A DNA stretch of 64,000 nucleotides. Source: Candidatus Stramentimicrobium fermentans (GTDB taxonomy: Bacteria > Atribacterota > Phoenicimicrobiia > Phoenicimicrobiales > Stramentimicrobiaceae). Positions 1 to 64,000 of the stretch are shown piece after piece. The position numbers and the translations under genes are program-made. Every line of letters starts with the position of its first letter. Position 1 is the stretch's first letter. The DNA lies in assembly GCA_012520575.1 (NCBI GenBank), contig JAAYOB010000005.1, positions 10,171-74,170 on the forward strand, in the 5' to 3' direction. The notes beneath the pieces are model-generated. The model did not search any database, had not been told where the DNA came from, and saw only the letters and a program-made list of their open reading frames with translations.

Positions 1-296
1 GGAGTCTGTCTCCTGAATTTTTCACCTTTGGCATGATTGGTTATTTGATGTGTATACTTTTTGTTGGCGGATATACTACCATGTGGGGAGTTATCTTCTC
101 AGCTTTTTTCTTGCAAGGAATCCCATTAATGTTTCCTAGTTCTATTGCCTCCTGGCGCCAGGTTATTTATGGGGCTTTACTTGTTCTTATCATTCTATTG
201 AGACCAGAAGGCATAATTACCAGGAAGATGTTATGGCGTATGAAACCCAAAGCATATTTCCCGGTTAACACCCAAATTAAAAATAGTAAAAGTTAA
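1..296 (+). CDS. C-terminal part of a branched-chain amino acid ABC transporter permease (LivH/LivM family), 5' end outside window
   Basis: Frame is open from nt 3. Hydrophobic C-terminus ...LSPEFFTFGMIGYL...GGYTTMWGVIFSAFF...LLVLIILLRPEGI resembles LivM/LivH ends. A LivJ-type binding protein follows. Confidence 0.6.
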   Translation, partial: SLSPEFFTFGMIGYLMCILFVGGYTTMWGVIFSAFFLQGIPLMFPSSIASWRQVIYGALLVLIILLRPEGIITRKMLWRMKPKAYFPVNTQIKNSKS

Positions 297-453
297 TATT
301 TAATTACAAATTATCTGTCAAGAACTTAGCAGCACACAATCATATCCTGAAAGGAGGGAAGCTTAATATTCAATAAGTGATATTGTAATGCTAGTAAGAG
401 TAATTATTTTTTAGGTCAGTAATTATTAAAAAAATATAAGGAGATGGGCAAAA

Positions 454-1632
454 ATGAAAAATAAATTAATGCGGTTTTCAGGTATCTTTACTATTATAAT
501 TTGCTTCCTGCTTATTTCTTCAATAAATATATTTGGACAAGAAGTTCAAGTTAGTGAGTGGAACATACCATTTTTAAATTCAATAACCGGTCCTATTGCA
601 AGTATCGGAGAGTATATGTCTTGGAGTGCTTATAGGGCAGCTGATGAAATTAATGCTGCTGGAGGTGTAAGGGGGAAGCCCATAAAAATTGAAGTAATCG
701 ATACCGGAGTAAGTAAAGATAAGGCAATGGAAGAGATGGCCAAACTGGTCGATTCGGCATTGGTAGTAATGGGTCCTGTTCCGGAGGCCTGTATTATGGC
801 TGCTGTGCCTATTGCCGTAAAAGCAGGATTATTCTCTTTGGTTTCTTCTACAAGTTATGAATATGCTGTAGAATATTTCCCCTGGACTCTTTCCTGGTAC
901 CCAATAACTGAAGAAAAACTTCCTCCTATAACTGCTGCTTGGGCAAAATTGCATCCGGATATGAAGACAGTAGTGCAATTTGTGGAGAATTGGGCTGCTT
1001 GGCCTCCTATGGCCGAAGCTCACGCTGTTGGATTGGAATCAGCAGGTGTAAAAATGTTATCACAGGTCGATGTTCCAACAGATGCCATAATGTTTGGTCC
1101 GCTTGTATTAAAGGCCCTTGCTCAAAAACCAGATGGAATTGTGTTGACCTGTAATTCTGAGAAGGCAGCCAAGATTATTATTGAACTGGTTAATAAGGGT
1201 TGGAAGGATATGGCCAAAATATTGGTATTCAGCAGTGCAGATGATACAGCATTATATACCACCGGTGGTGATAGCATAGAGGGAATATCTATTTACAACT
1301 ACATTGACTTGAACTTAGACGATCCTCGCTGGCAAGCTTTCCGTGAAGCATACAAGAAGGACCATGATGGCATAGAACCCGCCTCTCTCTCAACAAACTA
1401 TTATGATAGTGTCTACATGATTAGCGAGGCGATTGAAAATACCGGAATAACTGGAGACCCGGCTAAGTTAGCAGAAGAGAGAGTCAAAATAAGAGACTAT
1501 TGCCGGAATGTTAAAGGGTTTAAGGGTGTTCAATTAACCTGGGATATGACAGATGGAGTACCCGCCGGTAAGGGAACATTCTTATTCGAAATTGAGAACG
1601 GAGAAAAAGTATTCCGGGCTATGGCAAAATAG
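454..1632 (+). CDS. ABC transporter substrate-binding protein, LivJ/LivK (type I periplasmic binding protein) family
   Basis: 392-aa ORF with N-terminal signal/anchor (FSGIFTIIICFLLISS) and AAGGVRGKPIKIEVIDTG block typical of Leu/Ile/Val-binding proteins. AAGGAG RBS upstream. Confidence 0.75.
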   Translation: MKNKLMRFSGIFTIIICFLLISSINIFGQEVQVSEWNIPFLNSITGPIASIGEYMSWSAYRAADEINAAGGVRGKPIKIEVIDTGVSKDKAMEEMAKLVDSALVVMGPVPEACIMAAVPIAVKAGLFSLVSSTSYEYAVEYFPWTLSWYPITEEKLPPITAAWAKLHPDMKTVVQFVENWAAWPPMAEAHAVGLESAGVKMLSQVDVPTDAIMFGPLVLKALAQKPDGIVLTCNSEKAAKIIIELVNKGWKDMAKILVFSSADDTALYTTGGDSIEGISIYNYIDLNLDDPRWQAFREAYKKDHDGIEPASLSTNYYDSVYMISEAIENTGITGDPAKLAEERVKIRDYCRNVKGFKGVQLTWDMTDGVPAGKGTFLFEIENGEKVFRAMAK

Positions 1633-1764
1633 AATATTCTGCAATACAAAAGAATTTTGAATCAAAACTTGCTGTTAGGTAGTCTACCCCCCTCTTCTTA
1701 TAATAATGCCATGTTGGAGAAGAGGGGGGTAGAAAAAATAGAGAGGAGGTAAATAAGTATTAAA

Positions 1765-2997
1765 TTGGATATCTCAAGATATGACAAGATTATTAGCACA
1801 ATTGATGAAAACGGTGTTATAGAATTTACCCAGGAGCTTATTAGGATAAAAAGTGTTTTTAATCCTGACAAAGAAGGATGCAATGAAGAAAGAGTGGCCA
1901 TGTTTGTGGCTGATAGATTGAAGAAAATGGGCTTACAGGTTTATGTAGAAGAAGTAGTTCCGGGAAGGCCTAATGTAATTGGAATTTTAAAAGGGAGTCA
2001 AGAGGGAAAGACAATTCTATTTGAAGCACATACCGATGTGGTGACAGAGGGTGACCTCGAAAAGTGGAATTTTCCTCCTTTTGAAGCAGTTATTGATGAC
2101 AACAAAATTTATGGCAGAGGTTCTTGTGATACTAAGGGTAATTTAGCTGCTATGGTCTATGCTGTTCAGGCTATTTTAAATTCAAAAATAGAATTCAAAG
2201 GGAATATTGTACTATGTATACCTGTTGATGAAGAGGGAATGATGCTTGGTATCAAGCATTTTATAAAACAGGGATGGGCTGATGATGTGAATGCAGCTAT
2301 TATTTGTGAACCGGAAGAGAACAATATTTGCATTTATCAAAAAGGTGCAATGAGAGTAATAATAAAAGTTAAGGGCAAGATGGCCCACGGGGCTATGCCG
2401 GAGGCCGGTATAAATCCAAATTGGGGATTGGCTAAAATAATAACGGAATTGCAAAAATTGCAAAAAGAAGAAATCAATAGGTTGGGAAGTCATAAATATT
2501 TAGGAAAGCCAAGTTTTACTCCTACCATTATTAAGGCCCCTATTCGGGGGGATGCTCAAATCAATGTTATTCCGCAGGAATCTATGGTTACAATTGATAT
2601 TAGAACTATTCCGGGGCAAGAACATGATAAAATAAAAGAATCTATTAAAAGTATCTTCAATATGCTCTCTAAGGAAGATTCAGATTTTAAAGCAGAGATG
2701 GAAGTAATAGAAGAAAGACCATGGACCGAGACATCTCCTGATGAGCCTATTGTTAGAGCAACTGCAGAAGCATTTAAATACATTACCAAAAAAGCTCCAA
2801 TTTATAATGGAGTTCCCGGTGCGACAGATGGTACTTTTCTGAACTCCTGGAAGAATATCCCTATTGTTACTATTGGTGCAGGTAATCGATTAATACCACA
2901 TCAAGCAGACGAATACATAGAAATCAATGAGCTGTTAGAAACAGTAAAGATATATGCTTTAACTGCTATGTTGTTTCTAAATGAAGATGTTTTTTAA
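1765..2997 (+). CDS. M20 family metallopeptidase (ArgE/DapE-type deacylase)
   Basis: 410 aa with M20 metal-site blocks: FEAHTDVV, GRGSCDTKGN, PVDEEG, and C-terminal GATDG. Confidence 0.75.
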   Translation: MDISRYDKIISTIDENGVIEFTQELIRIKSVFNPDKEGCNEERVAMFVADRLKKMGLQVYVEEVVPGRPNVIGILKGSQEGKTILFEAHTDVVTEGDLEKWNFPPFEAVIDDNKIYGRGSCDTKGNLAAMVYAVQAILNSKIEFKGNIVLCIPVDEEGMMLGIKHFIKQGWADDVNAAIICEPEENNICIYQKGAMRVIIKVKGKMAHGAMPEAGINPNWGLAKIITELQKLQKEEINRLGSHKYLGKPSFTPTIIKAPIRGDAQINVIPQESMVTIDIRTIPGQEHDKIKESIKSIFNMLSKEDSDFKAEMEVIEERPWTETSPDEPIVRATAEAFKYITKKAPIYNGVPGATDGTFLNSWKNIPIVTIGAGNRLIPHQADEYIEINELLETVKIYALTAMLFLNEDVF

Positions 2998-3040
2998 ACT
3001 TTTACAAGCATATTAATTCACATTTTAGACAAGAAAGGCG

Positions 3041-4054
3041 ATGGAACAAATGGTAGATAATAGTAATACCAAAGATTTAAAAGATTCTATTACAGATGTC
3101 CCCGGGGTTAAGGTTGGGCATAGTCAAGATTTAACCGGAGGAACGGGATGCACTGTTGTTTTATTCGAAGAGGGGGCAGTCACCGGAGTTGATGTTAGGG
3201 GTGGGGCACCCGGCACTCGAGAGACTGATGCGCTTAACCCTGTTAATTTAGTTGGCAAAGCCCATGCAATTTATTTGAGTGGAGGAAGTGCTTTCGGATT
3301 AGATGGAACCGCGGGGGTAATGCGCTATATGGAAGAACTGGGGATAGGTTTTGATGTCGGTGTTACAAAAGTACCTATTATTCCTGCAGCAGTCTTATTT
3401 GATCTAACTGTTGGTGATTTTAGAACTAGGCCTGATGCAAAAATGGGCTATGAGGCATGTTTAAATGCCAATGAAATCAATGATTCCCAGGGCAATATTG
3501 GAGCCGGAACAGGTGCCACCATTGGGAAGGTATTGGGTTATGAATTCTGCATGAAAAGCGGATTAGGAACAGCCAGCTTACAATGCGGAGATTTGATTAT
3601 TGGAGCCATTGTGGCTGTAAATTGTTTTGGGGATGTTTATGACCCCCATTGCGGAAAAATTATTGCCGGAGCTTTGTCCCATGATCGAAAAAGCTTTCTA
3701 GATACAATCGCTTATTTAAAAAACCCCTCTTTACCTGAAAACAATCATGAACAATTCCCGGCTAACACAACAATAGGCGCAATTGCCACCAATGCAAAAT
3801 TGACAAAAGCAGAAGCAACAAAAATTGCAATGATGGCCCACAATGGTTTTGCTCGTACCATTGTTCCGGTACACACAATGTTTGATGGTGATACTATTTT
3901 CTGTTCCGGAACAGGTAAAATTGATGCAAGTGTTAATTTAATTGGTATTTTAGCAGCTGAGGTGATGATTAATGCGGTTATTAATGCAGTAAAGAATACA
4001 AAACCGCTCTTTGGACTTCCATGTTATCAAGATCTGTATAAAGAAAAACAATAG
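3041..4054 (+). CDS. P1/DmpA family aminopeptidase (peptidase S58)
   Basis: GGTGCTVVLF, RGGAPGTRETD, LSGGSAFGLD and the self-processing-type ANTTIGAIATNA block characteristic of DmpA/BapA-like Ntn hydrolases. Confidence 0.75.
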   Translation: MEQMVDNSNTKDLKDSITDVPGVKVGHSQDLTGGTGCTVVLFEEGAVTGVDVRGGAPGTRETDALNPVNLVGKAHAIYLSGGSAFGLDGTAGVMRYMEELGIGFDVGVTKVPIIPAAVLFDLTVGDFRTRPDAKMGYEACLNANEINDSQGNIGAGTGATIGKVLGYEFCMKSGLGTASLQCGDLIIGAIVAVNCFGDVYDPHCGKIIAGALSHDRKSFLDTIAYLKNPSLPENNHEQFPANTTIGAIATNAKLTKAEATKIAMMAHNGFARTIVPVHTMFDGDTIFCSGTGKIDASVNLIGILAAEVMINAVINAVKNTKPLFGLPCYQDLYKEKQ

Positions 4055-4088
4055 ATAGTCAACTTAAATTAAATATATAAAAAGGTAG

Positions 4089-5030
4089 ATGATTATGAAA
4101 ATCGTTATTGTTGGTGCAGGTGCAATGGGTTCTCTTTTCGGGGGGCTGTTAGCTAACTCGGGCAACCATGTCTCTTTGATAGATATTTGGAAAGAACATA
4201 TTGAGTGTATCAATAAAAAAGGTCTATTAATAAAAGGAATTGATGAGGATAAATACATCAGAATCAATGCTTTTACCAATGTAAAAGAAATAAAAGAAAA
4301 ACCGGATTTAATAATAGTTTTTGTCAAATCTTACCATACAGAAAATGCTGCTAGAGAAGTTTTGCCATTATTGAAAGAGGATACCTCTGTATTAACTTTA
4401 CAAAACGGCTTAGGAAATATCGACATTTTAAGTAAATATTTAGGGTCAAAAGGAATTATTGCTGGAACAACCTCTTACGGGTCTACCATTCTGGCACCTG
4501 GTAGTATTCTTTTGGGTGGCTCGGGAACTACTTGCATCGGTGAATTGAACGGAAGTATTACCAAACGGATAAAAGACATTGCAGAAATGTTTAATAAAGC
4601 CGGGATAATAACAGAAATTACACAGAATGTGCTTGGATTAATTTGGACAAAATTGATTATAAATGTTGGAATAAACGCCTTAGGAGTTTTACTTAGAGTC
4701 AAAAATGGTGAGTTGATTCAAGGAGAGTTTCCGCAAAAAATACAAAAAGCTTTAGTAGAGGAAGCCGTGCTTTTAGCAAAGAAAAAAAATATTAAATTAA
4801 TACATAAAGATATGGTAAAACAAGTTGCTGCTGTTTGTGAACAAACTAAAGATAATGTTAATTCCATGTTGCAGGATGTATTAAAAAAAAGAAAAACGGA
4901 GATAGATTTTATCAATGGCGCTATAGTTAATGATGGTAAATACCTAAATGTCTCCACCCCGGTTAACCAGGTAATAACCGATCTCATAAAATCTATAGAA
5001 GAAAAATATGAAAAACAAATATCTTTTTAG
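4089..5030 (+). CDS. panE: 2-dehydropantoate 2-reductase
   Basis: Rossmann N-terminus MKIVIVGAGAMGS. ApbA/PanE-like length (313 aa). Immediately upstream of panB. ATG at 4095 has the better RBS spacing. Confidence 0.8.
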   Translation: MIMKIVIVGAGAMGSLFGGLLANSGNHVSLIDIWKEHIECINKKGLLIKGIDEDKYIRINAFTNVKEIKEKPDLIIVFVKSYHTENAAREVLPLLKEDTSVLTLQNGLGNIDILSKYLGSKGIIAGTTSYGSTILAPGSILLGGSGTTCIGELNGSITKRIKDIAEMFNKAGIITEITQNVLGLIWTKLIINVGINALGVLLRVKNGELIQGEFPQKIQKALVEEAVLLAKKKNIKLIHKDMVKQVAAVCEQTKDNVNSMLQDVLKKRKTEIDFINGAIVNDGKYLNVSTPVNQVITDLIKSIEEKYEKQISF

Positions 5031-5042
5031 GAGCATAAAGAA

Positions 5043-5906
5043 ATGGAACAAATCAAAAAAAAATTAACCATACCTGATTTTTTTATTATGAAAGAAAATG
5101 GGAAAAAATTTACCATGGTTACCGCTTATGATTACGCCATGGCTGTACAGGTAAACAAAACAGAGATAGAAATGATCTTGGTTGGCGATTCAGCCGCAAT
5201 GGTTATGCTGGGTTACCAGAGCACGCTACCTATTGATCTTGATACTATGATAATTTTAGCAAAAGCGGTAGTGAGGGGAGCTCCCAATACCTTTATTGTC
5301 GGAGATCTGCCTTTTCTATCTTATGAAATAAGTGTTGAAAAAGCTATTGAAAATGCAGGAAGGCTTATAAAAGAGGCTGAAATAGATTGTGTAAAACTGG
5401 AAGGCGGAACCCGGATAGCAGATACTGTAGCAGCTATTGTTAAGGCGGGTATACCGGTTATGGGGCATATTGGCTTAACCCCCCAAAGCATCTCTCAATT
5501 GGGTGGTTTCCGAGTACAAGGTAAGAATTTATTTGCCGCAGAAAAACTGCTGGAAGACGCACTAGCCTTAGAAGAAGCCGGGGCTTCCAGTATAGTTTTA
5601 GAAGGGATGCCTAATCCCGTTGCCCAGGTTATAACAGAAACACTTAAAATACCTACCGTTGGAATAGGGGCAGGGCCTTTTTGCGATGCTCAAGTTTTAG
5701 TTATTCACGATTTATTGGGCTTATTTGATAGATTTGTTCCCAAATTTGTTAAGAAGTACGCACATATTGGTCAGGATATATATAAAGCACTTTCTGATTT
5801 TGATAAAGAAGTTAAAACCGGTGTTTTTCCGGATCTTGAACGCAGCTATAACCTTAAAGAAGATATAGAAAAAGAAATTATCAGACATCTAAAAAAAGTG
5901 AAATAA
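5043..5906 (+). CDS. panB: 3-methyl-2-oxobutanoate hydroxymethyltransferase
   Basis: LVGDSAAMVMLGY, VKLEGG, MGHIGLTPQS blocks typical of PanB; 287 aa. Confidence 0.9.
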   Translation: MEQIKKKLTIPDFFIMKENGKKFTMVTAYDYAMAVQVNKTEIEMILVGDSAAMVMLGYQSTLPIDLDTMIILAKAVVRGAPNTFIVGDLPFLSYEISVEKAIENAGRLIKEAEIDCVKLEGGTRIADTVAAIVKAGIPVMGHIGLTPQSISQLGGFRVQGKNLFAAEKLLEDALALEEAGASSIVLEGMPNPVAQVITETLKIPTVGIGAGPFCDAQVLVIHDLLGLFDRFVPKFVKKYAHIGQDIYKALSDFDKEVKTGVFPDLERSYNLKEDIEKEIIRHLKKVK

Positions 5907-5933
5907 TCGTAAAGCATCTTATATAGCAAAAGT

Positions 5934-6494
5934 TTGATCAAAGAGTTAGAATTAAGAATGAAAAAAGAGAGATTAAGGGAAAAAACCGTTAAATCTGAAA
6001 CACTTTATGTTGGTAAAATTATTCGTTTACGCAAAGACGAAGTAGTCTTGCATAATGGGAGAAGGTCTTTTCGAGAAATTGTGGAACACCCCGGAGCAGT
6101 GGTCATTTTGGCTGAAAAAGATAAACAAAAAATCATTCTGGTCCGGCAATTCCGCAAAGCGGTCGAAGAAGTCTTATTAGAATTGCCGGCAGGAACAATT
6201 GAACCGTTTGAAAAAACAATTGATTGTGCTAGAAGAGAATTAGAAGAAGAGACCGGCTATCAGGCTCAGAATTGGAATGAGATTATCGATTTTTACTCAG
6301 CACCGGGATTTTGTAGCGAGAAGTTGACCCTTTTTTATGCCCGAGACTTGATTAAGACCAAAAGCAATACTGATGAGGATGAATTTATAGACATAGTCGA
6401 AGTTGATGAAGGAGAAGTTAGTTTATTAATAAAAGATAAAAAAATTAAAGATGCTAAATCTTTAATGGGGCTTTTATGGTGGCTGCATAAATGA
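5934..6494 (+). CDS. Nudix hydrolase, ADP-ribose pyrophosphatase-like
   Basis: Nudix box GTIEPFEKTIDCARRELEEETGY. Size and context as NudF/YqkG-type enzymes. Confidence 0.75.
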   Translation: MIKELELRMKKERLREKTVKSETLYVGKIIRLRKDEVVLHNGRRSFREIVEHPGAVVILAEKDKQKIILVRQFRKAVEEVLLELPAGTIEPFEKTIDCARRELEEETGYQAQNWNEIIDFYSAPGFCSEKLTLFYARDLIKTKSNTDEDEFIDIVEVDEGEVSLLIKDKKIKDAKSLMGLLWWLHK

Positions 6495-7735
6495 GAGAAA
6501 AAGGCAACCGCCACTACTTTGTAGATTTACACGTCCATATCGGCAGAACTGAGGATAACCATCCGGTTAAAGTTACCGCTTCCCGTGATTTAACCTTTGC
6601 TCATATCGCTCAAGAGTGTCAGTTCAGAAAGGGCATAGATATGGTAGGAATTGTTGATTGTGCCTCACCTCGAGTTATAACAGATATTGAAAAAATGCTA
6701 AACTCCGGGGAAATGATGGAATTAGCTGATGGTGGTTTACGATATCATGATAGAGTAACCGTTATTTTAGCTTCTGAGATAGAAACAAAAGAGCTGAATG
6801 GAGGCTTATCACACCAGATTGCCTACTTCCCCTTTTTAAAAAATGTTAAAGCATTTAGTGAAAAAATGAGGAAAATAGTTACTAATCCCAACTTAAGTTC
6901 ACAAAACAGTCAAATAACTGCCCAAGAATTTTTTTATATGGTATATACTTTTGGCGGTATTGTGATACCTGCCCATGTATTTACCCCCTACAAGAGTGTT
7001 TTTGGCAGCTGTTCAGTCCATTTGAAAGATATTTTCAATACCTCAACTTTAAAGAAAATTCCCGCTATTGAATTGGGATTGAGTGCCGATAGTTGTCTTG
7101 CCGATTGTTTAAGAGAGTTATCCGATTTTACTTTCTTAGCCAATTCCGACGCCCATTCCTTGTCTAAAATTGGTCGAGAGTATAATGTTGTTATGATGGA
7201 ACAGCCAACTTTCAAAGAATTATTATTAGCTCTAAAGAGAAAGAAGAGTAGAAAAGTAGTAGCAAATTATGGCTTAGACCCCAAACTGGGCAAATACCAC
7301 CGCACTTATTGCAAGGAGTGCCATACCACTGCCAAAGGTTCCCCGCCTGTATTTTTTTGCGAAAAATGTCACAGTGGAAAGATAAAAAAGGGGGTATTGG
7401 ACAGAATAATGGAAATAAGTGGTAGCTGCAGCTCTATTTCTCCACAGCATAGGCCTCCTTATTACCACCAAATTCCACTTGAATTTGTTCCGGGCATTGG
7501 TAAAAAAACTAAAGAGAAGCTATTTAAGCATTTTGGAACCGAAATGAATATCTTACATAACACTTCCCGGCAGGAATTAAGTAAAGTAGCTGGACCGAGA
7601 ATTGCCGCTGACATTATCTTGGCTCATAAGGGCAAATTGAATCTTTTATCTGGCGGTGGGGGAAGGTATGGCAAAGTAAAAAGAGATGCTATAAAAAATA
7701 ATAAGAATAGTTTTCAGAAAGAGAATTTAATTTAA
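6491..7735 (+). CDS. PHP-domain protein resembling endonuclease Q (EndoQ / TIGR00375-type)
   Basis: N-terminal DLHVHIGRT PHP metal site, central double CxxC ribbon (YCKECH...FCEKCH), C-terminal helix-hairpin-helix VPGIGKKTKEKL. 4-nt overlap with the Nudix gene. Confidence 0.55.
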   Translation: MREKGNRHYFVDLHVHIGRTEDNHPVKVTASRDLTFAHIAQECQFRKGIDMVGIVDCASPRVITDIEKMLNSGEMMELADGGLRYHDRVTVILASEIETKELNGGLSHQIAYFPFLKNVKAFSEKMRKIVTNPNLSSQNSQITAQEFFYMVYTFGGIVIPAHVFTPYKSVFGSCSVHLKDIFNTSTLKKIPAIELGLSADSCLADCLRELSDFTFLANSDAHSLSKIGREYNVVMMEQPTFKELLLALKRKKSRKVVANYGLDPKLGKYHRTYCKECHTTAKGSPPVFFCEKCHSGKIKKGVLDRIMEISGSCSSISPQHRPPYYHQIPLEFVPGIGKKTKEKLFKHFGTEMNILHNTSRQELSKVAGPRIAADIILAHKGKLNLLSGGGGRYGKVKRDAIKNNKNSFQKENLI

Positions 7736-7775
7736 TAGAGTATAATTTACCGGTTGTCCGAAATAAAAAAATATT

Positions 7776-7826
7776 TCATTCATATAGGAGCGTATTTCGT
7801 CTAACACTAAATATGAATGATTTTTT
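7776..7826 (+). terminator. Hairpin plus T-tract downstream of the EndoQ-like gene
   Basis: TCATTCATAT (7776-7785) pairs with ATATGAATGA (7811-7820), followed by TTTTTT. The loop is large, so it is only a moderate candidate. Confidence 0.45.
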
Positions 7827-7907
7827 AAAATAGTCAAAAAAAAGAAGGATTTTTCATATCTTTGCAGAATTAAATAATTAAGAGGCTTATTTATTAAGGA
7901 GCATTTT

Positions 7908-9668
7908 TTGGTTAGATACTCAGATGAAACTTTAGATGAAATCAGAAATAGATTAGATATAGTAGCGCTTGTTTCCGAATATGTTTCCTTAAAGAAAAGC
8001 GGAAAGAGCTATAAAGGGCTCTGCCCTTTTCATCAGGAAAAAACCCCTTCTTTTCTGGTGGATGTTGAAAGGCAGATATTTCACTGTTTTGGGTGTGGAG
8101 AGGGAGGAAATATCTTCACCTTTATTATGAAAATGGAAAGATTAAATTTTCCGGAAGCGGTTAGAATGTTGGCCCGTAAAGCAGGTGTAGCATTGCCGGT
8201 TTCTGAAAAGCGGAATATAAAAGATGTACAGGAAAGGGAATTAATTTATCGTTGTAACGAGATAGCCGCTGACTATTATCAGAAAAAACTATTTTCAATA
8301 CAGGGAAAAAGGGCCTTACAATACCTCTTAGAGAGAAGCTTCACTAAAGAAATAATAAAAACCTTTCATCTGGGTTATGCTTTACCCGGATATGAAAATC
8401 TGATTAATGCTCTATTATCCCAAAAAATAGCGCAATCGGATCTATTTAAAGCCGGGTTAGTAGCGAAAAGCAGCAGATCCAATCAAGTTATAGATTATTT
8501 TCGAGATAGAATCATTTTTCCAATTTTTAATTTACAGGGGAAGATAATTGCCTTTGGTGGTAGAGTACTGGATGATAAATTACCAAAATATTTGAATTCT
8601 CCCGAAACCCCGGTCTACCATAAGGCTAAAAACCTCTATGGCTTTTTCCAGGCTAAAAGAGGTATCCGCCAAAAAAATCAGGCTATCATTATGGAAGGCT
8701 ATACCGACGTACTGATGGCACATCAGTACGGGTTTGAAAATACTGTTGCCTCATTAGGTACTGCCTTAACCGAGCAGCAGGTTGATTTAATAAAAAGATT
8801 TGCAGATGAGATAATAATTTCCTTTGATGCAGACACTGCCGGTAAGAGTGCAGCTTTGCGGAGTCTCGGTATTATCAAAAAAGCAGGAATTACAGTAAGG
8901 GTGATATCTTTGCCTGACAATAGCGACCCTGCCAGTATCCTTTTACAAAAGGGAAAAATATTTTTTAGCAATCTAATAGACAATGCTCTGACACTAATTG
9001 ATTATAAGTTAGAGGTAATGATGAAACAATATAATCCGGCTACCAGTGTAGGGAAAATTTCAATCGTTAGGGAGTTATTTCAGGATTTAAGTGCTATGAA
9101 TAGTGAAATTGAATTGCATAGTTCAGTTAAGAAAATCGCTGAGAAACTGAAATTAAATGAAGAGAGCATTTTGAAAGATTTGCATCAATACAAGAGAGGA
9201 AAAAGTAAACCATCCAATATTGCCACTAACTCTCGCGCTGAATCTACTCATGTTAATGCAGAGAAAATTTTAATCGGCAGTATGCTGCAAAAAAAAGAAG
9301 GGTTAGAAAGAGTTGTTTCTGAGTTAGAGATTGAAGATTTTTCTGTGACTGAACATCAAGCCATTGTTGCTATTATTATTGATCTTTTTGAAAAAGGCGA
9401 AAAAATTTCTTTGCAAAAAGTGATTGACCAAATAGAAAAACCGGAAATAATTAATCTATTATCTCAAATCATGCTCAAAGATATTGTTTCCTTAGATTCT
9501 GCTGCACTGGAACGTTCAATCAGGGCTATTAAAACTCACAAGCTTAAACGGGAATTGGATCAGGTTAAAGGCAGAATAGTAAAAGAAGAAAAGGGCAATA
9601 GAGAGGTTAACCCGGAGTTACTGCTGAAATACCAAAATATATTAGAGAAAATAAAGAAAATGGCATAA
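7908..9668 (+). CDS. dnaG: DNA primase
   Basis: CHC2 zinc finger CPFHQEKTPSF...CFGCGEGG, Toprim EGYTDV...SFDADTAG, TTG start. Classic dnaG-rpoD pairing. Confidence 0.92.
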   Translation: MVRYSDETLDEIRNRLDIVALVSEYVSLKKSGKSYKGLCPFHQEKTPSFLVDVERQIFHCFGCGEGGNIFTFIMKMERLNFPEAVRMLARKAGVALPVSEKRNIKDVQERELIYRCNEIAADYYQKKLFSIQGKRALQYLLERSFTKEIIKTFHLGYALPGYENLINALLSQKIAQSDLFKAGLVAKSSRSNQVIDYFRDRIIFPIFNLQGKIIAFGGRVLDDKLPKYLNSPETPVYHKAKNLYGFFQAKRGIRQKNQAIIMEGYTDVLMAHQYGFENTVASLGTALTEQQVDLIKRFADEIIISFDADTAGKSAALRSLGIIKKAGITVRVISLPDNSDPASILLQKGKIFFSNLIDNALTLIDYKLEVMMKQYNPATSVGKISIVRELFQDLSAMNSEIELHSSVKKIAEKLKLNEESILKDLHQYKRGKSKPSNIATNSRAESTHVNAEKILIGSMLQKKEGLERVVSELEIEDFSVTEHQAIVAIIIDLFEKGEKISLQKVIDQIEKPEIINLLSQIMLKDIVSLDSAALERSIRAIKTHKLKRELDQVKGRIVKEEKGNREVNPELLLKYQNILEKIKKMA

Positions 9669-9746
9669 AATTAAATCTAACGAAAAATCCTGCTCATAAG
9701 GCGCAGGTGTCTATTATTTAAATATCAGGATAGAGGTGCAATAAAA

Positions 9747-10856
9747 ATGGCTAAGAAAAAAGAGATGGATAAGCTTATTGAAAAAGGTATGGAAAAAACT
9801 TACCTTACATTTCAAGAGATTGAAACCTATCTTGATGATGATATCTTGAATATTAATAAGATTGAGGATTTATACGACACTTTGAGTAAATATGGTGTTG
9901 ATGTTGTCGATGAAGAAGATAAAGAAGAAGATAGTTATAGTGCTGAAAAAGAAAAAGCAAAGAAAAAAGGCATTCAGGCTATTTCTACTAAAAAGACTGC
10001 CACAGACTTGGCTATTGGCAGGGGCATTGAACTCGATGACCCGGTAAAGATGTATCTGAAAGAAATCGGTCAAATAAGATTATTAACCGCTGATGAAGAG
10101 GTTGAATTAGCTAAACGTATGGAGGCCGGTGATGAAGAGGCTAAAAAAATACTAGTACAATCTAATTTGAGATTGGTAGTCAGTATAGCCAAGCGCTATG
10201 TGGGTAGGGGCATGCTTTTTTTAGACTTGATCCAGGAAGGGAATATGGGCTTAATCCGGGCAGTGGAAAAGTTTGATTATCGGCGCGGATACAAATTTAG
10301 CACCTATGCTACCTGGTGGATCAGGCAGGCCATAACCAGGGCTATTGCAGATCAGGCTAGGACTATCAGGGTGCCGGTACATATGGTGGAAACCATCAAT
10401 AAATTAGTGCGCACATCAAGGCTTCTTCTACAGGAGTTGGGAAGAGATCCTACCTTGGAAGAGATTGCTGAAAAAATGGAATTGCCTCTTGAAAAAATAA
10501 AGGAGATTATTAAGACTGCGCAGGAACCGGTTTCTTTGGAAAGCCCAATTGGCAAAGAGGATGATAGCCATCTGGGAGATTTTATCGAAGATGAAGATTC
10601 CCCGGCTCCGCCAAAAATTGCTTCCCATACTCTCTTAAAAGAACAACTGGAAGATGTTTTGAAGACATTGACTTTTCGGGAAAAACGCGTTTTACAGTTA
10701 AGGTTCGGTATTGCCGACGGGCATCCGCATACACTGGAAGAGGTTGGGCGAGAATTTGGTGTTACCAGGGAAAGAATCAGACAGATTGAGGCCAAAGCAC
10801 TTAGGAAGCTTAGACATCCTAGCCGCAGTAAAAAACTGAGAGATTACTTAGAATAA
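9747..10856 (+). CDS. rpoD: Primary RNA polymerase sigma factor (group 1)
   Basis: Regions 1.2 to 4.2 are recognisable: [55 protein letters not shown]. Confidence 0.95.
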
Positions 10857-10966
10857 TCTGAGAAAAGTATTATAGATATAACGAAAAAATTTCATTATCT
10901 TAATAAAAAACATATAATTGTGATTGACCTTTGCTCTTTTATAGATTATAATAAATTTCACATTAT

Positions 10967-11038
10967 TCCTCGGTAGCTCAACGGTGGAGCATCCGGCTGT
11001 TAACCGGAGGGTTGTAGGTTCGAATCCTACCCGAGGAG
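10967..11038 (+). tRNA. tRNA-Asn (anticodon GTT)
   Basis: Cloverleaf by hand: acceptor TCCTCGG/CCGAGGA, D stem GCTC/GAGC, anticodon stem TCCGG/CCGGA with loop CTGTTAA, T arm GTAGG-TTCGAAT-CCTAC, discriminator G. CCA is not encoded. Confidence 0.88.
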
Positions 11039-11051
11039 CCTGACTGACCAT

Positions 11052-11087
11052 AGACAGAACCTCCTTAGTGGGGGTTCTGTCTATTTC
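11052..11087 (+). terminator. Hairpin after tRNA-Asn
   Basis: AGACAGAACC (11052-11061) pairs with GGTTCTGTCT (11073-11082), followed by ATTTC. The T-tail is weak. Confidence 0.5.
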
Positions 11088-11399
11088 ACTTATAATAGAC
11101 AGGGCTATACTAGATTTTATCTTCGATTTATTAACAGTGATTTTTTAATAAAAGATTAAATGAATTTACTTTCGTTCCAAAAGGGTTCCTTCGTTTAGGA
11201 GATTTTTCAGGCCATTAGTGTAGGTTTGTAGCTTGTCCAGGCTGAAGACAATTTTGGGAGGGGATTATGTCTTTTCTTCAGGAAAAGTATTTCTTGGTGA
11301 TAAGGATAAAATTGGGGAAAAGTCAAGATGAATGAAGCACCCTGCGGCAAGCTACAGGGTGTTTCGCTATATCTTAATATTTAATAAGGAGTATAACTT

Positions 11400-12608
11400 A
11401 TGAGTTATCAGTATCATAAAAAAGATGAATGGTGGGTTAGTCCCTATAACTTTATTGATGAAGTTAGAGAACAAATAGGCCTTTCCTTACCGATTCAAAT
11501 CCACGATGCTACACTCAGAGACGGTGAACAGACCCCTGGGGTTGTATTAACTAAAGATGAGAAAATAAAGATTGCCAAGGGTCTGGATAAAGTGGGCGTA
11601 GAAAGGATTGAAGCAGGTATGCCGGCAGTATCAGAAGAAGATGAGAAGGCTATTAAAGAAATCAGTAAGTTAGGTCTAAAATCCAAAATATTTACTTTTG
11701 CCAGAGCCCTTGAAAAGGATATTGATAAAGCAGTTGAATGTGGGGCAGATGGAGTTGTACTCGAGATACCCATTGGATATCCTAAACTAAAATATCAGTT
11801 CAACTGGACTTGGGAAACCGTGCTGGAAAAGAGTGTAGATATTATTAACTATGCAAAAAAAGCTGGTCTTTATACTGTTTATTTTCCTTACGATACTACC
11901 CGTGCTAGAGAAGAGGACATAGAAAATCTACTAACTAACCTTATGAAAAATTCCAATCCGGATTCCATTGGTGTTGTAGATACTATGGGTTGTGCACTTC
12001 CCGAAGCTATTCAGTACCTAGTTAAAAAATTTAAAAGATTAACAAACTTACCTGTAGAGATTCATACCCATAATGATTTTGGCATGGCTGTTGCTACAGA
12101 AATTGCCGGCATCAATGCCGGTGCTCAGGTGGCACATACCTGCATAAACGGTCTTGGAGAACGAACCGGTAATGCGGCTTTAGAAGAAATTATTACATCG
12201 CTTTATATGCTGCTTGGTATCAAAAATAATTACCAGATTGAACAGCTGCTTCCACTAAGCCGATACATGCAAGATATCACGGGAATTGAATGTGCTGATA
12301 ATAAACCTATTGTTGGCAAAAGGAATTATACAAGAGAGTCAGGAATAGGAGTTGATCTGGTTGTTAAAAATCCTTTAGCCATGTTTGCAACAAATCCGAG
12401 TATCTTTGGTCGAACCGGTAATGTTGTACTTGGCAAGAAGAGTGGAAAATTATCTGTTATCTATCATTTAGAGAAATTAGGTATAAAAAATGCAAGTGAT
12501 GAGAAAGTGCTTCAGATATTAAGTAAGGTAAAACAGCTTGGTATACAGAAAAAGACATTGATTACGATAGATGAATTTAAGGAAATTGTTGAGCAAATAG
12601 GATTATAG
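11400..12608 (+). CDS. HMGL-like pyruvate carboxyltransferase family enzyme (short 2-isopropylmalate / citramalate / homocitrate synthase-type, no LeuA regulatory domain)
   Basis: IHDATLRDGEQTPGV, HTHNDFGMAVA, NGLGERTGNA catalytic blocks. 402 aa. Isolated from other leu/ilv genes. Confidence 0.7.
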   Translation: MSYQYHKKDEWWVSPYNFIDEVREQIGLSLPIQIHDATLRDGEQTPGVVLTKDEKIKIAKGLDKVGVERIEAGMPAVSEEDEKAIKEISKLGLKSKIFTFARALEKDIDKAVECGADGVVLEIPIGYPKLKYQFNWTWETVLEKSVDIINYAKKAGLYTVYFPYDTTRAREEDIENLLTNLMKNSNPDSIGVVDTMGCALPEAIQYLVKKFKRLTNLPVEIHTHNDFGMAVATEIAGINAGAQVAHTCINGLGERTGNAALEEIITSLYMLLGIKNNYQIEQLLPLSRYMQDITGIECADNKPIVGKRNYTRESGIGVDLVVKNPLAMFATNPSIFGRTGNVVLGKKSGKLSVIYHLEKLGIKNASDEKVLQILSKVKQLGIQKKTLITIDEFKEIVEQIGL

Positions 12609-12626
12609 CAATACAATACCTACATG

Positions 12627-12657
12627 CTTTTAATTATAAGCGAGTTATAATTAAAAG
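12627..12657 (+). terminator. Perfect 13-bp AT-rich hairpin after the HMGL-like gene
   Basis: CTTTTAATTATAA-GCGAG-TTATAATTAAAAG. No clear U-tract, so it could be a terminator or an element end. Confidence 0.35.
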
Positions 12658-12849
12658 TTGTGGACAATAGGATGAAAAAGCATATCCTTAATGGAAGGTA
12701 CAAGTTAACAAAAATATTTCCAAATAAGAGAGGATATGTTTAGAGAACAGTATATATAAGAAAAGGACTTTTGCGCAGAAAAAAGTGAAATCTGGTCACA
12801 ATTAGAGCAGCTGGATATAGTAAGGAGTCCGTATGATGCTGCAATAGGC

Positions 12850-13125
12850 TCTGGAATGGGAAGAAGATTTCTTTACCTTCTATGATTTCCCAGCTCTGCA
12901 CTGGATGCATATCCGGACGACTAGCCCAATAGAGTCAACTTTTGCCACCGTACGTACGGACCAAGTGCTGCGGATCCCGAAAGGCAAATCTGAGCATGGT
13001 TTTCAAACTTACACAGGAGGCTGAAAAAACTGGCGGTGGATTTGGGAATATTAAATGATTCTACTTGTTGGAGGGTAGGAAATTTCAGTATGGAGAGCTG
13101 GCGGAGAAAGCAGTATAATAGTTAA
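12850..13125 (+). pseudogene. Relic of the C-terminal part of an IS256-family (Mutator-type) transposase
   Basis: Hand translation gives WEEDFFTFYDFPALHWMHIRTTSPIESTFATVR, then after frameshifts ...CCGSRKANLSMVFKLTQEAEK and ...LLEGRKFQYGELAEKAV. These match conserved IS256 transposase C-terminal blocks but are broken by stops and frameshifts. No N-terminal part or IRs were seen. Confidence 0.6.
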
Positions 13126-13698
13126 TATTCCAAAGAATGTGAATTTGTCTATCCACAAGATTTGACAGTATCTGATTATATGCTTTAGGAATAATTTATC
13201 TGGAACAGCTTTTTTGTTAAGGAATATATTTTTGTTTGGATATAAGTCTTTACAACTCATTTAATCTGCAATGCAATATATACGGCATTATGACTAACAA
13301 CAAATATCGTTACGATTTTAGCAATCCGAATAAATCAAATCATGATAAAAGTCCACTTTCAATCTCCAATTTTTAATATTTAATTAGTGTAAGTTTTAGT
13401 GGGTATTTCTTAGATTACACTTAATAGTGAGTTAATAAAAAAGGTAGTTTAGAGCAAGGTAAAGATACCGGTATTATTATTTTAAGCAAAGGGCTTGAAG
13501 TAGATTTAACCATATAATAAAAAATCCCTGCTACGTTTAATTTAATTCTGATATACTAGTAATATAATTGCTTAGCCCAGCGGAAGCTTCCCCCGGTAGC
13601 CGGTAAGAGTAGGATATAAGATTATTAATAGCTATCCGTATTTATCATACTATAATAAAAGGTCAACATATTTCAAAATAAGAGAAGGCAATCAATAA

Positions 13699-14385
13699 AT
13701 GTTACCCTTACGGGATGAAATACCGACGAAAAGAGTTCCAATAATAACCATAATAATTATACTGTTGAATTGTTTGGTCTACTTCTATCAATTTTTTATG
13801 ATAAAGGACCTGCATTACTTTGTTTATTCCTATGGATTAATCCCCTATGAGATTACTAAAGGAGTATCTTTAGTTCCATCTGTCTCCACTCCTATTCAGT
13901 TAACAGTATTTTCTTCTATGTTTATGCATGGTAGTCTTGTACATCTCGCCGGTAATATGCTCTACCTCTGGATTTTTGGCAATAATGTGGAAGATTTTTT
14001 AGGGAAATTACGTTTTATTATTTTTTATGTTCTATCAGGTATTTTTGCGGCCTTAGGGCAAATAATAGTCAGCCCTAATTCTACCGTACCAATGATCGGG
14101 TCAAGCGGTGCTATAGCCGGGGTTTTAGGTGCTTATCTGATTCTTTTCCCCAGAGCCAGAATAACTACCCTGGTATTTTTTGGGTTTTTTATTAGACTGG
14201 TGAAGTTACCGGCAATATTTTTCTTGGGACTCTGGATTATTTATCAATTCTTATACGGGTTAACCGAAGTATCATTATCCGGAGGGGGCGCGGGAGTTGC
14301 CTGGTTTGCTCACATCGGCGGCTTTGTCGGTGGGATAATTTTAATCAAACTATTGAGTCCCAGGAAAAATTATTACTCTCGGTAA
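13699..14385 (+). CDS. Rhomboid family intramembrane serine protease
   Basis: Polytopic membrane protein with HLAGNMLYLWIFG, catalytic GSSGAIAGVLGAY and AHIGGF blocks. Confidence 0.85.
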   Translation: MLPLRDEIPTKRVPIITIIIILLNCLVYFYQFFMIKDLHYFVYSYGLIPYEITKGVSLVPSVSTPIQLTVFSSMFMHGSLVHLAGNMLYLWIFGNNVEDFLGKLRFIIFYVLSGIFAALGQIIVSPNSTVPMIGSSGAIAGVLGAYLILFPRARITTLVFFGFFIRLVKLPAIFFLGLWIIYQFLYGLTEVSLSGGGAGVAWFAHIGGFVGGIILIKLLSPRKNYYSR

Positions 14386-14578
14386 GAATAACTAGCTAAA
14401 TATAAAATATAAAACTATATAATCTCTTTGCTATTTATCGCTTTTTTGCCTATTTTCAGTAATTGAGATATAATCTCTATACATATCTGTTTATCCTGAA
14501 AGTCCCCTCTAAAGGTAATCTTAGGATTTTTTTGATAAATAATACTATTATTGGTAGAACAAAACCAGAAAGGAAAAA

Positions 14579-15265
14579 ATGAAAAAGGGGTATTTTGTCA
14601 CATTGGAAGGATTTGAAGGCTCAGGGAAAACTACTTTGGCTCATAAATTATACCATATCTTTTTAAAGAATGGCTTTCATGCGCTGGTAACTAAGGAGCC
14701 GGGTGGAACTTCAGCAGGTGATAAAATCCGTAAAATATTATTAGAAAGAGAGAATGAAGGTTTGGGCTATAAGGCGGAATTATTGCTGTTTGCGGCCTCC
14801 CGTTCCGAAAATGTTAGAATCAATATTAAACCTGCATTGGAAAAAGGCTTAATAGTAATATGTGATAGATACTTTGATTCTACCATCGCCTATCAGGGAT
14901 TTGGGCGTGGAATTGATATGGATATAATCGAATACCTTAATAGTATTGCTATAGAAGGAATCATTCCGGATTTAACCATATTTCTGGATGTAGATACCGA
15001 AATCGGCTTAAAACGCGCTACTACCCTCAGTAAAAGTACGGAATTACGTTTTGAGGATGAATTTCTGCAAAAAAAAGAAGTAAATGGTAAATTATTCTTA
15101 GAAAGGGTCAGAGATGGGTATTATCAGATTGCACGACAAAACCCTGATAGAATAAAAATAATTGATGCCAATCGCGATATCTCCTTGATATTAAAGGATA
15201 TCATTGGTCTAATTGGCACGCATCTTTCTCTTAAATATAAAAAAGAAGTTATTTTAAACCTTTAA
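14579..15265 (+). CDS. tmk: dTMP (thymidylate) kinase
   Basis: P-loop LEGFEGSGKTT, DRYFDSTIAYQG block. tmk-holB synteny. Confidence 0.9.
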   Translation: MKKGYFVTLEGFEGSGKTTLAHKLYHIFLKNGFHALVTKEPGGTSAGDKIRKILLERENEGLGYKAELLLFAASRSENVRINIKPALEKGLIVICDRYFDSTIAYQGFGRGIDMDIIEYLNSIAIEGIIPDLTIFLDVDTEIGLKRATTLSKSTELRFEDEFLQKKEVNGKLFLERVRDGYYQIARQNPDRIKIIDANRDISLILKDIIGLIGTHLSLKYKKEVILNL

Positions 15266-15301
15266 AATAATTGAATACAGGTTAGTTCATTAGTTCTTAT
15301 T

Positions 15302-16210
15302 ATGATTAATTTCGATGCTGTAGTTGGGCAGGAAAAGCCCATTCAAATACTAAAAAACTTAATAAGATTTGGCAGAATAGGACATGCCTATCTTTTTACC
15401 GGTCCGGAAGGAACCGGGCGAAAAACGGTGGCTATAAGCTTTGCTAAGGCTGTAAACTGTCTTAATTTGCCTGAAAAATATGATCCATGTAATTATTGTT
15501 CAAACTGCTTGAAGACTGAAAAAGGTATTCATTCTGATTTCCATACCATTTCACCGCTTAATTCAGTAATTACCATAGAGCAAATTAGAGAAATAAAAGA
15601 GACAATTTATTGGCGTCCCTTAGAAAACAGAAAAAAGATATTTATTATAAGTGATGCTCATAAAATGACCCTCGCTGCCTCCAATTCTCTCTTAAAAATA
15701 TTAGAAGAACCACCCTCTTATGCGGTATTAATCTTGATTACCTCAGTGCCCGAAAACCTTTTACCTACCATTCTTTCCCGTTGCCACAGAATTTCTTTCC
15801 AACCCTTAAAAAAGGCGGAACAGAAAGAGATATCAAACAGAATGGGCCGGGGTTCGGAAGAAAAAAATAAATATATAGATTGGGTTTTAAAGGCAAAATC
15901 GGAACAGCCGTTTAGCTATTTTTTTTCTACCGGTGAAAAAGAAATAAAAGACATCACAGATTCCTTTTTAGATTTTACCGAAGTAATGATTCTCTGGTTT
16001 CGGGATATACTCTTTCTACAGTTAGGGCTGCCGCAGAATACCTTATCTTTTCCGGAGAGGATTGATAAGATAAAAGACTTTGCCCAATTTTATTCCGAAG
16101 AAAGGATAATCGCTATTTTAGATTATTTGACCCAAATACCTGAAAAGATGGAAAAATATATTAATCCCAAAATATTATTAGAAAACTTTATTTTGCAGAT
16201 AGGTGATTGA
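15302..16210 (+). CDS. holB: DNA polymerase III subunit delta'
   Basis: HAYLFTGPEGTGRKT, Cys-rich zinc module CNYCSNC, SRC motif (LSRCHRISF). Confidence 0.85.
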   Translation: MINFDAVVGQEKPIQILKNLIRFGRIGHAYLFTGPEGTGRKTVAISFAKAVNCLNLPEKYDPCNYCSNCLKTEKGIHSDFHTISPLNSVITIEQIREIKETIYWRPLENRKKIFIISDAHKMTLAASNSLLKILEEPPSYAVLILITSVPENLLPTILSRCHRISFQPLKKAEQKEISNRMGRGSEEKNKYIDWVLKAKSEQPFSYFFSTGEKEIKDITDSFLDFTEVMILWFRDILFLQLGLPQNTLSFPERIDKIKDFAQFYSEERIIAILDYLTQIPEKMEKYINPKILLENFILQIGD

Positions 16211-17100
16211 CAATGCCCAGTGTTATTGGAATTCAGTTTCGGAACTCGAATTTTATTTATTATTTTACATATGGAAAGCATGTTTTAGAAATAGGTGACC
16301 ATTGTGTGGTAAAAACTTCCTTAGGATTGGATATAGGAAAGGTAGCAACACCGGTCTTGTTTCTTGAACCGGAAGAGTTAAAAGAGCCTCTCAAAAGGAT
16401 AGTTCGTAAAGCGACAAAAGCTGACATCGATAAATGGATGCAAATTCAGGCTGATGAACAAGAAGCCCATGATGTTTGCCAGGAAAATATCAATAAATAT
16501 CAATTAGATATGCACCTTATTCATAGTAAATACCTGTTTGATAAAAGTAGGCTCATTTTTTATTTTTATGCTGATAATCGTGTAGATTTTCGGGAACTAG
16601 TTAAAGACCTTGCATTACAGTTAAAGACTAAGATAGAGCTAAAACAGGTAGGGGTAAGAGATAAGGCAAAGATGGTAGGCGGGTTGGGTATTTGCGGAAG
16701 GCCTTTATGCTGTACCTGTTTTTTAAATGAATTTAAACCGGTTCCCATTAATGTGGCTAAAATGCAGAGCGTAGCTTTGAACCTTTCTAAGATTTCAGGT
16801 ACATGCGGGCGGTTGAAGTGTTGTCTGAATTTTGAAGCACAATTCTATGCAGAAGAATTAAAAAAATACCCCAAACTGAATAGCCACATAAAAAATAATG
16901 AAGGCAAAGATGGGAAAGTAGTAGAAGTTAATATATTGAGCAGATATATGATTATTGAAACATTAGAAAAAGAGGATAATGAACATATTAAGAATAGGGT
17001 TAAAATTCCTATAGATGAATGGGAAAAGAGTTATACTCAGATAAGAAAAAGAGAAACACAAAATGCAGAAAGTAAAGCTACACCCGAGAGAGATAGTTGA
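16207..17100 (+). CDS. PSP1 domain protein (YaaT/RicT-like)
   Basis: PSP1 core with Cys cluster GICGRPLCCTCFL...GTCGRLKCCLNFE. Conserved position after holB. ATG at 16213 is the probable start. Confidence 0.8.
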   Translation: MTMPSVIGIQFRNSNFIYYFTYGKHVLEIGDHCVVKTSLGLDIGKVATPVLFLEPEELKEPLKRIVRKATKADIDKWMQIQADEQEAHDVCQENINKYQLDMHLIHSKYLFDKSRLIFYFYADNRVDFRELVKDLALQLKTKIELKQVGVRDKAKMVGGLGICGRPLCCTCFLNEFKPVPINVAKMQSVALNLSKISGTCGRLKCCLNFEAQFYAEELKKYPKLNSHIKNNEGKDGKVVEVNILSRYMIIETLEKEDNEHIKNRVKIPIDEWEKSYTQIRKRETQNAESKATPERDS

Positions 17101-17752
17101 ATCGTTAGGTCCATACCAATTGAAGGTTATTCAGAATAAAGATAGTTACTGCTTTTCTATCGATTCTCTTTTGCTGGCTCAATTCATTAAGATTAAAAAC
17201 AAGGAAAGGGTAATAGATTTAGGCACCGGCTGCGGGATTATCCCCCTCCTGATCTACCGACCCCAAAAAAATAATATTATTTACGGAATTGAAATTCAGG
17301 AAAAGCTGGCCTCTTTAGCCAAGAGAAACGTATCTTTAAATAACTTAGAGCAAGATATTTTTATTCTGCAGGGGGATATAAAAAATCTGAAAGAAAATTT
17401 CTCTGGTGAATATTTTGATATCGTTACGGTCAATCCCCCTTATATCCCTCTTGGCAGAGGGAAAAGTAGCTCTGATAATGAACAATTGATAGCCCGGCAT
17501 GAATTGAATATTGATTTAAATGGACTCATGAAAATAAGCAGCTATCTTTTAAAAAAGGGTGGCAGGCTATATTTGATACACCGGGCAGATACGCTAATTT
17601 CAATAATCACTACCTTAAAAAAGTACTGTCTGGAGCCAAAAATATTACAATTTATTTATACCAAAAAAGGTATGCAGGCCAAAAGATTTCTTTTGGAGGC
17701 AAGAAAAGAAGGAGGAGCGGAGCTTCAAGTTCTGCCTCCCCATTTTTTATAG
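17063..17752 (+). CDS. SAM-dependent methyltransferase, tRNA1(Val) m6A37 (TrmN6/YfiC)-like
   Basis: VIDLGTGCG SAM motif and NPPY catalytic tetrad. Overlaps the end of the PSP1 gene by 38 nt. Confidence 0.7.
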   Translation: MQKVKLHPREIVESLGPYQLKVIQNKDSYCFSIDSLLLAQFIKIKNKERVIDLGTGCGIIPLLIYRPQKNNIIYGIEIQEKLASLAKRNVSLNNLEQDIFILQGDIKNLKENFSGEYFDIVTVNPPYIPLGRGKSSSDNEQLIARHELNIDLNGLMKISSYLLKKGGRLYLIHRADTLISIITTLKKYCLEPKILQFIYTKKGMQAKRFLLEARKEGGAELQVLPPHFL

Positions 17753-17971
17753 GTGCGAAAATATTAATCTGAAAAAAATTAACAATAATATATAAAATAA
17801 GTACAGCATTTTTAGTTTTTTGTTCGTAGAAAGCGTTTTGTTAAGCTGAAAACCAATTCTTACGATAGTATATTATCATATTCGCAACTAAAAAATATTT
17901 AAAATACTTGCTTAATATTAATTCCTTAATGACTGAAAACTATAAACTGATAACTTTTCTAAAAGGCTTTT

Positions 17972-18841
17972 ATGGAAAAAAAAATCGGCAAACTATATAT
18001 TTGCGGTACTCCTATCGGTAATCTGGAAGATATTACCTTGCGTTGCCTGGAGACTTTAAAGAAAGTAGACTTAATTGCAGCAGAAGACACTCGTCATACC
18101 AAAATATTGTTAAACTATTATCAGATTGAAAAACCGATTATCAGTTACCACGAATTCAGTTCCCAAAAGAAAACCGAATACATAGTTCAATTACTGAAAA
18201 AAGGGCAGGATGTTGCTTTAGTATCGGATGCCGGAATGCCCGGGTTAAGTGACCCGGGTTATGTGATAATTAATAAAGCCATAGAAAACAATATCTCTCT
18301 TATACCTATTCCGGGAGTTTCGGCACTGACCGCCGCACTGGTAGTTTCGGGCTTTGCTATGCATAGTTTTGTCTTTGAGGGATTTGTTCCCCGAAGAAGA
18401 GCGGATAAAGAAAAATATTTTACCAGGTTAAAAGAAGAGCACAGAACTATAGTTTGCTATGAAACCCCGCATCGTATAAAAGATACCCTTCTTATTATTA
18501 GGCAGATATTGGGGGACCGAAGGATTGTTTTGACCAGGGAACTAACCAAAATATTTGAAGAAATAATAAGGGGAACATTAACGGAAGTAATTGATTATGT
18601 TAATTCCAAAGAGATTAAAGGTGAGATAACTCTGGTTCTGGAGGGACTACCGACCCGTCGGAAAAAATCAGTTTCTTGCCTCAAAGATGGCCCGGCAGAG
18701 GATAATGAGTTAATAAAAAAGATTAATAATTACCTAAAAAAAGGATACTACCATAAAGACATTGTATCTTTAATCGCTGTAGAGTATCATATTCCTAAAA
18801 AGTGGGTTTACGAAAAGATTTTAGAATTTAAAGATAAATAG
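17972..18841 (+). CDS. rsmI: 16S rRNA (cytidine1402-2'-O)-methyltransferase
   Basis: LYICGTPIGNLEDIT, AAEDTR, SDAGMPGLSDPG blocks of the tetrapyrrole-methylase-fold RsmI. Confidence 0.9.
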   Translation: MEKKIGKLYICGTPIGNLEDITLRCLETLKKVDLIAAEDTRHTKILLNYYQIEKPIISYHEFSSQKKTEYIVQLLKKGQDVALVSDAGMPGLSDPGYVIINKAIENNISLIPIPGVSALTAALVVSGFAMHSFVFEGFVPRRRADKEKYFTRLKEEHRTIVCYETPHRIKDTLLIIRQILGDRRIVLTRELTKIFEEIIRGTLTEVIDYVNSKEIKGEITLVLEGLPTRRKKSVSCLKDGPAEDNELIKKINNYLKKGYYHKDIVSLIAVEYHIPKKWVYEKILEFKDK

Positions 18842-18908
18842 ATTTAATAACAAAATCAAAGAGTAAAATATTTAAAAAATCATCTGGGGAAAGGATGCAA
18901 AATTAATC

Positions 18909-20870
18909 ATGGACAATAAGAAAAAAGCCTTTTACATTACCACTCCTATTTATTATGTGAATGATGTTCCGCATATTGGGCATGCCTACACTACAATTGC
19001 GGCAGATACCATGGCCAGGTTTAAAAGGATAACCGGCTTCGATGTCTTGTTTGCTACCGGCACTGATGAGCATGGACAAAAAATTGCCAAAGCAGCCGAG
19101 CAGCAGGGAATGACCCCCCTGGAACTGGCTGATAGCGTAGTGCTAAAATTTAAAAATCTCTGGCCTATCCTAAATATTAAACCGGATGATTTTATACGTA
19201 CTACTGAGCAACGGCATAAATTAGTAGTTCAAAAAATATTTGAACGTTTATACGAAAAAGGAGATATTTATAAAGGTGAATATGAAGGGTGGTATTGTGT
19301 GCCCTGTGAAACTTTTTGGCCGGAAAGTCAGGTAGAAGGAGATGTCTGTCCTGATTGCGGCAGACCGGTGGAAAAATTCCATGAAGAAAGCTATTTTTTT
19401 AAGATGAGCAACTATCAGGACCGTCTATTGCAACATATTGAATCTCATCCTGATTGCATCAAACCAGAATCAAGAAAGAATGAAATTGTTAGTTTTGTAA
19501 AGCGAGGATTAAAAGACCAGAGTGTTACCAGAATTAAAACTAGCCTCAATTGGGGAATTGATGTTCCTTTTGATTCAAACCATGTAGTTTATGTCTGGTT
19601 TGATGCCTTAATTAATTATCTCACAGTAGCCGGTTATGGTGTTAATGAGGATAAGTTTAATTTCTATTGGCCGGAAGTGATGCATCTAATCGGTAAAGAT
19701 ATTTTAAGGTTTCATACCATTATCTGGTTTACCATGCTGATGGCGGCAGATATTGAGCCCCCTAAAATTGTCTATTCCCACGGTTGGTGGACTATTGAAG
19801 GCGACAAAATGTCTAAATCAAAAGGGAATGTGGTTGACCCTTATCAAGTTGCCGAAGAATTTGGTGCCGATGCCTTTCGTTATTTTTTATTGAGAGAACT
19901 CTCCTTTGGCCAAGATGGGAATTATTCTCGACAATTGCTCATTCAGAGGATTAATTATGATTTAGCCAATGACCTGGGTAATTTACTCAGCCGTACTATA
20001 GCTATGATTGTCAAGTTCTGTAATGGGAGCATCCCTGTTCCATCGGCAAGTACTGAATTGCTCGATAGCGAATTACAAAATCGGGCTGAAGAAACGGTGG
20101 AGCAGGTTATAGAAAGTATGGAGCAAGTATCTTTTAACCTTGCCTTAGAGAGTATCTGGTCATTGGTCAGAAGAACCAATAAATATATAGACCAGACCGA
20201 ACCATGGGTATTAGGTAAGGATACGCACAAAAAGGAAAGATTAGAACAGGTGTTATATAATCTTGCTGAGTCATTACGGATAATATCTATTTTAGTGTAT
20301 TCCTTTATGCCTGTAACGGCTCTGAAAATGTGGGATCAGTTAGGAATTAAAGAAAACCTGGAAAATATGAAGATACCGGAACATGCTAACTGGGGGATTC
20401 TGGAACCTGGCACTAAAGTCAATCCCGGTGCTAATTTATTCCCCAGAATAGAGGAAATGAAAAAAAGTACATCTGCAGAAAATGCAGAAAGAAAGGATAG
20501 CGTAGGGAGAGTAACTATGGAAGCCGATAATAAAAATAATGAAGTACCAACCATATCTATGGAAGAATTTCAAAAATTGGATTTGCGAGTAGGTAAAATT
20601 ATCTCAGCAGAAGACGTCCCGGGAACTAGTAAGCTATTAAAAATAGAAGTTGATTTTAAGTCTGAGACCAGAACCTTAATTGCCGGTATAAAAGGATTTT
20701 ATCTGTCCGAAGAACTAATTGGTAAGAATATTGTAGTAGTATTCAATTTAGAACCTGCCACTATTAGAGGCATTCGCTCGCAAGGAATGCTTTTAGCCGC
20801 GTCAGAAGGGGAACAGGTTGTTCTTTTGACTACCGATAAAGAAATATCTCCGGGTAGTAAAATAAGATAG
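18909..20870 (+). CDS. metG: Methionine--tRNA ligase with C-terminal tRNA-binding (EMAP/Trbp111-like) domain
   Basis: HIGH variant (PHIGHAYT), KMSKS, CxxC...CxxC knuckle, C-terminal LDLRVGKI...GIRSQGMLLAA OB domain. Confidence 0.95.
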   Translation: MDNKKKAFYITTPIYYVNDVPHIGHAYTTIAADTMARFKRITGFDVLFATGTDEHGQKIAKAAEQQGMTPLELADSVVLKFKNLWPILNIKPDDFIRTTEQRHKLVVQKIFERLYEKGDIYKGEYEGWYCVPCETFWPESQVEGDVCPDCGRPVEKFHEESYFFKMSNYQDRLLQHIESHPDCIKPESRKNEIVSFVKRGLKDQSVTRIKTSLNWGIDVPFDSNHVVYVWFDALINYLTVAGYGVNEDKFNFYWPEVMHLIGKDILRFHTIIWFTMLMAADIEPPKIVYSHGWWTIEGDKMSKSKGNVVDPYQVAEEFGADAFRYFLLRELSFGQDGNYSRQLLIQRINYDLANDLGNLLSRTIAMIVKFCNGSIPVPSASTELLDSELQNRAEETVEQVIESMEQVSFNLALESIWSLVRRTNKYIDQTEPWVLGKDTHKKERLEQVLYNLAESLRIISILVYSFMPVTALKMWDQLGIKENLENMKIPEHANWGILEPGTKVNPGANLFPRIEEMKKSTSAENAERKDSVGRVTMEADNKNNEVPTISMEEFQKLDLRVGKIISAEDVPGTSKLLKIEVDFKSETRTLIAGIKGFYLSEELIGKNIVVVFNLEPATIRGIRSQGMLLAASEGEQVVLLTTDKEISPGSKIR

Positions 20871-20911
20871 ATTACCGCTGCTCAAGTCAGATAAAGAATA
20901 GAGGAAAAGGT

Positions 20912-21805
20912 ATGGAACAGATAAGTAATAAACAAGAAAATGGCAAGATAGGCCAAAATAATGATTTTAGATATGGCAGTTTTACCAAATACTTCACTAT
21001 TGCTTTAGTTTTATTACTTTTAGTCTCTTTAATCTATAGCCAGTGGCAATATCGACGACTTGTTAAGTCGATTGGCGAGTTAAATCAAACATATAATGAA
21101 GTGCAAATGGAAAATAAAGACTTGAAAGAGCAGATTGAAGAACAAAATCATAAATTATGGGTTATAGGTAATCAAATACACAACTATTTAGAAGACAGCA
21201 TAACCAAGGAAGAGCTTACCGAAATATATAATCAACTGCAAGAGCTGGAAGAAAAGGTGTTTGATGTAAACAAAACGGTATCTTATTTAAATCGAATTAA
21301 AGGAATTGTTTCCAGTAATAATAAACAGCTAAAGGCTGAAACCGTATCTAAAATAGCTAAGTATATTTATGAAACTGCCTTGAATTATGAATTTAATCCA
21401 TTCTTAATCTGTGCCCTGATTAAGGTAGAAAGTAATTTCAAGGTAGATTCTATCTCTAGCGCCAGTGCTTATGGATTATGTCAGGTTAGCTCTATGACCG
21501 CTCGTAAATTGGCTCCTCACCTTGGGATTAATTGGGATGGGGCGGAGGAGACATTGTTAAATCCGGAAAAGAATATAAAAATCGGGATACATTATCTATC
21601 TACACTTTACAATGACTTCGGAGATTTAAAATTAGCCCTAACTGCCTACAATTACGGGCCGAGCAGGGTACAGGGGTTTATTTCAGAGGATATCAGAATT
21701 CCCAGTGGTTATACTGACAAAGTCCTTAAATACTACGCCCAATACGAAGGATTAAGCAGCGATGAGCTCAATAAATCGCTGACCTTAAAATGGAGAAATA
21801 GCTAA
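20912..21805 (+). CDS. Membrane-anchored coiled-coil protein with C-terminal lytic transglycosylase (SLT) domain
   Basis: TM helix, heptad-rich middle, then VESNF...AYGLCQV...AYNYGP SLT signature. Confidence 0.7.
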   Translation: MEQISNKQENGKIGQNNDFRYGSFTKYFTIALVLLLLVSLIYSQWQYRRLVKSIGELNQTYNEVQMENKDLKEQIEEQNHKLWVIGNQIHNYLEDSITKEELTEIYNQLQELEEKVFDVNKTVSYLNRIKGIVSSNNKQLKAETVSKIAKYIYETALNYEFNPFLICALIKVESNFKVDSISSASAYGLCQVSSMTARKLAPHLGINWDGAEETLLNPEKNIKIGIHYLSTLYNDFGDLKLALTAYNYGPSRVQGFISEDIRIPSGYTDKVLKYYAQYEGLSSDELNKSLTLKWRNS

Positions 21806-21917
21806 ATATTAAATAATAATTTAAATTAGTTTACTTTAGTAGGATTTAAATGTTATAGTATTAACTGTTATTTTAGGGACATATTCTACCGATAAGAATA
21901 TAAGGAGGCTCGGTCTA

Positions 21918-23114
21918 TTGCAAAATAATTATTTGTTCACGTCTGAATCTGTTACGGAGGGACACCCTGATAAAGTTGCCGATCAGATTGCTGATGCTGT
22001 ATTAGATGCCATTTATGTTCAAGATGCTGAGGCCAGGGTGGCTGTAGAGACTTTGGTTGCTACAGGGCTTGTTTTAGTTGCCGGTCAGATTACAACTTCG
22101 GCTTATGTTGATATTCCGAAGATTGTCAGAGACACAGTCAGGGAGATTGGTTATACTAGAGCAAAATATGGTTTTGATTGCGATACCTGTGCCGTGTTGA
22201 CTTCTATTGACGAGCAAGCCAAGGATATCGCTATTGGCGTTAATAAAGCTTTTGAAATACGGGAAGAAAATATTAATCCGGAAAAAAATAAATTTGCCGT
22301 TACCGGAGCGGGAGATCAGGGTATGATGTTTGGCTATGCCTGTCGAGAAACACCGGAATTAATGCCTTTACCGATATCATTAGCTCATAAGCTAACCTAT
22401 CGTTTAGCGGAAGTTAGAAAAAACAAGATTATTCCCTATCTAAGACCGGATGGAAAATCCCAGGTAACGGTGCAATATATAGATGGAGCCCCGGCCCGGA
22501 TAGAGGCAATAGTGATTGCAGCCCAGCATAATCCTAAAGTAGATATAGAAACTATACAAAAAGACATTAAAGAAAAAGTAATTGCTGAGGTAATTCCCCA
22601 AAAATATCTTGATGAAAATACTAAATACTATATAAATTCTACCGGCAGATTTACTATTGGAGGGCCTAAGGCCGATACCGGTCTTAGCGGCAGGAAAATT
22701 ATTGTTGATACTTATGGTGGCACTGCCCGACACGGAGGCGGTTCATTCTCCGGGAAAGACCCTACCAAAGTTGACCGCTCAGCCAGTTATGCTGCTCGAT
22801 ACATTGCCAAAAATATTGTTGCTGCCGGAATTGCTGATAAGTGTGAGGTACAGTTGGCTTATGCTATTGGAGTAGCAAACCCGGTTTCCATAATGATCGA
22901 TACCTTTCAGACAGAGAGAATCCCCCAATCACAGATTATACAATTGATTAAAAAACATTTCGATGTAAGACCTGCTGCTATTATTGACCATTTACAATTA
23001 AGAAGACCTATCTATAAGAAGACCGCTGCCTATGGACATTTTGGCCGAGAAAACGAAGAGTTTACTTGGGAAAAAATAGATAAAGCTGAAGAATTAAAAA
23101 GAGATATTCAATAA
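21918..23114 (+). CDS. metK: S-adenosylmethionine synthase
   Basis: [49 protein letters not shown] start after AAGGAGG. Confidence 0.95.
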
Positions 23115-23178
23115 TGATTTTAAATGAACTTAGCTTCCAAAAATTTCTTTTTTTAAAAATATTTAAATGAGGTTTAGA

Positions 23179-24225
23179 ATGAAAATTACAGAGTTGCTAA
23201 GAATTACTCGAGATGCAGAAGCTTCCGACCTACACTTGACAGTCGGTGCTCCGCCTACCATTAGAGTAAACGGTTTGCTTTCTCAACTAAATTATCCCGC
23301 TTTAGAAGATATTGAAGTTAACGAGATGCTTTACAGCGTTCTGAGTAAAGAGCAGATAAAAAAACTTGAAGAATTAAAGGATATAGATTTTTCTTTAGAG
23401 ATTTTGAATGTTGCCCGCTTTAGGGCAAATGTGTTTATGCATAGACGTGGATTAGCCGGGGCATTTCGTTTGATTCCGGAAAGGATTAAAAGTTTGGAAG
23501 AATTAGAACTTCCCCTTGGACTGGCAGATTTTACTAAAAAAGCGAAAGGATTGGTTCTTGTTACCGGACCTACCGGGAGCGGTAAATCGACAACTATTTC
23601 TACCCTGATTGATATAATCAATGAAAGAGATAATCTACATATTATTACCATTGAAGACCCTATTGAATTTATTCATCAGCACAAAAATTGTATCATTGAT
23701 CAGCGAGAGGTTGGCTTGCATGCCAGGTCATTTTCCCTTGCTCTAAGAAGTGCTTTAAGAGAAGACCCGGATGTCATATTAGTTGGGGAAATGAGAGATT
23801 TAGAAACGATATCTATGGCCGTTACCGCTGCCGAAACAGGCCATTTAGTATTTTCAACTCTTCATACCAATAGTGCCGCTGAGACTATCGAACGTATTAT
23901 CGATGTGTTTCCCCCTCACCAGCAAAGACAAATCCGAATCCAATTAGCCGAGTCTTTACAGGGGGTTATTTCTCAGACTTTATTGCCTAATATCGATCAG
24001 AGCAAGAGAGTGCCGGCAGTAGAGGTGATGGTAGCTACTCCGGCTATAAGAAATATTATACGTGAAGAAAAGATTCATTTAATCCCGGCGACCATACAGA
24101 GCTCTCAGCAGTACGGGATGCAGTCAATGGACCAATCTCTGCGGAAATTATTCCGTAATCATATAATCGATAGAGAAACAGCTTTATACAGAGCAAGGGA
24201 TACCAGTTATGTTCTGTCGCATTAA
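23179..24225 (+). CDS. pilT: Type IV pilus retraction ATPase PilT
   Basis: MKITELL...ASDLHL N-terminus, Walker A GPTGSGKST, Asp box, Walker B ILVGEMRD, His box TLHT. ~350 aa (PilT size, no N-terminal extension). The track ORF starts at 23167, but ATG 23179 has GAGG spacing. Confidence 0.88.
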   Translation: MKITELLRITRDAEASDLHLTVGAPPTIRVNGLLSQLNYPALEDIEVNEMLYSVLSKEQIKKLEELKDIDFSLEILNVARFRANVFMHRRGLAGAFRLIPERIKSLEELELPLGLADFTKKAKGLVLVTGPTGSGKSTTISTLIDIINERDNLHIITIEDPIEFIHQHKNCIIDQREVGLHARSFSLALRSALREDPDVILVGEMRDLETISMAVTAAETGHLVFSTLHTNSAAETIERIIDVFPPHQQRQIRIQLAESLQGVISQTLLPNIDQSKRVPAVEVMVATPAIRNIIREEKIHLIPATIQSSQQYGMQSMDQSLRKLFRNHIIDRETALYRARDTSYVLSH

Positions 24226-24289
24226 GATATGAAAAGTATGTATATTTAAAATAAAAATATTAAATAAATATCGATGCCTTTATAATATT

Positions 24290-24318
24290 TTGACATTAGG
24301 AGGTCGATTGGTTAAAAT
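24290..24318 (+). promoter_or_regulatory. Sigma-70-type promoter for the T-box leader
   Basis: TTGACA (24290-24295), a 17-nt spacer, then TAAAAT (24313-24318). Confidence 0.55.
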
Positions 24319-24364
24319 ATCACCATAATTTGTACTTTAATTATATCGGATTTAAATGTTAATA

Positions 24365-24583
24365 GATTTGCAGGAGAAAGTAGATTGCTAACCAAGCAAT
24401 CGAATGACGTCTCCCAATCAATAGGTAGCAAGATTATAATAGTATCTACAAATCTGTTCGTAACAATGCGTTAAAAGTAAGAGCGGAATGTTGACTCGAG
24501 TCCATTCAATAGGGGTGGCACCGCGAAAAGTAATTTTCGTCCCTGATAGTATTATTTGTACAATATTATCAGGGTTTTTTATT
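24365..24583 (+). promoter_or_regulatory. T-box riboswitch leader (probable Asp specifier) with intrinsic terminator
   Basis: Conserved T-box AATAGGGGTGGCACCGCG at 24508-24525. Terminator CCCTGATAGTATTATT...AATATTATCAGGG plus T6 at 24541-24580, whose 5' arm overlaps the antiterminator. Short Stem I GGAGA...TCTCC (24373-24414) with AGTA/GAA S-turn elements and GAC-G before the closing helix. Confidence 0.8.
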
Positions 24584-24690
24584 TAATTAGCTAATTTCCT
24601 TTCAGCTTATTGACAGATTGCTGATTGTTCTTACTCGCATTTCAAATCTTTAATAATTTTAAGCTGTCTTAACCGAAAACTGAATACTAT

Positions 24691-24813
24691 CTCTCTTCTG
24701 TCATTGCGAGCGGCCGGAGGGGGTGTGGTAATATCATGCTCTGCTGCCCGCAAAAATTTAACCTGAAAACCAGAAAATGAAAACCGTTTCAGCTGACAAC
24801 GGATAACCGAAAC
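24691..24813 (+). repeat. Intergenic repeat family, copy 1 (between T-box terminator and hisS)
   Basis: Blocks CTCTCTTCT-GTCATT, GTGTGGTAAT, TCATGCTCTGCTGC, TTTAACCTGAAAACC, GACAACGGATAACCGAAAC are collinear with copy 2 at 38669. Confidence 0.7.
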
Positions 24814-24837
24814 ATATCCTATTCAAAGGAGCGAAAA

Positions 24838-26112
24838 TTGTTAGTACAAGTACCAAAAGGAACCAATGATATACTCCCTGCACAGATAGATTACTGGTAT
24901 TATCTGGAAAATATCATAAAAGAGGTGTTGCAAAACTTTGGTTATCGGGAAATAAGGACGCCTGTTTTTGAATATACCGAATTATTTGTAAGGGGAATTG
25001 GAGAGACCACAGATATAGTGGCCAAAGAGATGTTTACTTTTTCCGATAAAAAAGGGCGAAGCCTTACCTTGCGGCCGGAAGGTACTGCCCCGGTAATTAG
25101 GGCTTATCTGGAACACAACCTGAGCAGAGAAAATCCTTTAACTAAACTATTCTACATAGAAAGTATGTTTCGCAGTGAGAAACCGCAGGCAGGCAGATTC
25201 AGACAGTTCCATCAATTCGGTGCCGAAGCTATTGGTTCACCTTTACCGATCATTGATGCAGAGATAGTCGTTGCCGCGCTCTTCATTTTTCAAAAATTAG
25301 GGCTAACTGACCTAACCCTGCACTTGAACAGTGTAGGCTGTAAGCAATGCAGGCCAAAATACTTAGATGCTCTGAGAGATTATTTTCGAGAAAAAAAAGC
25401 TCAATTATGCGCTGACTGTCAGTTACGCTATGAAACAAACCCGCTCAGGATACTCGATTGCAAAAAAGAACAGTGCCGGGTAATTGTCGGAAAATGCCCT
25501 TCGATCTTTAAATATCTGTGCCGGGATTGTGCTGCACATTTTGATGCCTTAAAAGTATATCTCGATAAACTCGGTATTACCTATCAGATTAACCCATTTC
25601 TGGTAAGAGGATTGGATTATTATACTAAAACTGCTTTTGAAATTATCTCAGGGGAATTAGGTGCGCAAAATGCCATATGTGGTGGGGGAAGGTACGATTA
25701 TCTGGCAGAAGAACTTGGCGGCAAACCTACCCCGGGAGTCGGCTTTGCCGCCGGTATGGAAAGAGTTTTAATGACCATAATCAAACAAAATATTGAAATC
25801 CCTTTATGGGGAGGAATTAAGGTCTTTGTTGCGGTAACCGGCCAGGATGGAGTTAATACTGCCCTTGAAATTGCCAACCAGCTAAGATCAGCAGGTGTTG
25901 CTGCCGATATGGATTTTTTAGGAAAAAGCTTAAAAGCCCAATTGAGAATGGCTAACAAGTTACAGATTCCCTATGTACTTATCTTAGGTCCCGACGAATT
26001 AAAAGAGAATGCGGTATTAATTAAAGACATGGAGGAAGGGACTCAGGAGACAGTCTCCTTAAAAAATATTTTATTCCATCTTAAATCACTGATTTTAAAG
26101 AATAAAATTTAA
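24838..26112 (+). CDS. hisS: Histidine--tRNA ligase
   Basis: Class II motifs: FRSEKPQAGRFRQFHQ, GGGRYD, and HisRS anticodon-binding C-terminus. TTG start after AAGGAG. Confidence 0.95.
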   Translation: MLVQVPKGTNDILPAQIDYWYYLENIIKEVLQNFGYREIRTPVFEYTELFVRGIGETTDIVAKEMFTFSDKKGRSLTLRPEGTAPVIRAYLEHNLSRENPLTKLFYIESMFRSEKPQAGRFRQFHQFGAEAIGSPLPIIDAEIVVAALFIFQKLGLTDLTLHLNSVGCKQCRPKYLDALRDYFREKKAQLCADCQLRYETNPLRILDCKKEQCRVIVGKCPSIFKYLCRDCAAHFDALKVYLDKLGITYQINPFLVRGLDYYTKTAFEIISGELGAQNAICGGGRYDYLAEELGGKPTPGVGFAAGMERVLMTIIKQNIEIPLWGGIKVFVAVTGQDGVNTALEIANQLRSAGVAADMDFLGKSLKAQLRMANKLQIPYVLILGPDELKENAVLIKDMEEGTQETVSLKNILFHLKSLILKNKI

Positions 26113-26160
26113 AACCCATCATTATGTTATCTTTTTTGGAAATAAGGAGGAAGATAGTTT

Positions 26161-27456
26161 ATGGAAGTGATTTCAATATCGGAGGTAGGAAAACATGATA
26201 CAGAACATGTCTGTATCAAAGGGTGGCTCTATAACCAACGCTCCAGTGGAAAAATAAAATTCATGGTTATTCGAGATGGAACAGGGTTTTTACAGGGAAC
26301 GCTGATAAAAAGTGAGATGGAAGAACAATATTTTAATCTATTAGATGAGTTGCATTACGAATCGTCTATTGTAGTGGAAGGGGTTATAAAAAAGGAGCAG
26401 AGAGCGCCCAGCGGATATGAAATGCTGGTCAAGACTATTCGGGTGGTTCAAAATGCTCAGGAAGACTATCCTATCTCTCTTAAAAAACATGGAGTAGCTT
26501 TTCTGATGAATTATCGGCATCTTTGGCTCAGGACCCAAAGGCAAAATGCCATTTTAAGAATCAGAGTTGAAATCGTAAAAGCAATCCACCATTTTTTACA
26601 GCAAAGAGGGTTTTATCTAATTGAATCTCCTATACTGACTCCCGCTGCTTGTGAGGGAACGACAACGCTTTTCGAAACCGATTATTTTGAAGACAAAGCT
26701 TATTTAACCCAGAGCGGTCAATTGTATAATGAAGCTTCAGCTATGGCTTTTGGTAAAGTTTATTGTTTTGGTCCCACCTTCAGGGCAGAGAAGTCCAAAA
26801 CGAGGAGACATCTGATGGAATTTTGGATGGTGGAACCGGAGGCCGCCTATTTTAGCTTTGAAGATAATAATCAGCTGCAGGAAGAATTGGTCGTTGCCAT
26901 TGTACAGCATGTTTTGCAGGCTTGTCCCTTAGAATTAAAAATATTGGAAAGGGATGTCTCATTGTTGGAAAAAGTGCAATCACCCTTTCCTTACTTATCC
27001 TATGATGATGCGATTAAGATAATACAAAAGCATGGCAGTTCCACTCAGTGGGGAGATGACCTTACCGGAGAAGATGAGACCATCGTTTCTAAGTATTATG
27101 ACCGTCCTGTCTTTATTCACCATTTTCCAACTAAATGCAAAGCTTTCTATATGAAACCTGATCCGGAAAGACCCGAAACGGTTTTGGGAGCCGATTTAAT
27201 TGCTCCTGAAGGGTTTGGAGAGATAATTGGCGGCGGAGAACGTATAGATGATTATCAGCTGATTAAAGACAGGATTAGAGAGCATCAACTACCGGAAGAA
27301 GATTATCAATGGTATATAGATTTGAGGAAATATGGTTCGGTTCCCCATTCCGGTTTTGGTCTGGGAATTGAAAGAACCGTTGCCTGGATTTGCAATCTTC
27401 CCCATATCAGGGAGGCTATTGCCTTCCCGCGCATGCTGCATAAGATTTATCCGTAA
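26161..27456 (+). CDS. asnS: Asparagine--tRNA ligase (class IIb, 431 aa)
   Basis: N-terminal OB fold, FRAEKSKTRRHLMEFWMVE motif 2, KAFYMK block and GFGLGIERTVAWI motif 3. A separate bacterial-type aspS is adjacent, so AsnRS is favoured over an archaeal-type AspRS. Confidence 0.75.
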   Translation: MEVISISEVGKHDTEHVCIKGWLYNQRSSGKIKFMVIRDGTGFLQGTLIKSEMEEQYFNLLDELHYESSIVVEGVIKKEQRAPSGYEMLVKTIRVVQNAQEDYPISLKKHGVAFLMNYRHLWLRTQRQNAILRIRVEIVKAIHHFLQQRGFYLIESPILTPAACEGTTTLFETDYFEDKAYLTQSGQLYNEASAMAFGKVYCFGPTFRAEKSKTRRHLMEFWMVEPEAAYFSFEDNNQLQEELVVAIVQHVLQACPLELKILERDVSLLEKVQSPFPYLSYDDAIKIIQKHGSSTQWGDDLTGEDETIVSKYYDRPVFIHHFPTKCKAFYMKPDPERPETVLGADLIAPEGFGEIIGGGERIDDYQLIKDRIREHQLPEEDYQWYIDLRKYGSVPHSGFGLGIERTVAWICNLPHIREAIAFPRMLHKIYP

Positions 27457-27459
27457 ACT

Positions 27460-27618
27460 CGCAGTATGCCGTGAATCGCGCGAAGTGCGCGGTAGGAGAT
27501 CCCGAGTAAAAATGTGAAAGATGTGGGAGTAATCGGGTGAGGCCATCACAACAGCTAATTGCCGGAAATAGAGTTGTTTTAATCTGAAAACCGAGATTCG
27601 AAAACTGTAAACCGTTTT
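27460..27618 (+). repeat. Intergenic repeat family, copy 3 (asnS-aspS spacer), divergent 5' half
   Basis: GTGGGAGTAATC resembles GTGTGGTAATC. The tail TTTAATCTGAAAACCGAGATTCGAAAACTGTAAACCG aligns with copy 1 TTTAACCTGAAAACCAGAAAATGAAAACCGT. The GC-rich patch is unlike the surrounding AT-rich spacer. Confidence 0.5.
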
Positions 27619-27653
27619 TTTAACTTTATATTAAAAACAAGGAGTGGACTGAA

Positions 27654-29453
27654 ATGACCTTATCAGAACAAGAACAAAATGAAATGAAATTATGGAAAAG
27701 AACTCATAGTTGCGGAGAATTGAATAAAGGTAATATTGAAGAAAATGTTACCCTGATGGGATGGGTTAATTCCCGTCGAGACCATGGCGGACTAATTTTC
27801 ATTGACTTAAGGGATAGAGAGGGCAAAACGCAGATTGTTTTTGACCCAAAAGTTTCCAAAGAAGCACATCAGCTGGCTCATAACATTCGTAATGAATTTG
27901 TTATTGCGGTCAAGGGAGAGGTGTCATTCAGAGGAAAGGATGCCATAAACCCTAATATGAAAACCGGCGAAATAGAAATCCGAATTAGTGAAATGCAGAT
28001 ACTAAGCCAGTCCAAACAACTTCCTTTTAGTATTAGCGAATACTCCGATGTAGGTGAGGATGCCCGCTTAAAATATCGTTATTTAGACCTCAGAAGGACT
28101 GAGATGAAAAACAATATAATCCTGCGCCATAAAGTCTCTTTATTAATTAGAAATTTTTTAAACAAAAAAGGATTTTTAGAGATAGAAACACCATTTTTAA
28201 CGAAAAGTACACCGGAAGGTGCGAGAGACTACATTGTTCCCAGTCGGGTAAATCCGGGTAAATTTTTTGCCCTTCCCCAATCACCGCAGTTATTTAAACA
28301 ATTACTAATGATCAGCGGTTTTGATAAATATTTTCAGATAGTGAGGTGCTTTAGAGACGAAGATTTAAGAGCTGACCGGGCACCGGAATTTACTCAATTA
28401 GATATGGAAATGTCTTTTATTGACCGCGATATACTCTTTAACCTTATTGAAGAGTTAATGGCAACTCTATTTAAAGAAATTCTCTCGGCAGAGGTTAAGA
28501 GACCCTTCCCCAGACTTGATTATGATGATGCCATGTCGCATTATGGTATTGATAAACCTGATTTAAGATATGGCATGAAGATTCATAATCTAAATGAGTT
28601 TTTTAAGGATACCCAATTTAGTCCTTTTTCAGAGGTGCTGGCCGGTAATGGTAAAATTGGTGCTCTTAAAACTGAGCAGCCCGAAAAATTTTCCAGAAAA
28701 AATATTGATGACTTAGATCTTTTTGTAAAGTCATTGGGATTAGGAGGCTTAATTTCTATTCGTTTTAAGGAGGGAAGCGAACTCCAGTCCTCTTTAAAAA
28801 AATACATTACCGAAGAGACAGCGGCATTGCTGAAAAAAGAGATGCAAGCCCAACCGGGAGACCTTGTTTTTATAGCTGCCGGCAGCACTGAAAAAGTAAA
28901 TCAAGTGTTAGGCTTGCTGCGTATAAAAATTGCCAACACTTTAAAGATAATTCCAAAAGAGCAATATAAATTCTTATGGGTAACCAATTTTCCGTTATTT
29001 GAATATTCTCAGACCGAAAAACGGTATACTTCAGTGCACCATCCCTTTACTGCTCCGGTAGATGAAGATATCGCTATGCTGGAAAGTAACCCCTATCAGG
29101 TTCGTTCTAAGGCTTATGATTTAGTACTGAATGGCAATGAAATTGGAGGAGGAAGTATTCGTATTCACCGTACCGAGCTGCAGCAAAAAATATTTAATTT
29201 ATTGGGAATAAAAGCCGAAGAGGCCGAACAGAAATTCGGCTTTCTACTGGAAGCATTGCAATATGGTCCTCCGCCGCATGGAGGAATTGCCTTTGGAATG
29301 GATAGGATTGTGATGCTGTTGGCAGGTGCATCTTCCATACGTGATGCAATCGCCTTTCCCAAAACAGCAAAAGCTACCTGTCCTTTAACCGGGGCGCCCT
29401 CTGAGGTCAGCTCGGAGCAATTAAAGGAGCTTCATATAAAGTTGGACCTTTAG
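27654..29453 (+). CDS. aspS: Aspartate--tRNA ligase (bacterial type with GAD insertion)
   Basis: 599 aa. FRDEDLRADRAPEFTQLD motif 2, GGGSIRIH, HGGIAFGMDRIVML motif 3. Confidence 0.95.
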   Translation: MTLSEQEQNEMKLWKRTHSCGELNKGNIEENVTLMGWVNSRRDHGGLIFIDLRDREGKTQIVFDPKVSKEAHQLAHNIRNEFVIAVKGEVSFRGKDAINPNMKTGEIEIRISEMQILSQSKQLPFSISEYSDVGEDARLKYRYLDLRRTEMKNNIILRHKVSLLIRNFLNKKGFLEIETPFLTKSTPEGARDYIVPSRVNPGKFFALPQSPQLFKQLLMISGFDKYFQIVRCFRDEDLRADRAPEFTQLDMEMSFIDRDILFNLIEELMATLFKEILSAEVKRPFPRLDYDDAMSHYGIDKPDLRYGMKIHNLNEFFKDTQFSPFSEVLAGNGKIGALKTEQPEKFSRKNIDDLDLFVKSLGLGGLISIRFKEGSELQSSLKKYITEETAALLKKEMQAQPGDLVFIAAGSTEKVNQVLGLLRIKIANTLKIIPKEQYKFLWVTNFPLFEYSQTEKRYTSVHHPFTAPVDEDIAMLESNPYQVRSKAYDLVLNGNEIGGGSIRIHRTELQQKIFNLLGIKAEEAEQKFGFLLEALQYGPPPHGGIAFGMDRIVMLLAGASSIRDAIAFPKTAKATCPLTGAPSEVSSEQLKELHIKLDL

Positions 29454-29484
29454 CAAATACCGATAGTGCAATATTTTAGGTGAA

Positions 29485-29513
29485 TTGCATTTAAATAAAA
29501 AATATGCTATATT
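29485..29513 (+). promoter_or_regulatory. Sigma-70-type promoter in front of the candidate 6S RNA
   Basis: TTGCAT (29485-29490), a 17-nt spacer, then TATATT (29508-29513). Confidence 0.45.
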
Positions 29514-29519
29514 GTAACT

Positions 29520-29772
29520 GCAAGGCAAATAAGATTAGTTGCCCTGCTGTGATCGCTAACTGAATAAGTTTTGACCCAACACTTTTCCAAAAAGGAAATT
29601 GATCTCCGGGTGTGAAATGCAAGCCTGTGGTTTTCCGAAAGGTTTGCCTAAAATTAACAGCGATGTTAATTAACTGGACGCATGAAGCATTCGGGTAAAT
29701 ATCCACCTGTTTGAGGGTCGGATTCAAAACTTGTTGTTTGCGGCATAGCAGGGTTATTGTTTGTCTGTCGGC
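29520..29772 (+). ncRNA. ssrS: Candidate 6S RNA
   Basis: Long imperfect closing helix: CCCTGCTGTG (29542-51) pairs with CATAGCAGGG (29744-53); AAGTTTTGACCC (29566-77) pairs with GGGTC(GGAT)TCAAAACTT (29715-32). About 137 nt of interior remains for the bubble and apical stem. Lies directly upstream of the 5-formyl-THF cyclo-ligase gene, the classic ssrS-ygfA arrangement. Ends are approximate. Confidence 0.5.
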
Positions 29773-29796
29773 AATTTCTATTTCTGTATATTTATT

Positions 29797-30402
29797 ATGG
29801 TCAGATTAAGTAAACATTCTATCAGAAAAAAGCTCTTAAGTGAAAGAAGCAAACTATCACCGGAAATAATTTTGGAAAATAGTAAAAAAATAACAGAATC
29901 TTTGCTTAAATTAGATATATATCAACAATCAACCAACATTATGCTCTATATTGCCACTCCATCTGAAGTGCAGACCGAGGAAATTATAAAAACTGCTCAA
30001 AAAGATAGAAAAAAAGTTTTTGTTCCCCTAATTATTCGGAGAGATCAGCCCATGCTTCCTTCTTTGTTAAATGATTTTGAAAAAGAGCTTTCTACCGGCT
30101 ATTTAGGAATACTGCAGCCAAGAAAAGAATTCTTCAGAATTTATCCTCCCAGTATTTTAAATCTCATAATAGTTCCCGGAGTTGCCTTTACACTTCAGGG
30201 TCATCGTTTAGGCCGGGGAGGAGGATATTATGACCGATTCCTTAGTCAGTTAAAAAAGGACACTATATCGGTAGCACTTGCTTTTGAAATGCAAATTTTA
30301 GCTCAGATACCTCATGACCAAAATGATTTTCCGGTAGATTACATTATAACCGAACAGAGAGTAATTCCAATCAGAAGTCCTTTGTTAAAAGATGAAAATT
30401 GA
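29797..30402 (+). CDS. 5-formyltetrahydrofolate cyclo-ligase
   Basis: MVRLSKHSIRKKLLSER start typical of the family, GRGGGYYDR motif, HDQNDFPVDYIITE. The track ORF begins at TTG 29761 inside the RNA helix; ATG 29797 is preferred. Confidence 0.8.
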   Translation: MVRLSKHSIRKKLLSERSKLSPEIILENSKKITESLLKLDIYQQSTNIMLYIATPSEVQTEEIIKTAQKDRKKVFVPLIIRRDQPMLPSLLNDFEKELSTGYLGILQPRKEFFRIYPPSILNLIIVPGVAFTLQGHRLGRGGGYYDRFLSQLKKDTISVALAFEMQILAQIPHDQNDFPVDYIITEQRVIPIRSPLLKDEN

Positions 30403-30552
30403 CCTGAATAACAATTATAAAAATATTAGACTTAATTATCGGCTGAAGATTAGAAACAAAAAAAGTATATTTTCTCTAAATTGTGATTAATAGTAATATA
30501 AGTAAATATGTGATAATATTGACACACGAATTAAGAAGGAGATTACCAGTCC

Positions 30553-32547
30553 ATGGAAAAACAAAATGATACACCTGAAGAAAGAACAGAAAATCAAAGT
30601 CCGGAGCAAATGGATACAATGCTCAATGATTCATTGAAGGACTTTAAGCAGATCAGGAGCGGGGAAGTTGTACGAGGCAGGATTATTAAAGTTGAGGAAG
30701 ATGGATACCATATTGACATCAACTATAAGATGGAAGGTTTTCTCCCCACTGAGGAAGATTCTTTGCTGGGAAAGAGCCAGCATAGAGTACACCACACTCT
30801 GGAAATAGATGATGAAATTGAGGTCTATATTGTTCGTGTTGATGAAAAAAATGGACAGATTCATCTATCCCGGGAGAGAGCCCGTTATATAACCTTATGG
30901 GACCGGCTGTTTAATGCCTTCAAGAACAAGAAATCAATAGAAGGTGAAGTTATTGAAAAAAATTCCAATGGACTGATGGTAGATATAGGGGTTAAAGCTT
31001 TTGTGCCCTTGTCCCAGGTAGAGCAGAGATTTATTACCGAACAAGACCTGGAGAAATACGTAGGTAAAAAATTATCTTTCCTTATTCTAAAACTGGATAA
31101 AGCAAAAAATAATGTTGTATTATCGCACTGCGAAGCTTTGGAAAAAGAGAGAGAATCCATGAGACAGAAAACTTTAGCCAATCTGAAAGTAGGGCAAATC
31201 TCAGATGGCAAAGTGGTTAATATTACCGATTTCGGTGCTTTTGTAGATATCGGGGGTATTGAAGGGTTGCTGCATCTTTCTGAAATTACCTGGAAGGAAA
31301 TTAGAAATCCTCTGAGTCTGATCCAGAAAGGTGATGAAGTTAAGGTAAAGGTTATAGATTTTAATAAAGAACAGAAAAGGATATCTCTCAGCATAAAACA
31401 ATTAAATCCCAATCCCTGGGATGAAGTGGAAAAAAGATATAGTGTCGGCGATGAAGTTGAGGGAAAGGTCATTAGTATTAAGGATTTTGGTGCTTTTATT
31501 GAATTAGAAGAGGGATTGAATGGTTTATTGCATATTTCCGATATGTCCTGGGCTTATACCAGGACACCTCAGGAAGTCTTAGCAGAAAATGAAACAGTAA
31601 AAGTCAGAGTACTCGATATCAATAAAGAAGAAAGAAAGATGTCGCTCGGCTTAAAACAGCTCATGGCAGACCCCTGGACCAATATTGAAGAAAAATATGC
31701 CCTGGGTAATACAGTAGAGGGAAAAATAACCCAGGTGACCTCCTATGGGGCAAATGTAGAATTAGAACCGGGTGTGTCCGGCATTATTCATCTATCTGAA
31801 ATCGATTGGAAATACATTGAAAGGCCATCCTCCATCCTAAAAAAATATGCAGTTCTGCCCTTAAAAGTAATTAAAATTGACGAAAAAGACCGTTTATTAT
31901 TTTTAAGCAGAAAGCAGGCATTGCCCAATCCCTGGATTGATATTGAACAAAAATATAAGATTAACGATACGGTCAAGGCAGTGGTGCAGAGATTGAAAAA
32001 TTTTGGTGTTTTCGTTTCCCTCGATGAAAAAATCGAAGGGTTTATACCATTTTCCGAAATCACCTGGGAAGACATTAAACACCCCAATCAAGTACTTAAA
32101 AAAGGTGACGAGTTGGAACTGAAAATAATTGAAATAGATCCGGGGAAGTTCCAGATAACCTTAAGCCGTAAACAACTTTTGCCTAATCCCTGGACTGAGA
32201 TAAAAAAGAAATATGGAACAGGAACTATTGTAGAAGGAAAAGTGGTTAATATTACCGATTTCGGTGTCTTTGTAAACCTGGAAAAAAATATTGACGGTCT
32301 GGTTCCTCTCTCTGAAATATCTCCTAAAAGAATTGAAGATGTTAATAGCGTACTTGCAATTGGCGATACAGTCCAAGCTCTGGTAACCAGAATTGATGAT
32401 AGGCGAAAGAAGATCAGTCTTAGTATCAGAAGAGCAGAAAGAGAAGCGCAGAAGAGACTGGTCAAAGATTTTAATAAACAAGAGGGCAATGAAAAAATTT
32501 TACTCAAAGATGTCTTTGGGGATATTTTAAATTTTAAAGAGAAATAA
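30553..32547 (+). CDS. rpsA: 30S ribosomal protein S1 with seven S1 (OB) repeats
   Basis: Seven consecutive ~85-aa units, each with a G-x-V-x-G-x-V...FG-x-FV...G-h-h-H-x-S-E pattern. 664 aa. Confidence 0.9.
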   Translation: MEKQNDTPEERTENQSPEQMDTMLNDSLKDFKQIRSGEVVRGRIIKVEEDGYHIDINYKMEGFLPTEEDSLLGKSQHRVHHTLEIDDEIEVYIVRVDEKNGQIHLSRERARYITLWDRLFNAFKNKKSIEGEVIEKNSNGLMVDIGVKAFVPLSQVEQRFITEQDLEKYVGKKLSFLILKLDKAKNNVVLSHCEALEKERESMRQKTLANLKVGQISDGKVVNITDFGAFVDIGGIEGLLHLSEITWKEIRNPLSLIQKGDEVKVKVIDFNKEQKRISLSIKQLNPNPWDEVEKRYSVGDEVEGKVISIKDFGAFIELEEGLNGLLHISDMSWAYTRTPQEVLAENETVKVRVLDINKEERKMSLGLKQLMADPWTNIEEKYALGNTVEGKITQVTSYGANVELEPGVSGIIHLSEIDWKYIERPSSILKKYAVLPLKVIKIDEKDRLLFLSRKQALPNPWIDIEQKYKINDTVKAVVQRLKNFGVFVSLDEKIEGFIPFSEITWEDIKHPNQVLKKGDELELKIIEIDPGKFQITLSRKQLLPNPWTEIKKKYGTGTIVEGKVVNITDFGVFVNLEKNIDGLVPLSEISPKRIEDVNSVLAIGDTVQALVTRIDDRRKKISLSIRRAEREAQKRLVKDFNKQEGNEKILLKDVFGDILNFKEK

Positions 32548-32562
32548 TCAGAGGTATTAGTA

Positions 32563-34284
32563 TTGGAAATAGATAAAAAAAATAATATCTATTTTGCAAA
32601 TTTAAGATTGGGTGAAATCCTTATCAATGAGGGTGCTATAAGCTCAGAGCAGCTAAAAAAAGCGCTGGAAGTTCAAAAAATCGATAGAAAAAAGAAGGTA
32701 GGAGAAATACTGCTCGAGCAGGGAGTAATTACTCAAAGGCAGCTCAATAATGCTTTGCAATATGTCTATGGGACCGAATATATTGAACTGAAGGATGCGA
32801 TCATAGACCCGGAAATAGTTACTCTTATTCCCAAGAATATCGCCCTTCGATACAAAGTGGTGCCTCTCAATAAAGAAGACAGCACTTTAACCATTGCCAT
32901 GGCTAATCCGTTGGATGTAAACGCTATTGATTATATCAGAGGATATACCCGCCTGGAAGTTAACCCCAAATTCGCAAGCGAAAATGAAATTATTAATGCC
33001 CTGAGTCATTATCACGATGCAGGAGAACAGTTTGATGACCTTTTAGAAAAGGTTGATATAGCTACTATAAGTGATGTAAATGACGAAGTAAACCTTTCTG
33101 CTTTAGAGGCTATCAGCCAGGAAGCCCCTATTATTCAATTAGTGAATATGATAATTGTAGATGCTATTAAAGAAAGGGCTAGCGATATCCATTTAGAACC
33201 CAATCAGAGAGGTTTGTTAGTTCGTTATCGTATTGATGGCATATTACACGATATTCGTATGTTGCCTGTTAGAGTTCGGCCGGCGGTAATTTCTCGAATT
33301 AAAATATTATCTTATATGGACATAGCGGAAAGGCGTTTACCCCAGGATGGCCGCTTTCAGCTCCGTTTTGGAGCCCGTGAGGTCGATTTGAGGGTATCCT
33401 CAATCCCTACCGTTTTTGATGAAAAAATTGTAATTAGAATTTTAGATAAGAGTCAGGGAGTAATTTCTCTGAAAAGTATCGGTTTTACCGATACCCAATT
33501 GAATGAATTCCGCCGGATGATAAGTAGGCCGCATGGTATTATTCTTATTACCGGACCAACCGGTAGCGGTAAGAGCACCACCCTTTATGCCGGTTTAAAT
33601 GAAGTTGACTCTACCAGCAAGAATGTAATTACGGTTGAAGACCCGGTAGAATACAAATTAGACCGGATAAACCAGATAAATGTCAGACCAAAAATAAACC
33701 TTACTTTTGCTAATGCGCTCCGCTCTATTTTACGTCAGGACCCCGATATTATTATGATTGGTGAAATGAGGGACTCCGAAACTGCCCATATTGCTGTGCA
33801 ATCTGCCCTGACCGGGCATCTTGTCTTTAGTACACTGCATACCAATGATGCGGTTGGCTCTTTAACCCGTATGATTGATATGGGAGTAGAGCCCTTTTTG
33901 ATTGCCTCCTCTATAATTGGAGTTATGGCGCAAAGATTAGTTCGAAAAATATGTGAACACTGTAAAGAAGAATATACACCGGATGAAAATATTTTTGATG
34001 ATCTCCGGCTTAATTTTGAGTTGCCTGATAAAAAAAGCATCAAGCTTTATCGGGGTAGGGGCTGCAGCCACTGCAAAAATACCGGCTACTATGGCCGGAC
34101 ATCTATTTTTGAGATGATACCTATAAATGATGAGATTCGCTCTCTCATTTTGAAAAAAACTTCCAGCAATGAGATAAAAGAAGTTGCTATCCGTTATGGC
34201 ATGAAGACACTTTTGGATAGCGGAATAGCTAAAGCCCTGGCTGGAATTACCTCTATTGACGAAGTATTCCGAGTAGCTGTATAA
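32563..34284 (+). CDS. pilB: GspE/PilB-family assembly ATPase with intact MshEN-type N-terminal domain
   Basis: N-terminal RLGEILINEGAISSEQLKKALEVQ + KVGEILLEQGVITQRQLNNAL, Walker A GPTGSGKST, MIGEMRD, TLHTND, tetracysteine CEHC...CSHC. TTG start 15 nt after rpsA. Confidence 0.85.
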   Translation: MEIDKKNNIYFANLRLGEILINEGAISSEQLKKALEVQKIDRKKKVGEILLEQGVITQRQLNNALQYVYGTEYIELKDAIIDPEIVTLIPKNIALRYKVVPLNKEDSTLTIAMANPLDVNAIDYIRGYTRLEVNPKFASENEIINALSHYHDAGEQFDDLLEKVDIATISDVNDEVNLSALEAISQEAPIIQLVNMIIVDAIKERASDIHLEPNQRGLLVRYRIDGILHDIRMLPVRVRPAVISRIKILSYMDIAERRLPQDGRFQLRFGAREVDLRVSSIPTVFDEKIVIRILDKSQGVISLKSIGFTDTQLNEFRRMISRPHGIILITGPTGSGKSTTLYAGLNEVDSTSKNVITVEDPVEYKLDRINQINVRPKINLTFANALRSILRQDPDIIMIGEMRDSETAHIAVQSALTGHLVFSTLHTNDAVGSLTRMIDMGVEPFLIASSIIGVMAQRLVRKICEHCKEEYTPDENIFDDLRLNFELPDKKSIKLYRGRGCSHCKNTGYYGRTSIFEMIPINDEIRSLILKKTSSNEIKEVAIRYGMKTLLDSGIAKALAGITSIDEVFRVAV

Positions 34285-34416
34285 TACTCAGCATAGCTAT
34301 ATAATCATTTTGTAAATATAATTTTTTCTAGTCTATTTATATACACCAACTATATGTTAATTAATTTCAAATCTACTCGATAGTTTGGTTATTTTTTTAT
34401 AGAAAAGGAATTCAAC

Positions 34417-37068
34417 ATGGAAAAAATGACCGGTCAGCAAATAAGAACTGCTTTTTTACAATTTTTCCAGTCTAAAGGCCATAAGATTACGCCCAGCGCC
34501 TCCCTCATACCGGATGACCCTACCATATTATTGACTATTGCCGGTATGGTCCCTTTTAAACCAATTTTTTTGGGACAGGTTAAATCTGCACTAAAAAGAG
34601 CAACAACTTCGCAAAAATGCTTGAGAACTAATGACATTGAAAATGTAGGGAAGACCGCCCGCCACCATACTTTCTTTGAAATGCTGGGTAATTTTTCTTT
34701 TGGAGACTATTTTAAAAAAGAAGCTATATTGTGGGGATGGGAATTTTTTACCGAAGTGATAGATTTGCCTCAGGATAAACTCTATGTTTCCGTCTATAAA
34801 GATGATGATGAGGCTTTTAACTTGTGGCATACTATGGTGGGATTACCGGAAGAACGTATCGTAAGATTAGGAGAAGAAGATAACTTTTGGAAAGTTGGCC
34901 CCGAAGGCCCCTGTGGTCCCTGTTCTGAAATTTATATCGATTTAGGTCCAGAAAAAGCCTCGCCTCACAGAGGAGGGGTAGGCGTTGATGATCGATATTT
35001 AGAGCTGTGGAATCTGGTCTTTATGCAATATAATCGCAATAAAGATGGTTCTCTTACGCCGTTACCTTCTCAGAATATTGATACCGGACTGGGGTTAGAA
35101 AGAATGGCTTCGGTTCTGCAAAACGCATCTTCCGATTTTGAAACAGACCTGTTTCTCCCCATTATAGACTATACCGGTCAAAAAGCCGGAGTTCTTTATG
35201 GTAAAAATCAAAAAACTGATGTTGCCTTAAAGATAATTTCAGACCACATCCGCGCCATAGTCTTTCTGATTTCAGATGGCGTTATGCCCTCCAATGAAGG
35301 CAGAGGGTATGTCTTAAGAATGTTATTGAGAAGGGCTTACCGTTTCGGCAAGCTGCTTAATTTTAATGAGCCTTTTCTCTACGATATTGCCCCACAGGTT
35401 ATTCAAATTATGCAAACTTCCTACCCGGAATTAAAGGAAAGAGAGAGTGTTATATGTGAACTTATCCTGACGGAGGAAAACCGTTTTCAGGCGACACTCC
35501 AATTGGGTCTTCACATGCTGGAAGAATACATAAGGAAGCTGAGAAGAGGCAATCAGCAGGTTCTTAGCGGCAAAGATGCCTTCACTCTCTATGACACCTA
35601 TGGCTTTCCTCTGGAGATTACCAGAGATATATTGTCTGAATCGGGATTGTCTGTAGATGAGCAGGATTATGAAAAATATATGTCAGAACAAAAAGAACGC
35701 TCCCGTCAATCCCGGGGACAGGACCGGAATAGTGATAAAGTAAAAGAGAAACAAGAACAAATCTATCAAGAAATTCAATCTATTAGCGGAGATACCGAAT
35801 TTTGCGGCTATACCCGGATTGCAGCCAGTACCAGAATAATCGCTATTATCAAGAACTCTAAGCAGATTGAACAGCTTAATGCCAATGAAGATGCTCTAAT
35901 AATACTGGAAGAGACTCCCTTTTATGCTGAAAAAGGCGGTCAAAAAGGAGATACCGGTACTATAACGGATACCGATAAATCCGATTCTCTGGCCCGTATA
36001 TATGATACCCGGATGCCTTTAGAAGGCCTGATAGTCCACCATGCCAGGGTAGAGAAGGGTACTTTTACTAAAAATCAAATAGTCAAAGCAGAGATAGATA
36101 ATGAGGAGAGGACTGCTATCGCTGCTAACCACACTGCAACCCATCTTTTACACTATGCGCTGCGCGAAGTGTTAGGCAATCATGTTACCCAGGCCGGCTC
36201 CTCGGTGACCTCTGAGCGCCTAAGGTTTGACTATACGCATTATAGTCAGTTACAGAAAGAAGAGTTGGCTCAGATTGAAAGAATTGTGAATCAAAAAATT
36301 CGAGAAAACCATCGGGTGACCTCAGAAATTATTGGCTTTCAGACTGCCAGAGAAAAGGGTGCCCTTGCCTTTTTTAACGAAAAATATGGAGAGCAAGTGC
36401 GTATGATTGATATTGGCGGTTTCAGTAAGGAGCTCTGCGGCGGTACTCACCTGGAGCAGACTTTTAAAATCGGCATTTTTAAAATTGTTTTAGAACAGGG
36501 CATTGGCAGCGGTTTAAGGCGGATTGAAGCGGTTACCGGAGAAAAAGCCTGGGACTATATTAAAAAAGAAGAAAGTATTTTGGAAGAATTACAAAAATCT
36601 TTAGATGTCACTATTAATAAATTGCCTCAAAAGGTAGAACAATTACTGTTAGAAAGAGAGTCCCTTGTCCGCAGCTATCGTCTCCTCCGGAAAAATACAC
36701 TCCCTTACCGCTTGGAGAGCATTATTAATTCTAAAAAAATAATAAAAGAAATTTCCCTTGTCTCGGCAATCCTCGATATCGATGATAAATCGGAGTTGAG
36801 AACAGCCGGGGACTTGCTCAAAGAAAAGATAAAATCAGGAATTATTATTCTGGGAGCAACATTAAAAGAAGACAAGATTATTTTAATAGTTATGTTGACC
36901 GATGACTTAATCCATAAGGGATATGATGCCGGAAAGATTATTGCTCCACTGGCTCAGGCCCTCCGGGGGAAAGGCGGAGGCAAACGTCATTATGCTCAGG
37001 CCGGCGGAACAGGCCATTCCAAATTACGTGATTTGTTTCAAAATATCGAACAATATATACAGATTTGA
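34417..37068 (+). CDS. alaS: Alanine--tRNA ligase
   Basis: 883 aa. FFEMLGNFSFGDYFK, editing domain HTATHLL...CGGTH, C-terminal DHHA1-like region. Confidence 0.95.
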   Translation: MEKMTGQQIRTAFLQFFQSKGHKITPSASLIPDDPTILLTIAGMVPFKPIFLGQVKSALKRATTSQKCLRTNDIENVGKTARHHTFFEMLGNFSFGDYFKKEAILWGWEFFTEVIDLPQDKLYVSVYKDDDEAFNLWHTMVGLPEERIVRLGEEDNFWKVGPEGPCGPCSEIYIDLGPEKASPHRGGVGVDDRYLELWNLVFMQYNRNKDGSLTPLPSQNIDTGLGLERMASVLQNASSDFETDLFLPIIDYTGQKAGVLYGKNQKTDVALKIISDHIRAIVFLISDGVMPSNEGRGYVLRMLLRRAYRFGKLLNFNEPFLYDIAPQVIQIMQTSYPELKERESVICELILTEENRFQATLQLGLHMLEEYIRKLRRGNQQVLSGKDAFTLYDTYGFPLEITRDILSESGLSVDEQDYEKYMSEQKERSRQSRGQDRNSDKVKEKQEQIYQEIQSISGDTEFCGYTRIAASTRIIAIIKNSKQIEQLNANEDALIILEETPFYAEKGGQKGDTGTITDTDKSDSLARIYDTRMPLEGLIVHHARVEKGTFTKNQIVKAEIDNEERTAIAANHTATHLLHYALREVLGNHVTQAGSSVTSERLRFDYTHYSQLQKEELAQIERIVNQKIRENHRVTSEIIGFQTAREKGALAFFNEKYGEQVRMIDIGGFSKELCGGTHLEQTFKIGIFKIVLEQGIGSGLRRIEAVTGEKAWDYIKKEESILEELQKSLDVTINKLPQKVEQLLLERESLVRSYRLLRKNTLPYRLESIINSKKIIKEISLVSAILDIDDKSELRTAGDLLKEKIKSGIIILGATLKEDKIILIVMLTDDLIHKGYDAGKIIAPLAQALRGKGGGKRHYAQAGGTGHSKLRDLFQNIEQYIQI

Positions 37069-37243
37069 GAGCTGTTTACTTCTTTCTTTGCTCTCTATTC
37101 TTAGCCGCACCTATCTCATAATAAATATATACATGTCAGATTTATGCATGGAAAGCTTTTTAAATTTCATTTTCACTGTACAATAAGAAATTAATTAAAT
37201 ATATTTTTAGGAATGACCCAACCAAAAGATAAGGAGACGGTAA

Positions 37244-37657
37244 TTGAGAATATTAGGGATTGACTTAGGTGAAAAGAGAATCGGTTTAGCTGTCAGTGAT
37301 GCCTTGGGAATCACTGCCCAGGGGCTGGAAACCATTCAGTTGAAAGGAGAATATGAAGTTTGCCCTAAAATTATGAAGGTGATTGAAGAGAAAAATATCG
37401 GGAAAATCGTTTTTGGCTTGCCAAGAAATATGAATGGGACCTTAGGGCCGCAAGCCCAAAAGGTACAAAAAATTGCTGAAAAAATTAAAGAATTAAGCAA
37501 TTTGCCAATAGATTTTGAAGATGAAAGATTGAGCACCATGAGTGCCGAAAAAGTATTGCTGGAGGCGGATACCAGCAGGGCTAAGCGGAAAAAGGCAATC
37601 GACCGCCTATCCGCAGTCATTATACTGCAGTCCTATCTGGACCGACAGCCAAGATAA
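37244..37657 (+). CDS. ruvX: Holliday junction resolvase-like nuclease RuvX/YqgF
   Basis: ILGIDLGEKRIGLAVSD N-terminus, DERLST block. alaS-ruvX-mltG synteny. Confidence 0.9.
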   Translation: MRILGIDLGEKRIGLAVSDALGITAQGLETIQLKGEYEVCPKIMKVIEEKNIGKIVFGLPRNMNGTLGPQAQKVQKIAEKIKELSNLPIDFEDERLSTMSAEKVLLEADTSRAKRKKAIDRLSAVIILQSYLDRQPR

Positions 37658-37666
37658 GGTATAAAA

Positions 37667-38635
37667 ATGAAAAAAATCCCCAATATTTTTCTTAGTTTAT
37701 TATTTTTTCTGCCTTCTGTCATTCTTCTGTTTTTAATTTACGCTGCCTCCTGGTTTTATGCACCGCAAACCATGGGCCAATCCGTAGAGAAAGTGCTCGA
37801 AATACCTTATGGTTATAATAGTGTTCAAATAAGGCAATTATTAGAAGAAGAGGGCATTATAAGACCCTATAGCCATCTTTTTCAACATACCACCAAACTG
37901 ATGAAAGTTGATGGAAAGCTGCAGACAGGGGAATACCGTTTCTCTTCTTCTCAGAGTATTTCTCAGATTATTGACCAGTTAGTGAAAGGGAAAACAATAC
38001 GTTATAGCATTACCGTTCCCGAAGGATTTCAAACAAAACAGATTGCCCGACTGCTGGCAGATAAGAATATCGCAGACCATGATGAATTCCTTGAGCTGGC
38101 CAAAAGAGAAGAGCAATTCCGGGAAGGGTATCTATTTCCTGATACCTATGAGTTCCCAAAAAATTTCGGAGCAGAAAATGTTCTTAAATTAATGCATAAA
38201 AATTTCGAGGATACAGTCTATCAACATGTTGACCCAAAACAGGAATTTCCTGCGGGTTTGAACTTTGAGCAGATAATTATTTTAGCTTCCATTATCGAAA
38301 AAGAAGCCCAAGGAGCAGAAGATAAGTTTAAAATCGCTTCAGTTTTTTATAATAGGCTAAAAGTCGGTATGCCCCTGCAATCTTGCGCTACTATTCAATA
38401 TTTACTGGGGCAACCACAGGAAAAATTGACTCAACAGGATTTAGACACTGATTCTCCTTACAATACCTACCTGCATTCCGGATTACCGCCGGGACCAATC
38501 TGTAATCCCGGATTAGATTCAATTTTGGCGGCCGTCCTGCCGGCACAGGAAGAATATTTTTACTTTGTTCTGGGCAAAGAGGGGAAGCATATCTTTTCTA
38601 AAACCTATCAGGAGCATCTCCATAACAAACCATAG
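37667..38635 (+). CDS. mltG: Endolytic murein transglycosylase MltG (YceG family)
   Basis: N-terminal TM, EGYLFPDTYEF, ASIIEKEA, YNTYLHSGLPPGPICNPG blocks. Confidence 0.9.
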   Translation: MKKIPNIFLSLLFFLPSVILLFLIYAASWFYAPQTMGQSVEKVLEIPYGYNSVQIRQLLEEEGIIRPYSHLFQHTTKLMKVDGKLQTGEYRFSSSQSISQIIDQLVKGKTIRYSITVPEGFQTKQIARLLADKNIADHDEFLELAKREEQFREGYLFPDTYEFPKNFGAENVLKLMHKNFEDTVYQHVDPKQEFPAGLNFEQIIILASIIEKEAQGAEDKFKIASVFYNRLKVGMPLQSCATIQYLLGQPQEKLTQQDLDTDSPYNTYLHSGLPPGPICNPGLDSILAAVLPAQEEYFYFVLGKEGKHIFSKTYQEHLHNKP

Positions 38636-38668
38636 ACATGGATAATAGTTTTGAAAATATAAACAAAA

Positions 38669-38797
38669 CTCTCTTTCTCCGGTCATTACCGACACTGTAC
38701 CGGCAATGTGTGGTAATCTCATATTCTGTTGCTGCAATAATTTAGTCTGAAGGCGACAACCGATAAATTGTAAATCGCTTTAACCGATAAACGATAA
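38669..38797 (+). repeat. Intergenic repeat family, copy 2 (mltG-udk spacer)
   Basis: CTCTCTTTCTCCGGTCATT, hairpin ATTACCGACAC/GTGTGGTAAT, CTCATATTCTGTTGCTGC, TTTAGTCTGAAGG, GACAACCGATAA...TAACCGATAAAC are collinear with copy 1. Confidence 0.7.
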
Positions 38798-38867
38798 TTT
38801 CTTTATCTCTTCTCACATCATATTTATGCTATACTACTGGTATTGATAAAAAATTCAGGAGTACAAA

Positions 38868-39494
38868 ATGCGCCCACTCATTATAGGCATTGCCGGCGGC
38901 TCCGGCAGCGGAAAGACTACCGTTGCGGAAAATATCTGTCAGGGCATTATAGAAGGTAAAAAAGCCTTGATTATTGCTCAGGATTCTTACTACAAAGACC
39001 TCTCCCATCTTTCCTTTGCAGAACGAAAAAAAATCAATTTTGACCATCCTTCTGCCTTTGATAACAAGCTATTGTTAGAACATTTAAACAAATTAAAAAA
39101 TTGCGAACCTATTTCCATGCCTGTCTACTCTTTTCTGCGACATACCCGCAAAAAATCCACTAAATATATTAAACCGGCAGAGGTTATAATCTTAGAGGGA
39201 ATCTTAATTTTAGAAGAAGAATCAATTCGCGAGCTGCTCGATATCAAGATTTATGTAGATACTGACTCAGATGAACGCTTTATCCGCAGATTAATTCGTG
39301 ATACCAGTGAAAGAGGCAGAAGTCTTTCATCGGTAGTAGAGCAATACCTTAGCCGTGTGAAACCCATGTTTTTGCAATTTGTGGAACCGTCAAAACGCTA
39401 TGCTGATATTATTATTCCCCAGGGTGGTTTAAATAAAGTGGCTATTGACATAGTTACCAGCAATATTAATGCCCAAATCGCTCAATTAACTTGA
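38868..39494 (+). CDS. udk: Uridine kinase
   Basis: P-loop IGIAGGSGSGKTT, NFDHPSAFD, DTDSDERFIRRLIRD blocks. Confidence 0.9.
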   Translation: MRPLIIGIAGGSGSGKTTVAENICQGIIEGKKALIIAQDSYYKDLSHLSFAERKKINFDHPSAFDNKLLLEHLNKLKNCEPISMPVYSFLRHTRKKSTKYIKPAEVIILEGILILEEESIRELLDIKIYVDTDSDERFIRRLIRDTSERGRSLSSVVEQYLSRVKPMFLQFVEPSKRYADIIIPQGGLNKVAIDIVTSNINAQIAQLT

Positions 39495-39510
39495 CAATTA
39501 AAAAAATTTA

Positions 39511-40089
39511 ATGCTACTCGAAGGAGTTTTAGTGTTAAAACCTTGCCGATTAAATCTTAATTTACTGTTGCCCGATGTCTATCTGGAGAATATCTGTTCC
39601 ATTGATATAGAAAAATTGAAAACGCGGAAGAATATTAAAGGAATTATTATAGATCTGGATAATACTTTGATTCCCTATGGGCAAAAAACCCTGGACGATA
39701 AGACTAAAGACTGGATTAAACAAGTCAAGCAATCCGGACTTAAAATACACATTGTTTCCAATTCTCACATCAGGAAAGTCTCAAATATCGGCAATTTGCT
39801 GGAAATTCCCTATTTTTATAATTGCTTCAAACCTTTCCAAAAATATATCTTGCTGGCTATGGAAGAAATGAATACCGGATATGAGGAAACAGCCATTATC
39901 GGCGACCAGATACTTACCGATGTGTTAGGAGGCAACTTTGCCCGGCTGTTAACCATTCTGGTTCACCCATTGAGTTCCACTGATTCCATATTCACAACTC
40001 TATTCAACAGAACTTTGGAACGGCTTATATTCTCATTCTGGTCAAAAAATGGTAAAATAGAACAGACTAAAGGTAAATGGCCTCAATGA
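39511..40089 (+). CDS. YqeG-family HAD-IIIA phosphatase
   Basis: IIIDLDNTL motif I, VSNS motif II, IGDQILTDVLGGN motif III/IV. Confidence 0.75.
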   Translation: MLLEGVLVLKPCRLNLNLLLPDVYLENICSIDIEKLKTRKNIKGIIIDLDNTLIPYGQKTLDDKTKDWIKQVKQSGLKIHIVSNSHIRKVSNIGNLLEIPYFYNCFKPFQKYILLAMEEMNTGYEETAIIGDQILTDVLGGNFARLLTILVHPLSSTDSIFTTLFNRTLERLIFSFWSKNGKIEQTKGKWPQ

Positions 40090-40345
40090 CGATAAGATAA
40101 CATAAAATTGTTTAAATTAGCTCTACCGATTAGAAAGAGAAAGATTATATAATATATTATGGAATGAATCGGATAAATGGAATTGGCACAATTTAAAATA
40201 CAAATTTGCCTAAATTAAAGTTTTATAAAGAAAATGTAGTATAATAAAGATATATCTCTTAAAATATCACTTGATTTAAACAACGTTAATATTTGAATCC
40301 TTCTTTATAGATTAAAAGAATCAGCTCTAAAAATGAGGATGCTAT

Positions 40346-42073
40346 ATGACGCGCTCCCTAAAAGAAAAAGGAATAACCGGTGAATTTTTACTAAATTTAT
40401 TGGTCAGTAAAAAAATTATCACCAGCAAAGAGGCTGAAGAGATTTGCCGTAAACAAGGAGAAAACGGTTTACCCGTACAGAGAATAGTCCTGGATTCGGG
40501 CATTCTAAACAAAATAGAGATGATGCAATTACTCTCCTGCGAAATTGGTATTCCGTATTTAGATTTAGAGGGCAGGACCTTTGACCCTTCTATATTGGCA
40601 CTGGTCTCTGAAGAGCTTTCCCGTAAACATAATCTGGCTACCATCGATAAAAAGAACGGCAAACTTGTGGTAGCTATGGCTAACCCTTTAGATGTCTTCG
40701 CACATGATGAGATTAGAATCCTGACCGGCTTTGATGTGGAACCCTATTTGGCTTGCAGAGAGGATATCAACAAGGTTTTAGATTCAGTCTATGGAATTAC
40801 CGAAAGTTGGCAGCAGATGATAGGGGAGATATCGTCGCTTCCCATAGCGGCGGTAGAAGATGAAGTCGAAGATATGGAGATTACCAAAGGTATTTCAGAA
40901 AGTCACGAAGCCCCTGTTATTGCCCTGGTGAACCTTATTTTGCTTCGTGCCATTAAGGAAAGTGCCAGTGATATCCACATAGAACCGTTCGGCGATAAAT
41001 CATTAAGGGTGAGATATCGCATTGACGGAATACTGCACGATATTATGTCTCCTCCCCGCAGTTTGCATATGGCAATTATTTCGCGTGTAAAAATTATGTC
41101 CCACCTCAATATAGCCGAGAGACGTCTGCCGCAGGATGGCCGAATCAAAGTACAGGTACATGGCCGTGAAATCAATTTTCGGGTGTCCACCATTCCTGCT
41201 GTAAACGGAGAGAGTGCGGTATTAAGAATATTAGACCCGGCTCAAATCAGATTAGATTTAAAGACACTCGGCTTTTCCAAAGATAATTTTATTAAATTCC
41301 AAGAACTCATTACCAGGCCAAATGGTATTATTCTGGTTACCGGTCCTACCGGCAGCGGCAAGTCTACCACTTTATATGCCGTTTTAAATACCTTGAATTC
41401 TCTTGAAAAAAAGATAATGACCATAGAAGATCCGGTAGAATACCGCTTAGACGGGATAAATCAATTACAGGCAAAACCAAAAATAGGTTTGACATTTGCT
41501 GCCGGTTTGCGTAGTTTTCTGCGTCAGGACCCCGATATAATGTTAGTGGGAGAGATACGGGATAAAGAAACTGCTGAGATTGCTATTCAATCGGCGCTGA
41601 CCGGGCATTTAGTTTTAAGCACCCTGCATACCAATGATGCTCCCAGTTCTGTTATCAGATTGGTGGATATGGGCATTGAACCGTTTTTGATATCTTCTTC
41701 TGTGATAGGGATACTGGCACAGCGCCTGGTGCGTAAAATTTGCTCTTATTGTAAAAAAGAAGTGCCCATAACCAATGAAATAAAGAATATTTTAGGAGAA
41801 TGCCATTCAGATTCAGAGAATATTAAAATATTCCATGGTGAAGGATGCAGCCATTGTAAAAATACCGGATATAAAGGAAGAACTGCCATTTTTGAATTTA
41901 TGATAGTGAATGATTGTATTCGAGAATTAATCTATAGGAATGCCCCTCTTTCTGAAATTAGGGAGGCTGCCATTAAAGTAAATGGCATGCTTACTTTAAA
42001 AGAAGATGGTTTACAGAAAGTTATAGAAGGATTAACTACAATGGAAGAAGTAATGCGCGCCGCTTCCGCCTGA
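40346..42073 (+). CDS. pilB: GspE/PilB-family assembly ATPase, second paralogue (degenerate N-terminal motif)
   Basis: Walker A GPTGSGKST, LVGEIRD, TLHTND, CSYC...CSHC zinc module. First gene of the contiguous pilus locus, followed by pilC. Confidence 0.85.
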   Translation: MTRSLKEKGITGEFLLNLLVSKKIITSKEAEEICRKQGENGLPVQRIVLDSGILNKIEMMQLLSCEIGIPYLDLEGRTFDPSILALVSEELSRKHNLATIDKKNGKLVVAMANPLDVFAHDEIRILTGFDVEPYLACREDINKVLDSVYGITESWQQMIGEISSLPIAAVEDEVEDMEITKGISESHEAPVIALVNLILLRAIKESASDIHIEPFGDKSLRVRYRIDGILHDIMSPPRSLHMAIISRVKIMSHLNIAERRLPQDGRIKVQVHGREINFRVSTIPAVNGESAVLRILDPAQIRLDLKTLGFSKDNFIKFQELITRPNGIILVTGPTGSGKSTTLYAVLNTLNSLEKKIMTIEDPVEYRLDGINQLQAKPKIGLTFAAGLRSFLRQDPDIMLVGEIRDKETAEIAIQSALTGHLVLSTLHTNDAPSSVIRLVDMGIEPFLISSSVIGILAQRLVRKICSYCKKEVPITNEIKNILGECHSDSENIKIFHGEGCSHCKNTGYKGRTAIFEFMIVNDCIRELIYRNAPLSEIREAAIKVNGMLTLKEDGLQKVIEGLTTMEEVMRAASA

Positions 42074-42389
42074 TTGTGCCGGAATATATGCGGGAATAGG
42101 TTTACAATTTTCGTTCATAATTTTAAGTCTTGTAAATCACAGCGGCTCTCGTCTTTGCATCTATCAGCAGGGGCGGCTTTTGAATTAGAATATCAAATAT
42201 TTTTATCCAAAGACCTGGGTTTTATATCGCAAAGCATGAATATAAATTGACAAATGAAAAAATAAAAAAAATCATACGCATACTGCTCAACTAATCATTT
42301 TGCTAAAAATTATAAAAATTATTTTATTTATAATATTATTATTCTCTAACAAATGACGACTTTTTAAGTTCCGGAGGTAAAATTTTAGA

Positions 42390-43598
42390 ATGCCATCATA
42401 TTCTTTTAAAGCTCGGGACAGTTCCGGGCGGCTTTTGTCCGGCAGTATGGAAGCAAACAGCCGGGAAGCAGCTATCGAACGGCTGCATGAAATGAGATAT
42501 TTCATTGTTTCCGTGGAAGAAAAACGCAAAAGTTTGCTCTCTACCGAAATAACCATTTTCAAAACTATCACAATTCGGGATTTGGCCATCTTCTTCCGCC
42601 AATTTGCTACCATGGTTAAAGCCGGCTTATCACTGATTAGCTGTCTGGATATATTATCAAAACAGACTGAAAATAAGCTGTTGGCTAAAAAAGTAGATGA
42701 TATCAAAAAAAGTGTGGAAGGCGGTTCCACACTTGCCGAAGCCTTTGGCAACCACCCGGAAACTTTTTCTAAATTATATCTGAATATGATTAAAGCCGGA
42801 GAGGTCGGCGGAGTGCTCGATGATGTTCTGAATAGGATGGCTACCTTAATGGAAAAGGAATATGAGCTGCGGCAGAAAATAAAATCTGCTATGACTTATC
42901 CTTTATTTATCTTCGGTGCTGCGATGATAATGGCAGTATTCATGCTGACCTTTATCTTACCCCAATTTGTGGGAGTATTCCAATCCTTTGGGGGAGAGCT
43001 TCCTTTTCTGACTAAAATATTAGTATTTGTCACAATGGTTTTTAACCGTTTCTGGTATATTTTCCTGGCAGCTTTTGTTCTCCTTGTTTTTGCCTACATC
43101 GGTTATAGCCGTACCCAACATGGGCATAGAAATATTGACCGCATAAAATTAAAATTACCGATTTTCGGTAATCTGTTCCTTAAAACATCCATCACTCGTT
43201 TTGCCAGGACTCTGGGCACTTTAATCCAAAACGGTGTTCCCATTATTCAATCTTTGAAAATTTCCGCCGAATCTATCGGCAACGATATCCTTGCTGAAGC
43301 GGTAATGGAAGCATCTGACCGCATCAAAGAAGGTCAGAGCATCTCCGCACCGCTGGAAGAAAGCAAAGTATTTCCGCCCATGGTAACTCAGATGATATTA
43401 GTAGGGGAGGAGAGCGGAGGGTTAGAAACAATGCTCTTCAATGTTGCTAACTTTTATGATCAGGAAGTGGAAAGGGCCATAGAGCAGCTGACTTCTGTAA
43501 TTGAACCGATGATGATGATAGTGGTAGCCCTGGTAGTGGGTGTAATGGTTATCGCTATGTATCTGCCTATTTTCAGTATGGTGCAGCTGATACAATAA
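42390..43598 (+). CDS. pilC: Type IV pilus platform protein PilC (GspF family)
   Basis: 402 aa with two GspF repeats (GLSLISCLDIL..., GVPIIQSLKIS...) and three TM segments. Confidence 0.9.
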   Translation: MPSYSFKARDSSGRLLSGSMEANSREAAIERLHEMRYFIVSVEEKRKSLLSTEITIFKTITIRDLAIFFRQFATMVKAGLSLISCLDILSKQTENKLLAKKVDDIKKSVEGGSTLAEAFGNHPETFSKLYLNMIKAGEVGGVLDDVLNRMATLMEKEYELRQKIKSAMTYPLFIFGAAMIMAVFMLTFILPQFVGVFQSFGGELPFLTKILVFVTMVFNRFWYIFLAAFVLLVFAYIGYSRTQHGHRNIDRIKLKLPIFGNLFLKTSITRFARTLGTLIQNGVPIIQSLKISAESIGNDILAEAVMEASDRIKEGQSISAPLEESKVFPPMVTQMILVGEESGGLETMLFNVANFYDQEVERAIEQLTSVIEPMMMIVVALVVGVMVIAMYLPIFSMVQLIQ

Positions 43599-43624
43599 AA
43601 AAGATAAAATGAGGTGTTAGTATT

Positions 43625-44155
43625 TTGGCGGCAGCAGAAATCGAAAGTAATAATTTCCAACCGAACTGTAACAGCAATAAGATTGAAGAAAATTTAGCTT
43701 TTTTAAAAGAAGTAGTGCAGGAGTTTCAAAATTCCGGAGAGCCGGAAGAAGAACTTATGCAGGTAGGTTATATTGGACTATTAAACGCGGTTAACTTATA
43801 TCAGGAACATCAGCAGGATACTTTCCAACAATATGCCGGTAATTTAATTCGGGGAGAGATTCGTAACCATATCAGAGAAAAGAATAAGAAAGTAGATATA
43901 CCGGATTGGTTATCGGTAATAATAAATAAATTGTTGAATCAGATGCTTACTGCCTATCGGAAACAGTATAATAAATTTCCCAGTTTAGCGGAACTCTCTC
44001 AAATGCTCGAACTTTCACCGGAAATATTAAAAGAGGCCTTAAAGGCACGCAAGGCGGCAGTGGAGGTTTCTATCGACCAGCACAGAAGAAGCACTATTGA
44101 CTTACAGGAGCCTCTTGATATAGTTAAAATCAGAAAAGAAATCAATAAAAGGTAA
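43625..44155 (+). CDS. Truncated sigma-70 family paralogue: regions 2 and 3 only, no region 4
   Basis: VGYIGLLNAVNLYQ...FQQYAGNLIRGEIRNHIRE (regions 2.1-2.4) and VDIPDWL...FPSLAELSQMLELSPEILKEAL (region 3) align with the next ORF, but it ends at 176 aa without the region 4.2 HTH. TTG start after GAGGTG. The stop is 1 nt from the next ATG. Confidence 0.6.
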   Translation: MAAAEIESNNFQPNCNSNKIEENLAFLKEVVQEFQNSGEPEEELMQVGYIGLLNAVNLYQEHQQDTFQQYAGNLIRGEIRNHIREKNKKVDIPDWLSVIINKLLNQMLTAYRKQYNKFPSLAELSQMLELSPEILKEALKARKAAVEVSIDQHRRSTIDLQEPLDIVKIRKEINKR

Positions 44156-44156
44156 C

Positions 44157-44870
44157 ATGGAAAGTAACGATAGCATCGATTATTCGAATAGATTCAATGA
44201 TGAAATTGTCAGCAAATATCAGCCCCTGGTCAGGTCAATTGCCAGAAAGTATTATAATTCAGGGGAACAGGTTGAAGATTTAGAGCAGATCGGTTATCTG
44301 GGATTACTTAATGCCCTGCAGCTCTTTAATGAAAAAAAAGGCGTTAAATTCACTACCTATGCCACTTGGCTGATTAACGGGGAAATTCGCCATTATTTAA
44401 GGGATAAGCATGCCGTTGTCAAAATCCCTTCCTGGATCAGACAGCTTAATAGAAAAATCGACCAATATGTTGAAAAATACTATAGTGAACACAAAGAGTT
44501 CCCTTCTATGGAACAGATTGCCGATGTATTGAATATAACGGAAGAAGGTGTTCAGGAAATTTTAAAAGGCAGGAAATCAGTGCAGGTGGTTTCTTTAGAT
44601 AAAAGTATCAGGGAGGATGATATTGACGCTATCCCTTTGATAGAAAACATAAAAAGCAAAGAATACCGTTCTTTCCAATTACCCATAGAAGATACCATAC
44701 ATTTAAAGAATACCATAAGTAAGCTTAAAAAGATTCACAGGCAGGTAATTTATTACCTGTTCTATATGGACTTAAGCCAGACCAGGGTTGCTAAAATGTT
44801 AGGAATAACGCAAAGGCAGGTATCTCGTATCAAAATGGAAGCTTTAGAAGAATTGCGAAAAAATATTTAA
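44157..44870 (+). CDS. Group 3 sigma factor, SigB/SigF/SigG-like
   Basis: IGYLGLLNALQLFN...KFTTYATWLINGEIRHYLRDK (region 2, GEI-R-x-LRD signature), region 3 HTH FPSMEQIADVLNITEEGV, region 4.2 LSQTRVAKMLGITQRQVSRIKMEAL. Confidence 0.8.
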   Translation: MESNDSIDYSNRFNDEIVSKYQPLVRSIARKYYNSGEQVEDLEQIGYLGLLNALQLFNEKKGVKFTTYATWLINGEIRHYLRDKHAVVKIPSWIRQLNRKIDQYVEKYYSEHKEFPSMEQIADVLNITEEGVQEILKGRKSVQVVSLDKSIREDDIDAIPLIENIKSKEYRSFQLPIEDTIHLKNTISKLKKIHRQVIYYLFYMDLSQTRVAKMLGITQRQVSRIKMEALEELRKNI

Positions 44871-44899
44871 TCAATACCAATAGAAAGGAGCAATAAGCC

Positions 44900-45361
44900 A
44901 TGTTGGGAAAAAAGATAGTAGCCAGATATAAAGACGGGAGCATTCAGAAAGGGTATACCAGCAATTTCAATCCGGACAAAGATTTTTTTCACCTTTCTTT
45001 GATTGATGAAGCAACTGAATTACCTACCGGAGAGATTGTTGAGGTCAATGTCAGTATTCTCAAGGCGGTCTTTTTTGTCAAGTCTTTTAAAGGGGACAAG
45101 GAATATATCAAAGTCAGAACCTTCGATAAATCCCCTGCAGGTCCTCCCAGTCAGCGCAGGATTATATTGATCTTTAAAGATGGAGAAAATTTTTACGGCA
45201 GCACGCTCAGTTATTCCCCCAGGCGCAGCGGTTTTTTTGTTTTCCCCATTGATAATCAGGACAATAGTGAGAGCGTCTTTGTGCCCCAGGGTGCTCTGGA
45301 AAAAGTGCATATTAAAAAATTCGGCAGTGAAGAGTTTGATATCTATCTTTATGAAAACTAA
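44900..45361 (+). CDS. Hypothetical 153-aa protein made of two tandem ~75-aa repeats
   Basis: AAAGGAG RBS. Repeat 1 is IVARYKDGSIQKGYTSNFNPDKDFFHL...VNVSILKAVFFVKSF; repeat 2 is IILIFKDGENFYGSTLSYSPRRSGFFVFP...VFVPQGALEKVHIKKF. No family recognised. Confidence 0.5.
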   Translation: MLGKKIVARYKDGSIQKGYTSNFNPDKDFFHLSLIDEATELPTGEIVEVNVSILKAVFFVKSFKGDKEYIKVRTFDKSPAGPPSQRRIILIFKDGENFYGSTLSYSPRRSGFFVFPIDNQDNSESVFVPQGALEKVHIKKFGSEEFDIYLYEN

Positions 45362-45452
45362 AAATCTAGACACAGCCAAATAAGGTTATCAGTTTTCGGT
45401 AAAAAGCGGGGTATATCCGAATACTGCCCGCTTAATCTGTTAGCATTTTTGT

Positions 45453-45575
45453 ATCTTTTTTCCTGCCATTACCAATAACGAAACGCCGTGGCAAGCTCAT
45501 ACTCTGTTCCCCGACTCCTTGCCTTTTCGCTAAAACTTTTTTCCGCGCTTATTCCGCAATTTTTATCTGAAAATA
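45453..45575 (+). repeat. Intergenic repeat family, copy 4 (upstream of pilin 1)
   Basis: TCTTTTTTCCTGCCATTACC...CTCATACTCTGTT...TTTTATCTGAAAA parallels copy 2 CTCTTTCTCCGGTCATTACC...CTCATATTCTGTT...TTTAGTCTGAAGG. Confidence 0.5.
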
Positions 45576-45616
45576 TTTCCTGTTTTAGGTCTAAAATTCT
45601 GAAAATAGGGAATAAT
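45569..45616 (+). promoter_or_regulatory. SigB-like promoter motif P1 with upstream GAAA-N3-TTTC palindrome (pilin 1)
   Basis: GAAAATATTTC (45569-79), 9 nt, GTCTAA (45589-94), 13 nt, GGGAAT (45608-13), then AATATAATATAG. Same architecture as P2 and P3. Confidence 0.55.
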
Positions 45617-45685
45617 ATAATATAGAAGTAAAAACCATAAATCATCATAAAAACAATAAAGTATTCAGACTTTTAGCAAAGCAAT

Positions 45686-46159
45686 ATGAGAAATATAACT
45701 GTTAAAAAAGAAGATAAAACCGAAAATAAGGTGGGGTTCACCTTAATAGAATTGATGGTTGTTGTTGCCATAATAGGCATACTCTCTTTATTTGGATTGA
45801 GAGTCTATGCCGGTTTTCAGTACAAAGCCAAAGATGCCCTGTTAAAAGGTAATGTTTCTACCATTCATACCCATATACAAACGGAATTGTCAGACGATAA
45901 GAAGAGCGCCACGGAAGTCTGGACCAATATAGACGACATATTCCTTGCCTCCGGCATCTATTTTCCGGCAGCAGGCAATCCCCAGCAGGGCAATATTGAG
46001 GGGATATCGACAGCCGAGCCGGCATCATTAACCGGTTTAGGCGGAAAGGTCTTTGTCTTTGTAGACAGCACTGCCGCTCCTACCAGGTTTTATGTCAATG
46101 GCGTTAATGCGGAGGAGACCGGTTTTGTCTTCCCGGAATCCTTAATTGCCCAAAAATAA
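45686..46159 (+). CDS. Type IV pilin (prepilin-type N-terminal cleavage/methylation domain), paralogue 1
   Basis: Class III signal ...NKVG|FTLIELMVVVAIIGIL with Glu5. 157 aa. No obvious SD sequence. Confidence 0.85.
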   Translation: MRNITVKKEDKTENKVGFTLIELMVVVAIIGILSLFGLRVYAGFQYKAKDALLKGNVSTIHTHIQTELSDDKKSATEVWTNIDDIFLASGIYFPAAGNPQQGNIEGISTAEPASLTGLGGKVFVFVDSTAAPTRFYVNGVNAEETGFVFPESLIAQK

Positions 46160-46167
46160 AAATATTT

Positions 46168-46215
46168 GAAAATATTTCTATCTTTATGTCTAAAAAAGAT
46201 ATTATGTGGAATAAC
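46168..46215 (+). promoter_or_regulatory. SigB-like promoter motif P2 (pilin 2)
   Basis: GAAAATATTTC (46168-78), 9 nt, GTCTAA (46188-93), 13 nt, TGGAAT (46207-12), then AACATATAATAG. Confidence 0.55.
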
Positions 46216-46290
46216 ATATAATAGATACCTTAAAAGAGGAAAGAAGTACGGAAAACTATATTTATAATAAAAAAGGAGAATTTTAAAAAA

Positions 46291-46719
46291 ATGTTCATGT
46301 ACTTACACAAAAACAAAAAAGGTTTTACCTTAATCGAACTGATGGTCGTAGTTGCCATTATCGGCATCCTGGCGCTGCTGGGCTTGCGTCTCTACGCCGG
46401 GCAGCAGGAAAAAGCCAAGAATGCCATTGTTAAAGCCAATGCCGGTACCATACAAACCCTGATTCAGGCCGAATTAGCTGACGCTGCTGTTGCCGACATT
46501 GATTTAGACGAAATTTTTGGTGCCGCTGGTATATACAATCCTTATACAGGTGAGGCTCAAACAGTAAGCGGTAGCGATGAAGGAGAGGTTGGGGCTAGTT
46601 TAGGTGCATACGTTAATGACGCTAGCGGTGCAGGTGCAGAAGATAACGTTTTCTATATAAATGGTTATGGTTCTGATGGAGATTTTGTATATGGCAGAGA
46701 TTTAGAAGCGCGAAAATAA
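46291..46719 (+). CDS. Type IV pilin, paralogue 2 (likely major pilin)
   Basis: Short leader MFMYLHKNKKG|FTLIELMVVVAIIGIL, strong AAAGGAG RBS, G/A/D-rich C-terminal half, strong terminator downstream. Confidence 0.88.
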   Translation: MFMYLHKNKKGFTLIELMVVVAIIGILALLGLRLYAGQQEKAKNAIVKANAGTIQTLIQAELADAAVADIDLDEIFGAAGIYNPYTGEAQTVSGSDEGEVGASLGAYVNDASGAGAEDNVFYINGYGSDGDFVYGRDLEARK

Positions 46720-46777
46720 GCTAATTAGCTGTCAACCATCAGCCGGGGGACGTTCTCCGGCAAAGAATTTTTCAATC

Positions 46778-46812
46778 AAGAGCCAGTCTTTTAAGACTGG
46801 CTCTTCTTCTTT
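46778..46812 (+). terminator. Rho-independent terminator after pilin 2
   Basis: AAGAGCCAGTCTT / AAGACTGGCTCTT 13-bp stem, followed by a CTTCTTTT pyrimidine tract. Confidence 0.75.
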
Positions 46813-46825
46813 TCCTGCCTTTCCC

Positions 46826-46900
46826 GGCACTCTTCTTTCTTCCGTCACCGCGATGCGGCATTATTGCCTGTAATTAGCTCTAACCGAAGACAGAAAGTCA
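46826..46900 (+). repeat. Intergenic repeat family, partial copy 5
   Basis: CTTCTTTCTTCCGTCACCGCGATGCGGCATT...TAACCGAAGAC resembles the CTCTTTCTCCGGTCATTACC...TAACCGATAAAC blocks. Weaker match. Confidence 0.35.
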
Positions 46901-47009
46901 ACAAAAGTATTTCTATGGTCTATGCTTTCGCTCCCATATGTTTTTATTGTCTTTTTCAATCCGTAATGCTATTATCTTAATAGATTAAACGGTTTAGGAG
47001 GGGATAAGA

Positions 47010-47408
47010 ATGAGAATAAACAATCAGAAGGGCATTACCGTTCTTTCCTTGCTCATACTGGTGCTTATTGTCGGAGGGGGAATTCTCTATGGGCCCAAAC
47101 TTTTTAACCATGTGATCGACCGGAATATAAAAAGATTGGTTACGGCCAATGCCAAATCCGTAGAGACGGAGATACGCTCCGAATTAATCAATAGACATCC
47201 CATTCAAATCTGGAATGATATGGATAAACTCATCAATGCTTTGAATTTTCAAAACCCGGTGCTTTCGGAAAGGCAGACTAAAAATGGCTGGGACCGCCCG
47301 GGTGATGTGGTAGTCTCCTTTGACGGTATCAATACTTTCCGCCTGGACGGCATAGGGCGCGACGGTTCTTCCTTCGGCCTCAATATCATAATACAAAGAT
47401 CAAAATAA
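47010..47408 (+). CDS. Pilin-like protein with degenerate class III signal (no Phe1/Glu5)
   Basis: NQKG|ITVLSLLILVLIVGG hydrophobic N-terminus. Downstream NAKSVETEIRSEL parallels NVSTIHTHIQTEL / NAGTIQTLIQAEL of the two pilins. GGAGGGG RBS. Confidence 0.55.
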   Translation: MRINNQKGITVLSLLILVLIVGGGILYGPKLFNHVIDRNIKRLVTANAKSVETEIRSELINRHPIQIWNDMDKLINALNFQNPVLSERQTKNGWDRPGDVVVSFDGINTFRLDGIGRDGSSFGLNIIIQRSK

Positions 47409-47442
47409 AACAAAAAGGATAGTTATCTAATCAGATAACATA

Positions 47443-48216
47443 ATGGTACAAATGACACAAATATTTACTACAATCATTATATTCATTATCGGTCTGGTAA
47501 TCGGCAGCTTCAGCAATGTCTGCATTTACCGCCTACCCCGCAACGAATCAATCGTATTTCCCGGTTCCCATTGTCCCCGGTGCAGCTATCCCATTGAATG
47601 GCACGACAATATCCCGCTCATCAGCTATATCATCTTAAAGGGGAAATGCCGTTCCTGCGCTGAAAAAATATCCCTGCAATACCCTTTGGTAGAGTTTTTA
47701 ACCGCCTCACTTTATCTGTTTTTATTCTATTTCTATGGATTGCAATTACGCACCGTTGTTTATATGGTATTCTGTTCCGCTTTAGTAATAATCGCTTTCA
47801 TCGATTTGAAAGAAAAGATTATTCCCGATGTTATCTCTCTTCCCTTAACCGCCCTCGGCTTTCTATCGAGTTTTGTCTTAAAAAACATCTCACCTTTAAA
47901 CTCTCTGCTCGGCATTCTGGCGGGAGGGGGAAGCTTGTATTTAATAGCTATAGCCGGCACCTATATATTCAGGAAAGAAGCCATGGGCGGAGGGGATATC
48001 AAATTATCCGCCATGGTCGGTGCTTTTTTAGGATGGCAGCTCGCCCTGCTTTCGCTCTTTATAGGATTCTTGCTGGGCTCTGTAATCGGTATAATTGTTC
48101 TGATGAAAACGAAAGGAGAAATCAGGGATGTTCCCTTTGGACCATTCATTGCCTTAGGTACCCTGATTGCTCTCTTCTTTGGTCAAGGCATACTCGATTG
48201 GTATTTTCTGCTTTGA
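47443..48216 (+). CDS. pilD: Prepilin peptidase (A24 family) PilD
   Basis: N-terminal CPRC...CRSC zinc module, polytopic membrane protein, catalytic-Asp block GGGDIKL. Confidence 0.9.
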   Translation: MVQMTQIFTTIIIFIIGLVIGSFSNVCIYRLPRNESIVFPGSHCPRCSYPIEWHDNIPLISYIILKGKCRSCAEKISLQYPLVEFLTASLYLFLFYFYGLQLRTVVYMVFCSALVIIAFIDLKEKIIPDVISLPLTALGFLSSFVLKNISPLNSLLGILAGGGSLYLIAIAGTYIFRKEAMGGGDIKLSAMVGAFLGWQLALLSLFIGFLLGSVIGIIVLMKTKGEIRDVPFGPFIALGTLIALFFGQGILDWYFLL

Positions 48217-48452
48217 CTTGTTTTCTTAGCTCCATTTAAACAAAATGTAAAGAAAATCTTCTAACAAATCAATATCAATGTATCAGATCAGCTTAAATGA
48301 AAACCAAATTCGGCACGGCATAATTTAGAAGCAGAAGAATTTCTTAAGATAGAATAAAAAGTATCTCATAATCTAATAAGAGCAATTCACTATTTTAAAA
48401 CCTTCCTAATATTAAAAAAAATTATTTCCAATCATTATATTGTATCTGTTTT

Positions 48453-48487
48453 GTCTAAAATTTGTTATAATATGGAATAATATATAG
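48453..48487 (+). promoter_or_regulatory. SigB-like promoter motif P3 (minor-pilin operon)
   Basis: CTGTTTT-GTCTAA (48453-58), 14 nt, TGGAAT (48473-78), then AATATATAGTG. Spacer is 1 nt longer than in P1 and P2. About 40 nt upstream of the fimT/gspH-like gene. Confidence 0.5.
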
Positions 48488-48525
48488 TGAGAGGGAAAAT
48501 AGTATATTTTCTTATGTGCTGGTAG

Positions 48526-49008
48526 ATGAAATACCATTATGAAAGGTGTAATAGCGCTAAATCGAACCGCGGATTTACCCTGATTGAATTAATGGTTGTA
48601 GTCGGAATAATTGCGGTGCTGTTAACAGTTACAGGAAGGGCTCTTTTTATCGTAAAACAGAACCACGACCTGAACATTACGGCTCGTCAAATAGAGGCAG
48701 CTCTGAAAGATTGTCAGGCCAGTGCTTTTTATAGCGGAAGCTGGTATAAGGTTTACTTCTGGCCATCTATAAACCGATACCGGGTTTATCGGGGAGCGGG
48801 TGAAGTGGTGAAGGATGTCCAGTTGGAAAACATAAAACTGCACCACACCAATTTTATAGACCACAGAGTTGACTTTTATAGTACCGGTATACCCAGTATG
48901 GGCGGTACTGTAACTTTAAAAAATAAAAACGGGAAGACATTATATGTTATCATGACACCGGTGACCGCCAGGACGAGAGTAAGCACAGAACCGCCGGATA
49001 ATTGGTAG
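48526..49008 (+). CDS. Minor pilin, GspH/FimT-like
   Basis: SNRG|FTLIELMVVVGIIAVLL. C-terminal ...STGIPSMGGTVTLKNKNGKTLYVIMTPVTARTRV is typical of the GspH/FimT fold. Confidence 0.75.
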   Translation: MKYHYERCNSAKSNRGFTLIELMVVVGIIAVLLTVTGRALFIVKQNHDLNITARQIEAALKDCQASAFYSGSWYKVYFWPSINRYRVYRGAGEVVKDVQLENIKLHHTNFIDHRVDFYSTGIPSMGGTVTLKNKNGKTLYVIMTPVTARTRVSTEPPDNW

Positions 49009-49138
49009 CTTTATATTATTTTGCGGGAGAGAAATGCAGGAGTTTTCGGTTTACAGTTCTCAACCGTCTGTCTGTATTTTATTTAACTGAAAGAATTAAA
49101 AAATTGATTAATTAACTAACTACCGGGAGGTATTCCCA

Positions 49139-51535
49139 ATGCTAAGAATAAAAAGAATATTAACCCAAAGTCCCAAGGGTATGACCTTAATTGAACTGAT
49201 GATAGCAGTCTTCATTTTGGCTTTAGTTGCAATGGGGCTATTTCGGGGATTTACCGTCGCCTTTCAAGCTATGGCAGATGCTAAAGACCGTACCATGGCC
49301 ACCAACTATGCCCAGCAAATATTGGAGAGTTATAAAAACACCCCTTTTGAAAAAATTCTGCCTTCTTCCGGCTCTATAGAAGGGACTAAATTCTTTAAAA
49401 ATGTAAGTGTTAATCAAATCGATGAAAGTTTGAAAAAGGTTATTACTAGAATCTCTTGGGCAGATAGGAATAGTGATGATGCTGATAAAAGAGTAGTGGT
49501 AGAAACTTCCATTGCTGATACCCGGGTAACTGCTCAGGAAAATGCAACTCCGGCGGGAATTATTATTTATGCCAGTTCCTATAATTTATTGCCGGGGAAC
49601 GATCCTGAAAACCGCGACAGGCCATCTCATATTTGGGCAAAAATTGTAGACGAGCATGGTAATTTGATTATCGATTGGGATGAAGAGAAGGTATTATTTA
49701 CGATTGAATCAGAAGTCGGACTAGATAATGAGCCGGTGTATGATACACTTGGCGGCTTTACTCCGGCATATTTTAATGAATTATTATCAGATATAAGAGA
49801 CGGTGTGGCAGAAACAGATTTTTATCAATATCAAGCTGAAGAAAGGCAAGGTTATGTTACTATTAAAGCCAGTTTAACTGTAGGAGCCGAAGAATTATAC
49901 GATACCTTAAGGCTGAAAATTACCAATGAAGCTGTTGCTGTTGTCTTGTCTTCTGAAGGTAATAAGCATATTATCAGTACAGAAGGCGGAGAAGAAGGAA
50001 TAGCGCATCTGATTGCTAAAATCGTAGATGCCGCCGGGGATATAGTCACTACTGAAAATAGACCGGTTACTTTTGAAATAATTTCCGGACCGGAAACATC
50101 AAGTCTGATAAACATGATACCTACTGAAAACGGTATAGCCAAAATAGATTTAAAAGCCGGTTCCCTGACCGGCAGTAACACGGTATTGGCAATGCTCATT
50201 CCCCTGGAACCGGGAAGCATCACTATTCAGGTTGTTGACCCCGGAATTCATAATTTTAAAATTGTAGCTCCTGCCCCTAATACAAAAATTGCCCAACTGG
50301 GCTCTGTTGAAATAGTTGCCCGGCTGACAGATTATTTAGGCGAACCTATATCCGGTAATATAATTAACTTTGCAATTGAAGACGGTTCGCATTTGGGAAG
50401 TATATCTCGAAGTAGCGATACAACAGGGGAAGCCGGTAATGCAACTACCGAGTTAACTATGAATTATGCAGGCACGGCAACTATCAAGGCCTATTGGATT
50501 GATGAAGAAAATAATGAGATTTATGATACTATTCAAATTGTCTGCGGAAATCATTGGTTATATGTTGAAGCTGACCCTTTGAACGTCTATGAAGGCCATT
50601 CATCAACTATCAGGGCAGCGCTGACCAACGTATTTGGTGCCCCTGTGCCTTCTCAATATATCAATTTCAGTGTTAAAGAGGGAGATGCCACATTATCTCC
50701 GCTCAGTGCTTTGACCGATGAGGAGGGAATTGCAACTGTCACACTTACTGCGAATGAGCCCGGGGACATTATTGTCAGGGCAGAATGGCAAGAAGACCTG
50801 CAAAACGTTTTTGGGGAGGTTGAGGTATCGTGCATAAATGCCCCGATTTATCAGGTACAGCTCAGTGCCCCAAAGACTACAATTTCTGCGGGTGAATCAT
50901 TAGAGCTTACTGCTGCCGTAACCGAAAATGGCAATCCTGTTAATGGTATCACCGTAACTTTTACCGTTTCCGGCTCTGCTGATGCCAAACTTGATAACCA
51001 AGCACCCTCAATAAGTAAAGATACTGATGAAGATGGAATTGCAACTGTTACTTTAAGCGGATTGAATCCTGGTGAATCGGCTACGATAACTGCAGAAGCA
51101 GGAGATAGCAGTGATAGTATCACAATCAGCTGCGAAGTACCGGAAATAGCAATTAGGCTGAATCCCGCTTACAATCCAAGACTTCAAGGTAATAAACAAG
51201 TTTATTTTGGTATAATTGTAGAAAATGATGACATTAATCTAAATAAAATGAAAATATCATGGAGTCCGGCGTCAAATGAAGGATTAAAAGAAGTGTGGAT
51301 TGACGATACGCAGGTTTATTTAAGTGGTATATCTGGAGGCTCTGCAAATGGAACCGAGATCAGTTTCAATGTAGCTCCATATTCATACCAATTAGAAAAA
51401 GATAGAAGTTACGTAATTAAAATGGTTTTTATAGTAAATGGTAATATGAAAAAGAAACATTGGAACATAGAATTTTTTAATCCGGAAAACAATGCACCCA
51501 TTGTTCCGGCGATTGAGTTTTATTTAAAAGGATAA
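49139..51535 (+). CDS. Large modular minor pilin: PilV-like prepilin N-terminus fused to about five Ig-like (Big_1/invasin-type) repeats and a C-terminal domain
   Basis: SPKG|MTLIELMIAVFILALVAMGLF, then repeats ending ...EEGIATVTLTANEPGDIIVRAEW and ...EDGIATVTLSGLNPGESATITAEAG. 798 aa. Confidence 0.75.
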   Translation: MLRIKRILTQSPKGMTLIELMIAVFILALVAMGLFRGFTVAFQAMADAKDRTMATNYAQQILESYKNTPFEKILPSSGSIEGTKFFKNVSVNQIDESLKKVITRISWADRNSDDADKRVVVETSIADTRVTAQENATPAGIIIYASSYNLLPGNDPENRDRPSHIWAKIVDEHGNLIIDWDEEKVLFTIESEVGLDNEPVYDTLGGFTPAYFNELLSDIRDGVAETDFYQYQAEERQGYVTIKASLTVGAEELYDTLRLKITNEAVAVVLSSEGNKHIISTEGGEEGIAHLIAKIVDAAGDIVTTENRPVTFEIISGPETSSLINMIPTENGIAKIDLKAGSLTGSNTVLAMLIPLEPGSITIQVVDPGIHNFKIVAPAPNTKIAQLGSVEIVARLTDYLGEPISGNIINFAIEDGSHLGSISRSSDTTGEAGNATTELTMNYAGTATIKAYWIDEENNEIYDTIQIVCGNHWLYVEADPLNVYEGHSSTIRAALTNVFGAPVPSQYINFSVKEGDATLSPLSALTDEEGIATVTLTANEPGDIIVRAEWQEDLQNVFGEVEVSCINAPIYQVQLSAPKTTISAGESLELTAAVTENGNPVNGITVTFTVSGSADAKLDNQAPSISKDTDEDGIATVTLSGLNPGESATITAEAGDSSDSITISCEVPEIAIRLNPAYNPRLQGNKQVYFGIIVENDDINLNKMKISWSPASNEGLKEVWIDDTQVYLSGISGGSANGTEISFNVAPYSYQLEKDRSYVIKMVFIVNGNMKKKHWNIEFFNPENNAPIVPAIEFYLKG

Positions 51536-51553
51536 TAACCAGAGGAAAATATT

Positions 51554-52093
51554 TTGAGAATAAAAAATAAAAAATTCAATATAATCAACAATACCCGAGG
51601 TTTCTCCTTAATTGAATTGATGGTAGTAGTGGCGATACTGGGTTTCATAATCATTGGATTGGTTACATTTTTTAGCGGGGGCACTCGTTCCTGGATAATA
51701 GGGCAGTCTCAATTAAAGGCGCAGAGAGAAGCCCGTTTAGCATTAGACCGTATGGCAAAAGAGATAAGAGAAGGAGATAGCTTTGATAACAGTTCAGGCG
51801 ATAATAAATTGATTGTTAAATTTGACGTTCTTGGTAAATCTGATTTAACATATAACTGGTCCGGAAATCACGGTGATAGTTTAACACGTAATACCGGACC
51901 TTTTCTGGATAATGTGCATGATATAACTTTTGTTTATTTAAATCAGTCAGGCATTATTATGACTAACCCTGTAAATGCTTCTAAAGTATTAATAAATTTA
52001 CAGATAGATGTAGATGGTGATGCTCAAAAGGGTGGAAACCCTGATATAATATTGGAAACAGAAATTAGTTTACGAAATTTCGATTATAAATAA
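51554..52093 (+). CDS. Minor pilin, PilW/GspJ-like
   Basis: NTRG|FSLIELMVVVAILGFIIIGL...AQREARLALDRMAKEIREG. TTG start. Confidence 0.7.
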   Translation: MRIKNKKFNIINNTRGFSLIELMVVVAILGFIIIGLVTFFSGGTRSWIIGQSQLKAQREARLALDRMAKEIREGDSFDNSSGDNKLIVKFDVLGKSDLTYNWSGNHGDSLTRNTGPFLDNVHDITFVYLNQSGIIMTNPVNASKVLINLQIDVDGDAQKGGNPDIILETEISLRNFDYK

Positions 52094-52255
52094 AGATTAA
52101 TGTTAGTAGATTGCTTGTGTAATATTATTAAAAAATAAGATAAAATAGATATATTTAAAGTTTCATCTATATTTACACAAATATAATAGATATTTGAATT
52201 ATCGCAATATTAAGTTAATTATTTTTAATAGAAAATCATATTTTTTTGAGAGAAG

Positions 52256-53614
52256 GTGACAGATATGATAAATATATTTAAACCTGTCAAGGTTAATAAA
52301 AATGACCATATTCTAAAATCGCAAAAAGGAGCTGCTCTACTGACGGTGATTATTTTCACGGTGGTTCTGGTCAGTTTCGTTATTGCCATACTAAAAATGG
52401 CTGGAAATGACACTCAATTATCTGCCATGCAGCGAGATTCTACAAAGGCATTCTATTTAGCCGAGGCCGGGATTGAAGAAACCATCTGGAAATTAAATAC
52501 AGGCGACATTTCCTTAGATGACCTTAATTGGGGTGAAGAGCTATTACTGCTGCATGAAGGAAATCCCGATGAATATTATGATGTAACTATAAGAGCTTAT
52601 CCCGAAGATGATCCGCGGCGTGGAGCAGGCGATAATCCAAAAGACTGGATTGCCATTGAGTCTCAAGGGGTAATTGCCAGCAACAGAATGGATGCGGATG
52701 GAGAAAGAATTGCGGCGGGGAAAAGGACTGTAGCTGTTGATGCTCATTTCGCCCTTACTCAACATACCACTACTATTTACGACAAAGCAATCCTTACCCA
52801 ACACATGATCACTTTTCAGGGAAACCCCGGGGCTGAAATTATCGGAGGAGACATTCATTCTAATTATGGAATAGATGTTAAAGGACCTTTTACTTTTGAT
52901 GGGATTGCCACTACCTCCGGAGTGCCTGATGGTTGGCCTGATACATCTTACAGTTCTTTAAATGACCTTGATAACACACCTAATGGAGATTTTTCAGGCC
53001 CGGAGAATTGGCAGCCAATGGATATTCCCGCTGTCCCCTATGATGATTTAAAAGCAATGGCTATCGCTAATGGTACTTATTTTGCAAATGGTTATGATTC
53101 GAAAAACTATAGTAGAGGAGAACAAACGTTTACCGGTATTGTTTATGTAGAAGGGGATGTTATCTTCAGAAACGGTGATTCCCTCATTATTACTGATGGG
53201 GCTCTTATTGTCGGTAAAAATAATCCTGATAATCCCAATGATTCTTCAGGTACCGTGGAATTTAAAAATGGTTCTAATTTAACAATACAAAGGAGCGACC
53301 CAATCCCGGAAGGAGCTTATCCGGGACCGCTTGGACTTGCTGCAATGGGAAATATTCTGCTGCATGCCAGTTCTTCCGCTGTCAATGGTGTAGTGCAGTC
53401 AGGCGGCTATTATGACGCTGACGGAAATCTAATGCCGGGAGGGATGGTTGATTTTCGGAATAATTCAAGGGTAGTAGGGGCAGTAGTGGCAGAAGAGGTA
53501 TGGATGCATAATAATACTACCATTGAATATGATGGAGAATATATGGAAAATTTCCAGCATGTTACCACTATTGGCAATGAGAAATTTGTAAAGGTATCCT
53601 GGCGGGAAATATAA
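52256..53614 (+). CDS. PilX-like minor pilin/pilus-tip protein with large C-terminal domain
   Basis: QKGAALLTVIIFTVVLVSFVIAIL...STKAFYLAEAGIEE matches the PilX_N/GspK-type N-terminus (no Glu5). The ~330-aa C-terminal region has beta-strand-rich G/N/D repeats. ATG 52265 is an alternative start. Confidence 0.6.
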   Translation: MTDMINIFKPVKVNKNDHILKSQKGAALLTVIIFTVVLVSFVIAILKMAGNDTQLSAMQRDSTKAFYLAEAGIEETIWKLNTGDISLDDLNWGEELLLLHEGNPDEYYDVTIRAYPEDDPRRGAGDNPKDWIAIESQGVIASNRMDADGERIAAGKRTVAVDAHFALTQHTTTIYDKAILTQHMITFQGNPGAEIIGGDIHSNYGIDVKGPFTFDGIATTSGVPDGWPDTSYSSLNDLDNTPNGDFSGPENWQPMDIPAVPYDDLKAMAIANGTYFANGYDSKNYSRGEQTFTGIVYVEGDVIFRNGDSLIITDGALIVGKNNPDNPNDSSGTVEFKNGSNLTIQRSDPIPEGAYPGPLGLAAMGNILLHASSSAVNGVVQSGGYYDADGNLMPGGMVDFRNNSRVVGAVVAEEVWMHNNTTIEYDGEYMENFQHVTTIGNEKFVKVSWREI

Positions 53615-53819
53615 AAAATAGTGAATAAATCAACCGAAAGATGGAAAACATGGCTTTAACTTTTAACTAAAGGTTTAAAAAGTAATTAAAATGTAATAAA
53701 ATTATTGCAATATAATGGCTCGTTATATATAATTGAATGAAAGCAACAGTCTTGCTCAGGTATTGGTGATAATTTCTATAAATTAGATACAATTAGAAAA
53801 TTGGAGAAGAAGGGCATAA

Positions 53820-55028
53820 ATGCTTGCTATTGATTTTGGTGCATATTCCATTAAGGCGGTAAAGATAGAGAGGAATAGGAGCGGTTATTATTTATCCAAC
53901 TTCGGCATAGTATTAACTCCCCCGGGCAGCATTGTCCATGGCGAAATAAAAGATGTCGATTCGGTTAGCCAGGCCTTAGGTAAGATGTTGCAGAAAAAAG
54001 GAATATCGGATAGAAACTGCATAATCGCTCTCACCGGACAAAAAGTAATTGTACGGGAAATCACCTCCCCGTTTATGACCGAAAAAGAACTGAAAGAAGG
54101 AATACGGTGGGAAGCCCCTAAGTATGTCCCCTATGATTTGGAAGACTCATTATTGGATGCTAAAATAATTGAGGAATTAGAAGAAAAAGACGGTTCCCGC
54201 ATGATTAAGATATTACTGGTCGCCTCTCCCAAAAATCTGTTGGAACAGCAGATTGCAGTTTTGAAAAAACTGAAATTGCAGCCCCGGGTAGCAGATATAG
54301 TTGCTAATGCTCAAATGAGAGCTTTTGAAAGTTATCTTGTGCCGAGCTCCGGTCTGAACGAAGAGGGCACCCTGATAGATATAATTCTGTCTATCGGTGC
54401 CAGTACCACAGAGATTACTTTAGTAGAAGGGGATAGATTAAAGTTCACCAGGACTATTCTTAAAGGCGGGGATGACATTAACCGATTGATTGAAAATAAG
54501 TTAAACGTTCCCTTTCCGGAAGCCGAACTGCTTAAACGGCAGGTCGGTCTTGGCTTGGATGAAGAAGATCCTGTGCCTGACCCGGAAAAAAATAGCAAAG
54601 AAAAAATAACCGAAATTAATGGTATGATAGAACCGTCAATTACTTCAGAACAGGCAGACAAAGAGCCGATTCACATAAAAGCAAATACCGCAGAAGATGA
54701 AAAAGAAGCCCCCCTACCCAATGAAGAAAAAATCGCTGAATTGGTAAATTCAGGTGTTACTGAAATATTCAATGAAATTCGTAAATCCTTAAATTATTTT
54801 AAGACCCAATATCAGAAAGTAAATTATCAGAGAATCATCCTATGCGGCGGCATGACTCGATTATCCAACCTGGGGCAAATGCTTAAAAAGCAATTTGGAA
54901 TTACTGTTGTAATAGCTAATCCATTAAAAGATGTCGTGGTAAATGAAAGTATAAGCAATGTGGAAGCCCTTGAGGAACAAAAATCTGCCTTAGCTACGGC
55001 AGTTGGATTGGCAAAAAGAGAAAGGTAA
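53820..55028 (+). CDS. pilM: Type IV pilus assembly protein PilM (actin-like ATPase fold)
   Basis: MLAIDFGAYSIKAV N-terminus, SIGASTTEITL, ILCGGMTRL. Followed by pilN/O. Confidence 0.85.
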   Translation: MLAIDFGAYSIKAVKIERNRSGYYLSNFGIVLTPPGSIVHGEIKDVDSVSQALGKMLQKKGISDRNCIIALTGQKVIVREITSPFMTEKELKEGIRWEAPKYVPYDLEDSLLDAKIIEELEEKDGSRMIKILLVASPKNLLEQQIAVLKKLKLQPRVADIVANAQMRAFESYLVPSSGLNEEGTLIDIILSIGASTTEITLVEGDRLKFTRTILKGGDDINRLIENKLNVPFPEAELLKRQVGLGLDEEDPVPDPEKNSKEKITEINGMIEPSITSEQADKEPIHIKANTAEDEKEAPLPNEEKIAELVNSGVTEIFNEIRKSLNYFKTQYQKVNYQRIILCGGMTRLSNLGQMLKKQFGITVVIANPLKDVVVNESISNVEALEEQKSALATAVGLAKRER

Positions 55029-55039
55029 AAAACAAGGGA

Positions 55040-55657
55040 ATGGCTAAAAATAAGTATACTGACAGAGATATTAATCTGCTGCCGGAGGAATACCGGGAAA
55101 AAGAAAAGTACAATTTTCCAAGATTGTTTTTCACTGTCTTCATAATTCTGCTTTTGGCTGCCTCAGCTTATTTGTATGTTTCTCTTGAGAATAAAATATT
55201 TGCTCGGGAAAATCAAATAGCAAATTTAGAAATTCAGTTAGAGAGCATTGAAAAGATTATACAGGAAGTTAAAAACTTAGAAAAAGACCGGGAGCTATTG
55301 GCTGACCGAGTCAAAGTTGTTGAAAGTTTAATTACTACTCAATCTCGCCTCACCCGTGTGTTAGGCGATTTTGGCGGTACTATTCTGCCCGAAGTATGGC
55401 TGAACAACCTGAGTCTTAGCTCCAATAACACTTTTAGCTTTACCGCTGATACCTTTAATAATTATCTTATCGCACAATATATGAATACCTTAAAAGATAG
55501 TGAACGTTTTGATGCTATAGAATTACAATATATACGCAAGCAAAATACTAAAATACCTGAACTCGATAAAAATATAGAAACCGTAAATTTTCAATTATCG
55601 GGAGTTTTTATACCCTACCGTCCCGATTATGAAGGCAAAATCCAAGAGAACAAATAG
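55040..55657 (+). CDS. pilN: Type IV pilus assembly protein PilN
   Basis: INLLPEEY motif, single TM, coiled coil. Confidence 0.85.
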   Translation: MAKNKYTDRDINLLPEEYREKEKYNFPRLFFTVFIILLLAASAYLYVSLENKIFARENQIANLEIQLESIEKIIQEVKNLEKDRELLADRVKVVESLITTQSRLTRVLGDFGGTILPEVWLNNLSLSSNNTFSFTADTFNNYLIAQYMNTLKDSERFDAIELQYIRKQNTKIPELDKNIETVNFQLSGVFIPYRPDYEGKIQENK

Positions 55658-55669
55658 AGGTGGACTCTT

Positions 55670-56227
55670 TTGAAATTACCTAAATTGAGCAAAAGAGCTA
55701 AAATTGTGCTTTCTTTTATTTTATTTGTCGTCTTCCTTTATTTTATTTACTTTTTCATCTATGTACCAAGGAATACTAAGATAGAGGAATTAGATAACAA
55801 AATAAGCAGCCTTCGGAGTAAAATTGATGATGGCAGAAGAATCGCTGCCCGTTTAGATGTTTTACGGAAAGAATACCAGGAATTAACTGAAAAGATGGAA
55901 TTTATGGAAGTCCTCTTACCTAAAGAAAAAGATATCCCGGAATTTTTAGTTATGCTGCAAGAGACCATGGATGAATTCAATATAGACTTTACTAATTTTT
56001 CTCCGCAAAACTTATTGGTAGATAGAGATTCTATCTATGCTCAATTACCGATTCGGCTTACCTTTACCGCCGACTATTTTGAAACTATAAGATTCTTAGA
56101 TAGGCTGGAGAACTTTCCCAGAATTGTCGATGTCAGGGATTTAAAACTGAATCCGGTCGGCGAAAACTTGGAAAATGTTAATGTAGATATGTCCATGTTT
56201 ACTTATGTTTTAGTGAAAGGAAATTAG
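55670..56227 (+). CDS. pilO: Type IV pilus assembly protein PilO
   Basis: TM plus coiled coil, then LLPKEKDIPEFLVMLQE...IRLTFTADYFETIRFLDRLENFPRIV, typical PilO. Confidence 0.8.
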   Translation: MKLPKLSKRAKIVLSFILFVVFLYFIYFFIYVPRNTKIEELDNKISSLRSKIDDGRRIAARLDVLRKEYQELTEKMEFMEVLLPKEKDIPEFLVMLQETMDEFNIDFTNFSPQNLLVDRDSIYAQLPIRLTFTADYFETIRFLDRLENFPRIVDVRDLKLNPVGENLENVNVDMSMFTYVLVKGN

Positions 56228-56231
56228 TGTT

Positions 56232-56954
56232 TTGAGCAGGTTGAATCGAGTATTATTAGTTATCGTAGTTATTTTAGCGGCTGCTACTGCACTGGTTTGG
56301 TTCAGGCCGGACATGCTTGATATGTTTATGTCCTTCTCCTGGGCTGATTTAAATCCCTTTAAAGGTAGAAATATCGCCACTGAGCTGGATGAAGAGAGTA
56401 CTGCTACAGCCGGAGTTCAGCTTCCCTCCGAAAAGGCAATAGCCGGTCCTTCGCAAACAGGCATAGCTCAAGTTTCATCTGAAAAGAGTAAGGTAGACGA
56501 TAAAAAAGAAGTGGAAATAATAGAGGAAGAAAAAGAACTGACTTTTTTGGAAAAAGATATAAATCGCAGACAAGAAAGCTACCAATCCAAAATTTTCACC
56601 TATGAACCCTATCAGATACCGGTTAGGCGTAACCCTTTCCAGCGGGTAGTGAATACTGTTTACTTTAGCGAAGCAGAAGAAATAATTGCTCAGGGGTTGG
56701 ATACTGAAGAGGAACTCCGTAGATTTGTATATCCTGAACTTCCACCGGGAACAAAATGTTCCGGCTTTATTTCATCCGGTGACAACAAATTAGCTATTAT
56801 TGAATTAGACGGAGAGACCTATATTGTAAAAGAAGGCGATACCCTTTTGGACCACTATGTGGTCAGCTCAATAGAGACGGATAGAGTAGTCATTGATATT
56901 AACGGATATCCAATTCCTATAAAATTGGGAGGTGAGGAGGCTAGTAATGAGTGA
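56232..56954 (+). CDS. PilP-like pilus assembly protein
   Basis: N-terminal TM, acidic linker, C-terminal beta-domain GDNKLAIIELDGETYIVKEGDTLLDHYVVSSIETDRVVI. Position between pilO and pilQ. Confidence 0.6.
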   Translation: MSRLNRVLLVIVVILAAATALVWFRPDMLDMFMSFSWADLNPFKGRNIATELDEESTATAGVQLPSEKAIAGPSQTGIAQVSSEKSKVDDKKEVEIIEEEKELTFLEKDINRRQESYQSKIFTYEPYQIPVRRNPFQRVVNTVYFSEAEEIIAQGLDTEEELRRFVYPELPPGTKCSGFISSGDNKLAIIELDGETYIVKEGDTLLDHYVVSSIETDRVVIDINGYPIPIKLGGEEASNE

Positions 56955-58815
56955 ACTGATTAGAAAAAGGTGCAAGAACAATAATATATCTAAGCTAAGC
57001 AATCCAAAAGTATTTATAGGTTTAATTTCTTTTTTATTATTATTTTTTGTTTTATGTGATGCATGCCTTGCGCAGGAGAATATAACCATTACCAATATCT
57101 GGTATAAAAAGATGCCCAATTTTACCAGAGTAACCATCAAAGCCGATAAACCCGTTGAAGAATATGAATCAATGTATACCGGGGACCCGGATAGAATTGT
57201 TATTGATATACATAATGCCGACTACAATATAACCGGTTTGGTGAAAAACACCTTGTTCTTGAATATGGGTTCCGTAAAACAGGTCAGATGCGGACAGATA
57301 GAAGCAGATAAAGCGAGATTTGTAATAGATTTGTTTCAACGAGTAGATTACGATATGGCTTTAGATGCCACTAAGCGGTTGTTGCAAATTAATATTTACG
57401 ATTATGAAGAATTCTACTCCCCTGAAACTCAGATTTTTACTGTGGAACCGCTTGGTGCCGATGAGATAAAAAGAATTAAAGAGCAAGAATTAACTGAATA
57501 CAAAACTTCTTCACTGGTCGACCAGGTAACAATACCAATTAGTATGAATTTAAAAGAGACCGAGGTCGTTGACGCTATCAGAACTCTCTCTCTGTTAAGC
57601 GGAGTGAATATCGTAGCAGATGATTCCGTTGCCGGGAATATTACTCTCAGTTTGAATAATGTGACTTTTAAAGATGCTCTGAACTGGATATTGAGACTGA
57701 AAAGATTGGATTATACCCAGGTAGGAAATGCACTGATTATCGGTACCGAAGATATCATTAAAACTTACCGGCAGAGAGTCACCCGTATTGTCCACATGGA
57801 AAATGCCGATGTAGAAAATTCTAAAGGCGTCTTGGACTCTTATTTTGGCGAAGACGAAAATATTAGAATAACTGTGGACAGCAGACTGAATAACCTGATT
57901 TTAGAAGGGATACCGGAAATGGTTGTCAAGGCTGAGGGCTTAATTAAAGAAATCGATAGCAGTTTGATTACCAAAACCTTCAAAATTGATAATGCCACCT
58001 TTGCTGAGGAGGTTGATTCCATTAAAAGTATGCTGGGAATAGTAATCCCCGATGATAACAGAGTGCTCATAGATAGCCGTCAGAATGAAATTATTATTAA
58101 GGGAAATGAAGAAGAGATTGCCAATGCCGAGCTGATGATCAAAGGACTTGATAAACGCGCTCCCCAGATTATGATTGAAGCAAAGATTATCGAGATAACT
58201 CTGGATGGACAAAAAGAATTGGGGTTCAGATGGTTTAGCAATGCAGAAGAAGGTGAATTAACAATCGGTGAGCTGACTCTGGGGGGTTCTCTGGAGAGAA
58301 GAGGGCTAATTGAAGCAAAACTGAAAGCTTTGGCTACTGAAAACAAAATCAATATTTTGTCTAATCCCAAAGTGCTCACCCTGGATGGGAAAACAGCTGT
58401 AATCGATTCCGGAAAACAAATCCCTATACAGGAAGAGGTAATAGATAATGAGGGGAGAATTAGAAGGACCGTTACCTGGAAAGATGTGGGGGTAAAATTG
58501 GAAATAACACCCCGGCTAAGTTCTGATGGTATTATAAATATGGACCTCTTTACTGAAGTTAAGTCTTTGGGAGAGGAATTTATTGTCGGTTATCCGGTTA
58601 TCAATAACCGTTCTCAGACAGCCAAAATTTTGTCAAAGTTAGGAGAAACTACGGTAATCGGCGGGCTTATCAGTTCTGAAGAGACGGAGAATATTCGCAG
58701 GATTCCGATATTGTCAGAAATTCCCATTTTTGGTGAAATTTTTAAATTTAGGACCAAGAATAAGAGCAGAACTGAAGTAATCATGCTAATTACCGCTAAC
58801 AAGATTGATTATTAA
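56947..58815 (+). CDS. pilQ: Type IV pilus secretin PilQ with N-terminal AMIN domain
   Basis: AMIN-like TRVTIKADKPVEEYE...RIVIDIHNA, N0/N1 repeats, secretin core NILSNPKVLTLDGKTAVIDSGKQIPI...IPILSEIPIFGEIF. ATG 56947 follows GGAGG; the track ORF starts at GTG 56932. Confidence 0.88.
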   Translation: MSELIRKRCKNNNISKLSNPKVFIGLISFLLLFFVLCDACLAQENITITNIWYKKMPNFTRVTIKADKPVEEYESMYTGDPDRIVIDIHNADYNITGLVKNTLFLNMGSVKQVRCGQIEADKARFVIDLFQRVDYDMALDATKRLLQINIYDYEEFYSPETQIFTVEPLGADEIKRIKEQELTEYKTSSLVDQVTIPISMNLKETEVVDAIRTLSLLSGVNIVADDSVAGNITLSLNNVTFKDALNWILRLKRLDYTQVGNALIIGTEDIIKTYRQRVTRIVHMENADVENSKGVLDSYFGEDENIRITVDSRLNNLILEGIPEMVVKAEGLIKEIDSSLITKTFKIDNATFAEEVDSIKSMLGIVIPDDNRVLIDSRQNEIIIKGNEEEIANAELMIKGLDKRAPQIMIEAKIIEITLDGQKELGFRWFSNAEEGELTIGELTLGGSLERRGLIEAKLKALATENKINILSNPKVLTLDGKTAVIDSGKQIPIQEEVIDNEGRIRRTVTWKDVGVKLEITPRLSSDGIINMDLFTEVKSLGEEFIVGYPVINNRSQTAKILSKLGETTVIGGLISSEETENIRRIPILSEIPIFGEIFKFRTKNKSRTEVIMLITANKIDY

Positions 58816-58841
58816 TGTTTTTGAAATGATTTTTTAACCTA

Positions 58842-58869
58842 TTGACGGCTATTTCTTTGAGAATATAAA
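58842..58869 (+). promoter_or_regulatory. Possible sigma-70-type promoter for the PKD lipoprotein gene
   Basis: TTGACG (58842-47), 16 nt, TATAAA (58864-69). Confidence 0.3.
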
Positions 58870-58950
58870 TAGTCGGTAAATTGAATAGAAAACTATTAAC
58901 TGAAAACTAAGTTTATCTGAAAACCTTTTTATTAAAGGAGGGGCTAGGAA

Positions 58951-59781
58951 TTGACAAATAAAATATTCAAAGAAAATAAGAAAGCGATTCTATTTTTATC
59001 TGTTCTTATATTATTTGTATTGACACTTGCCGGCTGCAATTGGTTCGGTGAGGGCATTTTAAATGTAATAGACCCCAAAGCCCAGATCAGAGTTGATTAT
59101 AGATTAGGTATGTTAGAAGAAGATGGGGCTCAACATGGTATTTATTTCCATATTTTTTCATTAAATGAAGTTGGATTTATTGGTGAATCATTTACATTTG
59201 ACTATTTTATCGATGGTAAAAGGATTGATACCTTAACCAGAACAATAGGTTCAACTTTTTATGTCCCACCTTATCCTATCAGTAGCTGGGAAGATCCGGT
59301 AAGGGTGCCAAAAGAACCGCCCCAAAACTCTACGTTTCCAGTTTATTTTCAAGATGTTATAGATTATTTAAAACTAAATCCTCAGGTTGTAGAAATAGAT
59401 GCAACTATCACTGTAAGCGGTACTGATGAGGCAAATCATAAAATAACGAAAACCATTGCTTTTGACTTACCGGCAAATTTACCCGGTGTTGACCTTGTAC
59501 CTCCTGAGGCAGCAATTATGGCCACACCAACAGAAGGCAATGCTCCTCTTACTGTTGTTTTTGATGCTTCTCAATCATGTGATAGAAGGAATCAGTCTTC
59601 AGATTGTGTTCCCGGGGGTATTGTCAGCTATAAATGGGACTTTGGAGATGGAACTACTTCTACCAAAATTGTAACTACTCATGAATATGAAGAGGCAGGA
59701 ACCTTTATTGTTACACTAACTGTTACCGATTTATTCGGAAATGAAGGATTTGACACAAAGGTCATTGAAGTGTCTGATTAG
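58951..59781 (+). CDS. Lipoprotein with C-terminal PKD domain
   Basis: Lipobox LTLAGC. C-terminal GNAPLTVVFDAS...YKWDFGDGTTS...HEYEEAGTFIVTLTVTD PKD signature. TTG start after GGAGGGG. Confidence 0.7.
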   Translation: MTNKIFKENKKAILFLSVLILFVLTLAGCNWFGEGILNVIDPKAQIRVDYRLGMLEEDGAQHGIYFHIFSLNEVGFIGESFTFDYFIDGKRIDTLTRTIGSTFYVPPYPISSWEDPVRVPKEPPQNSTFPVYFQDVIDYLKLNPQVVEIDATITVSGTDEANHKITKTIAFDLPANLPGVDLVPPEAAIMATPTEGNAPLTVVFDASQSCDRRNQSSDCVPGGIVSYKWDFGDGTTSTKIVTTHEYEEAGTFIVTLTVTDLFGNEGFDTKVIEVSD

Positions 59782-59880
59782 GCAGGATTATACCTTTATC
59801 GTTGGATTAGATGTATCCGGTTCTGCTGTTCAAAATACACCGGCTGTCTGTTAAAATAAAAACAAATGATTTAATTATAC

Positions 59881-59930
59881 ATAGGATGGTTTCTGTGATA
59901 TTAATAACAGAAACCATCCTATTATATTTT
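59881..59930 (+). terminator. Rho-independent terminator closing the pilus locus
   Basis: Perfect 16-bp stem ATAGGATGGTTTCTGT / ACAGAAACCATCCTAT, followed by TATATTTT. Confidence 0.75.
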
Positions 59931-60054
59931 GCGGCTCTACCCAATGATTATATGAAGCGGCTGTGAAGCTGATGGTTAATTGCTATTTTGTACTTGAATT
60001 CATTTCCATTCAATACGAAATGAAAAAGCCTTAATTAGATGAAGTTAGTGAAAA

Positions 60055-60411
60055 ATGACCGATAAACAACATAGAAAACATAGAAAAAGCAATATTCTAA
60101 AAAATAAATACTACTGGCTGAGATTGCTACTTCATATCCCTAATTTTTTTAAACTGATGCTTAGCCTGTTGAGGGATAAACAGGTTCCGTTTTATCTGAA
60201 AGTTATTTCTTATACCGCATTTCTTTATTGCCTCTCTCCTTATGATTTAATTCCCATTTTTGCCATACCGCTACTGGGCTGGCTTGATGATGTAATAATC
60301 TTTTATATTTGTATGAAATTGCTGGTTAATTTTAGCCCGCCGGGAGTAGTGGAAAAACATGTTAAGGCAATTGATGCGGAAATGAAAAGAAAGTTTAACA
60401 TGTGGAGATAA
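60055..60411 (+). CDS. DUF1232 (YkvA-like) membrane protein
   Basis: SPYDLIPIFAIPLLGWLDDVII motif typical of DUF1232. Confidence 0.6.
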   Translation: MTDKQHRKHRKSNILKNKYYWLRLLLHIPNFFKLMLSLLRDKQVPFYLKVISYTAFLYCLSPYDLIPIFAIPLLGWLDDVIIFYICMKLLVNFSPPGVVEKHVKAIDAEMKRKFNMWR

Positions 60412-60535
60412 CAGAGGTTGTCCCAACTGAAAATCTCTTCAATCTCTCAGCTTCTTTTATTTGAAATTGCAGCCTAAAAAATATAAAATATAGATAGACA
60501 AGTTATTCTATCAATAATTATAGGAGGTATATTCT

Positions 60536-61693
60536 ATGGAAGAAGTAACAAAAAAGGTGATTGAAGAACTCATAAGCGAAAAAGAGGAGCCCTGCATTTC
60601 CGTGTATATGCCCACCAGAGCTGCTGCCAGTGTTGAAGTGAAGCAAATGTCAATACAGCTAAAGAATTTGCTTAGTAGTGTTAAGAAAGATTTACTCGAC
60701 AAACGATATTTGCAATATCCGGGAAGCCGTGATATTGATGCTTTGTTAAAACCTGCAACCGACTTATTGGGAGATATGGCGTTCTGGCAAAACCAAAAAG
60801 AAGGATTGGCAATATTTTTAAATTCTGAAAACTTTCACTATTATCGTTTAAATAAGTCAGTTCCGGAAAGTTTTTTGGTCAGTAAATATGTTAATGTGAT
60901 GCCTCTTATTCCCGAGGTTCTGCTCAATAATGTATATTATGTGCTGGCTTTAAGTAAGAATAAAAATAGGATATTCAGTGGAATAGGGTCCCATATCGAG
61001 CAGTTGGAAATAGAAGGTATGCCGGAAAGTAAAAAAGTGATATCACAAAATACAGGAAGTGAAAAAAGTATTTCCCGTCACATTGCCGGCTCAAAAGGTG
61101 CCGGTACTATTTTTCATGGGGCGGGAGAAATTGCTGCCGAACAAAAAGAAGATTTATTAACCTACTTCAGACAGATTGACCAGGCTTTGAATAAATATTT
61201 GGATAAAAAAGAAAAATCACCTTTGATTGTTATGTCGGTAAAAGATATTTTTGCCATGTATTCTGAAATTAATTCTTATCCTTATCTATTAAAGGAAAGC
61301 ATAGAGGGGAATCCCGATGAGACTCCTCCTGATATAATTGCTAAAAGCGCTTTTCCCATTATCTCAAAATATTTCGATAACCAAATAGATGGTATAGATG
61401 AAACATACCATAACCTTAAAGGTACCGGTAAGACATCAACACATCTGGAAGAAATAGTATCAGCTGCCCATTTTAGCCGAATAGAGCAATTGTTAGTAAA
61501 AAATAATGTTTCTCAGAATGGTATTTTTGACCCGGATGAGAATAAGGTTTCCATTGAGTCTGAAGGAGAAGACCATTATAACCTGTACAATTTTGCTGCT
61601 ATCAGGACTATTGCCAATGGCGGACAGGTCTATGTGCTGGATGAAGAGAAAATGCCGGACAATGAAAATGTAATTGCTTTTTATAGGTTCTAA
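60536..61693 (+). CDS. Hypothetical protein, possibly bacterial eRF1-like (baeRF) family
   Basis: N-terminal ...EPCISVYMPT...QMSIQLKNLL, GLAIFLNSE, YYVLALSKNKNRIF and C-terminal ANGGQVYVL...AFYRF resemble my recollection of baeRF-type proteins. Not verified. Confidence 0.35.
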   Translation: MEEVTKKVIEELISEKEEPCISVYMPTRAAASVEVKQMSIQLKNLLSSVKKDLLDKRYLQYPGSRDIDALLKPATDLLGDMAFWQNQKEGLAIFLNSENFHYYRLNKSVPESFLVSKYVNVMPLIPEVLLNNVYYVLALSKNKNRIFSGIGSHIEQLEIEGMPESKKVISQNTGSEKSISRHIAGSKGAGTIFHGAGEIAAEQKEDLLTYFRQIDQALNKYLDKKEKSPLIVMSVKDIFAMYSEINSYPYLLKESIEGNPDETPPDIIAKSAFPIISKYFDNQIDGIDETYHNLKGTGKTSTHLEEIVSAAHFSRIEQLLVKNNVSQNGIFDPDENKVSIESEGEDHYNLYNFAAIRTIANGGQVYVLDEEKMPDNENVIAFYRF

Positions 61694-61825
61694 AAAAAGT
61701 TTTCAGATAAAAAACATCAATTCCCGGTTTACATAGTAGAATGTTTATTGTTTTGATTGGCGGATGTCTTTTCCCGAAATAAGGCAATAAGCTGTTCTTT
61801 TCTAAAAACTATGAGTTTATTTTGA

Positions 61826-61861
61826 TTAACGAATCAGCAAATTAATTAGCTGATTCGTTAA
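61826..61861 (+). terminator. Perfect 13-bp hairpin upstream of rimO
   Basis: TTAACGAATCAGC-AAATTAATTA-GCTGATTCGTTAA, followed by TTATTT. Confidence 0.5.
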
Positions 61862-61938
61862 TTATTTACAATCACTCCTTCTGATGATACAATGCCAGAG
61901 TGTTTTAAAATTTAAGCTGATATGGTTAATTAAATAAT

Positions 61939-63291
61939 ATGCGTGTATGTATACAATCATTAGGTTGCCCTAAGAATCTAGTGGATAGTGAAGTAATTTC
62001 AGGTTCTTTATTAAAACAGAACTACACCATAACTAACGATATTGATAATTGTGATATTGCTGTTATCAATACCTGCAGTTTTATCCAACCGGCTGTAGAA
62101 GAATCCATTGAAGCTATTCTGGAGGCAGCAGAATTAAAAAAAGAGGGTAGGATAAAACATGTGGTGGTTGCTGGCTGTCTTTCACAAAGATATTCGGAAA
62201 AAGAATTAAAAGAATCATTGCCGGAAGTTGACGGTTTTATAGGTATCGATGAAATTGCCAAGATTCCTGAGATAATGGAACAAGTTCTCAGAAGGGAAGG
62301 CCCTTTTCGGGTTAATCGGAAGCCCTGCTTTCTTTACGATGAAAATTCTCCCCGTTTTCTCTTTACTCCAAACCATTATGCCTATCTTAAAATTGCCGAA
62401 GGTTGTAATAATGCCTGTGCTTATTGCCTTATCCCGCGCATCAAAGGTACTTATCGCAGCAGGACAATTGAGTCTGTCTTTGCAGAAGCCCAAAATCTGA
62501 TAACAAGCTATCCTCTAAAAGAAATAATATTGATTGCCGAAGATACTACCTATTATGGGAGGGATCTTTATGGCGAGCCAGCTCTGGCCAATTTACTGCA
62601 GAAACTGACTCAATTAAAATGGTCTTCTGAAAATCGCATTAGAATTCTTTATACCCATCCTGCCCATTATAATGATGCCTTAATTGATTTTTTGGCTGAA
62701 AATAAGCAGATTTGCCCCTATTTAGATTTGCCCTTACAGCATATCAGTAATTCCATGCTTAAGAGAATGAACCGAAAAATCGGCCAGAAGGATATCATAA
62801 CCTTAATTGAAAAATTAAGGGACAAAATCCCGGAATTAACTTTGAGAACTACTTTTATAGTCGGTTTTCCGGGAGAGACAGAACAAGATTTTGAGGAGTT
62901 ATGCCGTTTTGTGGAGAATTATCAATTTGAAAAAGTAGGAGTCTTTACTTATTACAATGAGCCGGATTGCACTGCCGGTAAATTTGATGAGCAGGTTACT
63001 GAAAAAGTTAAGAAAATGAGATTAGATACCTTGATGAAAATACAGCAGAAGATTGCACTGCACAAACAAAAGACTAAAATTGGCAAAGTTTTAAAGGTTT
63101 TAGTCGATGGGGTTTCAGACAAAGGGAAAGATATTCTAATAGGACGCTCTTGTGCCGAGGCACCTGAAATTGATGGCGAAATATTAGTCTTTAAAGGGCA
63201 GGAAAAAGATATTGGTAATTGGGTAAATATTAAGATAACCGAGGCATTTCCTTACCATCTGGAGGGTGAAATATTAGCGGATAAAAATTAG
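61939..63291 (+). CDS. rimO: Ribosomal protein S12 methylthiotransferase
   Basis: SLGCPKNLVDSE N-terminus, radical-SAM CNNACAYC, C-terminal TRAM domain. Confidence 0.88.
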   Translation: MRVCIQSLGCPKNLVDSEVISGSLLKQNYTITNDIDNCDIAVINTCSFIQPAVEESIEAILEAAELKKEGRIKHVVVAGCLSQRYSEKELKESLPEVDGFIGIDEIAKIPEIMEQVLRREGPFRVNRKPCFLYDENSPRFLFTPNHYAYLKIAEGCNNACAYCLIPRIKGTYRSRTIESVFAEAQNLITSYPLKEIILIAEDTTYYGRDLYGEPALANLLQKLTQLKWSSENRIRILYTHPAHYNDALIDFLAENKQICPYLDLPLQHISNSMLKRMNRKIGQKDIITLIEKLRDKIPELTLRTTFIVGFPGETEQDFEELCRFVENYQFEKVGVFTYYNEPDCTAGKFDEQVTEKVKKMRLDTLMKIQQKIALHKQKTKIGKVLKVLVDGVSDKGKDILIGRSCAEAPEIDGEILVFKGQEKDIGNWVNIKITEAFPYHLEGEILADKN

Positions 63292-63508
63292 TGGAAAATT
63301 AATATTTGCAGATTGAATGGGTTTCTGGTTATAATAGCATTGATATAATTCCCTAATAACATGTAGGAAATTAGGTAAGTATAATTGTGATTATAAGTAA
63401 TTGTAAAAAATATTGCCAAACAAAAGAAGAGCAACTTAAATCTATGTAGTTTTACCAAATAGAGTAAAGCTGATTTATGAAGTCAAGGCTTAGGGAGGGA
63501 GCTGTACT

Positions 63509-64000
63509 TTGATAAGGAAAAGAATTAAAAGATTCTGGCTGGAATTAAAAAAAAGTGCAACACATCCGGCTGCATTTCTGGTCACGAACCCTCAAAATGT
63601 TTTTTACCTGTCTCAGTTTAAAGGCGAAGGTATATTGCTTTTAACAGAACCACAAAACTACCTTATTACCGACTCACGCTATACCGAGCAGGCAGGGCAA
63701 GAGGCGCAATATTGTAAAATTATTGTACAGTCATTAAAAAAGAGTGATGCCCAAACAGCTTCCTTAATAGAGCTTATAGCTGAGTTGAAAATAAAAGAAT
63801 TGGGCTTTGAATCCGATTTTTTGAAAGTAAGTCCCTATCTAAAATACCAACAACTGGTGCCGCATATTGAATTAGTTCCCTTTCCCGGCATAATTGAAAT
63901 AATCCGTATGGTTAAAGACCAATCTGAAATTGAACTTATCAAAAAAGCTGCCCTGATTGCCGACCGGGCTTTCCGGGAAACTATCAAAAATATAAAGGCA
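63509..64000 (+). CDS. Xaa-Pro aminopeptidase (M24B), N-terminal part, 3' end outside window
   Basis: TTG start 9 nt after GGGAGGGA. Frame is open to the window end. FLVTNPQNVFYLSQFKGEGILLL...ITDSRYTEQA creatinase/prolidase N-domain pattern. Not in the ORF track because it is open-ended. Confidence 0.65.
   Translation, partial: MIRKRIKRFWLELKKSATHPAAFLVTNPQNVFYLSQFKGEGILLLTEPQNYLITDSRYTEQAGQEAQYCKIIVQSLKKSDAQTASLIELIAELKIKELGFESDFLKVSPYLKYQQLVPHIELVPFPGIIEIIRMVKDQSEIELIKKAALIADRAFRETIKNIKA

Follow-up and report, generated by a model that had tools for sequence, protein, structure and literature searches.

A conserved sigma paralogue that ends before region 4 lies beside its complete relative in a type IV pilus locus of Atribacterota

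Cellular sigma factors are described as unable to find promoters unless they have region 4 or a partner provides it. A different use of the sigma architecture is known from PhyR, of the alphaproteobacterial general stress response, which is sigma-like, has degenerate DNA-reading residues, and is a regulator rather than a specificity factor; in PhyR, which binds NepR, a receiver domain is joined to an ECF-like sigma2-sigma4 domain. In addition, an engineered form of sigma70 that lacks region 4.2 (Kumar et al., 1993) reportedly initiates transcription at extended -10 promoters and so must bind core RNA polymerase. Partial-sigma proteins that act on RNA polymerase include the SigO-RsoA pair of B. 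subtilis, Sig7-Sig8 of Tn916, gp33/gp34 of SPO1, and gp55/gp33 of T4 (bioRxiv 10.64898/2026.10.01.756105). Our search of the open-access literature recovered no paper on the sigma factors of Atribacterota and none on a natural cellular group-3 sigma factor without region 4.

The window analyzed here is a stretch of 64,000 nucleotides from Candidatus Stramentimicrobium fermentans, taken from a 1.58-Mb assembly that is 98% complete. It contains a type IV pilus cluster in which two adjacent sigma genes, here called S and F, are followed by a gene for a DUF6982 protein and then by pilin genes and a prepilin peptidase gene (Table 1). F is an ordinary member of the SigB/F/G family. S resembles F to a degree far above chance (34% identity over 149 aa; BLASTP E value, 3e-31), and the pairs of matching motifs that had been quoted from the two proteins when S was first picked out were all found. 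Pfam recognizes r2 and r3 in S and no other domain. The Sigma70_r2 match, over residues 20 to 87, has an E value of 7e-9; the r3 match is weak (0.022), and region 3 of S can be aligned with F and with SigF/sigmaB through regions 3.0 to 3.2 and is represented by the sigma3 helices of the AF2 model. Neither r4 nor r4_2 is matched in S or in any of its 15 orthologues. S and F both match the NCBIfam SigB/F/G profile (TIGR02980), but S spans only positions 8 to 143 of the 227 in the profile and scores 89.7 bits, below the curated cutoff of 234.35. The last residue of S, 176, precedes the linker between regions 3.2 and 4.1, whose YxSFxLPIED motif lies beyond the end point of S and is present in every full-length paralogue. 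The sequence-only reading of S as a truncated paralogue with regions 2 and 3 only is borne out by these comparisons.

By sequence, the best solved relatives of S are the sigmaB holoenzyme of S. aureus (8x6g) and SigF of G. stearothermophilus (1l0o), and S aligns with the SigB/SigF/SigG family through regions 2.1 to 2.4, 3.0, 3.1, and 3.2. The AF2 model of S (pLDDT, 74.7) predicts sigma2 and sigma3 helices, a long helix from residue 132 to 159, and a short tail helix, and the structural matches of the model are sigma chains. S differs from SigB, SigF, and SigG in having no region 4, in the altered DNA-contact positions of regions 2.3 and 3.0, and in its host, whose genome contains no anti-sigma kinase of the RsbW/SpoIIAB type.

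Table 1. Coordinates of the genes, protein segments, and promoter sites discussed in the text; positions without a prefix are those of the window
Feature	Position	Strand	Remarks
PilB	40346..42073		Upstream of PilC
PilC (T2SSF)	42390..43598	+	In all f1 loci, the gene immediately 5' of S
GAGGTG Shine-Dalgarno sequence of S	43611..43616	+	AGAGGT-like ribosome-binding site, at equal distance in nearly all orthologues
S, short sigma paralogue, 176 aa	43625..44155	+	TTG start; TAA stop at 44153-44155; regions 2, 3.0/3.1, and 3.2, without region 4
Region 2 of S, residues 20-87	43682..43885	+	From the Pfam r2 match and from columns compared with 32 full-length paralogues
Region 3.0/3.1 of S, residues 93-146	43901..44062	+	P-x-W-L and the family-specific LSPExLKEALKAR
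Region 3.2-like segment (sigma finger) of S, residues 147-160	44063..44104	+	VSIDxxRRxxxD; S149, I150, D151, R154, R155, and D159 invariant
Short basic C-terminal tail of S	44105..44152	+	Stops just short of the YxSFxLPIED linker motif
F, full-length SigB/F/G-type sigma, 237 aa	44157..44870	+	ATG start; Pfam r2, r3, and r4
DUF6982 protein, 153 aa	44900..45361	+	Invariably the third gene of the triad
Pilin promoter 1	45589..45619	+	GTCTAAAA-N12-GGAATAATATA; presumed F-dependent
Pilin promoter 2	46188..46218	+	Architecture as in promoter 1
Pilin promoter 3	48453..48484	+	Architecture as in promoter 1, with a 13-nt spacer
F-type site	C16:25348	-	GTCTAAAA-N12-GGAATAA; before a gene for a 723-aa lipoprotein-like protein
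F-type site	C33:11694	-	GTCTAAAA-N12-GGAATAA; before a gene for a Sir2-type deacetylase
F-type site	C34:4132	-	GTCTAAAA-N12-GGAATAA; before the third SigB-like sigma gene of the genome
P0116 and P0117 loci	L040:5001-5672 and L044:1702-2394		Second truncated lineage

In the Atribacterota family to which the window belongs (f1), 17 of 22 genomes, from 7 of 10 genera, have an S-type gene with an open frame of about 180 aa. None was found in 64 genomes from six other families of the phylum; among the genomes compared, S is confined to f1. Intact orthologues are present at 15 loci, encode proteins of 174 to 186 aa with identities down to 49%, and in every case lie in the order PilC, S, F, DUF6982. 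No internal stop codon was seen in any of the 17 matches, and all copies share one end point, which follows the region 3.2 segment. Incomplete copies number just two, and both are artifacts, one (genome G005, L011) containing a 100-N scaffold gap and the other (G002) cut by a contig end. The ratio dN/dS, calculated by the Nei-Gojobori method (NG86) for pairs in which dS is unsaturated, is 0.10 to 0.15 for S, 0.12 to 0.13 for F, and 0.06 to 0.11 for DUF6982. The check that had been suggested for S, a search of its relatives for an intact short open reading frame with dN/dS below 1, therefore found one at 15 loci in 7 genera, with values far under that bound in the unsaturated pairs.

As a C-terminally shortened copy that adjoins an intact paralogue, S has the outward form of a functionless remnant of a tandem duplication, and a decaying duplicate was one of the possibilities raised by the sequence-only reading. 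S is not decaying, however, because its 15 copies are intact, their ends are constant, and its dN/dS equals that of F. Together with the spread over seven genera, the freedom from internal stops at identities as low as 49%, and the conserved ribosome-binding site, this leaves the remnant explanation with very little to recommend it. S is a real, conserved gene under selection, and it encodes a sigma2-sigma3-3.2 protein without region 4.

Other short sigma proteins were also found. A third sigma of 186 aa in genome G013 (L033) is short because of an N-gap, and the short profile-search hits P0135, P0198, P0238, and P0239 appear to be fragments. The ESM Atlas holds about 19 clusters of proteins of 172 to 192 aa, mostly from Bacillota, that have Sigma70 r2/r3 without r4; these may be additional sigmas that lack region 4, or they too may be fragments.

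Translational coupling of S and F, proposed from their spacing in the window, where a single base separates the S stop codon from the F ATG, agrees with the junctions in the relatives: the two genes overlap by 4 to 29 nt at 12 of the 15 loci, and gaps of 16 and 38 nt are present at two. The last codons of S contain the ribosome-binding site of F. S also has the GAGGTG ribosome-binding site of its own that had been ascribed to it; start codons of S vary among TTG, GTG, and ATG, and an AGAGGT-type ribosome-binding site is kept at nearly all loci. The 1-nt distance between stop and start in the window and the overlap in most relatives could also be taken to mean that programmed frameshifting or readthrough links S and F in a single protein. 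This we find scarcely credible, given that the junction is variable (overlaps of 4 to 29 nt and gaps of 1 to 38 nt), that F is read in frame +1 or +2 with respect to S, that no conserved slippery site was found at the S/F junctions, and that no fused S-F homologue was found among proteins of 309 to 2,000 aa. Moreover, F has a complete region 2 of its own, the observation on which a frameshift fusion had been discounted from the start.

A sigma70-like promoter sequence inside the 3' end of S (TTGACT-16-TGnTATAGT; positions 44097 to 44124, plus strand), 33 nt before the start of F, was considered and rejected. It is kept in only part of the genus and may have arisen as a side effect of the coding sequence there.

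The sister family, f2, offers a view of the same slot in a different state. There PilC lies directly upstream of two full-length sigma genes, U2 and, after it, D2, and these are followed by two or three DUF6982 genes. In a tree of 139 shared columns, the S proteins form a single clade (support, 100/96) whose stem is long, at 0.83, and which stands beside F, U2, and D2. AU tests reject neither the grouping of S with U2 (p = 0.35) nor that of S with F (p = 0.33), and tree and tests are also compatible with an older split. The identity of S is highest to U2, at 44 to 46%. From position and identity we infer that S is the orthologue of the upstream gene, in the U2 slot, from which region 4 and the spacer have been deleted. 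S arose a single time, within one family of Atribacterota, through loss of region 4, and its simplest source would be the upstream member of a pair of full-length sigma genes in the ancestral pilus locus. The long stem, followed by constraint, supports a reading of this history as neofunctionalization. Region 2.4 and the -35 recognition helix are nearly letter-identical among U2, D2, and F, and the three therefore probably read one type of promoter; by the same likeness, deletion of region 4 from one member of such a pair would be expected to yield a competitor of the other.

To see which residues of S have been kept, we compared it column by column with 32 full-length Atribacterota paralogues, using a HMMER alignment to E. 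coli RpoD in which the sigma70 number equals the S residue number plus 360. S retains the core-binding helix of region 2.2 (L-x-Q-x-G-Y-I-G-L-L-N-A, including the equivalent of Q406), the GEIRxYIRxK of region 2.4, the P-x-W of region 3.0, and the region 3.2 residues listed as invariant in Table 1. In region 2.3, three positions that are invariant in the 32 full-length paralogues are changed: the equivalent of K426 is T in S, that of T429 is E or Q, and that of W433 is H, N, or I. The Y430 equivalent varies in S, being K or N in three genera. At the E458 equivalent, F and D2 have E or D, U2 mostly has K, and S has V, I, or L. Region 3.1 differs systematically between S and F. We take the sigma70 segments that contain K426, T429, Y430, W433, and E458 to hold the melted -10 strand and to read the extended -10 motif, so the pattern suggests that in S the contacts with core have been conserved and those with DNA have been eroded. 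Classical SigB and SigF have Pro at the position equivalent to W433, and therefore the change at that position is, by itself, no proof that melting has been lost. Region 3.2 is not known to act anywhere but in the polymerase channel, which means that its conservation in S argues for core binding.

That S kept its core-binding helix and finger and later lost the DNA-contact residues fits a dominant-negative reading. The explanation that we prefer, tentatively and with somewhat less than even confidence, is that S mimics a sigma but is promoter blind, continuing to bind core RNA polymerase and modulating the F-driven transcription of the pilin genes. S would dock on the core enzyme through regions 2.2 and 3.2, would be blind to the -35 element, and would have altered residues where a complete sigma holds the melted -10 strand. 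Made in fixed proportion with F from one mRNA, S would act as a natural dominant negative that competes with F, and with other sigmas, for core enzyme, and this competition could set a threshold or a damper on a small F regulon comprising three pilin promoters and three other sites. Some points count against the promoter-blind reading. The full conservation of region 2.4 would likewise be in keeping with a functional reader of the -10 element, and a general core competitor made in fixed ratio would be an odd design unless S receives some further regulatory input. A functional half-sigma, the other possibility raised at the outset, thus stands in its general form, S being conserved and under selection; of the modes of action suggested for it, competition for core appears to fit the pattern of substitutions best.

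The promoters of the locus bear on what S can do. The three pilin promoters (starting at 45589, 46188, and 48453) give the consensus GTCTAAAA-N12/13-GGAATAAYATA, and the whole genome contains six perfect F-type sites, three of which are these promoters. The genes behind the other three (Table 1) suggest a small regulon and a sigma cascade. No F-type site was found before pilB or pilC, so there is no sign of autoregulation. A -35 box is present at all six perfect F-type sites, and across the genome the F-type -10 motif without a -35 box is no more common than expected by chance; the presence of the box at every site and the lack of a -10-only class support the promoter-blind reading of S. Separately, a single match to the classical sigmaB-like motif GTTTTC-N11-GGGTAT was seen in the window (positions 45392 to 45414, plus strand), 30 nt past the DUF6982 stop codon and some 270 nt upstream of the first pilin gene. 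About five such matches would be expected in the window, and this one is probably due to chance.

The same promoters are relevant to the idea that S is a true initiation factor that makes no -35 contact, working either from a -10-type element alone or with an activator or another protein in the place of region 4, much as T4 gp55 relies on gp33 and the sliding clamp. Such a role would be in keeping with the conservation of regions 2.1 to 2.4, 3.0 (P-x-W), and 3.2 under purifying selection. It also has precedents. Split or partial sigmas exist (SPO1 gp33/34, T4 gp55/gp33, SigO-RsoA, and Tn916 Sig7-8), and sigma70 without region 4.2, a truncation of the same kind as that of S, is said still to start transcription at extended -10 promoters. 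That laboratory construct, however, keeps H455 and E458, whereas in S, which is natural and conserved, the equivalent of E458, the residue that reads the extended -10 TG, has been lost; F has kept it. The loss of the K426, T429, and W433 equivalents and the variability at Y430 are likewise the opposite of what would be expected, since an initiator independent of the -35 element should have stronger, or at least retained, -10 and extended -10 contacts, and for this reason such an initiator fits less well. Nor do F-type -10-only copies stand out in the genome.

A partner that could complete S was also sought. In the split sigmas, two genes jointly rebuild regions 2 and 4; S shares with them a partial sigma architecture, but its neighbor F is complete, and we found no region-4-only protein encoded next to S and no free orphan in the genome. 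The only region-4-only open reading frame in the genome (73 aa, contig C36) follows a region-2-only frame of its own. The DUF6982 protein is a poor candidate for the missing part, as it also occurs where both sigmas are complete. Overall, we consider it unlikely, if well above negligible, that S initiates transcription.

The pair on contig C36 (L037:679-1239, minus strand) is of interest in its own right. A 112-aa open reading frame that matches region 2 weakly precedes a single TAA, after which comes, in frame, the 73-aa region 4 frame. Most relatives have the halves in different frames, 100 to 800 bp apart, and in a few genomes they form a single frame of 218 to 229 aa. The pair looks like a natural two-gene sigma resembling SigO-RsoA.

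Instead of acting on polymerase, S might act on a regulator of F. As a sigma mimic it would titrate away an anti-sigma factor, perhaps DUF6982, so that F is set free, in the manner of PhyR. In a genome that lacks an RsbW/SpoIIAB-type kinase, F would need another regulator, and DUF6982, which is invariably encoded alongside, lies where an anti-sigma gene is usually found. The number of DUF6982 copies loosely follows the sigmas, with two or three beside the two full sigmas of family f2 and one, sometimes two, beside S and F; the present genome has one. Because anti-sigma factors commonly bind core-binding surfaces, the conserved region 2.2 helix would fit a decoy as well, and the degenerate DNA-contact residues are reminiscent of PhyR. 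The likeness to PhyR extends only to the idea of sigma mimicry, S being a stand-alone group-3 sigma2-sigma3 protein without a receiver domain. Other features of the locus speak against a decoy. The systematic difference between S and F in region 3.1 would be unexpected if the two were bound by the same protein, and the invariant region 3.2 finger is hard to account for outside polymerase. In addition, DUF6982 is predicted (model pLDDT, 82) to fold into two small beta-barrels in tandem, a fold unlike that of any known anti-sigma factor; its fold search returned only generic Sm/Tudor-like small-beta-barrel matches, the best being to YaeO and Hfq at a Z score of 4.4. Weighing these points, we regard a decoy function for S as improbable.

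A second lineage of truncated sigmas provides a comparison for the promoter-blind reading. P0116, P0117, P0118, and P0128, proteins of 223 to 230 aa, group with good support in one clade that is surrounded in the tree by full-length sigmas, and they stop right after region 4.1, without the helix-turn-helix of region 4.2. One full-length sigma near this clade carries the name Bipolaricaulia, and the lineage is probably from Bipolaricaulota, as judged only by the Atlas label. The context of these genes is their own. A conserved secreted protein of 390 to 400 aa, which is 51% identical between two loci and has no Pfam match, is always encoded upstream, an Rce1-like protease is encoded downstream at one locus, and neither pilus genes nor an adjacent sigma gene was found at the loci of this lineage.

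Losses in the two lineages were counted over 44 positions that are at least 90% conserved in 46 full-length relatives. Six of these positions are lost in S, 12 in the P0116 lineage, and 5 in both, against a chance expectation of about 1.6 shared losses (hypergeometric p of about 0.004, from those counts). The shared losses include the K426 equivalent, which is a non-basic residue in both lineages, and an identical change of the T429 equivalent to Glu; the cut falls before region 4.1 in S and after it in the P0116 lineage. Forcing S and the P0116 lineage into one clade lowers lnL by 14.5 (AU p = 0.11), and the best tree separates them, so that common ancestry is disfavored, though not rejected. 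Be their origin convergent or old and common, loss of -35 reading is accompanied by the same changes in region 2.3, and the existence of a second truncated lineage with shared losses supports the promoter-blind reading of S. It is conceivable, although we hold it to be doubtful, that sigmas without region 4 make up an unrecognized class of regulators, “promoter-blind sigmas,” that evolved at least twice in the group-3 clade or once very early and that serve as dominant-negative partners of complete sigmas on RNA polymerase.

S is a natural stand-alone sigma2-sigma3 protein under selection, encoded beside a complete paralogue in a pilus operon. If the promoter-blind reading is right, S would represent a new way of controlling RNA polymerase, in which competition by a truncated sigma takes the place of an anti-sigma factor, and its three small genes and one promoter type would make a simple test system. 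The changes shared with a second truncated lineage suggest that such a design is no isolated case. Atribacterota are abundant and have barely been cultured, so that any insight into their regulation is new.

Follow-up and report, generated by a model that had tools for sequence, protein, structure and literature searches.

A candidate σB/σF-type promoter class upstream of pilin genes in the Atribacterota, and the pilus-locus sigma factor that may read it

Several well-described systems control the genes for pili and related filaments. In Pseudomonas, Myxococcus and Geobacter, σ54 and the PilS–PilR pair serve the major pilin gene. The Atribacterota locus described here also appears to use an alternative sigma factor, but one of another family, and neither the -24/-12 promoter nor the ATP-dependent activator of the σ54 system is found there. 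In Clostridioides difficile, the pilin gene pilA1 is under the control of a c-di-GMP riboswitch. A further parallel is FliA (σ28), a member of the same broad sigma group as the factor discussed below. The fliA gene accompanies those of the machinery, and FliA turns on filament subunits from promoters of the form TAAA-N15-GCCGATAA.

[quoted passage not shown] Pilin control outside the σ54/PilSR and σA schemes, put forward as new in the preliminary description of this locus, had therefore already been published. Synechocystis (pilA1), Nostoc (pilA) and Synechococcus elongatus need SigF to transcribe the major pilin gene, and surface and secreted functions belong to the SigF regulon (PMC2532724, PMC6495340, PMC11345509). 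Its -12 box, GGTAA, resembles the GGAATAA reported here and the GGTAAT of one relative (L013), while its -32 box, TAGGC, is different. The remaining comparison is the σB regulon of Bacillus, Staphylococcus and Listeria, whose promoters read GTTTWW, about 14 bp, GGGWAW, with GGGWAW spanning -15 to -10 in the open complex (PMC11156646).

Promoter sites in the pilus locus

The DNA analysed is a stretch of 64 kb (the window) holding a pilus locus, the features of which are collected in Table 1. A pattern search of the window for GTCTAAAA-N10-13-GGAATAA gave three matches (45589-45615, 46188-46214 and 48453-48480), all on the + strand, compared to a mean of 0.00 in 100 dinucleotide-preserving shuffles. 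The looser pattern GTCTAA-N12-16-GGAAT returned the identical three sites (0.19 expected), and allowing three mismatches added only weak, unconvincing matches at 2181, 27504 and, on the - strand, 34561. Each copy lies on the gene strand, 65-75 nt before the start of pilin 1, pilin 2 or the first minor pilin. These are the three shared sites of the preliminary description, and within the window the motif occurs only there. The shared boxes hold, but the prefix CTGTTTT given with them is common to P1 and P3 only. Two further sites, at 24290 and 29485, which had been cited as TTGACA-17-TATAAT promoters, are near-consensus and not exact (TTGACA-17-TAAAAT and TTGCAT-17-TATATT).

Table 1. Features of the pilus locus, in window coordinates
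Feature	Position	Strand	Remarks
pilB (MshEN domain) and pilC	40346..43598	+	machinery genes upstream of sigT-sigP-DUF6982
sigT	43625..44155	+	sigma paralog, 176 aa; regions 2 and 3 without region 4; Pfam region 2 only
sigP	44157..44870	+	full-length group 3 sigma, 237 aa; Pfam regions 2, 3 and 4; proposed motif reader
DUF6982 protein	44900..45361	+	153 aa; PF22478, E 5e-25; adjoins sigma genes
A/T tract TGAAAATATTTC 5' of P1	45568..45579	+	about -56 to -45; UP-element-like
P1, putative pilin 1 promoter	45589..45616	+	GTCTAA 45589-45594, 13-nt spacer, -10-like GGGAATAAT 45608-45616; exact pattern match
pilin 1	45686..46159	+	class III signal peptide GFTLIEL; N_methyl domain
A/T tract TGAAAATATTTC 5' of P2	46167..46178	+	exact 12-mer
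P2, putative pilin 2 promoter	46188..46215	+	GTCTAA 46188-46193, 13-nt spacer, TGGAATAAC 46207-46215
pilin 2	46291..46719	+	N_methyl domain
Intrinsic terminator after pilin 2	46778..46805	+	12-bp stem, then T-run
orf132 and prepilin peptidase pilD	47010..48216	+	σA-like TTGTCT-17-TATTAT (46947-46975) in front, not the motif
P3, putative minor-pilin operon promoter	48453..48481	+	GTCTAA 48453-48458, 14-nt spacer, TGGAATAAT 48473-48481
Minor-pilin operon	48526..53614	+	ComGD/GspH-like pilin, 798-aa Big_1 pilin, another pilin, PilX_N protein

Judged by its sequence, the consensus T-GTCTAAAA-N11/12-GGGAATAAT, that is GTCTAA-N13/14-GGGAAT, is of the short-spacer σB type. It agrees with the σB promoter at five of six positions in the -35 box and at five to six of six in the -10 box, with a spacer of 13-14 bp, inside the 12-15 bp range of this family; the -10 box of P2 and P3, TGGAAT, matches GGGWAW at five of six. 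The closeness to the SigB consensus noted earlier is thus borne out, with at least 5/6 positions per box and a short spacer (PMC11156646). The -35 box departs from GTTTAA at -33 alone, where C replaces T, so that the other strand carries a G. From the geometry of the σB open complex, transcription from P1 is predicted to start at about 45623 (+/-2), and the predicted starts for P2 and P3 lie at about 46222 and 48488.

Upstream of the boxes, the exact 12-mer TGAAAATATTTC occurs twice in the window, at P1 and P2 only, and GAAAATATTTC begins 20 nt before GTCTAA at both. The palindrome and its spacing had been described correctly. Its reading as an activator or repressor site fares less well, as the nearest clade has not kept it and A/T tracts of this kind are common in the window, where AAAATATTT is found 28 times. 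UP elements, the sites of the RNA polymerase alpha C-terminal domain, are A/T tracts resembling AAAWWTWTTTT at about -57 to -47, and GAAAATATTTC may be best read as an UP-element-like tract. Other clades have an A-run and then a T-run at the equivalent position, without the 12-mer itself. AAAATATTT(C/T) stands at UP-element distance in P1, P2 and many JS1-type pilin promoters, although such tracts are common in this AT-rich DNA.

Preceded by a strong Shine-Dalgarno sequence and followed by a strong terminator, pilin 2 is probably the major pilin. A secretin gene is also present, which points to an outer membrane.

The sigma factor and its neighbours

The product of sigP matches Pfam sigma regions 2, 3 and 4 (E-values of 1e-19, 1e-8 and 1e-13) and has no region 1.1. 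Its best family is SigB/F/G (TIGR02980), with a score of 194.4 bits that is under the cut-off of 234.35; against cyanobacterial SigF (NF005644) it scores 163.4 bits, again under the cut-off (261). The signatures GEIRHYLRD in region 2 and ITQRQVSR in region 4.2 are invariant or nearly so in 19 homologs, in keeping with the earlier recognition of a full sigma factor with a GEI-R-x-LRD signature. Membership in FliA/WhiG (TIGR02479) was considered and rejected, as the score is 116.3 bits against a cut-off of 189.6 and the motif is unlike the FliA promoter in both boxes.

The solved structures nearest to SigP are those of Geobacillus stearothermophilus σF (1L0O) and Staphylococcus aureus σB (8X6G). 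An ungapped alignment with the latter places T218 at S235 (contacting -34T), Q219 at Q236 (-32T) and R224 at R241 (-35G) and, for the -10 box, R82 at R100 (-14G) and Y68 at F86 (the -11A pocket). The residues reading -35G, -34T, -32T, -14G and -11A are thus conserved. The counterpart of σB M237, which faces the A opposite -33T, is Arg in SigP, the 19 family members all having Arg or Lys there, and it is predicted that Arg220 of SigP pairs with -33C, which would give specificity at the level of a single residue. Counting against a σB-like reading, σB F79, R97 and R110 are replaced by K, H and S. The family has not kept R110, the σB residue that reads -15G, and the weak conservation of the first G of the -10 box (18 of 24 sites) fits this loss. 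Taken together, the alignment supports the view that the DNA-reading residues of SigP fit the motif. Also shared with the σB regulon are a sigma of group 3, a spacer of 13-14 bp and a -10 box rich in G with A at -11.

The sigma genes follow the pilus machinery closely. The gap between pilC and sigT is 26 nt, and pilB and pilC are apparently co-transcribed with sigT, sigP and the DUF6982 gene. Neither pilB nor the sigma genes have the motif in front, even when three mismatches are allowed, so the autoregulation usual for alternative sigma factors, and seen with cyanobacterial SigF, is absent. In two relatives (L007 and L052), a σA-like TTGCCC-17-TATAAT precedes pilB.

Two neighbours of sigP, both overlooked in the preliminary description, are candidate regulators. 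SigT, which aligns to positions 8-143 of 227 of the SigB/F/G profile and is 34% identical to SigP, is a candidate modulator of the sigma factor; its stop codon comes 1 nt ahead of the start of sigP, and its orthologs (174-186 aa, in 13 genomes) abut sigP every time. The DUF6982 protein, a candidate regulator, is encoded in one to three copies (usually one or two) in every related locus whose contig extends beyond the sigma genes. Its structural model (pLDDT 72) is all-beta, the N-terminal half being a small Sm/LSm-like beta-barrel, and its fold matches to Sm/LSm/Hfq-like proteins are weak (E 0.04-0.2). The 55 open reading frames of at least 80 aa in the 64-kb window contain no HATPase_c_2 or STAS match. 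The window therefore has no RsbW/SpoIIAB-type kinase or STAS protein, as had been stated, and lacks the RsbW/RsbV partner-switching module of σB; no FlgM-like anti-sigma factor of the kind that accompanies FliA was identified at the locus.

Conservation and targets in relatives

Conservation was followed in 32 Atribacterota sequences (31 related loci and the window), picked by sigma homology and not by the motif, with 64 kb in view for the source genome and flanks of up to 10 kb for the relatives. The motif's absence from orthologous loci had been named as evidence that would weigh against it. In fact, GT[CT]TAA-N11-16-GGAAT is found 27 times on the gene strand against twice on the opposite strand, and the T at -1, AA, GGG and AAT are kept while spacers vary. 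Each of the 18 pilin genes in these same sigma-chosen loci has the motif, with one base changed in L013 (AGGTAAT) and L022 (GTCTAT). The order pilC, sigma gene or genes, DUF6982, pilins is seen in all 28 related loci that include upstream sequence, with a sigma gene directly 3' of pilC each time, which bears out the placing of a SigB/F/G-type sigma gene inside the type IV pilus locus, between pilC and the pilins. These comparisons support the motif as a genuine phylum-wide promoter class with σB/σF architecture. In the JS1-like clade, the minor-pilin operon is mostly without the motif, which instead precedes the gene for the large Big_1 pilin. This clade has two tandem sigma paralogs with the same recognition helix, so that the reader there is not assignable to one gene.

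The motif is not confined to pili. In relatives, it also precedes genes for surface lipoproteins, small membrane proteins and a regulator of the XRE type, as well as an operon of c-di-GMP enzymes in which HD-GYP and GGDEF genes accompany a sigma-like paralog. The earlier notion of a sigma factor dedicated to the pilus was thus too narrow. These non-pilus genes usually lie behind one or two copies of a c-di-GMP-I riboswitch. Among at least 120 metagenome contigs found through the motif itself, together with the genome loci, at least 116 c-di-GMP-I aptamers were detected, and those following a motif promoter in relatives (RF01051/RF03167) scored 39-86 bits. In at least about 75 cases, the first aptamer begins 32-61 nt past the -10 box (GGAATA), which means that transcription has to start a short way past the motif. 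Among the 132 motif sites listed, a pilin gene follows 49, and an aptamer plus another gene follows 51. Pilin genes of these relatives thus resemble C. difficile pilA1 in lying behind c-di-GMP riboswitches, but theirs are class I, often tandem and always with the alternative-sigma promoter. The window, including its pilus locus, has no c-di-GMP-I riboswitch above the Rfam gathering threshold.

It is improbable that the motif is read by another σB/σF-like sigma encoded elsewhere, with the pilus-locus sigma serving other targets. Each genome was seen only in part, the Atribacterota have at least three sigma paralogs, and the sigma genes of the locus have no upstream motif. However, only one further paralog was found, the L072 type, in which the Arg that reads -35G and the region 2 signature GEIRHYLRD have both been lost and region 4.2 is truncated in two of three cases; the motif lies upstream of its gene, and the loss of these residues makes it a target and not a reader. 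It is the locus sigma that has the residues to match the motif, Arg in place of Met at the -33 contact among them, and its gene adjoins motif-driven pilin genes in every locus.

One could also consider P1-P3 as housekeeping σA promoters that use a downstream TATAAT or TATAAA, with GTCTAAAA and GGGAAT as activator or repressor sites. Perfect TATAAT hexamers do occur at 45616 (P1) and 46217 (P2), 2 and 4 nt after GGAAT, so these two might overlap a σA promoter that has no -35 box; the consensus runs on as ATATAAAT, and an A/T-rich UP-like tract is present. Yet the sequence 17 bp 5' of TATAAT is unconserved spacer without a conserved -35 box or TG extension, and GTCTAA lies 21-23 bp from TATAAT in the window (about 24 bp in the consensus). 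The invariant GG and the 13-14 bp from GTCTAA are σB geometry, and L013 keeps GGTAAT though its downstream A/T run differs, which together make σA promoters quite unlikely. That the shared sequence is a mere leftover of a tandem duplication of pilin and upstream region, without regulatory meaning, is scarcely credible: pilins 1 and 2 are paralogous and share the identical upstream 12-mer, but spacers and flanks are not conserved, and identical boxes before lipoprotein, regulator and sigma-like genes in many genomes 50-70% diverged contradict it.

A proposed switch for filament subunits

P1-P3 are therefore probably best regarded as Atribacterota-specific promoters of the σB/σF type (group 3) that drive the filament subunit genes and are most likely read by SigP. 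As the σB/σF-like signature of the pilin promoters is conserved in the phylum and fits the sigma factor of the locus, the pilus machinery is probably equipped with a switch of its own for filament-subunit production. SigP would be made together with the pilB-pilC machinery operon, so that machinery expression would also supply the switch for the subunit genes. Its holoenzyme would then turn on pilin 1, pilin 2 and the minor-pilin operon, a layout like that of FliA and flagellin, and its regulon would reach beyond pili to surface lipoproteins and a c-di-GMP turnover operon. A more speculative extension, which we consider rather unlikely, is a self-contained checkpoint like that of FliA and FlgM but made of new components, in which SigT and/or the DUF6982 protein restrains the sigma factor until assembly status or c-di-GMP releases it.

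The proposed system differs from that of σB in its GTCTAA box, in the Arg or Lys at the -33 contact and in its targets, pilins and surface proteins instead of general stress genes, as well as in its host, an uncultivated-type phylum with an outer membrane. To our knowledge, cyanobacterial sigF lies outside the pilus gene cluster. In Armatimonadota, the homolog adjacent to pilC consists of a sigma and a degenerate GGDEF domain in fusion, and on the same speculative reading the two phyla may share an ancient module linking type IV pili, sigma factor and c-di-GMP.

Large numbers of Atribacterota live in subsurface sediments and in anaerobic digesters, and we know of almost nothing on their gene regulation. 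The motif would be the first defined alternative-sigma promoter class for this phylum, with a candidate reader and a candidate regulon joining pili, surface proteins and c-di-GMP riboswitches. Its consensus is directly usable for annotating regulons in uncultured genomes, and two unstudied candidate sigma regulators, SigT and the DUF6982 protein, are pointed out. The rule that a group 3 sigma factor drives the pilin gene, established in cyanobacteria, would thereby be extended to other phyla.

The probable promoter motif of the pilin genes

The pilin genes share a promoter-like motif made of a GTCTAA (-35-like) box, a 13/14-nt spacer, and a GGGAAT-type -10-like box. The pattern GTCTAAAA-N10-13-GGAATAA has three matches in the 64-kb window, all on the + strand, and none in 100 dinucleotide-preserving shuffles. 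This confirms the preliminary description, which had placed such sites before the two pilin genes and the minor-pilin operon (predicted promoters P1, P2, and P3). With the looser GTCTAA-N12-16-GGAAT, the matches are again these three, where 0.19 are expected, and a 3-mismatch scan adds just three matches, all weak and elsewhere. The motif lies 65-75 nt before pilin 1, pilin 2, and the first minor pilin. The bases 3' of GGGAATAAT are also conserved (ATAAATAGA; e.g., window 45617-45627), including TAG(A/G) at the predicted transcription start; this stretch could mark a preferred start or discriminator sequence, or else a σA -10 box that overlaps the motif.

Coordinates of the features discussed (window positions unless a related locus is named)
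Feature	Position	Strand	Remark
rpoD, housekeeping	9747-10856	+
ORF-poor 1.1-kb stretch	12608-13699
Short frame-broken fragments	12900-13060		Resemble IS256-type transposase C-terminal end; probably a decayed insertion sequence
PilT-like ATPase	23167-24225		~16 kb upstream of main pilus locus
σA promoter, near-consensus	29485		6S RNA region
6S RNA gene	29538-29758		79 bits
5-formyltetrahydrofolate cyclo-ligase gene	29761-30402		Immediately after 6S RNA gene
Second PilB-type ATPase	32563-34284		MshEN domain; directly 3' of S1 protein gene
pilB	40346-42073	+	MshEN domain
pilC	42390-43598	+
sigT	43625-44155	+	Sigma-like ORF, 176 aa, regions 2 and 3 only
sigP	44157-44870	+	Full sigma
DUF6982 protein	44900-45361	+
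P1 motif	45589-45615	+
Pilin 1	45686-46159	+
P2 motif	46188-46214	+
Pilin 2	46291-46719	+
Strong terminator	46778-46805
orf132 + pilD	47010-48216	+	Behind σA-like promoter
P3 motif	48453-48480	+
Minor pilins	48526-53614	+
pilM, pilN, pilO	53820-56227	+
Secretin	56932-58815	+
PKD-domain protein	58951-59781		Just 3' of secretin gene
baeRF-family (bacterial archaeo-eukaryotic release-factor-like) protein	60536-61693
Sigma-GGDEF fusions, Armatimonadota	L033 7815-9281; L034 7932-9281; L035 7878-9260; L036 6684-8024; L057 7893-9221
Hairpin GTAGGGGTTCGATTCATCGAACCC	L014, L016, L021, L028, L109, L143; L022 2560-2620; L144 leader		First six just upstream of first sigma gene
c-di-GMP-I aptamers, examples	L016 9446-9540, 9654-9738; L082 5516-5603
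c-di-GMP-I aptamer, example	L072 6821-6912	-
Operon headed by sigma-like protein	L072 194-6777	-	Also in L073, L129

The motif is conserved across the Atribacterota. In 32 sequences chosen by sigma homology (31 related loci and the window), GT[CT]TAA-N11-16-GGAAT has 27 matches on the gene strand and two on the opposite strand. All 25 sites with GTCTAA and GGAATA are intergenic and in the pilin region, where a pilin gene follows nearly every one of them directly, and each has C at the third position of the -35-like box, T having been allowed. The aligned sites give the consensus T-GTCTAAAA-N11/12-GGGAATAAT-ATAAATAGA, with varying spacers. The motif or a one-base variant precedes every pilin gene detected in these loci (18/18); its apparent absence from two loci was rejected on inspection, which found AGGTAAT in L013 and GTCTAT in L022.

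GGAAT is followed, after 2 nt in P1 and 4 nt in P2, by a perfect TATAAT of the housekeeping type. However, what stands 17 bp upstream of this TATAAT is spacer that is not conserved, the distance to GTCTAA is 21-23 bp, the TG extension is missing, and the invariant motif positions obey σB geometry. Housekeeping control of P1 and P2 is unlikely, and a weak σA promoter may overlap the σB-like one.

Upstream of the motif, P1 and P2 carry an identical palindrome, which had been described as a possible operator. The identity holds: the 12-mer TGAAAATATTTC occurs in the window at these two promoters only, and GAAAATATTTC starts 20 nt before GTCTAA. The operator role is unsupported: the exact 12-mer is missing from the promoters of the nearest clade. 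The window holds 28 copies of AAAATATTT. In many clades, a run of A and then a run of T stand again ~10-20 nt 5' of GTCTAA. The tract lies at about -56 to -46. The distal half of the UP element has the consensus AAAWWTWTTTT, and by position and sequence the tract can be read as UP-element-like; it is also a possible operator.

The sigma factor beside the pilin genes

Sigma homologs of 55-94% identity belong to metagenome-assembled genomes of the Atribacterota (OP9/JS1). In these loci the sigma gene follows pilC wherever upstream sequence is available (28/28), and after it come DUF6982 (1-3 copies, usually 1-2) and the pilin genes. The co-occurrence of sigma gene and motif at orthologous pilus loci, proposed earlier as a check, is borne out. 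Of the two sigma genes in the window's clade, the truncated sigT comes first; it keeps a length of 174-186 aa in 13 genomes, and its stop abuts or overlaps the start of the full-length sigP. It is therefore a conserved gene and not a pseudogene. The JS1-like clade has two full-length tandem paralogs instead, and as both have the helix SQRQVSR, each of them is a candidate reader of the motif. In JS1-type loci, the ribosome-binding site of the first sigma gene is immediately preceded by a repeated hairpin, GTAGGGGTTCGATTCATCGAACCC, often with GTAGGACAGGCGTCTCGCCTGTCTA. The hairpin recurs in further spacers; it could be a regulatory stem-loop or a repeat of the REP kind.

More distant homologs also adjoin pilus genes. 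Those of the Armatimonadota (35-40% identity) follow pilB-pilC, and those of the Melainabacteria adjoin pilD. The Armatimonadota proteins are fusions of 442-488 aa, in which a complete sigma (regions 2-4) is joined to a C-terminal GGDEF domain (Pfam E-values 1e-11 to 1e-28 in the four scanned, L033-L036) with a degenerate GGDEF motif; the fusion gene lies directly after pilC in L033, L034, and L035. Long C-terminal extensions are also found on Abditibacteriota homologs. Within the flanks fetched for these three groups, there is no convincing motif downstream of the sigma gene, and the only signs of pilin genes are three pilin-like N-termini (Abditibacteriota L042 and L045).

The closest solved relatives of sigP are Geobacillus stearothermophilus σF (1L0O) and the Staphylococcus aureus σB open complex (8X6G). 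The σB-DNA contacts have been defined, and the spacer of σB promoters is ~14 bp (PMC11156646). The contact residues were mapped through an ungapped sigP-σB alignment, which assumes that σB geometry holds for sigP.

σB residues that contact promoter DNA and their counterparts in sigP
σB residue	Base	sigP residue	Comparison
R241	-35G	R224	Conserved
S235	-34T	T218	Conservative
M237	A opposite -33T	R220	Arg or Lys in 19/19 homologs
Q236	A opposite -32T	Q219	Conserved
R110	-15G	S92	Not conserved
R100	-14G	R82	Conserved
R97	-13G	H79
F86	-11A pocket	Y68	Aromatic kept
F79	-11A pocket	K61	Not conserved

The sole difference between the motif's -35-like box and GTTTAA is at -33, which is C (G on the partner strand), and arginine is a classical reader of guanine. 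The lost -15G contact fits the weak conservation of the first G of the -10 box (18/24 sites). We infer that this residue-to-base match ties the sigma of the locus specifically to the motif. A third sigma-like paralog found in relatives was rejected as the reader on its DNA-contact residues (N-Q..Q versus Q-R..R; TEEMHQYLMNK versus GEIRHYLRD). Its region 4.2 is also truncated in two of three cases. This paralog is thus probably not the reader but a target. With its score, sigP does not reach the curated cut-offs for SigBFG, cyanobacterial SigF, and FliA. It is a separate subfamily, which would be σB-like at the DNA level and SigF/FliA-like at the circuit level.

Genes and riboswitches behind the motif

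A metagenome scan for GTCTAAAA-N11,12-GGGAATAAT, a sample seeded with the motif itself, yielded at least 120 contigs and, among the matches listed, at least 132 sites. Among these matches, a pilin gene lies downstream of 49 of 132 sites (18 via a riboswitch), a c-di-GMP-I aptamer and a non-pilin gene downstream of 51, and neither downstream of 32, about half of which are without conserved flanks and chance-like. The non-pilin genes listed mostly encode lipoproteins or secreted proteins (beta-helix, DUF4382/CarboxypepD_reg, C39-like peptidase); others encode small membrane proteins, an XRE regulator, and the third sigma-like paralog. The earlier proposal of a sigma factor dedicated to pilin expression is upheld as far as the motif precedes pilin genes, but the same motif before lipoprotein and regulator genes suggests a wider set of targets. 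In three loci, the motif and a riboswitch precede an operon headed by a degenerate sigma-like protein that has lost its DNA-contact residues, followed by a PAS-GAF-HD-GYP phosphodiesterase, a PAS-GAF-GGDEF cyclase, and a PAS-GAF protein. This operon looks like a c-di-GMP feedback module.

The aptamers score 39-86 bits in Rfam, and a profile built from them finds 116 in 80 loci among the matches listed. They are often tandem and precede pilin, lipoprotein, and other genes in related Atribacterota. In ~75 of the listed cases, 32-61 nt separate GGAATA from the start of the first aptamer. Since a leader riboswitch must be transcribed, transcription should start in the short stretch just after the motif, the place that a -10 box spanning -15 to -10 predicts. 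A few aptamers lie behind σA-type TGnTATAAT promoters or the motif variant TGCTAAAA instead, so the pairing is strong and not exclusive.

In the window itself, Rfam and an nhmmer search with the aptamer profile find no riboswitch or other known RNA in the pilin leaders. The only Rfam matches are one tRNA and 6S RNA, whose gene order with the cyclo-ligase is the classic ssrS-ygfA pairing. Both PilB paralogs of the window have an MshEN domain, which binds c-di-GMP.

A proposed circuit and its precedents

The gaps between pilC, sigT, sigP, and the DUF6982 gene are 1-29 nt, that between pilB and pilC is ~0.3 kb, and the five genes look like one transcription unit; thus making the machinery would also make the sigma. 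In this proposal, expression of the pilB-pilC operon supplies sigP, which would then activate P1, P2, and P3 and with them the major and minor pilin genes, while the prepilin peptidase would be made from its own σA-like promoter. The likeness is to FliA and flagellin, where a sigma made with the machinery turns on the filament subunit genes. In relatives, c-di-GMP would act downstream via the riboswitches.

The promoter of the unit itself appears to be of the housekeeping type in two relatives, L007 and L052, in which TTGCCC-17-TATAAT precedes pilB. A σA-like TTGACT-16-TATAGT inside the 3' end of sigT was discarded, as it is not kept in relatives. In the window, pilB, sigT, and sigP have no copy of the motif upstream that could serve autoregulation, and JS1-type loci have no convincing one in the stretch from pilC to the sigma gene. 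The single recurring match there, G(C/T)(C/T)TAAC...GGAAT, is found in four loci ~100-430 nt upstream; the gaps concerned are 0.5-1.1 kb long and may contain a gene.

Restraint of sigP could come from its two conserved neighbours, sigT and DUF6982. No RsbW/SpoIIAB-type kinase or STAS domain is encoded among the 55 ORFs of at least 80 aa in the window (all on the + strand), in agreement with the preliminary description. Of the sigma regions, the sigT protein keeps 2 and 3, the pair that reads the -10 box together in σB, and lacks the -35-reading region 4; it might be a competitor or decoy. DUF6982 directly follows the sigma genes, with two paralogs in most relatives. Its model (pLDDT 72) is all-beta, and the N-terminal half is predicted to be a small barrel with weak matches to Sm/LSm/Hfq-like folds. 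A PilZ-like or known anti-sigma fold was rejected, as a sequence search of solved structures gave no significant match and the fold search no more than these weak ones. Some homologs bear the JGI name "snRNP-like."

Control of pilin genes by an alternative sigma had been taken to differ from familiar systems. The group 3 factor SigF drives pilA1/pilA in cyanobacteria (PMC2532724, PMC6495340), and therefore the general idea is not new. The literature searched contained nothing on an Atribacterota pilus sigma or riboswitch. Set against it, and within a comparison of partial genomes, what is new is a sigma gene that is a fixed member of the pilus cluster across a whole phylum, a defined promoter whose -35 box is distinct and is matched by a change of residue, a missing partner-switching module, a region-4-less paralog conserved beside the sigma, and a promoter systematically paired with c-di-GMP-I riboswitches.
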